DNA of 49,421 bases from an uncultured Bacilli bacterium (GCA_944350285.1 CALVOL010000001.1:1-49421); one strand, 5' to 3'; counted from the stretch's first letter, positions 1 to 49,421 are shown. Notes: generated from the letters alone by a model not told the origin. Made by a program: numbers and translations.

Positions 1-230
1 ACTTTTTGAATTTCTTTTTTCGCATTCGGTCTATATTCCTCAATACTAATAGCATGTTTTTGATAAACAGAATCCCAGTGATCTTCTAAAATTTGAGCAA
101 TCAAACCAGTTTTTTTACGGGAATTATAATTAGGGTTTATTTTTCCATTTTCCAAAAACATGTTTTCATTATATTCATGATTTAAAAAACAATCTTTAAA
201 TGTTTCTAAGGAAATTGATTCTTTCTTCAT
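1..230 (-). CDS. partial CDS (first 76 codons, runs off the left edge); possible IS91-type transposase N-terminus
   Basis: The ATG at 228-230 (minus) opens MKKESISLETFKDCFLNHEYNENMFLENGKINPNYNSRKKTGLIAQILEDHWDSVYQKHAISIEEYRPNAKKEIQK, with no stop before position 1. The ILEDHW..YQKH...RPN.KKEI.K pattern resembles the region preceding the zinc-binding domain of IS91-type transposases. It is absent from the supplied track because it is open-ended. Identified by eye only. Confidence 0.3.
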   Translation of the reverse strand, partial: MKKESISLETFKDCFLNHEYNENMFLENGKINPNYNSRKKTGLIAQILEDHWDSVYQKHAISIEEYRPNAKKEIQK

Positions 231-257
231 ATTCTATCACTAATAATAGGATACCAC

Positions 258-283
258 AAAAAAAGGAATTCCGTTAGGAATTC
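258..283 (-). terminator. rho-independent terminator downstream of the pfl / rnfCD-like gene string
   Basis: The minus-strand RNA forms GAAUUCC-UAAC-GGAAUUC (266-283) followed by U7 (the A-run at 258-264 on the plus strand), about 60 nt after the stop at 345. A second AT-rich hairpin (ATGAAAAATG/CATTTTTCAT, 286-310) lies beside it. Confidence 0.55.
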
Positions 284-344
284 TCATGAAAAATGAGCAT
301 CATTTTTCATTTTTCTTGTTATATTTTTATGTTACAAAAAAGCC

Positions 345-1256
345 CTAGTCTTTTTGTTTTACTAGGGTTTTTTGATAATATAATTTTTGAAAGCTTAAAG
401 CAAGCGTCCAAAGAATTTGAGCAAATAACAAAACAATATAAATACCATCAGAAAAATCGAAAAAAGCATTGAGTAAAAAACTTCCGATTCCAACAAATAA
501 TCCAAAGATAAGCAAATATTTTGATTCCGCTGGGGAATGATTTTTCATAGGAGCAAGTACGATAGAGGCAAAAAAGATATGACTATTTAATAAAGTAAGC
601 AATAAATTCTCATGAGTAACAAATAAAACATACGCCGTTTCTAGCAACAAGAAACTTCCTAAAATATATACTGGCAATTCTCTTTTATAATAATAATCAC
701 TACAAAATGCAACATAACAAACGAGAATTAAAAAAATACTAGTCGTCCCATAAGCCCCGACACCACGACCAAAAAAAGCATCTGTAATTCCGTATAAATA
801 CGGATAACTAGTTTCGATCACATTTTGATAATCGATAAAAAAAACAAATTTACTCAAAACCATAGACAATACTTTCATAAAACATAACAACGAAATAGTA
901 GAAAGTTTTTTTTGCCAAAGATTTTTAAGTCCAAAATAAAGAATTACTAAGACTATAAAACACCAAATAGGAAATCTAACTGGCATAAATAAAGCAAGCA
1001 GAACTCCTTCAATCGCATATTCCAAAGAAAACTGTAATTTCTTACTAAGAATCACACCATAGAAAAATGCTCCAAGTAACCCGATAAACGGAAATAATAA
1101 AAATTTCATCGCATCCACAAAAGACAGCAATCCTTGAAAATAATAAGTAAAGCCATTCTTATAAGCTCCATAAAACGCGAGCACAAGGAATGATCCAAAA
1201 ATAGCCCATTGTATTTTCTTTGTATTCTGTTCAAAATAGACAAAAACCTTACTCAT
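345..1256 (-). CDS. polytopic membrane protein, RnfD/NqrB-like (degenerate)
   Basis: It is 303 aa and highly hydrophobic, with an 8-nt overlap with the RnfC-like gene upstream. FFGRGVGAYGTTS and APMKNHSPAE resemble the G..GsiGEtS and ATDxxTSP regions of RnfD/NqrB. No S/TGAT flavinylation motif is visible. Confidence 0.45.
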   Translation of the reverse strand: MSKVFVYFEQNTKKIQWAIFGSFLVLAFYGAYKNGFTYYFQGLLSFVDAMKFLLFPFIGLLGAFFYGVILSKKLQFSLEYAIEGVLLALFMPVRFPIWCFIVLVILYFGLKNLWQKKLSTISLLCFMKVLSMVLSKFVFFIDYQNVIETSYPYLYGITDAFFGRGVGAYGTTSIFLILVCYVAFCSDYYYKRELPVYILGSFLLLETAYVLFVTHENLLLTLLNSHIFFASIVLAPMKNHSPAESKYLLIFGLFVGIGSFLLNAFFDFSDGIYIVLLFAQILWTLALSFQKLYYQKTLVKQKD

Positions 1257-2400
1257 GTTTACCTCCTATATACTTATAAAGAGGAATATGACTTGGGCAA
1301 ATAAAACTGCATAAACCACATTCTAAGCATTGCTCATCACACCGTTTTCCTTGAGACAAATAAGCAAGATAAGGCTTACAACGAACAGGACATACCTCAT
1401 TGCATTTTCCACAATGGATGCAGGCACTTTCATGAGTCACCTTTTTCACCATAAAATAAACAACTCGAATGTCTTCCGTAATAATAATATCTTGAATGTT
1501 GCTTACCGTACCCTTTAAAAGCCCATTAACAATCACTTGATAATCTTGACTTTTAAAATTCATCGTAGCCGAAACCACTTCTTGTAAAGGTGTTCCAATC
1601 TTTACTCGCACTACTTTTGGAGTCGTAACAGCATCTCCTGTTAAAGTAATTAATACAGCATCTTTTCTTCGTTCTTTTACAATTTCACGGTACAAATCAA
1701 ATACTTCTTCAGAAGATAAGACGACAGACTCATCATTAACTGGAAGATAACGACTTAATATCTCTCTTTCCTCAATAGGATAAACATCTGGTAATATTTT
1801 AAGTGACATATTAGGATAAGTCCCAATAAAAGCTTCCACCGTCTCAATACTCTCACGATCATTTTCTTTAAAACACAACACAATTTCAGGAATCTTAAAA
1901 ACATCACCTAAAATATCTAACATCTGTAAGATTTCCCGAGCATAATACTTGTGCAAAAAAGTTTTATTTGCAACATAAGGCTCGTCTTCCATTCCATTCA
2001 ATATGATCTTTTCTTTTCTTCGAAATTTATACCACGAATAATCAGGATATTCTCGAACCTTCTTAACAAAATCTGTACTAATTTTGACAGTAGTAAACTC
2101 GGATATTCCTGCATAAGAATCGTTTTCCTGATAATCGTTTTTAATATTCAAATAGTATTGTTTTTTTCCCTCTTTATTTTTCTTTTCTTCTATTTTCAAT
2201 ACTTTTCCACTAACTGGGCTATAATACCCCTTTTTTTTATGTCGATAAAGAAGCTCTCCTTTCGTTACATTTTTGGAATGAATGAGCAACTTATCGGTTG
2301 GATCTATCGGCAAATAGATATGATCAGCAGCCAAATAATCATAAATCGTACTAGCCACTTTGATACTTGCGTCTTTACTAATTGTTAATAATTTTTTCAT
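1249..2400 (-). CDS. RnfC-like iron-sulfur protein (two 4Fe-4S motifs, no FMN/NADH glycine-rich motif)
   Basis: It is 383 aa. The N-terminal ...SPVSGKVLKIEE matches the RnfC barrel-sandwich region. IILNGMEDEPYVANK aligns with the RnfC liiNGaECEPY segment. The C-terminus carries CIHCGKCNEVCP and CLECGLCSFICP ferredoxin motifs. The GGAGFP motif expected upstream of the NG.E.EPY segment is absent. Confidence 0.6.
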   Translation of the reverse strand: MKKLLTISKDASIKVASTIYDYLAADHIYLPIDPTDKLLIHSKNVTKGELLYRHKKKGYYSPVSGKVLKIEEKKNKEGKKQYYLNIKNDYQENDSYAGISEFTTVKISTDFVKKVREYPDYSWYKFRRKEKIILNGMEDEPYVANKTFLHKYYAREILQMLDILGDVFKIPEIVLCFKENDRESIETVEAFIGTYPNMSLKILPDVYPIEEREILSRYLPVNDESVVLSSEEVFDLYREIVKERRKDAVLITLTGDAVTTPKVVRVKIGTPLQEVVSATMNFKSQDYQVIVNGLLKGTVSNIQDIIITEDIRVVYFMVKKVTHESACIHCGKCNEVCPVRCKPYLAYLSQGKRCDEQCLECGLCSFICPSHIPLYKYIGGKHE

Positions 2401-2442
2401 TTACATCACTAAAAATATTATACAAAAAAAAGGATCCTTTTA

Positions 2443-3159
2443 CTATCCTTTTTCATAATAACTTAAAAATTTTTGATAACATTTTTCGCTTTCTTCCGGT
2501 TTCATTTCCGGTGTATCTTTTAAAGGGTTTGGAATACCTAATTCTTCATATTTGGAAAATCCTAAATGATGGAATGGGAGAAATTCTATCTTTTCGACGT
2601 TTTTTATTCTTTTGATGTAGTGAGCAAGACTTTGTAAGTACTCATCGCTATCCATCATTCCCGGAACCATTACTTGACGTATCCAAACTGGTTTCCCACT
2701 TTGATTTAGTACTTCAATAAATTTTTCTGACTCTTCCAACGGATGTCCGGTAAGCGTCATGTAGCCTTCTTCGGTTGTATATTTTACATCAAAGAGTACT
2801 AAATCGACGAGGTCTAGAATTTCTTTGTAGCCCCCTACTCCAACACCACAGGTATCAAGCGCGATATGAATACCTTCTGCTTTTAATTTTTTGGAAATAT
2901 CTATTAGAAATTCTTTTTGAAGCAGAGGCTCACCACCTGAAAATGTTACTCCACCTTGATTTCTTTTAAAGTATGGTTTGTTGCGTAGTATCTTTTGGAG
3001 TAATTCTTCACTGGTCATGGTATTATTACCACACTTCCACATTTCTGGATTATGACAATATTTGCATCGTAATTGACATCCAGAGAAGAAGACGACAGTC
3101 CGAATACCTGGACCATCGACTAATCCGAATGTCTCAATCGAATCGATATAACCTTTCAT
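2443..3159 (-). CDS. pflA: pyruvate formate-lyase activating enzyme (radical SAM)
   Basis: It is 238 aa with an N-terminal GCQLRCKYCHNPE (CxxxCxxC) motif. It lies immediately downstream of pflB, and its start abuts the pflB stop. Confidence 0.9.
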   Translation of the reverse strand: MKGYIDSIETFGLVDGPGIRTVVFFSGCQLRCKYCHNPEMWKCGNNTMTSEELLQKILRNKPYFKRNQGGVTFSGGEPLLQKEFLIDISKKLKAEGIHIALDTCGVGVGGYKEILDLVDLVLFDVKYTTEEGYMTLTGHPLEESEKFIEVLNQSGKPVWIRQVMVPGMMDSDEYLQSLAHYIKRIKNVEKIEFLPFHHLGFSKYEELGIPNPLKDTPEMKPEESEKCYQKFLSYYEKG

Positions 3160-5387
3160 TACATCTTCTCATGGAACGTTCTTGCGATGACTTCTTCTTG
3201 TTGTTTCCGAGTAAGTCTGTTAAATCGAACGGCATATCCAGAAACACGAATAGTAAGAAGTGGGTATTTTAGAGGATGTTCCATGGCATCAATTAAAGTT
3301 TCACGGCTTAAGACATTGACATTTAAGTGATGCGCTCCTTGAACAAAATAACCTTCTAATAAAGATACTAAGTTATCAATTTGAGTTTGTTTATCGTGAC
3401 CTAATGAGGAAGGAACAATACTGAATGTATTAGAAATACCATCACGACAGCAATTTGTGTAATCTAATTTCGCTACAGAGTTTAGAGATGCAATTGCTCC
3501 TGAAGCATCTCTGCCATGCATAGGATTGGCTCCTGGGGCAAAGGCAACTCCTTTTTTTCTACCATCTGGTGTAGAACCTGTTTTTGTACCATACACGACA
3601 TTTGAAGTAATTGTAAGTACGGAAAGTGTAGGTACTGCATCACGATAGCATTTATGTTTTGATAATTCCGCATAGAATTTTTCTAGAACTTCTTTCGCTA
3701 AATCATCTACTCTATCATCATCGTTTCCATATTTCGGGAAGTCGCCTTCAATTTCAAAATCGATAGCAATTCCTTCTTCATTTCTTATTGGTTTTACTTT
3801 AGCGTATTTTATGGCAGATAAAGAGTCTGCAACCACGCTTAGTCCTGCTACTCCGTAAGCCATAAGTCTTCTAACAAAAGTATCGTGTAAAGCCATTTGA
3901 CCAGCTTCGTAAGCATACTTGTCATGCATGTAGTGAATTACATTCATGGCGTTACTATAAATTTCAGCTATACGTTCTAGCATTTTGAAGTATGTATCAT
4001 GTACTTTCTTGTAATCTAAAACTTCATCGGTCATTTTAGGGAAACCATCGATGACTAAATCGCCTTTCATTTCATCTACTCCACCATTAATAGAATACAG
4101 AAGGGCTTTGGCAAGGTTACAACGTGCCCCAAAGAACTGCATGTCTTTGCCTTCCCGCATCGCTGAAACACAACACGCAATTGCATAATCATCGCCATAA
4201 ATAGGACGCATTACATCATCATTTTCATATTGCAGCGAGTCTGTTTCTATCGATAGTTTAGCACAGTATTTTTTGAAATTTTCTGGTAAGTGTTCACTCC
4301 ATAATACCGTCATATTTGGTTCTGGTGCAGGGTCTAGGTTTGTAAGAGTATGTAAAATACGATAGGAAGTTTTAGTTACCATACTTTCGCCACTTTCGGT
4401 AATTCCTCCAATAGAACATGTTACCCATGTTGGGTCTCCTGAGAATAATTCATCATATTCTGGAGTTCTCAAGTGTCTTACTAAACGAAGTTTGATAACA
4501 AATTGGTCAATGATTTCTTGGATTTCACTTTCTGTAATTGTACCATTTTTTAAATCTCTTTCAAAATAGATATCGAAGAACGCATCTACGCGACCTAGGC
4601 TCATCGCTGCTCCATTATTTTCTTTGACACTTGCAAGGTAACCAAAGTAAGTCCATTGAACAGCTTCTTTGGCATTTTTAGCTGGTTTTGAAATATCAAA
4701 GCCATAAGATGCAGCCATCTTTTTCATCTCTTCTAAAGCACGATACTGCATAGAAACATCTTCTCTTAACTGGATTAAATCGTTTGTCATATCGCCATTT
4801 AGATTGTCCCAGTCTTTCTTTTTTTGCTCCATTAAGTAGTCAATACCATATAAAGCTATTCTTCTGTAGTCACCAATAATTCTGCCACGACCATATGCAT
4901 CTGGTAGCCCTGTTAAAAGTCCGACATGTCTTGCTTTTCTTACGCTTTCTGGGTAAGCATCAAAGACTCCTTGATTGTGAGTTTTACGAAATTCATTGAA
5001 GTATTTATCCACCGTAGGATTTAGTTTGTACCCATAAGCATCTAGTTCTTGGTAAACCATTCTGATACCACCATAAGGATTTACTATTCTTTTTAGTGGT
5101 GCATCTGTTTGAAGACCAACGATTACATCGTCATCATCACAGATATATCCAGGATTAAATGCATTAATTCCAGACATATGGTCTACATCTATATCTAATA
5201 CATGTTTTTCTAATTCTTCTTTTAATAAGTCATTTACTCTTGCTAAAACACGATTTGTTTTCTCTGTTGTGCCATTTAGAAATAACTCATCTTCGTCATA
5301 TTTTTGATAGTTTTTTAAAATGAAATCAGAGACATTAACTTCTTCTGTCCAAATTCCATCTTTAAAACCATTCCATTCTTCTTTCAT
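3159..5387 (-). CDS. pflB: formate C-acetyltransferase (pyruvate formate-lyase)
   Basis: It is 742 aa. It has adjacent catalytic cysteines in [10 protein letters not shown] and the C-terminal glycyl-radical motif [21 protein letters not shown] precedes the ATG. Confidence 0.95.
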
Positions 5388-5476
5388 TTACATCAACTCC
5401 TCCATATTAGTATACCACAAACATTCTCCAATTAAGCGTGTTAGGTAACTATTTTACAGAAAAAAATAGTATCGTT

Positions 5477-5880
5477 TTAGAACTTATAGTTTTCTAAAAT
5501 AATACCATCTTCATCATAAATTGTAGCATTAACATTTTTCATATACAAAACCTGAAAATCAGGGTTATCTAAAGTATATCCTGCTTCTATTGCCCACGCA
5601 AATTCATCAATTGCAGCTTGTTTTGCTTTTATGTTATGACTATCATCAATTAATTCACAATAAATTCTGATCCAATTTTTGTTATCATAAGCTACGATGC
5701 AAACGTGATTATTTTTATAAATTTTTTTGACACATTTTTATTTTTATTGGTAATTACATATATTTTATCGTCATACATGATTGGATCTCCAAATGGTCTA
5801 CAACTAGGCATTCCGTCTTTTATTGTTGCCACAAAATTTACTTGTGTATTCTCCTTTAAAAATTTATACGTTTCCTTCAT
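5477..5880 (-). pseudogene. pyridoxamine 5'-phosphate oxidase-family (flavin-binding split-barrel) gene broken by a 1-nt deletion in a poly-A run
   Basis: The track ORF 5692..5880 (MKETYKFLKENTQVNFVATIKDGMPSCRPFGDP...NKNKNVSKK) stops at 5692. A different frame continues as KNNHVCIVAYDNKNWIRIYCELIDDSHNIKAKQAAIDEFAWAIEAGYTLDNPDFQVLYMKNVNATIYDEDGIILENYKF* down to 5477. Adding one A to the A7 run (T7 at 5722-5728 on the plus strand) joins both parts into a 134-aa protein. Confidence 0.65.
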
Positions 5881-6386
5881 TTCTTATATGTCCTTTCTAA
5901 TGTTAATTTTGGCTCCAAATCGAGAGACAATTGTTTGATGCAATCTTCAAAATTACCTCTAATAATAGTTGTTGACTCAGCAATCATTAAATTGATAGGA
6001 TGTCCGAAGTCTTCTACATTATAACCATTTTCATCCTTAGCTCCTATTTTTAAAATCATTTCTTGTAGATGATCCATATATCCGTATAATATCTTATTTT
6101 TAGCATACCCATAACCTAGTTCAAAAGCAGTTCCATCATCCATTGTTGCCCCACGAAAATCATTTAAATTAGCCACGATGATATCACATTGATTGATCAA
6201 AGAAACATTGCCTAAAAAGATTGCGTTAGAATGTTCTTCATCGTTATCTAGTGGATAAAATCCCAGAAATCCATACTCTGAACAGATTCTTTTATAATCC
6301 TCTCCAATTTGTTTTGCATCATCACAAAAAACATCAAAACCTGCTATATATATTTTCTTTTGAGTTTCATTCTTATTCATATTCAT
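5877..6386 (-). CDS. nucleoside 2-deoxyribosyltransferase family protein
   Basis: It is 169 aa. KIYIAGFDVF, CDIIVANL and DDGTAFELGYGYAKNK match the family signature (iYlAG..F ... cD.vvA.l ... DsGTa.E.GyA.A.gK). Confidence 0.7.
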   Translation of the reverse strand: MNMNKNETQKKIYIAGFDVFCDDAKQIGEDYKRICSEYGFLGFYPLDNDEEHSNAIFLGNVSLINQCDIIVANLNDFRGATMDDGTAFELGYGYAKNKILYGYMDHLQEMILKIGAKDENGYNVEDFGHPINLMIAESTTIIRGNFEDCIKQLSLDLEPKLTLERTYKK

Positions 6387-6409
6387 TCCTTCTTTCTAGA
6401 CATATTATA

Positions 6410-6991
6410 TCATTTTTCTTCTTTTTCTATAAAGTTTTTTATTGTTTCAATTGATTTAAATTCTATACTTGGAAGACCGCTTTCATTCGCTGCAACTACA
6501 TTTTTTAATTTATCATCGAAAAATATTGTTTCTTTTGGGTCTAAATGAAATCTTGTAAGTACTGTTTGATAAATGGTGTGCTCTGGCTTTTTTACATGTT
6601 CTTGGTAGGAATACACTCCGCCATCCACAAAATGGCTTAAATCTAGAACTTCATTTAAATAATTAAGACTATCTTCGGTAATATTAGAAAGTAAATACAG
6701 ATGATACCCTTTTTCTTTTAGTGATTTGATATATTCATAATTTTCTTTCATAAATGGCATAGATAAAGATAAATTTTGAAGTAAATATTTTATATCCAGA
6801 TAATCTTCATCGTCTTTTAATAATTCTAAATGCTCTTTTACACTCATATTTCCAATCAAACATTCCTTGAAATTTCCACCATAAGTTTTTTTATAAATCG
6901 TATCACAATTTTTATGTAGTAATTTTTCAACATTCGATTTACTATCATCGAACAAAATTCCGCCGATATCTAATACTATATTTTTTATCAT
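6410..6991 (-). CDS. HAD-superfamily hydrolase
   Basis: It is 193 aa. Motif I is IVLDIGGILFDD, where the second Asp of DxD is Gly. SN(I)T is motif II. The C-terminal FFDDKLKNVVAANESG is motif IV. Confidence 0.65.
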   Translation of the reverse strand: MIKNIVLDIGGILFDDSKSNVEKLLHKNCDTIYKKTYGGNFKECLIGNMSVKEHLELLKDDEDYLDIKYLLQNLSLSMPFMKENYEYIKSLKEKGYHLYLLSNITEDSLNYLNEVLDLSHFVDGGVYSYQEHVKKPEHTIYQTVLTRFHLDPKETIFFDDKLKNVVAANESGLPSIEFKSIETIKNFIEKEEK

Positions 6992-7006
6992 TTTCTAAAT
7001 GCCTTT

Positions 7007-8095
7007 CTATTTTGTTGTAATTTTACAATCAAACACTTCTAAGTTTCCTTTTAATGGGTTTCCTTTTTTAAAAATTGTATAACAAATCTCTCGTACTTCT
7101 TCTAAGGAACTTGTTATTTCTTTTAAGGGAATACTTAAACGTTTTATTTCTGGTGTCAAATTTACTTCTTTAACAATTTTATTATCATTAGAAAGTTTTA
7201 TTTCGATAGTGAGTTTTATATGTTCGGGACTGGAAAACTTCATTTCTAAACAGGTAGTTTCTCGATTATATTTTTCTAGATTTAAATACTGGTCATGAAA
7301 ATTATAGTAAAGCATAACAAAACTAGATTGGCTATCGTTTTTTTGGAATGCATAATGAACCTGCACTGAAGTATTTTTTTGAATCATTTGTATTTCTCCG
7401 TTATTAGCAACAGGCGAAAGGGTTTTACAACTTAATACTACAGGTTTTATAAAGTCACTGTACTCTAAATTTTCTCGAGAATTCTTTAAATTCTCTTTTG
7501 TAATTTCTTCGACTTTAATACTACTTTGTCCCGTTTTAGTATCCACAAAAGAAAACACGCAGTAAAGTTTTTTAGAGGAAGTTAAAAGATTATAAATTGC
7601 TTTGTACCAAAATGTTTCATTCAAGTTTAAAGTAATATTCCAAATAGACTTTTTTACTAATACAGGCATATAGTATTCTTTAGGTTCTTCTAGATTTTCT
7701 GTTGTTTTTTCATCATATAGTGTGAAAGTGACTTTCATATCACAAATAGTTCGTCCATTGTTTTGAAACTGCATTAGCAAGTAATCATTTTTATATAAAA
7801 TATCTTTCTTTAATTTTACATCATCTAATCGCCAAAACAGATTAATTGTTAGATAAGTAGTCATGAGCGCTAGAGAAACAATTCCTACCATAGCTAGAAT
7901 ATTTTGTACTGTTTCATTTTCTTCTAATGATCCGTATCCTACTGTATATAAAAAGTAAAGTCCGGTTTTCTGAAAAATCTCAGTTGGTGGCATCTCATGA
8001 GCAAAAACATTCCACAAACTAAATAAAAAACAAATCAGGAGCATTAACGCAATAAAAATAATTACTGTACTTAAAATTTTTTTAAACTTTGTCAT
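7007..8095 (-). CDS. 2-TM potassium-channel-like protein (TVGYG selectivity filter) with a ~270-aa uncharacterised C-terminal domain
   Basis: It is 362 aa. The layout is TM1 (ILSTVIIFIALMLLICFLFSLW), a pore-helix-like segment, YFLYTVGYGS (TVGYG encoded at 7931-7945), then TM2 (ILAMVGIVSLALMTTYLTINLF). The remainder is soluble and has no motif I recognise. Confidence 0.5.
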   Translation of the reverse strand: MTKFKKILSTVIIFIALMLLICFLFSLWNVFAHEMPPTEIFQKTGLYFLYTVGYGSLEENETVQNILAMVGIVSLALMTTYLTINLFWRLDDVKLKKDILYKNDYLLMQFQNNGRTICDMKVTFTLYDEKTTENLEEPKEYYMPVLVKKSIWNITLNLNETFWYKAIYNLLTSSKKLYCVFSFVDTKTGQSSIKVEEITKENLKNSRENLEYSDFIKPVVLSCKTLSPVANNGEIQMIQKNTSVQVHYAFQKNDSQSSFVMLYYNFHDQYLNLEKYNRETTCLEMKFSSPEHIKLTIEIKLSNDNKIVKEVNLTPEIKRLSIPLKEITSSLEEVREICYTIFKKGNPLKGNLEVFDCKITTK

Positions 8096-9311
8096 AGCTA
8101 TCTCTTTTCTTTCTATTTTTTAAAATACATACACATTCGATATGTTTGGTATAAGGAAACATATCATAAGCCGTTAATTTCTCTATCTTATATTTCTTTG
8201 TTAGTTCTTTTAAATCACGTACTAAAGTTTTGGGGTTACATGAAATGTAGATAATAGTTTCAAAGTCACGGCTCAGAAATACATCTCTTACTTTTTTATG
8301 AAGGCCACTTCTTGGTGGGTCAACAATTGCTTTGTTTGCTTTCACGGGTATTTTAACAATTAAGTCTTCGACTTTGCCAACATGGAATGATGTGTTCTCT
8401 ATTTGATTTAAAGAAGCATTGTAAATGGCGTTTAAGATAGCTTTTTGATTTGCTTCAATACCAATTACTTGTTTTGTCTTATGAGTGAGATGCAAACTAA
8501 AATAACCTACTCCACAGTAAAAATCATATACAATATCGTTTTTGTTAAAATAACTTGTAATATCTGTTTTTATTTTTTCTGAAATATCAGCATTTACTTG
8601 AAAAAAGCTTGTCCCGTCGACTTTGTAGAGAATGTGACCGAGTCTTTCAAAGAAATAAGGGCTATTATATACGCATTTGCCATTATAGATAATTCCAGCT
8701 ATTTTATGAGTTTCTACTAGTTTTTCTTCTATTTTTGGTTCGGTAGGAGACTCTATTAAAAGGAGGAGTTCTCCGTTTGTATTCACACGAATGGTAATAC
8801 TACCGTTTTCGATATGTAACATAGAGAAATCTTTTAAAAACTCTTGAATTTCTTTTCTTGCTAGCAAACAATTTTGAATTGGTAAAAATGTATGTGTTTT
8901 TTCTTCGTAATAGCCAACTCGTCCTTGTTCTATTTTTAAACTTACTTTGTTTCGATATCCTAATTCTTTAGGGCTTGGCACGATAGAAATATCTTTTATA
9001 TCTAATTTATTTTGGTTCACTAAATCTTGTAATATTTCTTTTTTAAAGTTTAGAGAATCCTCATAAGAAACTATATCAAATGTACACCCTCCACAAGATG
9101 CACTATAAGGGCAAAAGGATGCTCTTCTTTTGGGGTTTGGTTGAATGATATTGGTTAGTTGGTATTCATCAAAATGCTTCGATGAATGAATTAACTTAGC
9201 TTCTACTTCTTCCTCTTGTAAAGCCCCACGAATGAAAACTACTTTTTTGTTATCATAACTAAGCCCGCGACCATCATAATCTAATTTTTGTGTTTTAAAT
9301 TTCACTTTCAT
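8082..9311 (-). CDS. 23S rRNA (uracil-5-)-methyltransferase, RlmD/RlmCD (TrmA) family
   Basis: It has an N-terminal TRAM-like region and an Fe-S cysteine set (CPYSASCGGCTF). Its SAM-methyltransferase motifs are DFYCGVGYFS, VDPPRSGL, YISCNPKTLVRDL and DMFPYTKHIECV. The track starts at GTG 9314. The ATG at 9309-9311 (or GTG 9305) lies behind an AGGTG SD. Confidence 0.8.
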   Translation of the reverse strand: MKVKFKTQKLDYDGRGLSYDNKKVVFIRGALQEEEVEAKLIHSSKHFDEYQLTNIIQPNPKRRASFCPYSASCGGCTFDIVSYEDSLNFKKEILQDLVNQNKLDIKDISIVPSPKELGYRNKVSLKIEQGRVGYYEEKTHTFLPIQNCLLARKEIQEFLKDFSMLHIENGSITIRVNTNGELLLLIESPTEPKIEEKLVETHKIAGIIYNGKCVYNSPYFFERLGHILYKVDGTSFFQVNADISEKIKTDITSYFNKNDIVYDFYCGVGYFSLHLTHKTKQVIGIEANQKAILNAIYNASLNQIENTSFHVGKVEDLIVKIPVKANKAIVDPPRSGLHKKVRDVFLSRDFETIIYISCNPKTLVRDLKELTKKYKIEKLTAYDMFPYTKHIECVCILKNRKKRDSYDKV

Positions 9312-9347
9312 CACCTGTAATTTTATTATAGAACAAAAAGGAAATTT

Positions 9348-9449
9348 ATGAAAACAAAATTTTTATTCTTTCCTTTGAAATATCTATGTACTGTTTTCTT
9401 TTATTATTTTATTACACTTTCTTTTGAATTTTTTATACGTTTTAGTTAA
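9348..9449 (+). CDS. speculative 33-aa hydrophobic small ORF
   Basis: An AAAGGAAA SD (9337-9344) sits 3 nt before the ATG. The product is MKTKFLFFPLKYLCTVFFYYFITLSFEFFIRFS. It is fully antisense to the transcript expected from the consensus promoter at 9494-9522. Phe-rich ORFs arise easily by chance on a T-rich strand. Confidence 0.15.
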   Translation: MKTKFLFFPLKYLCTVFFYYFITLSFEFFIRFS

Positions 9450-9493
9450 CAAATTTTCCTTAATAAATCACTCTCCTTTCTTTAATTAATCAA

Positions 9494-9522
9494 ATTATAT
9501 ATTACGAACACATGTTTGTCAA
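9494..9522 (-). promoter_or_regulatory. consensus sigma-A-type promoter
   Basis: The minus strand reads TTGACA (9517-9522), a 17-nt spacer, then TATAAT (9494-9499), matching both hexamers exactly. It lies about 180 nt upstream of the methyltransferase start. Confidence 0.6.
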
Positions 9523-9592
9523 CGGCAAATTGTAGGATATTATATTATTTTTATGTAGAGAAAAAACAAAGTATGGGAAAGACTATGTTAGA

Positions 9593-10666
9593 CTATCCTT
9601 CTACTTTGTTATTTTCTTTTTTTGATCTTTCTAAAGTAAATACTTGGTCTCTAAAGGGTTCTCTTTCTTGAAACCGAATATAAGCATATTTAAGTAATAG
9701 TTGATTGTAAAATGTCACATCAAAGATTTTTTTGTTCATTTTTAATCGTTCTAAACATTCTTTTAATATTTTTGTTTCTTCTTCGGTAAATTCATAAATA
9801 GTTAATTGATTTTTTAGATAATGTAGGCCCCGACTACGGTCTGTTTTGTCATAGTAAGCACAAGTTAAAATAATTCGTTCTATCATTGTTAATAAAGGAG
9901 TTTCTAGCATTTCTAAAGAAAGGGTTCCTTGATAGAGTTGTGTCAGACATGTTTTTATATAAGGATGCAGCCAAGAAGAAGTGGTTTGGTTTTTTTCTTG
10001 ATTTAATATTGGTCTGGTATAGGATTTCTTTTTACCGGACATTCTTTGGTTATCTTGAGACATCACGTCTTTCTTTTTCATCGATAAAAGGAATTCTTTT
10101 TCTTTAGCAATCCGTTCATTTTCCTGACATCTTTCTTCGGTGCAAGCTTCAAGTGCTTCATCGTATCTTCCTAATCTTATTAGGCAAGAAATCTTTTGCA
10201 AGCAAATTGCTGTTGACTCACATCGTTCTTCTGTGCATTCTAGCAGTGCACTAAGATAATTTCCCATCATCATTAAAAGTTTAATTTTTTGAGAAACTAT
10301 TACCAAATCGTTTTGAGCATCAGGTATTTCACATAATCCCAAAGCGATTAGACTCGATTCGGGAGCCCCTTCTAAAGTGAGTTCTTTGATTTTTTTAGAA
10401 AGATTAATCATTACCCTTTGTTTCATTTGTTCTATTAATGGGATACGTGAATATTGATGGCTTAACTCACAAGCCTCCTCATACATTTCATTTTGCATAT
10501 ATCTCATTATCATAGCTAGTATTTCTTTTACTTCTTTGTTATATCCTAACTTTTTTAAACAGATAAATACCATGATTTTTGGAACGCCGTTTATGCTTTG
10601 TATTTTTACATAATCTGCTTTTAAAAATTGTCTTATAACTTCTTGTTTTGTTTCTTCGTTATACAT
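9593..10666 (-). CDS. hypothetical protein, shorter paralog of the HTH/32-aa-repeat protein
   Basis: The track begins at TTG 10687. An AGGAGA SD followed by the ATG at 10664-10666 gives MYNEETKQEVIRQF..., parallel to MYDNDTKEKIWICF of the neighbour. It contains ALLECTEERCESTAICLQKISCLIRLGRYDE / ALEACTEERCQENE repeat units. Its C-terminal ~100 aa align with the neighbour (ILTCAYYDKT..LKECLERLK vs ILKIGYYERN..LKQSLERVK). Confidence 0.55.
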   Translation of the reverse strand: MYNEETKQEVIRQFLKADYVKIQSINGVPKIMVFICLKKLGYNKEVKEILAMIMRYMQNEMYEEACELSHQYSRIPLIEQMKQRVMINLSKKIKELTLEGAPESSLIALGLCEIPDAQNDLVIVSQKIKLLMMMGNYLSALLECTEERCESTAICLQKISCLIRLGRYDEALEACTEERCQENERIAKEKEFLLSMKKKDVMSQDNQRMSGKKKSYTRPILNQEKNQTTSSWLHPYIKTCLTQLYQGTLSLEMLETPLLTMIERIILTCAYYDKTDRSRGLHYLKNQLTIYEFTEEETKILKECLERLKMNKKIFDVTFYNQLLLKYAYIRFQEREPFRDQVFTLERSKKENNKVEG

Positions 10667-10739
10667 AAATCTCCTGCTTTCTATCAAAGTGCAGTATTTA
10701 CTTTATCACATTTTAGAATAATAGTATAGATATATTCTT

Positions 10740-12545
10740 TTATTTTATTAATAGTCTTAACAACCGTTCTTTATTTTCTTCAGTCGCTGGTCTATTTTTT
10801 AACTCTTCGATATAGTCCCATGCTCTTAAGGCTTGCTCTTTTGTATTCTCTGAATATAAATATTTGTATAACCTTAACTCAGTTTTATAAATTCTTTCGC
10901 GATACGCATCTTTTAATAACAGAACATTTTCTTCTGATTTTTCTTTCTTGGTTTGTTGCTTGGCTAAATCATTTCTTTGCGTTTGATGGCTAACAGTTTG
11001 GCCTGTAGATATTACGTAATGTTTTGATGCTTTTGGAGATTTTTCTTTTTTTACCGAAGGAACTTCTTTAGAAGGTTTCGTTGTTGGTTTTTGGGTTATC
11101 TGTGTTTTTTCTTGTTCTAGTTCTGGAAAAACCACCAGATTTTTTCCACATAGTATATGGTTATAGTAAGCAATATCAAAGTAAGGAGAATGTTTTTTTA
11201 CTCTTTCTAGGCTTTGTTTCAATATTGTTAGCTGTTCTTTATCAAATTGATGTTCAGCAATTTCCTTTTTTAAAATAGATAATGCTTTTTTTGAATGATT
11301 TCTTTCATAATAGCCTATTTTTAAAATTATTTTTTCCCAAGTACTAAGTGAAGAGTTTTCTATCATAGAAACAGTACAAGAATTGTTATATAAGTGAGCA
11401 AGCATTATAATTACTTCTGTCACATCTGGTTTCTCAAAGCATACGTTTTGGGCAGTAGATAGTATTATTTTTTGGTCCGGATTTTCTGTTGAAATTGTTT
11501 GTAAAATGCTTTGATATAATGATAAAATCATTGGCTTCTGTTTGTTTTGCTCACACAAGAAAAGTGCTTCTTCTTCTCTGTGTAATTTCAATAAAATTCT
11601 GATTTTTTGTGCTAAAATAGTTGAATTTTCGTTACATTTTTCTTCTGTACAGAGAGCTAAAGCTTTGTTCAATTTTCTTTGTTTTGTCAAAATTGCGATT
11701 TTTTGAGATAAGATAATTAGGTCTTCATTACAATTTTCTTCCGTGCAAAGAGCTAAAGCTTTGTTCAATTTTCTTTGTTTTGTCAAAATTGCGATTTTTT
11801 GAGATAAGATAATTAGGTCTTCATTACAATTTTCTTCTGTGCAAAGAGCTAAAGCTTTGTTCAGTTCTCCCTGTTTTATCAAAATTGTGATTTTTTGAGA
11901 TAAGATCGTTATATCTTCATTGCAATTTTCTTCTGTGCAAAGAGCTAAAGCTTTGTTCAGTTCTCCCTGTTTTATTAAAATTGTGATTTTTTGAGATAAG
12001 ATCGTTATATCTTGATTACAATTTTCTTCTGTGCAAAGAGCTAAAGCTTTGTTCAGTTCTCCCTGTTTTATCAAAATTGTGATTTTTTGGGATAAGATGC
12101 TTATATCTTCATTGCAATTTTCTTCTGTGCAAAGAGCTAGAGCTTCCTTACATTTTCTTTGAAAGATTAGTATTTCAATTCGCTGAGATATGATAATAAG
12201 ATTTTCTGTTTCTATAGAACACAACTTTAAAGCTAAGTCCCATTGCTTATTTGATATTAAAGACTTTATTTTCTTTGATAATTCTTTTATAAGATATTCA
12301 TGATACCTCTTAAAAAGTGAGATATCATGATAGAGCTTTACTAGCTCTAAAGCTTTCTCATATTCTTTAGAATTCCATAAATTATTTATAGTTTGAAGAA
12401 TTTTTTTAGTATCTCTATTATAACCTTCTTCTCTTAACCACTTATACACTGTTGACTTTGAAATATCTAGCATTTCTTTGACTTCTAAGTTTTGGTTTTC
12501 AAAAAAACAAATCCAAATTTTTTCTTTGGTATCATTATCGTACAT
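10740..12545 (-). CDS. hypothetical protein: N-terminal helix-turn-helix + tandem 32-aa Cys-pair helical repeats + conserved C-terminal domain
   Basis: It is 601 aa. An AGGGAG SD precedes the ATG. The HTH-like segment is EMLDISKSTVYKWLREEGY. There are six near-identical units ALALCTEENCNEDITILSQKITILIKQGELNK plus degenerate flanking units. The tail is lysine-rich. Confidence 0.6.
   Translation of the reverse strand: MYDNDTKEKIWICFFENQNLEVKEMLDISKSTVYKWLREEGYNRDTKKILQTINNLWNSKEYEKALELVKLYHDISLFKRYHEYLIKELSKKIKSLISNKQWDLALKLCSIETENLIIISQRIEILIFQRKCKEALALCTEENCNEDISILSQKITILIKQGELNKALALCTEENCNQDITILSQKITILIKQGELNKALALCTEENCNEDITILSQKITILIKQGELNKALALCTEENCNEDLIILSQKIAILTKQRKLNKALALCTEENCNEDLIILSQKIAILTKQRKLNKALALCTEEKCNENSTILAQKIRILLKLHREEEALFLCEQNKQKPMILSLYQSILQTISTENPDQKIILSTAQNVCFEKPDVTEVIIMLAHLYNNSCTVSMIENSSLSTWEKIILKIGYYERNHSKKALSILKKEIAEHQFDKEQLTILKQSLERVKKHSPYFDIAYYNHILCGKNLVVFPELEQEKTQITQKPTTKPSKEVPSVKKEKSPKASKHYVISTGQTVSHQTQRNDLAKQQTKKEKSEENVLLLKDAYRERIYKTELRLYKYLYSENTKEQALRAWDYIEELKNRPATEENKERLLRLLIK
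11568..12239 (-). repeat. in-frame tandem repeat, 96-bp period, about 7 units
   Basis: The string ttttgagataagataattaggtcttcattacaattttcttc occurs at 11701 and again at 11797, a 96-nt offset. Neighbouring units share runs of more than 40 identical nt. The period equals the 32-aa protein repeat. Confidence 0.85.
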
Positions 12546-12665
12546 AAAACTCCCTGACTTTCTATAGAACTTACTAAAACTTTATCATATTTTATTCTAA
12601 AATACTAGAATAAATTTTTAGGTTTAAATCTGCCAAATACTACCATACTAAAAATGGTGAAATTT

Positions 12666-14102
12666 ATGAAGAATGAAATCGTAAAAAGAATTGAAAGAGA
12701 TTTTAGTAACACAGTTGATTTAGTTATTAAGCCTATTCGTGTTTCTGTGTTACAGACCATCTATGTTATTTATTTAGAAAGTGTTACCGGTAGCGATAAA
12801 GTCAATGATTATATTTTAAAAAATATTAGTTTTTTAAACGCTATTCGCAAAAACAAGTTTTCTGATTTACCGAGTTTAATTCCAGCTCCAAATACTAAAA
12901 TTTTAAATCATCCTGATGAAATTGAGTTTTATATTACTAATGGATTTACAATTGTTATTCGTGGGAAAGATATCTTAGCGTTAGAAACACGAGCGGATAT
13001 TCAAAGGGGAATTCCAGAACCTACTACAGAACAAGCAGTTTTTGGACCAAAGGATGCTTTTACAGAAAATATTCAAATTAATTTAGGATTGTTAAAACGA
13101 AGATTAAAAAGTAAAGATTTAAAGGCGAAAAGTATTGTGTTAGGAAGAAAAACGAAAACTATGATAGAAATTATCTATTTTGATGATATCTGTGAAGAAG
13201 AGCTTGTTACACATATCGAAACTGAGCTTAAAAAGGTTGATGTTGATGGAATATTGGATTCAGGAAATATCGCGGAGTATTTATCGGAAGAAAATAATAC
13301 CCACTTTCCTACTGTTATTAAAACCGAACGACCTGATACGGCTAGTAAAGCTTTGTTAGAGGGAAAAGTTTTGATTTTTGTTGATACTTCGCCATTTGCA
13401 CTGATTGTGCCAGGATTTTTTTCTGATTTTTTAAATCCAGTATCGGATAATTATAAAAAAAGTAATAATATTAATTTTTTAAAGATCTTGCGATTTTGTT
13501 GCTTCTTTTCAACTATTTTAGCACCGGCTATTTATATTGCTCTTATTAATTATAATCCAGAAACCATTCCAACTAGCCTTTTAATTAATTTTAGTACGCA
13601 GCGAGATAATGTTCCTTTTCCGGCGATTGTGGAAGCGATTATGATGCTAATTATTTATGAAATCTTAAGGGAAAGTGATGTACGGTTTCCAAATTCTTAT
13701 GGAAGTGCCATATCGATACTAGGGGCTCTGATTTTAGGAGAAGCGGCCGTGAATGCGGGATTTGTAAGTCCTATTATGATTATTGTTATTGCATTTACTT
13801 TTATTACTAGTCTTATTTTTACCGAACAGGAAATGGTCAATGCGGCTAGACATTGGCGAATCTTATTTTTAATTGCCGCGGCCTTTTATGGGTTATATGG
13901 AATTGTTTTAGCGTTTATTTATTTCTTAAGTCATGTTACAGAGTTAAAAACTATGGGAAAACCTTATTTTTATCCGATTGCCCCATTTGACCGTGTTTAT
14001 CTTTATAAAGGGTTACTGAAACAGGATATAGAGCTGGATACGAAACGTAGTAAGATGCTCGCACCTCACAATGAAACAAAGCAAAGGAGAAATGAAGGAT
14101 GA
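12666..14102 (+). CDS. spore germination protein, GerA-family A subunit
   Basis: PEPTTEQAVFGPKDAFTENIQINLGLLKRRLKS and the C-terminal membrane segments are typical of GerAA/GerKA. The track starts at ATG 12654 without an SD. The ATG at 12666 follows GGTGA by 5 nt. Confidence 0.85.
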   Translation: MKNEIVKRIERDFSNTVDLVIKPIRVSVLQTIYVIYLESVTGSDKVNDYILKNISFLNAIRKNKFSDLPSLIPAPNTKILNHPDEIEFYITNGFTIVIRGKDILALETRADIQRGIPEPTTEQAVFGPKDAFTENIQINLGLLKRRLKSKDLKAKSIVLGRKTKTMIEIIYFDDICEEELVTHIETELKKVDVDGILDSGNIAEYLSEENNTHFPTVIKTERPDTASKALLEGKVLIFVDTSPFALIVPGFFSDFLNPVSDNYKKSNNINFLKILRFCCFFSTILAPAIYIALINYNPETIPTSLLINFSTQRDNVPFPAIVEAIMMLIIYEILRESDVRFPNSYGSAISILGALILGEAAVNAGFVSPIMIIVIAFTFITSLIFTEQEMVNAARHWRILFLIAAAFYGLYGIVLAFIYFLSHVTELKTMGKPYFYPIAPFDRVYLYKGLLKQDIELDTKRSKMLAPHNETKQRRNEG

Positions 14103-15190
14103 AAAAATTACTTATTCTACTTATTGTTCCCTTCTTTTTAACGGGATGTTTTGACTATCAAGAACTAAATAATCGGGCAGTGATTGCTGGAGTGGCTATT
14201 GATTATCAAGAGGATGCTTTTCTAGTAGACTTGGAGATTTTAAATAATAAGAAAAGTAGCAGTCAAGAGGAAGAAAGCGATAAAACCTATTATGTCTCTG
14301 GGACTGGCTCTACATTAGATGAAGCGTTTCAAACTGCTCATTCCAGGCTTAGTAAAGACCCTTACTACTCTCACTTGAAGGTATTAATTTTGGGTACGGA
14401 ATTAACAGAAGAAAAACTAGCAGATGTTTTGGATTACATGATAAGAGATGCAACAATACGAAATATTTTTCTTCCGGTTATTGCTAAGGGGGTTAGTGCT
14501 AAAGAGATATTAGAAAGCACTACGAAAGAAAATCCGGTTGTTTCGACTTCTATTCAAAGTATGATTGAAAATAATAAAACTAATGATAGTATTAGTACAA
14601 TAAGAGATTTTGAAACATTTGTTAATGATATCATTGATCCTTACCGAGATGGGTATATTAATACTGTCAGTAAAGAAGAAGACACGATTTATCTCTCTGG
14701 TGTGGCAGCCTTCCATGAAAAACAGCTTGCTTTCTTTTTGAACGCGGATGATGCGATTGTATTTAATACTTTAAACAATGACTCGACAAACTATTATGTC
14801 AATTTGGCTTGTGAAAATGATAAGGAGGAATATTTAACAATTAAATTATATCAAAATGAAGGAACAAGCTTTGAGTTTCAAGAGAATACGATTACGGTAA
14901 AGAGTAAATTAAATGCTTCTATTATTGAAGATGGCTGTGGGTATGATTTTCGTGACGCGGATATTTATCCAAGCTTAGAAGAAAGGTTTCAACCGATTAT
15001 TGAAGAAGAATTTACCCAGGTTATCAATGATTTAAAAAGTCATCAAACGGATATTTTAGGAATTAATTCGCTCTACTATAAAAAATATAGAACTCCTCTT
15101 GACTCTTGGTATCAACAAAATTTCTTATATGATATCGAAGTAACGATTAATAAAAATGGACTCATATTCGAGGTGAATCAAAATGACTAA
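14099..15190 (+). CDS. spore germination lipoprotein, Ger(x)C family
   Basis: It has the lipobox FFLTGC and the FDYQELNNRAVIAGVAIDY opening typical of GerAC/GerKC. It overlaps the A subunit gene by 4 nt. Confidence 0.85.
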   Translation: MKKLLILLIVPFFLTGCFDYQELNNRAVIAGVAIDYQEDAFLVDLEILNNKKSSSQEEESDKTYYVSGTGSTLDEAFQTAHSRLSKDPYYSHLKVLILGTELTEEKLADVLDYMIRDATIRNIFLPVIAKGVSAKEILESTTKENPVVSTSIQSMIENNKTNDSISTIRDFETFVNDIIDPYRDGYINTVSKEEDTIYLSGVAAFHEKQLAFFLNADDAIVFNTLNNDSTNYYVNLACENDKEEYLTIKLYQNEGTSFEFQENTITVKSKLNASIIEDGCGYDFRDADIYPSLEERFQPIIEEEFTQVINDLKSHQTDILGINSLYYKKYRTPLDSWYQQNFLYDIEVTINKNGLIFEVNQND

Positions 15191-16172
15191 GACAAAGACA
15201 ACAGCATTATCTTATTTTTTAGGAAGGACTTTCTTTTTAGGGTTTGGCTTTTCTGTTTTGTTTAAGCTTCTTAATAAGGATACGTGGATTGTAGCAATTC
15301 TAGGAAGTATTTTAGGGTTCTTACTCCTTTTATTCTTTGAGCGTTTTAAGGAAAAGCACCCTATTAATTCTGTGGTGAAAAAAGGGCTGTTCTTTCTCTA
15401 TAACTTCTTTATTTTTTCGCAAATTCTCTTTATTTTTGAGACGTTTTGTTCTTCCTTTTATTTAATTAAATCGCCTATCTTTTATATTATTTTGCCTATT
15501 CCTTTTGTGATTTATAAAATTACTAAGAACGGGTTTTCGACGATAGCTAAGGTTGCAGAAGTCCTCTTACCTATCTCTTTGTTTATCTATGTTTTGGTTA
15601 TCTTTGGGCTCTTTAAAGATATGAATTTGGACTATTTTCAGCCAGTTCTTACGGCAAACCCTCAGGATATTGTCATTGGCACTATTTACTTTGCGCTTTA
15701 TTCTACAGCTCCTTTTTTCCTACTATGGAATGTCAATACGGATAAGAAATTAGCCAAATCTTATTTTCTATCAATGGTCAGTGTATTTTTTGTTTCCATC
15801 TTTATTACGGGAATTTTAGGACCGAACTTATCACAAATCTATCGGTTTCCTGAATATATGACAATGAAAAAGATTAAGTTATTTAATTTTATTGAAAAGG
15901 TAGAAAACATTGTTTCTATCACCTGGTTATTTAGTCTTTTTATTACTCTATCGGTGACAGGATGGAATATGAAAGAACTGTTACCGCAAAAAAAGAACAA
16001 TATTCTTTATATCGGAGTTTTAATTCTTCTTTGTTTTATTTCGCTTTATACAGGAACACATTATCAAAAAGAATTATGGATTTATCATACATTGCCAATT
16101 CTACTCGGAGTGATGATGTTGATATTAGTGCTTGTTAGTATTTTGCCAAGTAAAAAGAAATCAAAGTCTTAA
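15183..16172 (+). CDS. spore germination protein, GerA-family B subunit (APC-type permease)
   Basis: It is a 329-aa polytopic membrane protein with an 8-nt overlap with the C subunit gene. It is the third gene of an A-C-B (gerK-like) operon. Confidence 0.75.
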   Translation: MTKTKTTALSYFLGRTFFLGFGFSVLFKLLNKDTWIVAILGSILGFLLLLFFERFKEKHPINSVVKKGLFFLYNFFIFSQILFIFETFCSSFYLIKSPIFYIILPIPFVIYKITKNGFSTIAKVAEVLLPISLFIYVLVIFGLFKDMNLDYFQPVLTANPQDIVIGTIYFALYSTAPFFLLWNVNTDKKLAKSYFLSMVSVFFVSIFITGILGPNLSQIYRFPEYMTMKKIKLFNFIEKVENIVSITWLFSLFITLSVTGWNMKELLPQKKNNILYIGVLILLCFISLYTGTHYQKELWIYHTLPILLGVMMLILVLVSILPSKKKSKS

Positions 16173-16186
16173 CCTTGATTTCTTTT
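16154..16186. terminator. bidirectional hairpin terminator between convergent genes
   Basis: AAAGAAATCAA (16154-16164) pairs with TTGATTTCTTT (16175-16185) around a 10-nt loop, with A/T-rich flanks. It overlaps the last codons of the ger B-subunit gene. Confidence 0.5.
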
Positions 16187-16187
16187 A

Positions 16188-17156
16188 TTATATCCGTGTA
16201 TATTTACGGATTAATTGATTAGGAAATGTAGCGTGATTGATTTGGAAAGTCATTTTTTCTCTATCGTAAGGAACTTCTACTGCTTCAAAGTAGATGTGTT
16301 CGTTATCAAAAGTAAGAATTAGATACTTTGCATGGTCGACAGAGTCATAATCTGAAAAACCAAGAGCTGCACCTCTGATGGCATAAAATTTTGTGTTTTG
16401 GTCTTCTTCTAACACTTCGAAATGTGTATGTCCTTGAATGATGTAATCATAATCATAGACTGTTTTTAGTTTGTCTTGATGAAAAAACAAGGGTTCTTCT
16501 ACGCTGGATAGATAGCCTCTTAATGATGGGTCTTTTTCTATCCGCATCTTTTGTTTTTTTACCTCATTTTGGATTTGTTTTAAACATTCTTTGGCCGTAG
16601 AACTCTGGGCAAGTTTTTTTAGGTCTATACCAAGTCTATAAGCTAAATAAAGCATTTGGGATTTGCTATTGGTATAGGAAAATTGAGGATACCCGTTTTG
16701 ACCTTTTTGGATTTTATTCATATACATATAGGAATTATGGTATAAAAAGTCCCAGCGGACATCGTTTGCAAAGTGACAAAGAGCTAGATGATGATGATTG
16801 GTATGAAATTCAATGGAATGTGGCCAGTTTGACATCTCTATTATTTGTTCTGTGGTCAATTGGGATTTTGTAAAAACGCTGTCATTTATTTTTTCCTGTG
16901 TTAAATAAGACTGAAACATTGCAGGACCATGAAGTAATATTTCTTCGTAATTTCCTAAAACAGAGTGAATATTGTTTTCTAAAAGACACGTCATTACCTC
17001 ATAAGGACTTGGGCCAATGCCAACGTTATCTCCTAAGGAATAGATTTCTGTAATGCCTCTTTTTTTGATATCCATTAAAATGGCTTCTAGTGGTTCTAGA
17101 AGCCCGTGAATATCAGTAAATATTGCAATTTTTCTTGGTGTATTTTGAACTTGCAT
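16188..17156 (-). CDS. metallophosphoesterase family protein
   Basis: It has IAIFTDIHG, SLGDNVGIGP and IIQGHTH motifs. An AGGGGGA SD precedes the start, which lies 9 nt after the miaB stop. Confidence 0.7.
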   Translation of the reverse strand: MQVQNTPRKIAIFTDIHGLLEPLEAILMDIKKRGITEIYSLGDNVGIGPSPYEVMTCLLENNIHSVLGNYEEILLHGPAMFQSYLTQEKINDSVFTKSQLTTEQIIEMSNWPHSIEFHTNHHHLALCHFANDVRWDFLYHNSYMYMNKIQKGQNGYPQFSYTNSKSQMLYLAYRLGIDLKKLAQSSTAKECLKQIQNEVKKQKMRIEKDPSLRGYLSSVEEPLFFHQDKLKTVYDYDYIIQGHTHFEVLEEDQNTKFYAIRGAALGFSDYDSVDHAKYLILTFDNEHIYFEAVEVPYDREKMTFQINHATFPNQLIRKYTRI

Positions 17157-17165
17157 GTTATCCCC

Positions 17166-18584
17166 CTAACTATGGATTTTCTCGTTTATCTCACCGTCTA
17201 GGCTAAAGCTTTTGGCGTCGGTTATTTTTACATCGATGATTTTACCAATTGTATTTTTTGGAGCTTTGACATTAACTAGTTTCATCGTATCCGTGTAACC
17301 ATAGACCTTAGTAGAATCTTTTTCACTTTCGCCTAACACTAGTACTGGTGTGATGTGACCTACTAATCTTTTATTGCTTTCTTTTGAATAAAAGTTAATT
17401 CGTTCATTCAAGCGTTTCAACCGTTCTTCTTTTTCTTCAAGAGGTGTGTCATCTTTCATTTTGGCAGCTGGTGTTCCTTCTCGTGGACTAAAAATAAATG
17501 TGAATGCCCCATCAAATTTACACTCTTCTACGACTTCTAGAGTACTTTCAAAATCACTTTCTGTCTCACCTGGAAAACCAACAATAATATCTGTTGTAAT
17601 GGATACATTTGGAATTTGACTCTTCATTTTATGGAATAAATCAAGATATTCATTTTTCGTATATTTTCTGCCCATTAATTTTAATATTCTGTCCGAACCA
17701 CTTTGGAGTGGTAAATGAATATATGGCATGATGTTATCGTATTTGGCAATGACTTCAATCATTTTATCGGTAAAATTCCATGGATGGCTGGTAACAAAGC
17801 GAATACGTGGAATACCAGTTTTCGCGACTGCTTCTAAAAGTTCAGAGAATTCAACCTTTTCTTTTAAATCATGACCATAGGCATTCACATTTTGACCAAG
17901 AAGGGTTACTTCCATATAGCCTCGATTTTTTAAGGCCTCTACTTCGCTTACAATTTCGTCCATATGACGACTTCTTTCTTTGCCTCTTGTGTATGGCACG
18001 ATGCAGTAGGTACAGAATTTATCACAACCATAGATAATATTTACCCAAGCTGTAATCTTTGAGGCTCTTTTATAAGGAATATGTTCATATACATCGCCTT
18101 CGATACTGTAAACTTCGATATCTTGTTTTTCTGCTGCAGCATCTAATAGCATACTACCAAGTTCATGAATGTTATGCGTTCCAAAGACAATATTGACATA
18201 AGGATGATGTTTTTTTAAGTTTTCTACTACACCCTCTTCTTGGCTCATACAACCACCAATGGCTACGATGACATCTGGTCTTGTTTTTTTTAAATGTTTT
18301 ATTCTTCCTAGATAACCAAAGACTTTATCATGGGCGTTTTCTCTAATTGCACAGGTATTTAATACAATGACATCACTGTTTTCTAGGTCATCACAAGCAC
18401 TCATTCCTAGGTGCTCTAAAATCGAGGCCATTTGTTCTCCATCATGTTCATTCATTTGGCAACCATAAGTTCTCAAGAAATATTTTTTTCCTAAAAACTT
18501 TGTTCCACTCACGATAGGATTTTCTTTATATTCCACTTCTTTGTCTGTTCTAATTCTTGCTTTCTTTAAATCAGGGTAATTCAT
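17166..18584 (-). CDS. miaB: tRNA-2-methylthio-N6-dimethylallyladenosine synthase
   Basis: It is 472 aa. It has N-terminal UPF0004 cysteines (YGCQMNEHD ... NTCAIRE ... GGCMSQ), the radical-SAM motif GCDKFCTYCIVPYTRGKERS, and a C-terminal TRAM region. Confidence 0.9.
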   Translation of the reverse strand: MNYPDLKKARIRTDKEVEYKENPIVSGTKFLGKKYFLRTYGCQMNEHDGEQMASILEHLGMSACDDLENSDVIVLNTCAIRENAHDKVFGYLGRIKHLKKTRPDVIVAIGGCMSQEEGVVENLKKHHPYVNIVFGTHNIHELGSMLLDAAAEKQDIEVYSIEGDVYEHIPYKRASKITAWVNIIYGCDKFCTYCIVPYTRGKERSRHMDEIVSEVEALKNRGYMEVTLLGQNVNAYGHDLKEKVEFSELLEAVAKTGIPRIRFVTSHPWNFTDKMIEVIAKYDNIMPYIHLPLQSGSDRILKLMGRKYTKNEYLDLFHKMKSQIPNVSITTDIIVGFPGETESDFESTLEVVEECKFDGAFTFIFSPREGTPAAKMKDDTPLEEKEERLKRLNERINFYSKESNKRLVGHITPVLVLGESEKDSTKVYGYTDTMKLVNVKAPKNTIGKIIDVKITDAKSFSLDGEINEKIHS

Positions 18585-18649
18585 AGCAACACTTCCGTTT
18601 CTGCTTTAATATTGTATCAAAAAGAGCTTATAAAGTCTATAAACAATAC

Positions 18650-19429
18650 TCATTTACGAACCAAAGTAAACCAACTTTTTAATTCTTCTAAATCAAGTGC
18701 TTCTTGCACTAAAGTTTTATTTTGAGAATTAGATAACACACTTTCTACTTCTTTTATGATTTCTTCTCGGGTGAAATATTTCTTTATCATAATTTTCAAA
18801 ATATCAAAATAGCTATTATTCATTGGATCTGTGACAAGATCTAGGGCCAAGAATGAATCTAAATCCACAAACTCTTGAAGCCACGCCTTAAGAAGCACTA
18901 ACACTTTTTCTTTTTCGAAAGGTAGATATTTTTCTTTTTCTACCCAACGATCTAAATGAATTTGATAACTCATATTTTCTAATGGTGGGAAGTTATAAAT
19001 CAAGGCATAAAAAGTATCAATTGCTTCATAATTCCATGCGAAAGATCTAGGAATAGAAAAGTAAGTTTCTAAAAAGCGATAGTTGAATAAAAAAGTATAT
19101 TGGTCTATTCTAGAATGTCCTTTAGATTCTAAAAAAGATTTTCGGTAAAGATGGTTATAAAGACGCACACTTGGATCTAGCTCTGGATCAAATATGTGTT
19201 TTGCAACATTTATATTTTCAGAAAATAGTGATTGTTGATAGAAATAATTCGTATGAAATGGAACATCTAACTCCCGGACATATTTACAGTCTTCCACAAT
19301 ATATTCATCTAGCTCTATTTTTTTCTTTTTAATATAATCTAGTCGACGACTATAATGCTCTACTAATAGCATTTGAAGAAATCTAGAACATAATAGTTCT
19401 TCTTCTTTTAATAATTCTTGTAATGTCAT
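18650..19429 (-). CDS. hypothetical protein
   Basis: The ORF is long and has no recognisable motif. The track start is GTG 19438. The ATG at 19427-19429 follows AGGGGGTG by about 6 nt. It is co-directional with miaB. Confidence 0.45.
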   Translation of the reverse strand: MTLQELLKEEELLCSRFLQMLLVEHYSRRLDYIKKKKIELDEYIVEDCKYVRELDVPFHTNYFYQQSLFSENINVAKHIFDPELDPSVRLYNHLYRKSFLESKGHSRIDQYTFLFNYRFLETYFSIPRSFAWNYEAIDTFYALIYNFPPLENMSYQIHLDRWVEKEKYLPFEKEKVLVLLKAWLQEFVDLDSFLALDLVTDPMNNSYFDILKIMIKKYFTREEIIKEVESVLSNSQNKTLVQEALDLEELKSWFTLVRK

Positions 19430-19467
19430 ATGAGACACCCCCTAAAATATTGAAATAGAAACTTTTG

Positions 19468-19491
19468 AAAAAAGAATGGAAAGGTCCATTC
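19468..19491 (-). terminator. rho-independent terminator after serS
   Basis: The minus RNA forms GAAUGGA-CCUU-UCCAUUC (19474-19491) followed by U6 (the plus-strand A-run at 19468-19473). Confidence 0.6.
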
Positions 19492-19606
19492 CTATATCTT
19501 ACTTTTTAGTAAAATTCATAATAAATTACATTCGTTTCATTTTTTTAAAATTATACTCATTATGCAATTTTTAAGATTTTCGATGAGCAATTTTTAAAAA
19601 CTCCCT

Positions 19607-20884
19607 TTAACGAATTACTTCTTTTCCACCCATATATGGTCGTAGGACTTCTGGAACAATGATACTTCCATCTTTTTGATAGTTATTTTCAATCACAGCA
19701 ATAAGTCCTCTTGGGGTTGCGACACAAGTATTATTTAATGTGTGAAGATAGTAAGTTCCTTTTTCTCCTTTGACACGGATACCTAGTCTTCTTGCTTGGG
19801 CATCTCCTAAATTAGAGCATGAACCAACCTCAAAATATTTTTGTTGTCTTGGACTCCAAGCTTCGACGTCACAAGATTTTACTTTTAAGTCTGCTAAGTC
19901 GCCAGAGCAACATTCTAGTTGTCTTACAGGAACATTCATGTTTCTAAATATTTCAACAGTATATTTCCACATTTCTTCATAAAACTTCATAGAGTCTTCT
20001 GGTTCGCATAATACAATCATTTCTTGCTTTTCAAATTGATGGACACGGTATAAACCACGTTCTTCTAGACCGTGAGAGCCGCCTTCTTTTCTGAAACATG
20101 GAGAGTAAGAAGTCATTTTGATTGGTAAATCGCTCTTTTTAATAATTTGGTCTTTAAAGCGTCCAATCATTGAGTGTTCACTTGTTCCAATTAGATATAA
20201 ATCTTCGCCTTCTATTTTGTACATCATTGCTTCCATTTCCGGGAAAGACATAACCCCTGTTACGACATCACTATGGATCATGAATGGTGGGACTGCATAA
20301 GTGAAGCCTTTGTCAATCATGTAGTCTCTAGCATAAGCAAGCATTGCTTCATGAAGTCTTGCAATATCACCGAGTAGGTAGTAGAACCCTTCGCCACTCG
20401 TTCTTCCAGCAGCTTCTTTGTCCATACCATTTAGACTTAAAATGATATCTGCATGATATGGAATTTCATAATCTGGTACAACAGGTTCGCCAAATCGCTC
20501 TACCTCGACGTTTTCTCTGTCATCACGACCAATCGGAACGCTTGGGTCCATAATGTTTGGAATGACCATCATTCTTTTTTTAATCTCATCTGCTAAAGTA
20601 TTTTGTTTTTCTTCTAATGATGTAATTTCTTCTGTCATACTAGCAATTTTCTTTTTGATTTCTTCTACTTCCTCTAGTTTTTTTTCTTTCATAAGGACAC
20701 CAATTTGGCTACTCATTTTATTTTTATCGGCTTTTAAGGCATCCATTTTTGTTTGGTATTCTCTTCTAGACTCATCTAAATCGTATACTTCATCTACTAG
20801 GCCTAGTTTTTCCTCTTGGAATTTCTTTTTGATATTTTCTTTTACTAATTCTCTATTTTCTCTAATTAATTTAATATCTATCAT
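19607..20884 (-). CDS. serS: serine--tRNA ligase
   Basis: It is 425 aa. It has the N-terminal coiled-coil arm and class II motifs (FRKEGGSHG..RGLYRVHQFEK, GSCSNLGDAQARR). Its start overlaps the preceding gene (ATGA). Confidence 0.95.
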   Translation of the reverse strand: MIDIKLIRENRELVKENIKKKFQEEKLGLVDEVYDLDESRREYQTKMDALKADKNKMSSQIGVLMKEKKLEEVEEIKKKIASMTEEITSLEEKQNTLADEIKKRMMVIPNIMDPSVPIGRDDRENVEVERFGEPVVPDYEIPYHADIILSLNGMDKEAAGRTSGEGFYYLLGDIARLHEAMLAYARDYMIDKGFTYAVPPFMIHSDVVTGVMSFPEMEAMMYKIEGEDLYLIGTSEHSMIGRFKDQIIKKSDLPIKMTSYSPCFRKEGGSHGLEERGLYRVHQFEKQEMIVLCEPEDSMKFYEEMWKYTVEIFRNMNVPVRQLECCSGDLADLKVKSCDVEAWSPRQQKYFEVGSCSNLGDAQARRLGIRVKGEKGTYYLHTLNNTCVATPRGLIAVIENNYQKDGSIIVPEVLRPYMGGKEVIR

Positions 20885-21360
20885 AATCTTTCTCCTTCTA
20901 ACTTTGTGATAATTTTTGAGTAAGCATCGATATATTTCTTACTTCTTTTGATATCTCGAGCGGTTACTTTGGCAAGTCTTGTTAAATCCATATTATGTAG
21001 TAAATCTTTTAATTTTACTTGAAGCGCTACTAAATTCTGGCTTTCTATTAAATGGTCAATGTATTCTGTGTATGTATCATAAGAGTTTTCTAAGATTTCT
21101 AATGTTTCCACAAACTCATTAGAATAATCAAGAGCCAGTAAATCGTTTTTGGTAACCTGTGTATCTTCTAATATATCATGCATTAATGCGACGGATTTTA
21201 TAAAGATATCATCAAAATCCTCGCTCACACGCAAAAGATGGCTCATATAATTTACATTTGCTTTATCTGTTTTGTTTTTAAAAAAACGGGTGACAAGTTC
21301 TAAGCTACGCGAGTATAAATCTAATTCCTTGTAATGTAAGATTTCCTCTTTTGTAAACAT
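20881..21360 (-). CDS. small HD-domain protein, RelA/SpoT-hydrolase-like (candidate small alarmone hydrolase)
   Basis: It is 159 aa. MSHLLRV ... VALMHDILEDT ... LQVKLKDLLHNMD parallels the H..RV / aLLHDvvEDT / iKLADRLHNM motifs of (p)ppGpp hydrolase domains. No synthetase domain is present. Confidence 0.6.
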   Translation of the reverse strand: MFTKEEILHYKELDLYSRSLELVTRFFKNKTDKANVNYMSHLLRVSEDFDDIFIKSVALMHDILEDTQVTKNDLLALDYSNEFVETLEILENSYDTYTEYIDHLIESQNLVALQVKLKDLLHNMDLTRLAKVTARDIKRSKKYIDAYSKIITKLEGERL

Positions 21361-21389
21361 AGAACCACCACCCTAACAAATATGAGTTT

Positions 21390-21417
21390 ATTATAGCATA
21401 GAATTCTTATTTCTGAA
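21390..21417 (-). promoter_or_regulatory. possible internal promoter ahead of the HD gene and serS
   Basis: The minus strand reads TTCAGA (21412-21417), 16 nt, then TATAAT (21390-21395). An AGGGTGGTGG SD follows. The -35 is weak. Confidence 0.3.
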
Positions 21418-21937
21418 CCAAATTTCTTAATACTCTCATAAAATTTTGGCCATGTTCGGTTAATTCGTCTAATGTTTGGGTATTTTTGTTATATTGATTT
21501 ATTTCTAAAAAATCATACTGTTCAAAATAACTTAATCGGTCGTTTAAGAATAATTTTTGTTTATCCGTTAAATTTTTAGGAATATTTAGATACCCTATAT
21601 GCATGTTATGATAGGCGGACATAGAAAAATAATAATATAGTCCCATGACATTCTTTTTTGCCAAGTTTATATCGGCACGAGCATGTTCTAACTCATCGAT
21701 TTGCTTTTCTAGTAAATATTTTTTTAGTTTTTTTGATTTTTCATATAATTTTTTTAATAGTAAAGCATGACTCTTTGAATTAGCATTTCTTAGAACTTGC
21801 TCTATATCGCCATTTTCATAAATAAAGGATACAGCATAATTGATAACATCCATTGGATCGTTTATTAAAATCGAGGCTTCTTCATCTTGTGCTTCTGTTA
21901 ATTTATTATCATCGTTTAAATAGTAAATTGTGTTCAT
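21407..21937 (-). CDS. hypothetical protein (176 aa)
   Basis: The ORF sits between thrS and serS, and no obvious SD is visible. The segment LNIPKNLTDKQKLFLNDRLSYFEQYDFLEINQYNKNTQTLDEL resembles ACMPDHFTGFQREELEKYSKTDLQFLDFGIYNTQTDDYNSL of the upstream 163-aa ORF. Confidence 0.5.
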   Translation of the reverse strand: MNTIYYLNDDNKLTEAQDEEASILINDPMDVINYAVSFIYENGDIEQVLRNANSKSHALLLKKLYEKSKKLKKYLLEKQIDELEHARADINLAKKNVMGLYYYFSMSAYHNMHIGYLNIPKNLTDKQKLFLNDRLSYFEQYDFLEINQYNKNTQTLDELTEHGQNFMRVLRNLVQK

Positions 21938-21962
21938 AATTTATAAAATCATATCCTCTCAT

Positions 21963-22454
21963 TCATTTTATTTTTTTCATTTCAGCTTGTTCTATCATTT
22001 CTATATATTCCGTAATTAAATAAGAATTAGCACCTAATATGTCTTCTGATTTTATAAGGGAATTATAATCATCAGTTTGAGTATTATAGATTCCAAAATC
22101 TAAAAATTGCAAATCCGTTTTACTATATTTTTCTAATTCTTCTCTTTGAAAGCCAGTAAAATGATCTGGCATGCACGCGGTAAAACAATTTGTAGGCTCA
22201 ATCATTTGAGGTGCCATGTTGCATACAACCCCTATTCCTAATTTATTTAGCATTTTATGAAGAAAAATAATTGAAGAAGGATTCTCGACTATCTTTTGAA
22301 TGTCCAACTTTGAAAGAATTGCCTTCATTTTCTTATCTCTTTTAGCCAAATCTAAATAATATTCTATATGATAACTTCGATTTGGCCTTTTCTGGATGCT
22401 GGTAATTTTGTTCGGATATAAAATGATCAATGCAGATCGTTTAAAATCAATCAT
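21963..22454 (-). CDS. hypothetical protein (163 aa)
   Basis: It has a 4-nt ATGA overlap with the upstream ORF. It is a possible distant paralog of 21407..21937. Confidence 0.5.
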   Translation of the reverse strand: MIDFKRSALIILYPNKITSIQKRPNRSYHIEYYLDLAKRDKKMKAILSKLDIQKIVENPSSIIFLHKMLNKLGIGVVCNMAPQMIEPTNCFTACMPDHFTGFQREELEKYSKTDLQFLDFGIYNTQTDDYNSLIKSEDILGANSYLITEYIEMIEQAEMKKIK

Positions 22455-23227
22455 GGTGTTTCCTTTCTAATATTTCTTACTCTACTATAAGCTCCTTTCA
22501 TTCTTTTGTCAAATTGATTTCTTGTAATAGTACTCGCTGATGTAAATTCTAAATCCATGTAATTATCTCTATATATCTCAAAATAACTATAAGGCTTATC
22601 ACTTTTCTTTTTCATAGTACTTGTATTACGTGTTTTTAAAAAACAAATACCTTCTGAAACAAATCTTTCTTCTATAATCTTTCTCTCACCCATTAGTTCT
22701 TGTGTTTTTCTAGATAATATTTTTCGCCCATCTAAATAATAACTTTCTATTTGTTCTTCTCCTGTTAAGCTTAAACATTGTTTTTGGTGTTTCACTTTTA
22801 CTACTTGGTTAAAAAATATGATATCTGTTTCGAGCCAATCAATAGGCGCATTGTAGTAACGCCTTCTTAGACTAGAATAAAGTGGAGCATAAGAAGAATA
22901 AAGTATTGGGATTGTGATATGTATAGACTTCAAGGCTTCTTTAGTACTCGAAATGGTAACTGTCACAAGAGCACCTTGCTTTTGTTTTGCTATCTCGTAT
23001 GTTTCGATAAACTTTGTTCCTTGTTGTTCTAATTGATAAGATATCACGTCTTTTCCTAACTCAAAAAACTCTATTTCGGAACTAGTTGGCGTTAAAAATC
23101 GCAAGACATACTCCTTTATATCTTTTTGAAAATCTGGATACGTTTGAGGAGGAAGGAAAGTTCTTTGCAAAACCTCCTTCAAATTCTCATGAATAATTTG
23201 TTGTTCTAAATATTCTATTGGTTTCAT
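22451..23227 (-). CDS. hypothetical protein (258 aa)
   Basis: Its start codon overlaps the thrS stop (TAATG). I recognise no motif. Confidence 0.5.
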   Translation of the reverse strand: MKPIEYLEQQIIHENLKEVLQRTFLPPQTYPDFQKDIKEYVLRFLTPTSSEIEFFELGKDVISYQLEQQGTKFIETYEIAKQKQGALVTVTISSTKEALKSIHITIPILYSSYAPLYSSLRRRYYNAPIDWLETDIIFFNQVVKVKHQKQCLSLTGEEQIESYYLDGRKILSRKTQELMGERKIIEERFVSEGICFLKTRNTSTMKKKSDKPYSYFEIYRDNYMDLEFTSASTITRNQFDKRMKGAYSRVRNIRKETP

Positions 23228-24960
23228 TATTTCTTACTCTCTATTCTATTCTTTAAGTAATTTAAGAATTCATCTTTTGTAACAGTTGTTGTCTCTTCAC
23301 TTCCAAACTCACGGTAACTAATTGTTTCGTTATCGACTTCTTTTTGGCCAACAATCACAGTTACTGGTATTTTTTTCACAACGCTTTCCCGCATTTTGTA
23401 ACTTAGTTTTTCGTTACGATAATCAGCAGTTACACGAATATTTTGGTTACGTAGCCAACTTTCAAGACTTCTTGTATATTCTTCATGGTATTCTAAGTTT
23501 ACTGGAATGATATTTACTTCTACTGGGGCAAGCCATAATGGGAATGCACCAGCAAAATGTTCAATTAAAATACCTATAAAACGTTCTACTGAGCCAAATA
23601 TTACACGATGAAGCATAATTGGTCTCTTTTTTTCTCCGTCTTTATCAACGTAAGTTAAATCAAAACGTTCAGGAAGTTGCATATCTAATTGAATTGTTCC
23701 ACATTGCCATTCTCTACCTAAAGAATCTGTAACATGAAAATCTAATTTTGGTCCATAGAATGCTCCATCCCCAGGATTTATTTTGCAATCTTTACCAGCC
23801 TTATGACAAGCGTTCTCTAATATTTCTTCAGCTTTATTCCAAGTCTCAATATCGCCAATATATTTTTCCTCTGGTCTAGTTGACAATTCTATTGTGTAAG
23901 GAAGCTTGAAAATACTATAAATGCGATCAATAAACGCGATTAATTTGATAATTTCTTCTTCCATTTGGTCTTCTCTCATAAATATGTGAGCATCATCTTG
24001 TGTAAAACAACGCACTCTAAATAATCCGTTTAATGCGCCACTTGCTTCATGACGGTGTACTAAGCCAAGTTCTCCACAACGAATTGGCAAATCACGGTAT
24101 GAATGTAAATCATGTTTATATACAAGCATTCCTCCTGGACAATTCATTGGTTTTATTGCAAATTCCGTATCATCGATCGTTGTTGTATACATATTTTCCT
24201 TATAATTTGCCCAGTGACCTGATAGTTCCCATAAGTCACGATTTAAGATCATTGGTGTTTTTACAAAAACATAGCCTTCTTTTTCATGTTCTTGATACCA
24301 GAAATCCTCTAAAACTCTTCTTAAAGTCATGCCATTAGGAAGCCAAAATGGAAATCCTGGACCGTATTCACTAATCATAAATAAGCCAAGCTCTTTTCCT
24401 AACTTTTTATGATCTCTTTTCTTTGCTTCTTCAAGTAAATTTAAATATTCTTCTAAATCATTTTCCTTTTCAAAGCAAATGCCATAAACTCTTTGAAGCA
24501 TCTTATTTTTAGAATCGCCCTTATAGTATGCTCCTGCAACTTTAAGCAACTTAAAATGCTTACATTCTTTTACGGTATCTACGTGTGGTCCACGGCAAAG
24601 ATCTGTGAAGTCTCCCTGTATATAGCAAGAAATTACTTCGTCACTGCCCATATTTTCAATTAAATCAATTTTATATGGGTCATCATGAAACATTTCTAAA
24701 GCTTCTTTGCGACTTAGTTCATGACGGACAATTCGTTTACCATCTTTACTAATTTTTTTCATTTCTTTTTCGATTTTTAATAAATCTTCTTCTTTTAAAG
24801 TGACGTCTCCTAAATCAATGTCATAGTAAAAGCCTTCACTAATGACTGGTCCTACCCAGAATTTTGCCTCTGGATATAAATGCTTTACAGCTTGTGCAAG
24901 TAAATGAGCACAGCTATGATTTAATACGCTTAATTTTTCATCTTCTTTAATATTTATCAT
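23227..24960 (-). CDS. thrS: threonine--tRNA ligase lacking the N-terminal TGS domain
   Basis: It is 577 aa. It begins directly at the editing-domain HxxxH region (LNHSCAHLLAQAVKHLYPEAKFWVGPVISEGFYYD). It has the class II core (RCGELGLVHRHEASGAL.GLFRVRCFTQDDAHIF) and an anticodon-binding C-terminus. Only 21 nt separate it from rnr. Confidence 0.95.
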   Translation of the reverse strand: MINIKEDEKLSVLNHSCAHLLAQAVKHLYPEAKFWVGPVISEGFYYDIDLGDVTLKEEDLLKIEKEMKKISKDGKRIVRHELSRKEALEMFHDDPYKIDLIENMGSDEVISCYIQGDFTDLCRGPHVDTVKECKHFKLLKVAGAYYKGDSKNKMLQRVYGICFEKENDLEEYLNLLEEAKKRDHKKLGKELGLFMISEYGPGFPFWLPNGMTLRRVLEDFWYQEHEKEGYVFVKTPMILNRDLWELSGHWANYKENMYTTTIDDTEFAIKPMNCPGGMLVYKHDLHSYRDLPIRCGELGLVHRHEASGALNGLFRVRCFTQDDAHIFMREDQMEEEIIKLIAFIDRIYSIFKLPYTIELSTRPEEKYIGDIETWNKAEEILENACHKAGKDCKINPGDGAFYGPKLDFHVTDSLGREWQCGTIQLDMQLPERFDLTYVDKDGEKKRPIMLHRVIFGSVERFIGILIEHFAGAFPLWLAPVEVNIIPVNLEYHEEYTRSLESWLRNQNIRVTADYRNEKLSYKMRESVVKKIPVTVIVGQKEVDNETISYREFGSEETTTVTKDEFLNYLKNRIESKK

Positions 24961-24981
24961 TTTTTATCAATCCTCTCTCTA

Positions 24982-27273
24982 TTATAATTTTCTTGTTAAA
25001 TTTAAATTATTTTCTTTAGAAAATAAACAAAATGTATCTTTTGATAATGCTGTGGATATTAACCTCACGCGAATTTTATCTTTTACTGCATAAATCTTAT
25101 TATTAGAAATATATGTATGATGAATATGATCAACAATATCCGGTTTTTCAATTGGTAAAACCCCTAAAATATTATTGTCTGTTCGAATAAATATTTGGGT
25201 TTCTGTTACAAATTCAATAGTTGCATCAAATGTTTCATCAAGAAATTGATACATATACTCTTCTAGCAGATATTTTTTAATGTCCTTTTCCAAATTCTCC
25301 GAGGCTATTTCTTGTTGATTTAAATGTTCTACATTTTGAGCAATGAATTCTCTGAGACTCTCTAATTTCTCAGATGTAACACCATGTTTTAAAAATTCAC
25401 TAATTACTGCATGATTTATTAAATCACTGCCACGACGAATCGGGGAAGTAACAGTTCCATATCTTTTTAAAGCCAAACCAAAATGACCTTCATTGATACT
25501 ACCATAATATGCTTTTTCTAAAGATTGTAGAAATAGTGTCATAATGTATTTTTGCTCTTCTTTTGTACATCCACAACATACTGTAGTTAAATACTGTTGA
25601 TACTTTTTTTGGTCTCGTAACTCTTTTACGCAGCGCGATTTATATTGAAGTTTTGTCATAGTATCTTTTAAATGAAATAATTTACTTAATGACGGAGAAT
25701 CATGATTACGATACACAAAAGGCAAGTTTAACCAATAACAATAATCAGTCGTTGCTTCATTTGCTAATAACATAAAATTCTCAATCATCCGGTGTGCAAG
25801 ACCATTTTTTTCTTCTAGAAGCTTAGAAACTGCACAATCCTTATCCAATACTATCTTCATTTCAGGAACATTGATCGGTAAATATCCACGTTTAATTCTT
25901 TTTGTTTGTAAAATACTAGATAATTCATTCATTTCTAATAACATATTTTTATAATTTTGATAATCTTTTTCTAAAATGCCATGTTCCAAAAACAAATCCA
26001 CTTTATCATAAGTCATCTGCTTTTTATTACGAATCAAACTAGAAAAAATTTGAAAATCTAGGATCTCTCCATTATAATCTACATCAATCATCATCGTTTT
26101 AGCAAGTTTATCTTCATTTTCATTTAAAGAACATAAATGATTTGACAGTATTTCTGGTAATTGAGGAATCACAACGTTCCCTAGATAACAACTAGTTCCT
26201 CTAAACACCGCCTCTTGAAATAAAGAACTACCTAACGGAACAAAAAAATCAACATCAGCGATATGAACATACAAGCGATAGCCTGATGGCTTTTTTTCAA
26301 TAGAGATCGCATCATCTAAATCCTTCGCTGATTCTGGGTCAATACTGATCACTTTTAATTTTCTTAAGTCCACTCTATCCTTATCTAACTGAACCTTTTT
26401 TAGTGAAGAGCATTCAGCCAAAGACTCTTTACTAAACTGCCTCGAAAATCCATATTGACTAGCATATTCGATGATCCAATCTTCTAAATTTTCAGCGACC
26501 ACCTTAAAACAAGTTATATGAAAGCTCTCTGTCTTTTTATTATACCGATAAGTTGCTAGTATTTTAGTCCCATCTAAAAATACATCTTTCTCATCTAGTA
26601 CAGCTTTATAAAAGTTATTTTCTAAAGAAACCCATTTTCCTTTTCTTTTTTCAAAAATTCTATTTTTTTGTTTTGCATGAATCACTTCCACGACGTAAAA
26701 TGAATGATAACTATTTTCCTCTGACATAAGTAAAGACACTTCATCCCCTGCAAATGCCCCATTTAGAAATTCTGGTTTTAAATAAAACTTTTTATCTTGA
26801 ACGATAACATAATACTGATGATCTTTATCCATTTCAATTTTTGTTCTAATAAAAGTCTGTCGCTTTAGTGCTTCTTCTTGGACGACTCTTTTGATAACAC
26901 CACGAATTCTTACTTTTGAGTGTTCCTCTTTTTTTGGCACAATTTCAACAAAAACTTTATCATTGATATTTGCCCCCATTTTTAGCACATCCTCTTTAGA
27001 AATAAGAATAATTTCTTTTTCAAAAGTTTTGATATAATAATGATTTCTATTCGATTTTTGAAGTAAACCAAACTTTAAATAAGAATCTTTAAAAACATGG
27101 ATATATTGTCCATTTTCGTAATAAATTTTTCCTTGACTTTCCAAATTCAATAAAATAGTTTGTAAAACTGTTTCCTCTTTAGGTAACAGGCAAAACTTTT
27201 TTTGCAAATCCGTTATACTATAAAACTTGAAATTTGTTTGAAAAAAACTCTCTATTTGTTGTTCTAACGTCAT
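24982..27273 (-). CDS. rnr: ribonuclease R
   Basis: It has an RNB catalytic region (IDPESAKDLDDAISIE, ...RMIENFMLLANE, SPIRRGSDLINH) and a C-terminal S1-like region. The track starts at GTG 27288. The ATG at 27271-27273 sits 7 nt after a GAGGAG SD. Confidence 0.9.
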   Translation of the reverse strand: MTLEQQIESFFQTNFKFYSITDLQKKFCLLPKEETVLQTILLNLESQGKIYYENGQYIHVFKDSYLKFGLLQKSNRNHYYIKTFEKEIILISKEDVLKMGANINDKVFVEIVPKKEEHSKVRIRGVIKRVVQEEALKRQTFIRTKIEMDKDHQYYVIVQDKKFYLKPEFLNGAFAGDEVSLLMSEENSYHSFYVVEVIHAKQKNRIFEKRKGKWVSLENNFYKAVLDEKDVFLDGTKILATYRYNKKTESFHITCFKVVAENLEDWIIEYASQYGFSRQFSKESLAECSSLKKVQLDKDRVDLRKLKVISIDPESAKDLDDAISIEKKPSGYRLYVHIADVDFFVPLGSSLFQEAVFRGTSCYLGNVVIPQLPEILSNHLCSLNENEDKLAKTMMIDVDYNGEILDFQIFSSLIRNKKQMTYDKVDLFLEHGILEKDYQNYKNMLLEMNELSSILQTKRIKRGYLPINVPEMKIVLDKDCAVSKLLEEKNGLAHRMIENFMLLANEATTDYCYWLNLPFVYRNHDSPSLSKLFHLKDTMTKLQYKSRCVKELRDQKKYQQYLTTVCCGCTKEEQKYIMTLFLQSLEKAYYGSINEGHFGLALKRYGTVTSPIRRGSDLINHAVISEFLKHGVTSEKLESLREFIAQNVEHLNQQEIASENLEKDIKKYLLEEYMYQFLDETFDATIEFVTETQIFIRTDNNILGVLPIEKPDIVDHIHHTYISNNKIYAVKDKIRVRLISTALSKDTFCLFSKENNLNLTRKL

Positions 27274-27286
27274 AAGCTCGCTCCTC

Positions 27287-27480
27287 ACACAAAAAGGACG
27301 ATACCATAGGAGTCAAATAGACGGTACCATCCTTATTTTTTTCTTAATTATCTTTAACGGAATGACCCGGTTCTTATTAGAACTCTACAAAAGGAGTAAT
27401 GAAAGAGTCTTTTTGATAAGTTCCACCTACCCTTATCTCTCTATGAAAAAGAATTTCTTTCATCGTATCTTTTGATCACA
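27287..27480 (-). promoter_or_regulatory. T-box leader (tRNA-sensing transcription attenuator)
   Basis: Several conserved elements are present in the canonical order on the minus RNA. They are AGAGAG (27437-27442), the distal-loop-like GGUGGAA (27421-27427), the F-box CCGUUA (27355-27360) and the T-box core AAGGAUGGUACCGU (27321-27336). An antiterminator can be drawn as AGGA/UCCU plus GUC/GAC around a 7-nt UGGUACC bulge. The competing 12-bp terminator is AAGGAUGGUACC/GGUAUCGUCCUU (27294-27334), followed by U5. Confidence 0.7.
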
Positions 27481-27493
27481 GATTTATAAGCTA

Positions 27494-27522
27494 ATATTAG
27501 CACTTTTATTATGGATTTTCAA
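27494..27522 (-). promoter_or_regulatory. sigma-A-type promoter for the T-box leader
   Basis: The minus strand reads TTGAAA (27517-27522), 17 nt, then TAATAT (27494-27499), just upstream of the leader. Confidence 0.5.
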
Positions 27523-27903
27523 GAAAAAATTTTGTTTATTCATTGCCAAGTGTTTTCCTATATACAAAAAATTCATGAATCAAGAAGAAATATTCATGAG
27601 ACTTCTATTTCTTTTAGGATTCCTGGTTCATGGATGATTTTTTCGGAAGTGAAGCACGATAAGGATTTGTTTTATCAAAGTTTTTCTACATCAATAGTGA
27701 ATCAAAGGGATATGGAGTTGTATTATAATGGGATTGTTCCTATTTGTGTGAAATATCATAATCCTGATTTAGAATCCAGTTCTTCTTATGACGTAAGTGA
27801 AGCTTTTTATGAGTTTCAGCGTTCTAAAGAACGTCTTTTGCTTACCGTTCGTGATAATGTTTATGAAACAGTAAGGGGATCTCGAAGGAATTTAAAAAAT
27901 TAA
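27511..27903 (+). CDS. hypothetical protein (130 aa)
   Basis: It is an isolated plus-strand ORF, divergent from the T-box promoter and followed by a terminator. I recognise no motif. Confidence 0.4.
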   Translation: MDFQEKILFIHCQVFSYIQKIHESRRNIHETSISFRIPGSWMIFSEVKHDKDLFYQSFSTSIVNQRDMELYYNGIVPICVKYHNPDLESSSSYDVSEAFYEFQRSKERLLLTVRDNVYETVRGSRRNLKN

Positions 27904-27926
27904 TCAAAAAAATTGTTTTACAAAAA

Positions 27927-27967
27927 AAGAAATGTTTCTTCATCAGTAAGACATTTCTTTTATTTTG
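27927..27967. terminator. bidirectional rho-independent terminator
   Basis: AAGAAATGT (27927-27935) pairs with ACATTTCTT (27951-27959). It is flanked by an A-run upstream and a T-run downstream, so it can serve both convergent genes. Confidence 0.55.
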
Positions 27968-28055
27968 ACTAAAACTACTTTATTGGCTGTCTCTGGTTCT
28001 ACTATAATCTATTTGCATTATCTTTCTTTCCACTATCTATAACTAACATAAATAT

Positions 28056-28568
28056 TTACTTATGTCCTTTTAAACCGTATTTCTTGGTAATAGGGTCTTT
28101 AAATAGAAAGTTCTTTAATGGAAGTAATGTCGCGGTCATATAAAAACCGAAGATTATAAATAGTAAGACTGCTCCACTGTAACTAAATATATATGGGACA
28201 GCTGGACCATTTAGTACATAATAAAATAAAGATTGGCCTAAGAATATTGCAACATAGAAAATAAGAATATCTATTATTAGGACGTGTTTTTTTAGTATGT
28301 AAGAATACAGATAAAATAATACAGGAATTACTACAATCATCGTTAGTAAACTCATGGATTTGGCAAGAAAGTAATTAGGATTTGCTCCGTACAAAAAGCC
28401 GTCAATTAATCCCCATAATAAGGATGGGGTTAAAGCTATTTTGATGTGTTCCCAGGTACTTTCGTTTACGGCTGCGAATAAGCCAATCATTTTATTATGG
28501 CCACTCCAATCATAGAGAAAATGGAACAATGTTCCTACAATAGAAATAATAATAAATGAAAACCACAT
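28056..28568 (-). CDS. small integral membrane protein (about 5 TM), function unknown
   Basis: It is 170 aa and hydrophobic throughout. It has a conserved-looking HFLYDWSGHN ... ESTWEHIKI N-terminal pattern. Confidence 0.5.
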   Translation of the reverse strand: MWFSFIIISIVGTLFHFLYDWSGHNKMIGLFAAVNESTWEHIKIALTPSLLWGLIDGFLYGANPNYFLAKSMSLLTMIVVIPVLFYLYSYILKKHVLIIDILIFYVAIFLGQSLFYYVLNGPAVPYIFSYSGAVLLFIIFGFYMTATLLPLKNFLFKDPITKKYGLKGHK

Positions 28569-28592
28569 ACTGAACTCCTTTCTCGTTTTATC

Positions 28593-30344
28593 TTATGCGT
28601 TTTTTTCGATCATCATTCTTTTTCCTTTGACCAATGGATTGATTTTCCTTCTTTTAATCTCAGGATATGAGGTAGCTGGCACGTTACGAATTGTTCGGAA
28701 TGTTTTGAGTAAATTTTGTAATTCTTTGTCTTCAGCGTTATTTAATATTTCAAAACACTCTATTTCATGATAAGTATATAATTCTTCATAGGTAAGAAGC
28801 CCTTTTTCAATTGCACGCTTTGTAATGGTTGCTAAAAGGTTCATCATGTAGTTATCTTCGGTGCTATGACATAGTTTATCGATTTCTTTATTTATGCTCA
28901 CTACTTTTTTTGCAACAGCCATACTTGTAAATCCTAATTCCTCTTCTTTTTCTTCGTTTTCATAAATGGCAAGATGGTTTATAATTTCTGATATTTCTTT
29001 TTGAGTCATGTTTTTTGTCCAGCCTATGGCACTGGTAATAATTCCATCTAAGCGGTCGACACATAGCTTTGGTCTTTTGTTATCGACTACTGGAAAGGCT
29101 TTAAAATTTATAATTTCTTCTAGTTTGATATGGTCAAGTTCTAGTAACTTCTGTAATTCAGAGTCGTTTTTTAATATTTTTTCTGTATATTCTTCTGTAT
29201 TTTCTTGGGTGATATAATCACCGTTCATATAGTCAATTACGTGGGAGAAACTTGGTGTTGCTACATCATGGAACAGTCCTGCTATCGCTTCTTTTTTAGA
29301 ACCTGTTAATTTGTATGTTAGAAGGGCTACAGAAAGGCTATGGTCATAACGACTAATATATTCTTTAAAGGAATATATGTGTTTTGAAGCATAGTCCATG
29401 CCACAGAAATAGCCTACTTTTTTTAAGCGGAGCAAGCATGGAACTGAAAGATATTTTGTTAAGAACTCAGGCATTTTTTGAAATCCTAGTAAATCTAAAT
29501 AATATTGTTCTAAAGAAATTTCAAACGTATCTTGGCACTTTCTACAATAGTAGGTACTTCGTCCTCCGACAAATACTTTTTCTATTTTGGTACCGCAGAT
29601 TGTACAAAACTCCCCTTCTTTTTGATGAACCATTAAGTGAGTCTGAAATCTTCCTGTCACGCCTAAAGAGCTTGTGTAACTCCGAATGGTTGTTCCGCCG
29701 TCCTTGATAGCTAACTCAATAATTTTTTTCGCAGATTTTTTTATTCTTTCGCATTTTTCTAACGTGATATCACACCCTTTTTTGAAAGGAGAAATGCGAG
29801 CATCAAATAACACCTCATCGGCATAAATGTTACCTAGGCCACTGATGATAGTCTGATCTAGTAAAAGGGTTTTCATTGGTAAGTTTCTTTTTTGAAATTT
29901 TTCTTTTAAATATTCTTTGGATAGTCTTTCATCTATTGGTTCTAGTCCTTGTTTTTTTATTCCTTCAAATTCATAAAGGTGTTCTTTTAACACTATTTTC
30001 ATTCTGCCAAATTTTCTAGTGTCATGGTAACGCATATCGCTTCCATCTTCGAAAACAAATTCTACATGTTCATGTTTTTCTATTATGTCATCTTCTTGTT
30101 TTAGATAGTACTTTCCTTCCATTCTTAAGTGACTTAGTAAATAATGAGTCTCTGTTTCAAAAAGTAGCCACTTCCCTATCCTTTTTATATCAATAAATTC
30201 TTTCCCAATTAAATTTTCTTTGAAATAGTTTTCATCATCTAATAAAATAGGTGTATAAAACACTTTGAAATCCACAATTTTTTTATGTAATATTCTTTTC
30301 TTTAATGTGTTTCTTACCGTTTCTACTTCTGCTATCTCTGGCAT
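28593..30344 (-). CDS. mutM: fusion protein: formamidopyrimidine-DNA glycosylase (Fpg/MutM) + HD-domain phosphohydrolase
   Basis: The start is reassigned to ATG 30342-30344, which follows a GAGGGTGG SD and gives the obligatory MPE... N-terminus (catalytic Pro2/Glu3). The Fpg part ends with the zinc finger CTICG-x16-CRKC at about 29532. The same frame continues into RLKKVGYFCG...YDHSLSVALL...LFHDVATPSFSHVIDY, an HD/dNTPase-like domain. Confidence 0.8.
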   Translation of the reverse strand: MPEIAEVETVRNTLKKRILHKKIVDFKVFYTPILLDDENYFKENLIGKEFIDIKRIGKWLLFETETHYLLSHLRMEGKYYLKQEDDIIEKHEHVEFVFEDGSDMRYHDTRKFGRMKIVLKEHLYEFEGIKKQGLEPIDERLSKEYLKEKFQKRNLPMKTLLLDQTIISGLGNIYADEVLFDARISPFKKGCDITLEKCERIKKSAKKIIELAIKDGGTTIRSYTSSLGVTGRFQTHLMVHQKEGEFCTICGTKIEKVFVGGRSTYYCRKCQDTFEISLEQYYLDLLGFQKMPEFLTKYLSVPCLLRLKKVGYFCGMDYASKHIYSFKEYISRYDHSLSVALLTYKLTGSKKEAIAGLFHDVATPSFSHVIDYMNGDYITQENTEEYTEKILKNDSELQKLLELDHIKLEEIINFKAFPVVDNKRPKLCVDRLDGIITSAIGWTKNMTQKEISEIINHLAIYENEEKEEELGFTSMAVAKKVVSINKEIDKLCHSTEDNYMMNLLATITKRAIEKGLLTYEELYTYHEIECFEILNNAEDKELQNLLKTFRTIRNVPATSYPEIKRRKINPLVKGKRMMIEKNA

Positions 30345-30414
30345 ACGACCACCCTCGTACATTCATGGTAACAAAAAGAAGAAAAAAACACAATAGTTAT
30401 TTTCTTTTTATAAA

Positions 30415-30422
30415 TTCATAAT
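30415..30422. repeat. target-site duplication, left copy (TTCATAAT)
   Basis: It is identical to the 8-mer at 32044-32051 and lies immediately outside the IS terminal inverted repeat. Confidence 0.85.
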
Positions 30423-30472
30423 GTTACAGTTTTGTGAGACGCACAGAAAAAGAGTGAAAATCAGAGTTTCAC

Positions 30473-31923
30473 TTAGATAATAACAGGATTGTTTTCAAAA
30501 GCAAAGATAATAGCTTTTAATACATTGATATCCTGTTTTTTATATGTATTGATACAACTTCTTATCACCGCATAATTTTCTGCTCCCTCTACACATCGAA
30601 ATTTTCCTATTTTTGTTTGATTTTTATATTTCTTTGATCCAATTCTGCTTGATTGTTTGTAGCAGGAATCTTAAAATCTTCTAAAAAATATAAAATTTCT
30701 TTTTTATCATCATCCTCCATTCTAGAAAGAAGTTTCCTTTCATCATCATAAACCGGATTTTCTACAGAATCACTATACATCCATTCCTTTTTCCATCTTT
30801 TTAAAATGGCATCGTATTTTTGATATTTTTCATTGAGCTGTTCTTTTGTATATTCTAATACTCCGGCCTTTATTTTTTCTTTTCTTTCATGAATACATGC
30901 ACTTAGAAACTCATCCATTTCCTTGGCTGATGGATGATCTACTTTTGTATAAATTCCTTTTAAATATCTTTGAATATGACAAATGCATTGTGCTAGCATT
31001 GCTCCAAATCCATTGTAGAGTTCTGTTCCATCTTTTACGATGATTCCTTGATATTGTGGAAGAAACCCTATTTCTTTTAATGCATCATGACTTTTATGTT
31101 TCTGAATCCATAGCCTGGTATATTTTGAATTACTAGCACATAAATCATTGTATCCGTCTCCATTGATTTTAATTTGAGACTCATCATGATTAATATAATA
31201 GGAATTTAATAACTGTGTTTCAATTTCAGTAATTTCTTTTTCTAGTTTTTCTGCTAACTCTTTATTCCAACGTATTAATGTACTTTTTGATAACTCAATT
31301 CCACCATTGGTAATATCTCCAATAAATTTACATACACCGTCTGTTGAATTATAGACTTCATTCATCAATATGTTCGTGATTGCTTTGATATTAGAACCAT
31401 ATTGAATACTACGATTATGATATTCTGGAATGGAATAATTTCCATCTTCATCAGGATAATACCGATATTCTATAATTTGTTTTACTACCTTAATATCTAT
31501 CACTCTAACACTTCGATAGGGTTTATTCTGATTCTTCTTATTTTTATTTACTTCTATGGTAACCATTTCTACATCTCCAGAGTTAATTAATTTTTGAACT
31601 TTTTCTTCTGACAAATTAGTACTGGAAAATCCTTTTGGTTTTCCTGGCTTTTTATGACTTGGTGTTCTATTATTAGAAACGACTTTTTTATATCCATTCG
31701 TACTAGATGGTTTACTAGAATTACTTCTATATTTTTCTATAATGTTTTTTAAACGATTGTTCTCAATTCTTAGGTCTTGGATTGTTTGTTTTAATTCAGC
31801 AACCGTTTGTTTTAACTCTTGATTTTCCTTTCTCAATTGTTGATTTATTTTTCTTTCTTGAGCTAAGGCTTCTTGTGTTTCTAATAATTCATTATATAAT
31901 CCTAATCTATAATTACTTGCCAT
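30473..31923 (-). pseudogene. IS66-family transposase with a 1-nt frameshift near the 3' end
   Basis: It has an N-terminal coiled coil (ELKQTVAELKQTIQDLRIENNRLK), the SKPSS...KKPGKPKG segment and PATNNQAELDQRNIKIKQK, all typical of IS66 TnpC. The track ORF stops at 30607. Another frame continues IGKFRCVEGAENYAVIRSCINTYKKQDINVLKAIIFAFENNPVII* to 30473. Restoring one A in the A5 run (30610-30614) gives 483 aa. Confidence 0.75.
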
Positions 31924-31967
31924 ATGACACCGCCTTTATTTTTGTAATTATAGTTTCGCATATTTTT

Positions 31968-32001
31968 CAAAAAAAACAATCGGCATTTATCACGATTGTT
32001 T
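31968..32001 (-). terminator. terminator-like hairpin just inside the IS right end, upstream of the transposase gene
   Basis: The minus RNA forms AAACAAUCG-10 nt-CGAUUGUUU (31974-32001) followed by a U-run. This is the usual arrangement that shields an IS transposase gene from outside read-through. Confidence 0.45.
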
Positions 32002-32018
32002 AAAAAAATTTCTTTTTT

Positions 32019-32915
32019 TCACCTTTTCTCACAAAACTGTAACTTCATAATTTCTTTTTGACTTAATTTCGTTGCTTTCATAATATCTTCAATACTATAG
32101 TTTAAATCTAGTAAATTTTTTGCAATAGCAATTTTCTCTTCTCTCTTCCCAAAATCATGTCCTACATCATAACCAGAACCATAGCCGGAGTCATATCCTG
32201 TTTCATATGCATCTTTTTTATCTACTTCATGAGCCTCATCGATATCATAATACATTGCAAAATCATCATCTGCCATTAATTCTTTTGCTTTCTTTATTAT
32301 CTTCATATATTCTTCATCTCCTTCATATTTCTCTATTAATTCTTCTATATTTAAATTTTCTTTTAACAATAAGCCAAATTTTCTAACATCTTCATCTATA
32401 TTATAGTTGGTATTTGTAATATTTTCAAGAATAAGGTGATACGATGTATAAAGTCCATGTTCTAAAGTTTCATCATCTTTCGACTCAAATTTTAATAATG
32501 GTTCTTTTCTTTTAAAATGATTAAAGGCATCAATGTTGACTAAAACTATTTTAGGATAAAATAAAGGTCGTGGCTTAATCTTAGAGAGTAATATTGAATA
32601 AGCATAAGATGCATTTTTCTCAAAAATATGTTTATCATAAGAGCGATTTATTTCTACAATAATATAGGTATCATTAGCCACTTGAATAATCACATCACTA
32701 TTTTTACCTTTTTCATTCATATTTCTTTTAGGAATTTCTCCACCCATAAATACAGATTCTGCAATACGATCACTAGATATTTTAGTAATGCCACTTAAAA
32801 AATTACTAATTGTGTTTCTTAATGATTTACTTCTTATGATACTCTTTGCCATCGCATCATTCATAAAATGAATTTTTTTCTCTTCTAGTTTTTCTTTCTC
32901 AACAGTTGCATTCAT
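32019..32915 (-). CDS. Rpn-family recombination-promoting nuclease / PD-(D/E)XK putative transposase, 3' end altered by the IS insertion
   Basis: It has the DVIIQVANDTYIIVEIN core and a C-terminal REEKIAIAKNLLDLNYSIEDIMKATKLSQKEI tail, both typical of the family. The last 8 codons (KLQFCEKR*) are read from IS sequence. The pre-insertion reading would end ...EIMNL* at 30408. The likely start is ATG 32913-32915, after a GGAGG. The track starts at 32936. Confidence 0.65.
   Translation of the reverse strand: MNATVEKEKLEEKKIHFMNDAMAKSIIRSKSLRNTISNFLSGITKISSDRIAESVFMGGEIPKRNMNEKGKNSDVIIQVANDTYIIVEINRSYDKHIFEKNASYAYSILLSKIKPRPLFYPKIVLVNIDAFNHFKRKEPLLKFESKDDETLEHGLYTSYHLILENITNTNYNIDEDVRKFGLLLKENLNIEELIEKYEGDEEYMKIIKKAKELMADDDFAMYYDIDEAHEVDKKDAYETGYDSGYGSGYDVGHDFGKREEKIAIAKNLLDLNYSIEDIMKATKLSQKEIMKLQFCEKR
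32044..32051. repeat. target-site duplication, right copy (TTCATAAT)
   Basis: See the left copy at 30415-30422. Confidence 0.85.
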
Positions 32916-32944
32916 TGAAATAAAACCTCCATTCATGGCTATTT

Positions 32945-32973
32945 ATTCTAATGACCGTGGCGAAAAAAAGCAA
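32945..32973 (-). promoter_or_regulatory. possible promoter of the Rpn-like gene
   Basis: The minus strand reads TTGCTT (32968-32973), 17 nt, then TAGAAT (32945-32950). Confidence 0.35.
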
Positions 32974-33001
32974 CGAGAGATTTTGTAATGTTTTGTCGAA
33001 G

Positions 33002-33028
33002 AAAATAAAAAAGAAGATTTTCTCTTCT
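33002..33028 (-). terminator. weak terminator after the secreted-protein gene
   Basis: AGAAGA-GAAAA-UCUUCU (33012-33028) is followed by a U-rich tract, directly after the stop at 33030. The stem is only 6 bp. Confidence 0.35.
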
Positions 33029-33029
33029 C

Positions 33030-35000
33030 TTACGTTGTTTTTACTACGAATGGTTCATTTTGGGTTCCAATTCCAGATTCGATTTCAACATTGGCATTGA
33101 GGTTAATGACTGGTCTAACCAAAAGATTTAAATTCATTGAACCATTTGCATTTGCATACCCTGAATTATAAGAATAATATACGTTGGCTCTGCTTGTGCG
33201 CTCTAAAAAATAACTTGGCGATAATGTCCAATACCCAGCAGAAGAATAAACATAAGATAAAGGATTTAAATAGTTATTTGCATAACCTGATAAATATAAT
33301 TCATCATTCGTTATTAATCCGATTGGATAAGCTAAAGACTGATTGCCGATTTCATTCGACACCGTAAATAAATCTCCTTTAATATCTGAACACATTAATG
33401 AAGGATTATATCTAGTATACCTTTCTCTTGATGAATAGTAAGTTGTATTTTCTGTATTAAGTCCATCTCCATTCCAGTCATAACTTGCTAAAGTTCTATC
33501 ATTGCAAAATCCTGAATCTGTTATATAACTAGAATAATTATTTAAGTTTGCTTGATACCAATTTTCTAAATATATTTTTATTATGGAGTTATTTATATTT
33601 GCATTGACTTCATCTAGTGTAGTTCCATTGATGTCTCCATACATATATCCTGAATATAACGGTTTATTGACCGCATCATTAAATTTTGAAAATCCAATTC
33701 CTAAGTTTTCTCCTGTTGCATCTTTTGTATTTCCTGCATAAAGTAATCTAATACTTCCATCACCGTTGATTCTTATGATCCTCCAATAATATCCTGCAAA
33801 ATAAACATAGTTATTTTTTACACTCCCACGATAGTAATAACTTGTCCCATAATCGTCTTGCATCGCATATAATCCTTTATCACTCTTATCACTTTCTAAC
33901 TCTGTTTGATTATACCGATATCCAGTAAAAGTATATTGAATTGCCGGATACGTTTGACCATTAAAATCTGTTAGAGAAGTTTCTGTCTTGGTTACTCCCG
34001 TCACTTTCCGAATTGCTAGACCATAATTATTTGTAGAAGAATTCATTACTCCAGAAGAATTAATATCAGTAAAAGCTGAATAAAAATAATAATCATTGTT
34101 TTCATAATCTAGTGAGGTTGGATCTACATATTGTAAATTATTAATAGTATAATAGCCAGTTTCTGGATCAAACGTATAACTTGTTCCAACTGCTGGATAA
34201 ACATTTTCATCTGTTAGGTTTACTGCATAGTCTTTGCCACTTCCTACATCAGCTGGATCAGCCATATTTGCGGTTATGGAAGATGTAGTTGACTCGTGAC
34301 TTTCTTGCCATTCAATAATCGGAGCTGTTTTTGTAAAGTCTGGTTGTTGTTTTTGATTTATTTTGTCAATTGCAACTTGAACATCAGTCGTTTGATATTC
34401 GTTGGCTAGAATCGCATCGTGTAGTGTGGTGATTCCATTTTCTACTGGACTATACGTACTTGGAGTTGCTGTAATTACTATTCTTGCTTGAAACGTTTTA
34501 TTCATCGCATCATCTTCTACTGTGACATCTTCATCAAGCCATATTCTTAAGGCATAGTCTTCACTGTCTCCTGTTCCTAAAGAACCCGTTCCTAATATGT
34601 ATGCTTCTTTATAAAGGCTAGAGTCTGATACTGCTATAGTTTCTAGTTCATCTAATGTTTGAATGGCATTCGTGTTTAACATACTTGCTATATAGTTACT
34701 ATTTAGAGTACTTTCTTTCGTAATTTCTAATGTGATGGTATAGCTTGCAAATAAGTCACAGGTGTTTTCTACGGTAAAAGAATAAGGCACGGTTTGTCTT
34801 CCTTCTTCATCTAATAAAGGGTATGCATTTACTAAATTAATTGCATTTTCTTCTTTTGTTAGACTTAAACTTAAACAGGTACTTGCTATACGATTTATTC
34901 CTGTTTGGGATAATGTTAATCTCCAATACGCATAACTAACACCTATTATACATATAACACCTATTAGAGATCCTATCATTAACATTGTTTTCTTTTTCAT
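33030..35000 (-). CDS. large secreted or membrane-anchored protein of unknown function (Asn/Tyr/Ser/Thr-rich)
   Basis: The start is reassigned to ATG 34998-35000, after a GAGGGTGG SD, giving MKKKTMLMIGSLIGVICIIGVSYAYW (a signal peptide or anchor). The C-terminal part contains YYWRIIRINGDGSIRLLYAG and GYWTLSP...LLVRPVINL. These patterns recur in uncharacterised extracellular proteins of Firmicutes. Confidence 0.55.
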   Translation of the reverse strand: MKKKTMLMIGSLIGVICIIGVSYAYWRLTLSQTGINRIASTCLSLSLTKEENAINLVNAYPLLDEEGRQTVPYSFTVENTCDLFASYTITLEITKESTLNSNYIASMLNTNAIQTLDELETIAVSDSSLYKEAYILGTGSLGTGDSEDYALRIWLDEDVTVEDDAMNKTFQARIVITATPSTYSPVENGITTLHDAILANEYQTTDVQVAIDKINQKQQPDFTKTAPIIEWQESHESTTSSITANMADPADVGSGKDYAVNLTDENVYPAVGTSYTFDPETGYYTINNLQYVDPTSLDYENNDYYFYSAFTDINSSGVMNSSTNNYGLAIRKVTGVTKTETSLTDFNGQTYPAIQYTFTGYRYNQTELESDKSDKGLYAMQDDYGTSYYYRGSVKNNYVYFAGYYWRIIRINGDGSIRLLYAGNTKDATGENLGIGFSKFNDAVNKPLYSGYMYGDINGTTLDEVNANINNSIIKIYLENWYQANLNNYSSYITDSGFCNDRTLASYDWNGDGLNTENTTYYSSRERYTRYNPSLMCSDIKGDLFTVSNEIGNQSLAYPIGLITNDELYLSGYANNYLNPLSYVYSSAGYWTLSPSYFLERTSRANVYYSYNSGYANANGSMNLNLLVRPVINLNANVEIESGIGTQNEPFVVKTT

Positions 35001-35013
35001 TTGCACCACCCTC

Positions 35014-35058
35014 ACAACTATTGGTTGTATTTTTAAATATTATACAACTTGTAGTTGT
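35014..35058. promoter_or_regulatory. operator-like palindromes in the divergent XRE / secreted-protein intergenic region
   Basis: The palindromes are ACAACtattgGTTGT (35014-35028) and ACAACTtgtAGTTGT (35044-35058). A further AGTTGT half-site lies at 35078-35083. Confidence 0.4.
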
Positions 35059-35111
35059 CTGTGTCAATACAATTTTTAGTTGTACGTTAGAATATGCTTG
35101 GGGTGAACAAA

Positions 35112-35339
35112 ATGAACATAGATCGCTTAAAAGAACTACGAGAAGATAAGGATTTACTACAAAAAGACATTGCCAAATTACTGAAAGTATCGCAACAACA
35201 ATATGCCAAATATGAAATGGGGATTAACTCAATCCCTTTAGAAAAAATAAATATTCTAGCAGATTACTACCAAACAAGTGTCGATTATCTTATCAATCGT
35301 ACAAATGAAAGAAAACCATATCCTAAAATCAAAAAATAG
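35112..35339 (+). CDS. XRE-family helix-turn-helix transcriptional regulator
   Basis: It is 75 aa from the ATG at 35112, which follows a GGGGTGA SD. LRELREDKDLLQKDIAKLLKVSQQQYAKYEMG is a classic Cro/C1-type HTH. Confidence 0.8.
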   Translation: MNIDRLKELREDKDLLQKDIAKLLKVSQQQYAKYEMGINSIPLEKINILADYYQTSVDYLINRTNERKPYPKIKK

Positions 35340-35366
35340 CTATCCATTATCAAATAGCTATTTTTT
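35331..35366. terminator. bidirectional terminator between the XRE gene and the end of the surface-protein operon
   Basis: AAAAAATAGCTAT (35331-35343) pairs with ATAGCTATTTTTT (35354-35366) around a 10-nt loop. Confidence 0.6.
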
Positions 35367-35375
35367 CTATTCACT

Positions 35376-38300
35376 TTATGTATTCAAAAATTTTCTTAAT
35401 ATCAAGATTGCATCTACCATTTCCTTTTTACCATTATTATTCATATCATAAACATAGAGTAAATCTTCTGTTTTAGCATATGTCCCTATAAAATAACGAA
35501 GACCTAAAACAAAATCTGTTACTTCAATTTTTCCATTTAAATTAATATCTCCCTTTAAAGCATCAGATTCAGTAATGACATTGACATTCACTGTTTTACT
35601 AATGCCATTCGAGGCTGTAATGACAATCGTCGTACTTCCTGTTTTTAGTCCCTTAATAGAGCCATCCTCTGTGACACTAGCAATACTAGGATCACTAATT
35701 TGATAAGTTAAAGTTTTGTCCATAGTGGTATCTGTAGGCATCACTGATGCATTTAAAGACACTTGACTCCCTAATGGAATAAAATAAGTAGCTTGAGCAG
35801 AGATACTAGTAATTTCTTTTTCCCCTTCTTCAACACTCACAGTAATTTGTGCTGTTTTATTATTACTTGATGTAGCCGTAATGATAGCATCTCCTGATTC
35901 CAATGCATTGATAGTTCCGTTTTCTGATACACTAACAATATTAGGATTACTACTTTGATACGTAATAGTTGTATCCATTGTTGTATAATAAGGGATAATA
36001 TCAACAGATAGATAAGCAATTTCTCCTTTTATTATATGCAGTGTTTCTTCACTAAAAGTAATTTCTTCAATTGGATACTCATCTGTCGTTTCTTTTTCTT
36101 CTTCTGATACAACAACTATTGCAGTAACAGCACTATTATCTACATGAAATGTAATGGTAGTCGTTCCAGGACTTATGCCTGTCAAAACTCCATTTTGATA
36201 CGTTGCAACCTCTTTATTTTGTGAATAGTAATTTGCCGATGAATTAGTACGATTTGTATAAGGCTTGGTCGTTACTGGTGTAATACTTTCACCTACTTTT
36301 ATAGTATAGACTTCTTGATCAAAAGATATTGGTTCATCTGATAGATATAACTCTAAAGTATCCGTATGTTCATCATCTAACTGTGCTGTAATTAAAGTAT
36401 ATCCACTTTTGTGATAAGTCACTTGTCCTGTTTCATCAATACTTGCAACTTCAGGATTAGAACTTATCCAAGTAACAGGCACTAAGTGAAAGTTTGTATA
36501 ATTATGATAATTCACCCATAAACCGGTACCTTTAAAACTCACGTCATCAATTCCTTGATAATTTAAGTATTGTTGTGGAAACACAGATTGGATTTCAATA
36601 TCAGGATATTCTACATCTAATACGATACTTTCATTTAAGATAAGAGAAGCCATCCATTGCAAATCAGTTTCATCGATCTTATCATCGCCATTGATGTCAG
36701 CCATTTTCAAATCATCTTCTGTTGTACTACCAATTTTTTGCTTTAAAAGTAAATAATCCTTTTGATTAATGAACGTGTCGTTATTTAAATCTCCTGGATA
36801 AACTACCGCATTCGTACTTAAAGTAATTGGTGTATTCACATAAATAAGAAGTTCAGCATCTCCTAAAGAAGTAGTTCCTTTTACTGTTGTAAATCCTCCA
36901 CCCTTTAGGGTTAATGACTCACCATTTGACGTTGCAACAAGAGGATTGCTACTTGAGATATTAGATAAATATTCCGTGTTGCCTAAATTCGTACTTAAAG
37001 ATATTTTCTGAGTGAGTAATCCCTCTAAATACAACATACTTTGTGGATCATTTAACAAATACTCTTCTACGACATGCACTTCCACTTGTCTTACTTCTCC
37101 ATTAGATAGTCTTGCTTTAATAGCAGTATTCCCTAAGCCACGAGCCGTAATAAGGCCATTAGAATCCACTATAGCAACAGAAGAATCTGTATAACTCCAA
37201 GTAAGAGTTTGATTACTCGCAACTTCTTCTGGTAATATGAGTGATTTTAATTGAAAGGTTTCCCCAACTGCTAAATATACCTCTGTCTTATTTAAATAAA
37301 AGTCTGAAACCTTTACTTGATTCACTGTTACAACAAGACTTTTAGATAAACCATTATCTCCACTTAAAGTAATAGTCGTACTTCCTACATTATGAAACGT
37401 CACTACTCCGGTATTATCTACACTTGCAATACTCGGATTTGCACTTTTCCACGTATACGTACTATTTTCATAGATACTTGGACTCACTGAATAACTAAGA
37501 GTAACTGGTTCACTTCCATAGTTCACATTCAAAGAAGAATAATTCAAAGTAATTGTCCCGTTCATAGTATCTAAATCTATATAGTCAATTCTATTCGTTC
37601 GAGCATAAACCCCAGTCTTAGAAGAACCATGTAAATAAATCGTTGCTGAAGTATCAGTAAAGCCCATCGCTTCTATTTCTTTCCCATAAATGACAATATC
37701 TTGTAAATTAGAAGCTCCTTTAAATGCATCACTATAAATATATTCTATAGACTCCGGCAAAGAAACACTTTTTAAACTAGCGCAATTTCGAAAAGCCTCT
37801 TCTCCTATAACCGCAACGTTATCTCCAAAAGTCACTTTCGTTAACTTGGTATTATCCATAAACATTCTTTTTGGTAACATGCGCAAGTTATCAGAGATCA
37901 CTACTTCTGAAATACCGAGTTCCCCAAAAGCAAGATAATCAACAAATGTGACACTATCAGGAATGATGAGAGTATCGCTTACTCCACTAAGCCCATGAAA
38001 AGCAGCTTGACCAATCGACTTTAACTTGTTATTTAAAGTAATACTTTTTATTTTGTCATTATAAGCAAAAGCAAATTTTCCAACATACAACACAGACTCT
38101 GGAAGTACTAAATCGCCAGTAAAACTAGTATTGTTTAGGTAATATGCATTTGCTGCAATGCCGATCACAGGTTTATTGTTAATGGAATCTGGAATAAAGA
38201 TATCCCCACTCGGTTCCATATTATTAAGACCTACTGCTTTTAATATCGTAATCCCATAATCTCCCTCTAAATAAAGTAAATCATAAGCATATTTGGAATG

Positions 38301-40070
38301 ATCTAGTGTATATTTTTTTACTTCTGGCCATGTATTTAAGTCTTTATATTTTACAAGTTCTACTTCTTTGGTATTAGGATTTTCAGTCGTATAATACAAG
38401 TCTCCATCTCGGACAAAGACAGCATAAACTTCTCTACTACTCGTTTTAGTAACTAACCGTTTTTGATTTGTTCCATCTGTATTGATACTACATAACTCAT
38501 AATTTTCGCTTACATAATAAAGTGTATCATTTTCTTTGACAAGACCGCTGCCGTTATTTCTAGGTTTTAGAACTTTCAGCATTCTTGTCGTGGTATTGTT
38601 TTGCCTGTCTTCCTTCATTAGATAAGCAACCCATTGATAATCGTAATTAACCTTTTCATAAAAACTTCTTAAATAATAACTAGCATTTTCATCATAGTAA
38701 GGATAAGAATGATAACTGGACTCAATTTCTATACCTTCTGGTAGGTTTTCTATATATCCATGACTATCATAGGTGTTACTATCAAAAACATACGTTAAAT
38801 TTTTCAAATAAGATTTTGTTTTAAAAGCAATGCCAGAATTTTGTGTAAACATCATTGCATAATCTTGCGTGACAACTCCTCTTTTTCCTACATCAAAATA
38901 AGACCATGCTCCATCAACATTGCACAAATTATATCCGTGATCTCTAGTTAAATCTATAATTTCCGTACAATAGGCACCACCTAAACCAGATAGATAATAC
39001 AAAGTATTCATATATCCGCCACAGACAGCCGAGTGATCGACTAACACCCCATAATAGGTTTGATGATCGCCATTAAATCCATATAAATTGCCATCTTGAG
39101 AATAAGCAAACGCTTTTTCGATCACTTCTTGCTCACTTAAGCCATAAGCGATAGATTCCTGAAAATACAGGGTATGCTGTTCCACTAAAAGATCTCGTTC
39201 ATCAATCTCTTGGCTAGTTAAACTGCCCATTTCAATATCAGACTTTAATTCGTCATTAATAGCAAAAGACCATAAATGATTGAGACTATCGTCATAATAA
39301 AACATCGCCGTTGTATATTCTTCACTAAGATTCGTACTATATGCTCCCATCGCATAGAAAAAAGGACTCACAGTAAAATAAGTAGAATTTTTATAATCCG
39401 TATCCGTTCTTTGATATAAAAATCTTTTGCCTTCACTATTCATTAAGGTACTTCGAAGACTCATTCCGTTTTCTTGATAGGTATAGGCAAGATCAAAGCC
39501 CTCTTCATAAAACTCTAAATAATTATTTTTTCCTAAAACATTTCGTACTGCGTTATACATGAGAACCCCGTGCTCTACATCACTCTTTTTATAAGTATAC
39601 AGATCTTTTTCGTAATTTGTTTTATAAAGCGATAAAAGGGAAGAAGAAGAATAACCACTTAATCGCTTGTTATAGAAAGCTCCTCCTTTAATGGTGCCAC
39701 TATCATTATAAAATAAACCTTTTAATAAAGATAAATCTTTATAATTATAATCATCTCCATAACTATAGGTATCCGTAGTATATCCTTCCATAACAGCGAC
39801 AAAAGAAGCAATTCTTCCATCACTTAATGTTTCTACATAAAAGTAATTATTGTAATTATCATCTGTATAAAAGGAATAAGCAGAGCCCCCAAATGGACTT
39901 GGAGTAATTAATTTTGCCTCTTTATACACCGCTAGCACATCATCAATTGTCGAATCATGATACAAAGTTAATTCATATTCACCACTTCCTTGATGTAAAA
40001 AGGGTGTTGCTGCTTGAACTTGAATACTTAGGAAAAACACAAATAAGAAAAAACAAATTTTTTTTATCAT
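35376..40070 (-). CDS. 1564-aa secreted multidomain protein: transglutaminase-like core, BspA-type LRRs, about 7 Big_2 domains, one internal and one C-terminal dockerin
   Basis: The signal peptide is MIKKICFFLFVFFLSIQVQA. The Cys/His/Asp core is VCGGYMNTLYYL...DHGYNLCNVDGAWSYFDV. The LRRs include IPDSV.FV...AF / LPESIEYIYSDAFKG. Big_2 units follow the pattern (P.DTT.D.T.TY.SS.PS.ASV...G...). The internal dockerin GDLNNDTFINQKD...ADINGDDKIDETD is at 36630-36800. The C-terminal dockerin GDINLNGKIEVTD...DMNNNGKKEMVD is at 35379-35558. Confidence 0.8.
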   Translation of the reverse strand: MIKKICFFLFVFFLSIQVQAATPFLHQGSGEYELTLYHDSTIDDVLAVYKEAKLITPSPFGGSAYSFYTDDNYNNYFYVETLSDGRIASFVAVMEGYTTDTYSYGDDYNYKDLSLLKGLFYNDSGTIKGGAFYNKRLSGYSSSSLLSLYKTNYEKDLYTYKKSDVEHGVLMYNAVRNVLGKNNYLEFYEEGFDLAYTYQENGMSLRSTLMNSEGKRFLYQRTDTDYKNSTYFTVSPFFYAMGAYSTNLSEEYTTAMFYYDDSLNHLWSFAINDELKSDIEMGSLTSQEIDERDLLVEQHTLYFQESIAYGLSEQEVIEKAFAYSQDGNLYGFNGDHQTYYGVLVDHSAVCGGYMNTLYYLSGLGGAYCTEIIDLTRDHGYNLCNVDGAWSYFDVGKRGVVTQDYAMMFTQNSGIAFKTKSYLKNLTYVFDSNTYDSHGYIENLPEGIEIESSYHSYPYYDENASYYLRSFYEKVNYDYQWVAYLMKEDRQNNTTTRMLKVLKPRNNGSGLVKENDTLYYVSENYELCSINTDGTNQKRLVTKTSSREVYAVFVRDGDLYYTTENPNTKEVELVKYKDLNTWPEVKKYTLDHSKYAYDLLYLEGDYGITILKAVGLNNMEPSGDIFIPDSINNKPVIGIAANAYYLNNTSFTGDLVLPESVLYVGKFAFAYNDKIKSITLNNKLKSIGQAAFHGLSGVSDTLIIPDSVTFVDYLAFGELGISEVVISDNLRMLPKRMFMDNTKLTKVTFGDNVAVIGEEAFRNCASLKSVSLPESIEYIYSDAFKGASNLQDIVIYGKEIEAMGFTDTSATIYLHGSSKTGVYARTNRIDYIDLDTMNGTITLNYSSLNVNYGSEPVTLSYSVSPSIYENSTYTWKSANPSIASVDNTGVVTFHNVGSTTITLSGDNGLSKSLVVTVNQVKVSDFYLNKTEVYLAVGETFQLKSLILPEEVASNQTLTWSYTDSSVAIVDSNGLITARGLGNTAIKARLSNGEVRQVEVHVVEEYLLNDPQSMLYLEGLLTQKISLSTNLGNTEYLSNISSSNPLVATSNGESLTLKGGGFTTVKGTTSLGDAELLIYVNTPITLSTNAVVYPGDLNNDTFINQKDYLLLKQKIGSTTEDDLKMADINGDDKIDETDLQWMASLILNESIVLDVEYPDIEIQSVFPQQYLNYQGIDDVSFKGTGLWVNYHNYTNFHLVPVTWISSNPEVASIDETGQVTYHKSGYTLITAQLDDEHTDTLELYLSDEPISFDQEVYTIKVGESITPVTTKPYTNRTNSSANYYSQNKEVATYQNGVLTGISPGTTTITFHVDNSAVTAIVVVSEEEKETTDEYPIEEITFSEETLHIIKGEIAYLSVDIIPYYTTMDTTITYQSSNPNIVSVSENGTINALESGDAIITATSSNNKTAQITVSVEEGEKEITSISAQATYFIPLGSQVSLNASVMPTDTTMDKTLTYQISDPSIASVTEDGSIKGLKTGSTTIVITASNGISKTVNVNVITESDALKGDINLNGKIEVTDFVLGLRYFIGTYAKTEDLLYVYDMNNNGKKEMVDAILILRKFLNT

Positions 40071-40082
40071 AAATACTCCCCT

Positions 40083-42059
40083 TTAATAAGTGTTTAAAAA
40101 TCTTCGTAATATCAAAATGGCATCAATCATTTCTAGTTTTCCATTTTCGTTCATATCATAGACGTATAATAAATCCTCTGTTTTGGCATAAGTACCAATA
40201 AAATAACGTAAGCCTAGAATAAAATCGATAATTTGTATTTCACCATCGAAGTTCATATCACCTTTTATGTAAGGAACGTCCCCAGTAACTGTCACCTCTA
40301 TACTTTTACTTATATTATTTTTTGTAGTTACTGTAATCGTCGTTTTACCTGGATATTTTGCCGTAATAAGGCCAGTGTCACTGACAGTGGCTACAGATGG
40401 ATTACTACTTATATACGTTAGTGTTTTATCCATCGTTGTATCACTTGGTGTAATGGTAGTTTGTAATTGATAAGTATCTGTGTATTCTAATTCTACATGA
40501 GTCGTATTTACCTCGATACTTTCAATGGCATTGTAAATATTTAATTTATTGATACTTAACGTTTTACCACTAGTAGTTGTCCAATAAAGAAATCCGTTTT
40601 TTTCTACGTAATGTTCTTCATTATTCAATGATACATTTTCAATTGCAGTGGCTTCTTTTACCACATTTGCATCCTGATCAATTACCATATAGTAAGTTGT
40701 TGTTTTACCGCTCGGATAAATTCCCTCATCAGAATTATTGGAAGTCTGTTCTTGTTCCCAAACAATAATGATATTTCCATCACTTAATTTGCTCGCACGA
40801 ATTAGTATAATCGTTTCATCTTCTAAACTAGTAAGCCATTTCATACCATAGTCTACTTCATCACCGGTTAAATAAAGCCTTCCTACACCATTGTATTCAC
40901 TTTTCTCACCTGTGACAATTCTAGGTTCAGTATCAAGCATTTGCATGTCTTCTGCATTTTCTAATGTATAAAAATCCTTTGTATACTTCTGTACAAAAAT
41001 ATCCCATGGATGATTCATCGCACTACCATATGATGCACTTAAAACTTTGTCCATAGCGCCAATATAAAGATATCCGTCATCTACTTCGATTAAACTTCCT
41101 AAGGCTTGATTTGTCATATTGTATCCATGGGATGAGGCACCACCTTCGGTAAAATGAACGACTCTTTTGGTCGCGATATTTAGATAATCAAAATCATCGT
41201 CATCACTTGTATAATGATCTAAGTAAATTTTAGATAACATTAATCCCCTTGTGGCACCAGCATCGCCTACTTCCATAAGCAAATATCCACCATCACTCGT
41301 TTTGATAATTCTTTGCCCTAGAGAATGCGAAATGCTGTGACTGGCAGTTGTAAAATACATGTGACGGTAATCTGTATTTAGGGAGGCATCTTGAATCCGA
41401 CTCATATGTTCTAATGTTTCGGTATTAATGTACATAATTAAACTGCTTTGATGGCCATTATACATGTTTCCACCAAAAAACAAAGTTAAAACTCCATTTT
41501 GAATCGTCATACTAGAGCTTGCTGTATAATATAAAATATCCATTCCATATCCAGTTGCTCCGACCATTCCATTCGCATTTAAATATTGGCCTTGATACTC
41601 CTTTAATAATACCAAATCACCATTCGTATCGTATTTACCAACCGCCAAAACGTTACTGGTATATCTTTCCGTGCTTGTCGTTCCATAAGATGGTTTTTGA
41701 TATAACACATACAAATATCCATCTTCATAAATCGCCCCACCTGTACCATAGAAAAATATTTCTTGACCTGCGTTTAACCCACTATTGTCATATAAAGTAG
41801 CCCAACTTCTGGTTTTAATCATATTTAGATTACTATCAAACGTTGACCAATAAATGGTGTTCTCACTCCGATAAACAGAATTAAAGTTGCCATTTTCATC
41901 AAAGAAATCATAAACCATAGAAGGACCCTCTGTATTATATGTAAAACTATTTAATGGAGGGTCACTAGATTTTAACGTTTCCTCTATAGTAAAAGTCTTG
42001 GCATTGCCACACATAATAAAACTCAAAAATAAAGTACAGAAAAATAATATTTTTTTCAT
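40083..42059 (-). CDS. 658-aa secreted protein: uncharacterised N-terminal domain, one Big_2 domain, C-terminal dockerin
   Basis: The signal peptide is MKKILFFCTLFLSFIMCGNA. The Big_2 unit is ITPSDTTMDKTLTYISSNPSVATVSDTGLITAKYPGKTTITV. The C-terminal dockerin GDMNFDGEIQIID...DMNENGKLEMID is at 40086-40268. It has a 4-nt overlap with srtB. Confidence 0.75.
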   Translation of the reverse strand: MKKILFFCTLFLSFIMCGNAKTFTIEETLKSSDPPLNSFTYNTEGPSMVYDFFDENGNFNSVYRSENTIYWSTFDSNLNMIKTRSWATLYDNSGLNAGQEIFFYGTGGAIYEDGYLYVLYQKPSYGTTSTERYTSNVLAVGKYDTNGDLVLLKEYQGQYLNANGMVGATGYGMDILYYTASSSMTIQNGVLTLFFGGNMYNGHQSSLIMYINTETLEHMSRIQDASLNTDYRHMYFTTASHSISHSLGQRIIKTSDGGYLLMEVGDAGATRGLMLSKIYLDHYTSDDDDFDYLNIATKRVVHFTEGGASSHGYNMTNQALGSLIEVDDGYLYIGAMDKVLSASYGSAMNHPWDIFVQKYTKDFYTLENAEDMQMLDTEPRIVTGEKSEYNGVGRLYLTGDEVDYGMKWLTSLEDETIILIRASKLSDGNIIIVWEQEQTSNNSDEGIYPSGKTTTYYMVIDQDANVVKEATAIENVSLNNEEHYVEKNGFLYWTTTSGKTLSINKLNIYNAIESIEVNTTHVELEYTDTYQLQTTITPSDTTMDKTLTYISSNPSVATVSDTGLITAKYPGKTTITVTTKNNISKSIEVTVTGDVPYIKGDMNFDGEIQIIDFILGLRYFIGTYAKTEDLLYVYDMNENGKLEMIDAILILRRFLNTY

Positions 42060-42790
42060 GAGTCACTCTCACTTTCTACTAAAACTCCATGCATAATAAT
42101 ACGATCTTTATTTGTATAATAACATGTCGATAACGTTATAATTTGATGACTTGTACTCGTCGCTTCAAAAGAAATATGACTTCGTATTTTACTCATCTCT
42201 ATAAAGGAAGAAGATACATTTTTTTGAATACTCGTTCCATCACTAGGAGATGCAAGATAAATAGAATACACCTGATAAACATACTTAGTTTCTGGCGTAT
42301 AATAAGTTATTTGAATTTGATTGCCGTACTCTCCATTATAAATATCTAAAAGTGGGCCAAACATAGTCTCATCTAATGTATTATGTCCAAAAAGCACTGT
42401 ATTGGTATCACTCATATCCGGATGATTATCAGCATTCATAAAAATCCAACCACGCCTATTGTATGTTTGATCAAAAGATCTTCTTAAATAATACTCATTA
42501 TCTTCACCTTGAACTACAGGATAAGATATCGGGGTACCATCTACAACAATATATCCAACAGTATCTTCATTTTTGGCCTTTAATATATCAAAATTCACGG
42601 TAGGATTATTTAAAGAAATCTCACCAATATTCTCTTGTATTTCTAAAATAATATCTTCAGTATGTCTCTCATCTCTAAAAGATACAAATGCTTGATAGAA
42701 AAAATACCCACATAAAATTAAGAAGATACAAATTAAAGAACTCCAAATAAATTTTTTAAGAGGTTTTTTTAGTTTTCTTTTTTTTGCCAT
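42056..42790 (-). CDS. srtB: class B sortase
   Basis: It is 244 aa with an N-terminal membrane anchor. VGYIVVDGTPISYPVVQGEDNEYYLRRS, NTVLFGHNTLDETMFGPL and ITLSTCYY (TLxTC catalytic Cys) match the class B layout, for example in clostridial SrtB. Confidence 0.8.
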   Translation of the reverse strand: MAKKRKLKKPLKKFIWSSLICIFLILCGYFFYQAFVSFRDERHTEDIILEIQENIGEISLNNPTVNFDILKAKNEDTVGYIVVDGTPISYPVVQGEDNEYYLRRSFDQTYNRRGWIFMNADNHPDMSDTNTVLFGHNTLDETMFGPLLDIYNGEYGNQIQITYYTPETKYVYQVYSIYLASPSDGTSIQKNVSSSFIEMSKIRSHISFEATSTSHQIITLSTCYYTNKDRIIMHGVLVESESDS

Positions 42791-43502
42791 AAATCAAAAT
42801 TCCTCCAATAATAATGAAAAGAAAGACAAAAGCAAGAACAACAAGATAATAAGGAAAACTTTTTTCTTCTTCATTTTCTACTTTAGGACTTACTACAGTA
42901 ATTGTCTCAATAACATTTCCCTCACTATCCACTCCCTCTACTATCACCTCACCATCCTGGTGAAAAACTACATTTCCATGCTCATCCACCGTAGCAATCG
43001 CCTCATCTTGGCTAGAATAGGAAATACCATCTTTGGTTAAGTGTATTTCATTCGTTTTAGAAACGATAGAAGAACTCACTTCATAGTCCAAGGTCGTATA
43101 TTCATCAAAACCATAGTCTGTAACCTCTATCGCAAGTTCTGTCTGATCTTGAAAGCCTTCCTTCGCCTGAAAATTTAAGGAAGCAATCGTATCACCACTC
43201 ACTTCTAACAATTCGTCACTAAGATTAAACGCATAAATGGTAATCACGCCATCTACTTGTTCTAAGCCATGATACAAGCCATTTTTTAAAGAATTTAACT
43301 CTCCACCCATAAACTCTAGTTTTGTTTGGTCATAAGAAATTTTAATTCCTAAGACTTTAAATTCTTCATAATTTGTTATTTTTAACGGAACTTGAAACTC
43401 TGTTTGTTCTTGTAATACGACATAAGGAATCGAAAAGTTTGCTTTAGCATTTACAAGATATGGACAAAGAAAAAGGAGAAAGAATAAAATCCACTTTTTC
43501 AT
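42756..43502 (-). CDS. 248-aa membrane-anchored protein with an N-terminal cohesin-like module
   Basis: The signal peptide ends LVNA. The cohesin-like segment (about 43098-43445) contains LGIKISYDQTKLEFMGGEL...DTIASLNFQAKEG. A short Ig-like segment follows. The C-terminus has a TM helix plus a KKKKTKK tail. It has ATGA overlap with the upstream gene and a 35-nt overlap with srtB. Confidence 0.6.
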   Translation of the reverse strand: MKKWILFFLLFLCPYLVNAKANFSIPYVVLQEQTEFQVPLKITNYEEFKVLGIKISYDQTKLEFMGGELNSLKNGLYHGLEQVDGVITIYAFNLSDELLEVSGDTIASLNFQAKEGFQDQTELAIEVTDYGFDEYTTLDYEVSSSIVSKTNEIHLTKDGISYSSQDEAIATVDEHGNVVFHQDGEVIVEGVDSEGNVIETITVVSPKVENEEEKSFPYYLVVLAFVFLFIIIGGILIYGKKKKTKKTS

Positions 43503-46129
43503 ATCGTATTTAAAAATGTCCGTAATATCAAGATGGCATCGACCATTTCCATTTTGCCATTGCCATTCATATCATAAACTTCTAACAAATCTTCTCCTTG
43601 TCCATAAGTTCCAATAAAATACCGTAACCCAAAAATGAAATCAATAATCTCTATTTTTCCATTATGATTCATATCACCTTTTAAAACATTGGAAACAGTC
43701 ACTGTCGCCCTAACAGTTTGACTACCATATTTTCCTGTAATTATCGTTGTTCCAAGTTGTTTTCCAGTAATCACACCATTTTCATCAATAGTTGCAATTG
43801 AACTATCTAAACTTTTCCAAGTAATTAACGAAGGCATAATATAAGTATCTGGATTTGTCTTTAAAGAAGCTGTGGCAGTACCATTTAAACTTACAGTATA
43901 AGCATCTTTCTCCATCGCTACAGTATATTCTCCTGAAGCATAAATTGTATAATTTTTGGTAATCACTCCATCATAAATTCCTTTACCCCGAATTGTCATG
44001 GTCACAAGGCCTGGACCACGATAGTTATTGATAGAAGTTGTGTAATCTGTATCTTTTACTAACTCTTTTCCTTCATAAGTCACAGTCACACTAGGAACTA
44101 AAGATTGCCCAATATAAATATAATCCGGAATATCACTAACGATAGCTTTTGTAAAATCTAAAGGATTGATAGTAAACGTTAAGTCATTTAAATAAACTGT
44201 TTCATACCCAGACTTAACAATTCGAGCACCAAAAGTATAAGTTCCTGGCATCGTATATTCTCTTAATTCCGTCGTTAACCCAGAAGAAGAAGAATTTCCA
44301 TAATAAACAGTTGCCCCTTCTTCCGCAACAATGAGAGGAGACTGTACAGATCCTGTATAATCTACAACAGAATTCGTATAACTCCAATCAATCTGTGGTT
44401 CCGTAATCTCATAATATTGCTCGGTATATCCCACATAATTGCCGATTCCAGTGATATAAGCAACTCCTGTTTGATATGCACTAGTACCCTTTCTTAAAGT
44501 CACTTTAAAGTCCTTATCTTGAACTAATGTATAATCGCCATCTTTAATCACTATTTCTGGCATATTCGGCTCATCAGCATTAAACTCAGCCGAACCAATC
44601 GTAAATTCTAAATCATTAATTAGCTTAAATTCCGTTTGATCTTCCGTAATCACGCCATATGGGCAATCATTTTCAATCGCATACTGAATAGCGGTAGAAC
44701 CTTCTACTCCATAAATAGCCTGACTTACCCCACACAAATTGGTTCCTAACTCTGCATCTTTATTTTTAATCACAAGATAATGCAGATCCGTAGTAGAATC
44801 ATAGATTCCAGAACTACGACTAAATGCACTATCACCAATATAAGAAACACTCTCTGGAACAACAAATCCATCAGCAACATTCCCATAAAAAGCTCTTGCT
44901 TCTATTTTTTCTACTGTATTTGGAAACACAACTTCTTTTAAATGTTCGTTATAAGAGAAAGCAGCTTCTGCAATAGTAACTACTCCATCCTTAATGGTAT
45001 ATTCACTCGCATCTTTGCCAGATGGATAACTATAAATAACTGTTTGATCTTTATTATAAAGAACTCCATCTTCACTCGAATAATTTGGATTATCACTTTC
45101 TACAATCACATTTTTCAAAGATGGTACATGTTGAAATGCTCCAGTTTCAATGGTAGTAATTTCTTTTGGAACCGTCACATTTTCGACAACAGTATGCTCG
45201 TTAGATCCATAATAGAAAGCATAAGTTCCAAGAGTTGGAATCACTACACCAAAATCCGATGGAATTCTAACGTCTTTTTCATATCCATCATACTGAGTAA
45301 TATACAAATCCCAGGAATCAGTATAACTAGTAGAAAAACCACCAAGTAACTTAGAAATCGTCGTGGAACGTGGGGCAGGCTCGTTATACCCAGCTTCTAT
45401 CATATACATCTCACCATCTAACAATGCCGCTACATTATGATGATTACTGCCAGCTCCAGCATCACGCACAGCATTTCTTAAATGGGCTTTAATTCCTACT
45501 TTGTCGCAAAAATATAAGATAGCCTCACTTGAAGCAATACAATCGCCACCCCCACCGACAAATAACCCTGTATAATCATAATGTTCTACAGAATACTCAG
45601 TAGTAGCCATTAATTTTAAAAATTCTTGCATCTTTTCATATTCGCTCATATCATCGCTAATATGTTCAGTAATATAATCATCCATAATTTTTTCGGCCGC
45701 GATAGTTTCATAAGCAGAAGTCCGAACGAGTACCTGATAAACAGTATTTCCATTCGTTACTTCAACAATATTTTCTCCTTCGTCATAGGTGATTATTTCT
45801 TCTGCACCACTGATTGGAGCAGTAGTACAGTAAGTACTAGTACAATACATAGTAGTTCCTTTTACACTCACTACGCCATCATCGCTTACAGTAATGGTAT
45901 TACCAGAAACTAACTCGTATGTCGTATTACTACCGGCTCCAACGGTGATTTTCTTAGAAGTAGGATAATCATCAGGCAACGTTAATGCTTCTTGATAATC
46001 TTCACTCAAAAAATATAAATCAATGATCTCTGCATATTCATCGGCTGAAATAGCATTTACAAAAACTAAAGTACCAAGAAAAATGGCAAACATCATACTA
46101 AAAAATACTTTTTTCCAATGTTTTTTCAT
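43499..46129 (-). CDS. 876-aa secreted protein: transglutaminase/cysteine-protease-like core, BspA-type LRRs, Ig-like repeats, C-terminal dockerin
   Basis: It has a signal peptide. The core is GGGGDCIASSEAILYFCDKVGIKAHLRN...NHHNVAALLDGEMYMIEAGY (Cys codon at 45539-45541). The LRRs include ITTIETGAFQHVPSLKNVIV and VTIAEAAFSYNEHLKEVVFP. The C-terminal dockerin GDMNHNGKIEIID...DMNGNGKMEMVD is at 43502-43684. Confidence 0.75.
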   Translation of the reverse strand: MKKHWKKVFFSMMFAIFLGTLVFVNAISADEYAEIIDLYFLSEDYQEALTLPDDYPTSKKITVGAGSNTTYELVSGNTITVSDDGVVSVKGTTMYCTSTYCTTAPISGAEEIITYDEGENIVEVTNGNTVYQVLVRTSAYETIAAEKIMDDYITEHISDDMSEYEKMQEFLKLMATTEYSVEHYDYTGLFVGGGGDCIASSEAILYFCDKVGIKAHLRNAVRDAGAGSNHHNVAALLDGEMYMIEAGYNEPAPRSTTISKLLGGFSTSYTDSWDLYITQYDGYEKDVRIPSDFGVVIPTLGTYAFYYGSNEHTVVENVTVPKEITTIETGAFQHVPSLKNVIVESDNPNYSSEDGVLYNKDQTVIYSYPSGKDASEYTIKDGVVTIAEAAFSYNEHLKEVVFPNTVEKIEARAFYGNVADGFVVPESVSYIGDSAFSRSSGIYDSTTDLHYLVIKNKDAELGTNLCGVSQAIYGVEGSTAIQYAIENDCPYGVITEDQTEFKLINDLEFTIGSAEFNADEPNMPEIVIKDGDYTLVQDKDFKVTLRKGTSAYQTGVAYITGIGNYVGYTEQYYEITEPQIDWSYTNSVVDYTGSVQSPLIVAEEGATVYYGNSSSSGLTTELREYTMPGTYTFGARIVKSGYETVYLNDLTFTINPLDFTKAIVSDIPDYIYIGQSLVPSVTVTYEGKELVKDTDYTTSINNYRGPGLVTMTIRGKGIYDGVITKNYTIYASGEYTVAMEKDAYTVSLNGTATASLKTNPDTYIMPSLITWKSLDSSIATIDENGVITGKQLGTTIITGKYGSQTVRATVTVSNVLKGDMNHNGKIEIIDFIFGLRYFIGTYGQGEDLLEVYDMNGNGKMEMVDAILILRTFLNTI

Positions 46130-46189
46130 AAATCCTCCATTTCTTTTTTAGTAAAAAGAACCCCCTATAGAAAGGAGTTCCTTAACCAA

Positions 46190-49100
46190 TTAATTTAATT
46201 TAACTCTTTTATAAAGAGCGAAGCACACACCTAAGAATGATATCAATGCTGCTATGACATAAGAACTCACACTGGCTACTCCTGTTTCGGGAGATACAAT
46301 TTCCTCGATTGTTACATCCATCGTTGTAACAACACCATTTGATGCCGTAACTGTAATACTAGCACTACCCGCTCCAACAGCTGTCACCAGACCATTTTCA
46401 TCAACCATTAATACAGAAGAATCACTTGAAGCAAAAGTAAATGTTACATCATCTGTTGTATCACTTGGATTCTTAGTAATTTCTAATTGAAATTGATCTC
46501 CAACATTCATAGAACTAATTGGTTTGTTAATAGAAATGCTCTCTAAAGGTACTTCTTTTACTACCACTTTATAACTAGCAGTTACATTTTTAATTGTAGC
46601 AGTAATTACTGTCTCTCCTTTTTTAAGAGCTGTAACAACCCCATCTTCATTTACAGTTGCCACTTCTTCGTTACTAGAAGTCCATGTTAAATCATCAAGT
46701 TCTGTAGCATCAGTAGGATTAATTATTAATTCTTGGCTACCAGTTTTACCAATATTAATCGTTATCTCATCAGCATCAAAGAATAAATCTTGCACTTCGA
46801 TGGTTTTTACCGTTACCATAACTTCAATACTCATACCATTTTTCAAAGTTCCAGTAATCACGGTACTGCCACCCATCACTCCTGTTACTACCCCTTGTTC
46901 ATTCACTGTCGCAATTTTTTCATTTTGACTTTTCCATGTAATGGTTGTGTCTTCTGTTGTATCAAGAGGAGTAATCGTTGTTTTTAAATAAGTAGTCTGT
47001 CCTCGAATGACAGAAACGTTTTCTTCTACTGCTTCAAAGTTAGTAATAGGTACACTTACATGAACTTGTAATGTTGCAGTCACATCTTTTATTGAAGCTA
47101 TAATCGTCGCGTCTCCTGACCCAATCGCAACTACATGACCATTTTGATCTACCGTTGCTACACTTGTATCACTACTTTTCCATGTAATTGCAGTTTGATC
47201 CGTCGTATCACTTGGATTTCTCGTTGCAACAATATCAAATGTCTCTCCACGATTTAATGAAAGATTTGTAGCATTTAAGGAAATTGATTCTACAGGTACT
47301 AAAACTTCAACCGTAATTTCATCCTTGATTTCTCCAATACTTGCAGTAATTACAGAAGTTCCAGGCCCTACAGCCCTTAATACTCCATTTTGAATCGTCA
47401 CAGCATCTGGATTACTACTATTCCATACAATCTTATTTGTATCAGTCGTATCACTTGGATTTTTTGTTGCTTCTATCTTTTTTTCTTCTCCACGATTCAA
47501 AACTAAACTTTCTGACTGAATCGTAATACTTGTAAGTGGTACTACTACAGACACACTAATTTCTACACTTTTACCATTTTCTAGAGTTCCAGTAATAATA
47601 GCATTTCCACCTTTAAGCGCAACTATCTTTCCAGATTCATCGATGGTTACTACACTCGTATCACTACTTTTCCATGTAACATTCCGATCCTCTTCGGCAT
47701 CTTCCGGATAAACTAAAACACTTACTGTCGTTTCTTCTCCTTTATTCATTGCAATACTGTCTTGACTAGGATAAACAGTATCAATTGGAATTAAAACATG
47801 TACAGAAATATCTTTCGTAATAGTACCAACCTTCACATGAACTGTTGTACTTCCTGAATTTACAGCTTTAATAACTCCATTTTCTACCGTAACGATATCA
47901 GAATTATCACTACTCCAAGTTACAGTTGTATCATCCGTAGTATCACTAGGAGCAATCGTTACATCAACTTTCTTCTCTTGACCCGGAAGCATTTCTAAAG
48001 AACTATCACTTACAATAATATCTTCTAATGGCACAATAACATCCACTTTTGCTGTTACTTTCATACCATTTTCTAGTGTTCCTGTAATAGTGACACCTTT
48101 ACCACCTTTTAATCCGGTAATTTCTCCGAATGTTGAAACTGAAACAATAGACGGATCACTTGATTCCCATGTTACAGTTTTATTTTCTGTAGTATTTGTA
48201 GGAGTATAAATCACATTTAGAGTTTTCGTCTCGCCTCTCGTTAGCTCGAACTCACTACTCTCTAAAGAAACGTTTTGTAAAGATATTACAACTTCCACTT
48301 CATATGTATTTAATACTCCATTACTTGCCGTAGCCGTAATAGTAGTTTTTCCAGGAGCAACTCCTGTAACTGTTCCATGTTCATCTACGGTAGCACAATC
48401 CGGATTACTGCTGGTATATGTAATCGTTTTATCATCTGTAGTATCACTTGGACTTACAGTTGCAACATTGGTAATCTCACTACCAACATCAACTTTTTGA
48501 GTTCCTGTTTTTTCAAAATTTACTGCCGTGATTGGTGTAGTAACATTTACATCTAATGTAAACTCACTTCCATAAGCAGAAACAGTAACAGTTGTAGATC
48601 CATTTCCTACAGCCGTTAAATTTCCACTATCATCGACTGTGACTATACCCGTATCATTTGATACAAAAGAATAATTTGCATCTACGGTTGTATCGCTTGG
48701 ACTATAGCTTACTGCTATCGTTTCACTACTTCCTTTTATCATGTTATATGTTTTCTTCGCTATATCAACACTATCCAAAGGAACATTTACAAAGTATGTT
48801 CCACTTTCTGTTGAAATAAGTAAAACTTCTTGTTCCGTGCCATGAATCTTGACATAGCTTTCAGCTGGCGCTGTTAAACTAATAACATGAGATCCAGCTT
48901 TAGCATCTTCTTTGACTTTAAAAGTAATATCAATTAAAGCCCCATCATTCATAGAAATGTAAGCATCAGATCCACTGACTACATACAAATTCAAAAGACC
49001 TTCTACATCATTTCGTAAACCAGTCATCGGCCCACTGTCTAAATGAAATGAATAATCATTTTCAAATTCTAGAACACTTGTGTCATATTCAATATTCAAA

Positions 49101-49291
49101 ATAAGTGAACTGAACTCTTCAACACTTTGCCCAGAAATTGTAAATGTCACTTCTTCACCACGGACTAAATCATCATGACTACTAATCGTAAATTTAGTTT
49201 CCTCACTAGCCTGAGTACCTAGTATTGCTGTGGCAAACCCAACTACAATTAGTAATATGACTAAAATTCCCTTTTTAGGCTTTTTCACCAT
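46190..49291 (-). CDS. 1033-aa wall-anchored scaffold-like protein: N-terminal cohesin-like module, ten Big_2 domains, SPETG sortase signal
   Basis: The start is reassigned to ATG 49289-49291 (the track uses GTG 49297). It has a signal peptide. The cohesin-like segment (about 48785-49198) contains LILNIEYDTSVLEFEN...ALIDITFKVKEDAKAG. Ten units of about 83 aa each contain SPSDTTD..T.TW.SS....TV...G. The C-terminus is SPETG (46280-46294), a hydrophobic stretch, then KRVKLN. Confidence 0.75.
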   Translation of the reverse strand: MVKKPKKGILVILLIVVGFATAILGTQASEETKFTISSHDDLVRGEEVTFTISGQSVEEFSSLILNIEYDTSVLEFENDYSFHLDSGPMTGLRNDVEGLLNLYVVSGSDAYISMNDGALIDITFKVKEDAKAGSHVISLTAPAESYVKIHGTEQEVLLISTESGTYFVNVPLDSVDIAKKTYNMIKGSSETIAVSYSPSDTTVDANYSFVSNDTGIVTVDDSGNLTAVGNGSTTVTVSAYGSEFTLDVNVTTPITAVNFEKTGTQKVDVGSEITNVATVSPSDTTDDKTITYTSSNPDCATVDEHGTVTGVAPGKTTITATASNGVLNTYEVEVVISLQNVSLESSEFELTRGETKTLNVIYTPTNTTENKTVTWESSDPSIVSVSTFGEITGLKGGKGVTITGTLENGMKVTAKVDVIVPLEDIIVSDSSLEMLPGQEKKVDVTIAPSDTTDDTTVTWSSDNSDIVTVENGVIKAVNSGSTTVHVKVGTITKDISVHVLIPIDTVYPSQDSIAMNKGEETTVSVLVYPEDAEEDRNVTWKSSDTSVVTIDESGKIVALKGGNAIITGTLENGKSVEISVSVVVPLTSITIQSESLVLNRGEEKKIEATKNPSDTTDTNKIVWNSSNPDAVTIQNGVLRAVGPGTSVITASIGEIKDEITVEVLVPVESISLNATNLSLNRGETFDIVATRNPSDTTDQTAITWKSSDTSVATVDQNGHVVAIGSGDATIIASIKDVTATLQVHVSVPITNFEAVEENVSVIRGQTTYLKTTITPLDTTEDTTITWKSQNEKIATVNEQGVVTGVMGGSTVITGTLKNGMSIEVMVTVKTIEVQDLFFDADEITINIGKTGSQELIINPTDATELDDLTWTSSNEEVATVNEDGVVTALKKGETVITATIKNVTASYKVVVKEVPLESISINKPISSMNVGDQFQLEITKNPSDTTDDVTFTFASSDSSVLMVDENGLVTAVGAGSASITVTASNGVVTTMDVTIEEIVSPETGVASVSSYVIAALISFLGVCFALYKRVKLN

Positions 49292-49342
49292 ACACACTTT
49301 CCTTTCTAAACTCTATTTTATGCAAAATTAGTTATCTTGCTT

Positions 49343-49369
49343 TTTCATAAAGTATTTTACTTTATGAAA
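49343..49369. promoter_or_regulatory. perfect 12-bp-arm palindrome upstream of the surface-protein operon
   Basis: The sequence is TTTCATAAAGTA-ttt-TACTTTATGAAA, about 50-80 nt upstream of the first gene's start. No U-tract follows on either strand, so an operator or protein-binding site is more likely than a terminator. Confidence 0.3.
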
Positions 49370-49421
49370 TAAACACAAACTTCCCTTTTTTGCTACTATA
49401 ATCATAACACACTTTCCTGGA

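Follow-up and report, generated by a model that had tools for sequence, protein, structure and literature searches.

The window, meaning the whole 49,421-nucleotide stretch of DNA analysed here, comes from an uncultured gut Firmicute and carries at 35376-49291 a six-gene operon, G1-G6, all co-directional on the minus strand. The genes and associated elements are as follows, from the G1 side.

49342..49367, unstranded: 26-nt palindromic element, lying ~50 nt before the start codon of G1.
46190..49291, minus strand: G1, putatively wall-anchored monovalent cohesin stalk protein, 1033 aa; signal peptide (aa 1-28), cohesin (aa ~30-172; window 48776-49204), ten Big_2 domains (aa ~175-990; window 46322-48769; Pfam), and sorting signal composed of SPETG, a hydrophobic stretch and KRVKLN (aa 1000-1033; window 46193-46294).
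46155..46183, minus strand: terminator-like hairpin between G1 and G2, with a 12-bp stem followed by a U-rich tail.
43499..46129, minus strand: G2, dockerin cargo, 876 aa; N-terminal signal peptide, transglutaminase-like core (aa 152-252; Cys197/His230/Glu245), LRR_5 (aa ~300-445), a region without family assignment (aa ~445-765), Big_2 (aa 767-811), and dockerin (aa 817-876; window 43502-43681).
42756..43502, minus strand: G3, putatively membrane-anchored cohesin protein, 248 aa; signal peptide (aa 1-19), cohesin (aa ~20-150), Big_2-like module (aa 159-202), and C-terminal transmembrane helix with a KKKKTKKTS tail (aa 216-248).
42056..42790, minus strand: G4, class B sortase, 244 aa; N-terminal membrane anchor, His136, and catalytic Cys223 in TLSTC.
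40083..42059, minus strand: G5, dockerin cargo, 658 aa; N-terminal signal peptide, predicted beta-propeller (aa ~20-505), Big_2 (aa 512-588), and dockerin (aa 599-658; window 40086-40265).
35376..40070, minus strand: G6, dual-dockerin cargo, 1564 aa; N-terminal signal peptide, CAP_assoc_N-like domain A (aa ~25-290), transglutaminase-like core (aa 296-402; Cys350/His378/Asp393), propeller-blade-like segment (aa ~505-565), LRR_5 (aa ~650-820) and then Big_2 repeats, internal dockerin (aa 1092-1146; window 36633-36797) followed by more Big_2 repeats, and C-terminal dockerin (aa 1506-1564; window 35379-35555).
35331..35366, minus strand: intrinsic terminator-like hairpin directly after the G6 stop codon, with a 15-bp stem and U tract.
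35094..35339, plus strand, convergent with G6: Xre-type HTH_3 gene, 81 aa (PF01381, 49 bits).

All six open reading frames of the initial annotation were recovered by ORF calling, and its account of the junctions (ATGA overlaps, one 35-nt overlap, and gaps of 12-60 nt) agrees with measurement: G1 and G2 lie 60 nt apart, G2/G3 and G4/G5 overlap by 4 nt each, G3/G4 overlap by 35 nt, and 12 nt separate G5 from G6. A single transcription unit was originally proposed; the hairpin after G1 (dG -17.4 kcal/mol, z = -2.4 by RNA folding, at a site also flagged by a consensus terminator scan) weakens the claim of one transcript and may be an attenuator that uncouples anchor from cargo expression. The end of the operon is marked by the hairpin after G6 (dG -15.3 kcal/mol, z = -5.55; 200 shuffles gave no equally good fold). 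The convergent HTH_3 gene, a homolog of which (E 5.6e-13) sits at the edge of a related cassette (L084), is a candidate regulator whose membership in the system is uncertain. At the opposite end, a repeat search located a second copy of the 26-nt palindrome past the window end, beyond the adjacent tyrosine-integrase gene, and the pair may represent an att-like duplication or an operator.

Two N-terminal cohesin modules had been claimed, and both pass the Pfam gathering cut-off for Cohesin (PF00963, 24.1 bits) when scanned as isolated modules, G1 at 42.3 bits and G3 at 28.4 bits, the latter only 4 bits over it; the family is unlisted when the whole G1 and G3 proteins are scanned. A profile of eight cassette cohesin modules retrieved 22 PDB sequences at E <= 0.01, all of them cohesins (best 3.7e-11). 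The single-sequence AF2 model of G3 is of low confidence (pLDDT 56); in a Foldseek search with this low-confidence model, the 19 best matches were all cohesins at weak E values (7e-4 to 2e-2), and C. perfringens structures 2w1n, 2jh2, 2o4e, and 2vo8 are among the fold matches. Across every window ORF plus 4.3 kb upstream, exactly two cohesins and four dockerins were found, all within G1-G6.

The three dockerin-bearing products initially recognised all score above the Dockerin_1 cut-off (PF00404, 22.9 bits), with 26.7 bits for G2, 28.6 for G5, and 56.8 for G6; the last value covers two stretches, the second being an internal dockerin that had been missed. Two 12-residue Ca-binding loops of the D-x-[ND]-x-[ND]...D type, each with a helix after it, can be read directly in the sequences and are canonical in all four modules, as in G2 (DMNHNGKIEIID...DMNGNGKMEMVD) and in the internal dockerin of G6 (DLNNDTFINQKD...DINGDDKIDETD). 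The C-terminal dockerins of G2, G5, and G6 are 76-79% identical pairwise on otherwise unrelated proteins, while the internal G6 module is only 32-36% identical to this type.

G4 matches the Sortase family (PF04203) at 56.5 bits, and the mid-operon class B sortase proposed at the outset is upheld by NCBIfam TIGR03064, which at 137 bits is below its equivalog cut-off of 153.75 yet remains the top class by ~70 bits, and by a PDB search in which 15 of 15 matches were SrtB (best 1.7e-24). The matching sorting signal attributed to the larger cohesin protein was likewise found: G1 ends in SPETG, 24 mostly hydrophobic residues and KRVKLN, which fits the (S/P)PXTG motif of the C. difficile class B sortase. 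That enzyme, SrtB, has been shown experimentally to cleave (S/P)PXTG but not LPETG (PMC4155245). G4 thus has a candidate substrate with a non-LPXTG signal in its own operon, and the wall anchors of related cassettes terminate in SPDTG, SPNTG, SPKTA, or TPKTG. The sortase is dedicated by adjacency only, because cassette sortases, mutually 30-36% identical except for one pair at 49% (L083-L089), are no closer to one another than to sortases from loci without cohesin or dockerin. G3 contains no sortase motif. Each anchor protein carries one cohesin, so that the terms "scaffold" and "complex" used initially are overstated; judged by their domain content, G1 and G3 are anchors of the display stalk type and not multi-enzyme scaffolds.

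The BspA-type LRRs and Big_2 repeats reported in the initial annotation are confirmed by Pfam, with LRR_5 in G2 (60.9 bits) and G6 (94.7 bits) and Big_2 in ten stretches of G1 (E 6e-100, whole protein) and six of G6. All family assignments of the initial annotation were borne out by profile or homology, those of the transglutaminase-like cores indirectly. The isolated N-terminal domains of G2 and G6 give no direct Transglut_core (PF01841) match even at E <= 10, but when ten remote relatives of the G6 segment aa ~310-395 were tested, all ten proved to belong to PF01841, with the G6 triad kept in register, and the G6 core is therefore supported through transitive homology. The case for G2 is weaker: it scores 27.7 bits against a custom model built from these relatives, with Cys197/His230 retained and Glu245 replacing Asp. 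The large domain of G5, first described as uncharacterised, still has no assigned family, but its fold is now predicted: the AF2 model from a 28-sequence alignment is a confident beta-propeller (pLDDT 92.2, pTM 0.92). Foldseek matches to it are at the fold level only (TM <= 0.38), and the best of them include a PL24 lyase, sialidases, GH43, and GH145. The absence of carbohydrate-active modules consequently holds for recognisable families, in that no GH, PL, CE, or CBM Pfam family occurs in the six proteins or in related-cassette cargo (~30 cargo proteins in seven cassettes), whereas the predicted propeller has a fold common to sialidases, GH43, and PL24 and might act on glycans. About 25 homologs of G5 were found, most with a dockerin and some with SLH or FN3.

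The same parts recur around diverged G5 homologs (37-56% identical) in at least six other metagenomic lineages, with the same parts list in L083/L084, L086/L087, L088, and L089 and a partial one in L091 and L092. The operon belongs to a family of compact cassettes that recurs and had not been described before, and this co-recurrence strengthens the earlier reading of a self-contained kit. Gene order is shuffled, and other non-CAZyme cargo appears, namely CAP, Peptidase_S8 (subtilase), and LRR_5 proteins. Orthologs of the G1 anchor are present in L083, L089, and L092, and G2 has an ortholog in L089_3132. Overlap between the sortase gene and a G3-type gene is seen in three cassettes (window, L083, and L089; orthologs L083_14986 and L089_11400), and no G3-type cohesin was seen in L086 or L088. 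The dual-dockerin architecture of G6 is also found in L088_3108 and L088_12727. One SLH-bearing organism has these cargo types fused to SLH modules in place of dockerins, which supports a role in surface display.

The binding modules diverge faster than the proteins that carry them. Among G5 orthologs, the dockerins are only 20-29% identical compared with 40-63% for the propellers, and among G1 orthologs, the cohesins are 25-31% identical in five of six pairs compared with 40-46% for the stalks. At the level of sequence, dockerins are near-identical inside a cassette and unrelated between cassettes. Cohesin and dockerin divergence are imperfectly correlated, as seen in L089 and L092, whose dockerins are 50% identical and whose G1-type cohesins are 25% identical.

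With the family membership of the modules, their gene linkage, their recurrence, and the cassette-specific divergence of the binding modules all directly observed, we consider it likely that the operon is a sortase-anchored cohesin-dockerin surface display cassette that builds a mixed cargo coat; secretion, sortase specificity, dockerin-cohesin pairing, and an adhesive or proteolytic role are what we infer for it. The five non-sortase products (G1, G2, G3, G5, and G6), each with an N-terminal signal peptide, would be exported via Sec. Membrane-anchored G4 would then cut G1 between Thr and Gly of SPETG and join it to peptidoglycan, placing the single N-terminal cohesin at the tip of a ten-Big_2 stalk presumably long enough to clear the wall. 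Because G3 has a hydrophobic segment and basic tail without a sortase motif, it would stay in the membrane and hold a second, diverged cohesin near the cell. G2, G5, and G6 would bind non-covalently and in a Ca2+-dependent manner through their near-identical C-terminal dockerins; these would compete for one cohesin type and so yield a mixed coat, and not an ordered multi-enzyme complex, of LRR adhesin, transglutaminase-like (probably cysteine-protease-type), and propeller modules. The internal G6 dockerin, different from the C-terminal one, probably addresses the other cohesin; this could tether G6 at two sites or let it span the wall and membrane anchors.

An alternative, which we regard as unlikely, is that the operon belongs, as an accessory part, to a larger system for carbohydrate degradation of the cellulosome, amylosome, or mucinolysome type, in which CAZyme-dockerin genes elsewhere in the genome plug into the G1 and G3 cohesins and the G5 propeller could itself cleave or bind glycan. 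The view available is one 49-kb contig of a species absent from reference genomes, and precedents exist: R. flavefaciens FD-1, a genuine cellulosome producer, has five genes in a probable operon, four for transglutaminase-like-dockerin proteins and one for an LRR-dockerin protein (PMC2930009), and Limousia mucinolysomes include dockerin peptidases together with a sortase-anchored single-cohesin protein (PMC12997984). The fold matches of G5 point in the same direction, although at TM <= 0.38 they amount to fold-level similarity only. Against this reading, no recognisable GH, PL, CE, or CBM family was found among the ~30 cargo proteins of seven cassettes, the anchors are monovalent with no multi-cohesin scaffoldin seen, and no window ORF outside the operon has a dockerin. 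It is less probable still that the modules are cohesin- and dockerin-like by descent without mutual pairing, the dockerins being generic Ca2+-binding stabilisers or binding another ligand and G1 and G3 being ordinary Ig-domain surface proteins. The Pfam score of G3 is indeed close to the cut-off, and a survey counted 4,333 human-gut MAGs with both cohesin and dockerin, mostly uncharacterised (PMC12997984); yet cohesin and dockerin carriers are linked repeatedly in seven cassettes, dockerins are kept alike inside each cassette but drift apart from one cassette to another alongside faster-than-background cohesin divergence, and both Ca-binding loops are canonical in every dockerin.

The cassette could also be cargo of a mobile element, an ICE or integrative island, and serve the element as an aggregation or mating-pair-stabilising coat, which a private cohesin-dockerin pair and sortase would make portable between hosts; sortase-anchored aggregation substances on Gram-positive conjugative plasmids offer an analogy. 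Several contexts are suggestive: the L092 cassette lies directly downstream of genes for TrbL_2, a VirB4/TraG-type ATPase, HU, and Peptidase_M23, a homolog of HU is likewise found beside the L083/L084 cassettes, an integrase lies near the L091 cassette, and genomic contexts vary among cassettes. The window operon adjoins the tyrosine integrase, around which the palindrome is duplicated, and has IS66 and PDDEXK transposase genes 2-5 kb downstream. However, the palindrome pair brackets the integrase gene only and leaves the operon outside, the 35 kb downstream of the operon are housekeeping with no conjugation genes found, and L085 and L086 lie amid ordinary chromosomal genes; the GC content of the operon is slightly above that of the rest of the window (0.338 vs 0.313), but the difference is small. 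We judge a function for the element improbable. More tentatively than the display cassette itself, although with somewhat more credence than any of these alternatives, we suggest that the operons might be portable, mutually orthogonal plug-and-socket display cassettes, each with its own sortase, wall and membrane sockets, and a private, fast-diversifying cohesin-dockerin pair, carried between gut Firmicutes on integrative/conjugative elements; a recipient would instantly display swappable adhesins, proteases, and CAP proteins, and the element might benefit through aggregation or mating.

As a display cassette, the operon is a variant of the known cohesin-dockerin principle and introduces no new principle, and each of its ingredients has published precedent in ScaE, the R. 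flavefaciens transglutaminase/LRR-dockerin operon, the amylosome, the mucinolysome, and C. difficile SrtB. R. flavefaciens ScaE is, as predicted for G1, a single-cohesin protein anchored covalently to the wall by sortase, but it relies on LPXTG and on a housekeeping sortase whose gene lies elsewhere, and it holds the multi-cohesin scaffoldin ScaB with CAZymes (PMC2930009). Here, by contrast, the anchor has SPETG and the class B sortase gene is inside the operon, the cohesin sits on a ten-Big_2 stalk and would take cargo directly, the gene for a second, putatively membrane-anchored cohesin is coupled to that of the sortase, and CAZyme cargo is not seen. The R. flavefaciens group 4b dockerin operon (ORF01263-01267) shares head-to-tail genes, signal peptides, transglutaminase-like and LRR modules, and one near-identical C-terminal dockerin region (PMC2930009). 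The non-cellulosomal toxin/glycosidase complexes of Clostridium perfringens also pair cohesin and dockerin outside plant-fibre degradation in a low-GC gut Firmicute, with one cohesin per protein, but on large secreted glycoside hydrolases scattered in the genome (PMC12997984), and not in a dedicated operon with non-catalytic anchors, a sortase, and non-CAZyme cargo.

In the R. bromii amylosome and the Limousia mucinolysome (cSca5: N-terminal cohesin and LPxTG), a sortase-anchored cohesin tethers dockerin proteins, including peptidases, to a gut Clostridium-type wall; they differ in multi-cohesin scaffoldins, dockerin GH enzymes encoded genome-wide, and an LPxTG anchor, and no sortase or membrane-cohesin gene within the cluster is reported (PMC4611034; PMC12997984). 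Within the window, classification as a strict cellulosome, amylosome, or mucinolysome was rejected, as no multi-cohesin scaffoldin was found (G1 and G3 carry one cohesin each, the only two in the window) and Pfam detected no dockerin-bearing CAZymes or CBMs in the six proteins or in related-cassette cargo, with the G5 propeller unassigned. C. difficile SrtB resembles G4 in having adhesin-type substrates with SPxTG, a hydrophobic segment, and a basic tail, but these are direct adhesins or hydrolases without cohesin (PMC4155245), whereas the substrate here would be an adaptor displaying others non-covalently. Also comparable are the "scaffoldin-containing", presumably non-cellulolytic microbes of a genomic survey in Front Microbiol 2024 (PMC11557425) and the R. 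difficilis scaffoldins with LRR, Ig, or MucBP modules (PMC13463774), where proteins with one cohesin and a C-terminal transmembrane helix, and non-CAZyme dockerin fusions, occur in organisms that have few or no lignocellulose enzymes. Those systems are described genome-wide; not reported there is a compact operon that combines an SPxTG stalk anchor with a class B sortase of its own and whose dockerins, specific to each cassette, recur across lineages.

If true, the display cassette would carry the cohesin-dockerin principle beyond ordered machines for polysaccharide degradation, to a minimal, modular form of Gram-positive surface decoration, with adhesins and proteases and its own class B sortase. 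It would also offer a concrete case for the role of membrane-anchored single cohesins, a class noted yet unexplained in genome surveys. For synthetic biology, the cassette-specific dockerins are a natural source of binding pairs that are presumably orthogonal, and two recurring cargo domains, the G5 propeller and domain A of the CAP_assoc_N-like type, may help uncultured gut bacteria to interact with a host or with other microbes.

Open reading frames on the minus strand occupy the six positions proposed by the initial annotation, and the junctions are likewise as described: G1/G2 are separated by 60 nt and G5/G6 by 12 nt, G2/G3 and G4/G5 each overlap by 4 nt, and G3/G4 overlap by 35 nt:

46190-49291, minus strand, G1, wall anchor with a cohesin and a Big_2 stalk
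43499-46129, minus strand, G2, dockerin cargo
42756-43502, minus strand, G3, membrane cohesin
42056-42790, minus strand, G4, class B sortase
40083-42059, minus strand, G5, dockerin cargo
35376-40070, minus strand, G6, dockerin cargo

These co-directional genes with tight junctions support the proposed single transcription unit, but the G1-G2 gap contains a terminator-like hairpin (12 bp, 46155-46183; dG -17.4, z -2.4 by folding), which qualifies that reading. A strong terminator lies directly past G6 (z -5.6 by folding). Pfam searches of the whole proteins recovered Big_2, LRR_5, Dockerin_1, and Sortase as expected, with ten Big_2 stretches in G1, six in G6, and BspA-type LRR_5 in both G2 and G6.

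The two N-terminal modules taken to be cohesins were not reported by Pfam when full-length G1 and G3 were scanned; scanned in isolation, the modules score 42.3 bits (G1) and 28.4 bits (G3), both over the curated threshold of 24.1 bits. Eight modules of this kind, taken from the window and related cassettes (co-located gene sets of sortase, cohesin anchor, and dockerin cargo), were combined into a profile that matched 22 PDB sequences at E <= 0.01, all of which are cohesins (22/22; best E 3.7e-11). For G3, single-sequence AF2 gave a weak model (pLDDT 56) whose best 19 Foldseek matches are nevertheless all cohesins, including non-cellulosomal ones from C. perfringens. A word-indexed homolog search detected only near-identical copies of G3 and no relatives below 90% identity, and a profile of Big_2 plus dockerin C-termini returned short fragments only. 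Dockerin_1 scores above the Pfam curated cut-off in G2, G5, and G6, whose C-terminal dockerins are mutually 76-79% identical. The count of three dockerins holds for these C-termini but overlooks a fourth, internal dockerin in G6 (aa 1092-1146), which is 32-36% identical to the C-terminal type. Together with 4.3 kb upstream, the window contains exactly two cohesins and four dockerins; since each anchor (G1, G3) carries only one cohesin, a multi-component scaffold is not supported.

The assignment of G4 to class B sortases is borne out by TIGR03064 as its best class (137 bits, yet below the equivalog cut-off of 153.75), by its PDB matches, 15/15 of which are SrtB, and by the presence of His136 and the cysteine of TLSTC. 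The predicted sorting signal of G1 was also found, its C-terminus consisting of SPETG, a hydrophobic stretch, and KRVKLN. In vitro, C. difficile SrtB cuts the (S/P)PXTG motif, not LPETG or NPQTN (PMC4155245). The nearest sortase loci found in reference genomes, 80 in number at 33-38% identity, include none with a cohesin or dockerin (0/80), so that the cassette cannot be traced via its sortase.

Among the cargo proteins, the transglutaminase-like cores gave no direct Transglut_core match in Pfam but were recovered through remote homology, more weakly in G2. A full HMMER search against 1.8 billion representatives resolved the G6 N-region into two independent domains. Within the 600-aa query segment, residues ~290-375 (≈ G6 aa 310-395) drew weak matches, all of them PF01841 proteins (10/10), with the G6 triad Cys350/His378/Asp393 in register. 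Against a model built from those proteins, G2 scored 27.7 bits, keeping Cys197 and His230, with Glu245 replacing Asp. Searches against PDB sequences found nothing for the G2 N-domain and, for the G6 N-region, solely a designed-propeller repeat. Pfam itself does not match the first G6 domain, domain A (aa ~25-290), and the profile of this domain has no match in PDB; six of the 12 members of its family match CAP_assoc_N weakly in Pfam, and domain A stands N-terminal to a CAP domain in related cassettes. The 490-aa G5 domain, previously labelled uncharacterised, is a confidently predicted beta-propeller (pLDDT 92.2, pTM 0.92, from a 28-sequence alignment) without a close solved relative. Its structural matches, with TM <= 0.38 and thus at fold level, include CylK, semaphorins, PL24 lyase, sialidases, GH43, and GH145. 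The N-domain alignment shows ten invariant residues: H226, S227, Q230, R252, E306, Q338, K342, R361, D384, and Y385. The statement that the operon has no carbohydrate-active module is correct insofar as no CAZyme family is recognisable, but because the G5 fold overlaps with glycan enzymes (PL24, sialidase, GH43, GH145), it should be read as "none recognisable".

About 25 G5 homologs (34-65% identity) were found, and their genomic contexts settle the question of recurrence: the same parts occur together elsewhere, whereas the six-gene order is shuffled and the cargo differs.

Metagenomic loci around G5 homologs (percentages are G5 identities)
L083/L084, 56%: 1023-aa cohesin + Big_2 anchor with C-terminal SPDTG; CAP-dockerin, G5-like-dockerin, and Big_2-dockerin proteins; 263-aa cohesin-TM protein, its gene overlapped by the sortase gene
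L089, 47%: anchor ending SPNTG, G2 ortholog, G5 ortholog, Peptidase_S8 + LRR_5 + dockerin protein, cohesin-TM protein with overlapping sortase; at 8143-8703, 186-aa protein with signal peptide, one Ig-like module (loose alignment with cohesins; sub-threshold chagasin-type Inhibitor_I42 match, 21.3 bits), and cassette-type dockerin
L086/L087, 37%: anchor ending SPKTA, sortase, five dockerin proteins, CAP and LRR_5 types among them
L088, 42%: two sortases, anchor ending TPKTG, G6-like dual-dockerin proteins
L092 (human, Hadza, gut contig; regions 1482-8000 and 8049-13456): dockerin protein, G5 ortholog, G1 ortholog, directly downstream of conjugative-element genes
L091: G5-like gene, LRR_5 + CAP + dockerin gene, integrase nearby
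L090, 3560-8035: LRR_5 + Big_2 and G5-type propeller proteins with SLH modules, not dockerins

No recognisable CAZyme family was found in the cargo proteins of these loci. The two G6-like proteins of L088 (3108-6329 and 12727-15669) each have one internal and one C-terminal dockerin, indicating that the dual-dockerin architecture is conserved and is not an accident of the window. The 186-aa protein of L089 may be an adaptor or a protease inhibitor, and the SLH ending in L090, which comes from another organism, is an alternative means of anchoring the same cargo types.

Comparison of these cassettes reveals that cargo dockerins are near-identical within each cassette and unrelated in detail between cassettes. 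Between G5 orthologs, identity is 40-63% for the propeller but only 20-29% for the dockerin (63% and 22%, respectively, between the window and L083). Stalks of G1 orthologs agree at 40-46%, and five of the six pairs have cohesins that are 25-31% identical. The remaining pair, L083-L089, combines a cohesin identity of 40% with the most similar dockerins (52%), whereas L089 and L092 run against this correlation, with dockerins 50% and G1-type cohesins 25% identical. Such concerted evolution within cassettes and rapid divergence between them is the pattern expected from shared, cassette-specific partner recognition.

In the mechanism we infer, cassette proteins would be exported by Sec, and the class B sortase would link G1 to peptidoglycan at SPET|G, so that a stalk of ten Ig-like domains would carry its cohesin at the tip. 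G3 would keep a second cohesin close to the membrane. The cargo proteins G2, G5, and G6 would dock non-covalently, competing for one socket type, and the other cohesin is probably the partner of the second dockerin of G6. The outcome would be a mixed adhesin/protease-like coat, not an ordered enzyme complex. The G3-type gene overlaps the sortase gene in three cassettes, a conserved arrangement suggesting, speculatively, that the membrane cohesin acts at the sorting site, where it might capture cargo before or while the anchor moves into the wall.

The contig that makes up the window is chromosomal and belongs to a low-GC spore-former, with GerA, ThrRS, SerRS, MiaB, RNase R, Fpg, and PFL genes downstream of the operon. 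One 589-aa ORF (28593-30362, minus strand) joins a formamidopyrimidine-DNA glycosylase (Fapy_DNA_glyco + H2TH + zinc finger) to an HD phosphohydrolase domain at the C-terminus. A search of the plasmid collection gave no match. Features bearing on mobility and regulation are as follows (L001 is an ENA metagenome scaffold reaching beyond the window end):

30607-32936, minus strand, IS66-family transposase gene (438 aa) and weak PD-(D/E)XK transposase-like gene (305 aa), 2-5 kb past the operon
33030-35015, minus strand, 661-aa protein, membrane helix at the N-terminus (…VSYAYWRL…), no Pfam match
35094-35339, plus strand, Xre-type HTH_3 gene, convergent with G6, terminator region common to both
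49342-49367 (L001 2778-2803, 4136-4161), 26-nt palindromic element TCATAAAGTAnnnnTACTTTATGAAAA, two copies

The transposase genes sit between the operon and the housekeeping genes. The 661-aa neighbour was rejected as a cassette member, having no counterpart beside other cassettes. A homolog of the HTH_3 gene lies at the L084 cassette edge (E 5.6e-13), suggesting a possible cassette-linked regulator. Upstream of G1, Rfam searches detected neither a riboswitch nor a c-di-GMP leader at gathering thresholds (only a chance-level match at E <= 1). Across the window and L001 (70 kb) no family reached its gathering score, and T-box leaders are absent before thrS and serS, both of which lie within operons and have hardly any spacer upstream.

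Beyond the window end, L001 carries a tyrosine integrase gene divergent from G1, followed by two T2SSF genes and one T2SSE gene (1-2722); since the integrase and operon separate these genes from the 661-aa protein gene, a pilus-like locus may have been interrupted by the cassette. No att sites were found around the whole operon; the TCATAAAGTAnnnnTACTTTATGAAAA pair brackets the integrase gene only, with one copy ~50 nt upstream of the start codon of G1. The pair could have arisen as an att-like duplication when a minimal integrase module inserted, or could be an operator or a terminator. The L092 cassette lies directly downstream of conjugative-element genes (TrbL_2, VirB4/TraG-type ATPase, HU, and Peptidase_M23), and the L083/L084 cassettes are also flanked by an HU homolog (43-44% identical).

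Every ingredient of the cassette has precedent. In R. flavefaciens, ScaE is a sortase-anchored single-cohesin protein, and one operon encodes transglutaminase-like and LRR dockerin proteins with one dockerin type throughout (PMC2930009). Limousia has LPxTG-anchored cSca5 and dockerin peptidases, and the survey in the same paper counted 4,333 human-gut MAGs with cohesin and dockerin modules (PMC12997984). TM-anchored single cohesins occur in presumably non-cellulolytic "scaffoldin-containing" microbes (PMC11557425), ruminococcal scaffoldins bear LRR and CAP (PMC13463774), and C. difficile SrtB is the precedent for a class B sortase with SPxTG substrates (PMC4155245). In agreement with the initial annotation, full-text literature, with subscription journals mostly outside the search, yields no described equivalent of the package, namely a class B sortase operon with a monovalent stalk anchor ending in SPxTG, a membrane cohesin coupled to the sortase, exclusively non-CAZyme cargo, a private dockerin type, and shuffled recurrence across lineages, sometimes near mobile-element genes; such absence is not proof of novelty. 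Overall, the original observation is confirmed and its interpretation supported, subject to the caveats of single cohesins, the G5 fold, and the hairpin. The existence of non-cellulosomal cohesin-dockerin systems will not surprise specialists; a compact sortase-B cassette with private binding pairs and possible mobility merits comparative and biochemical study.
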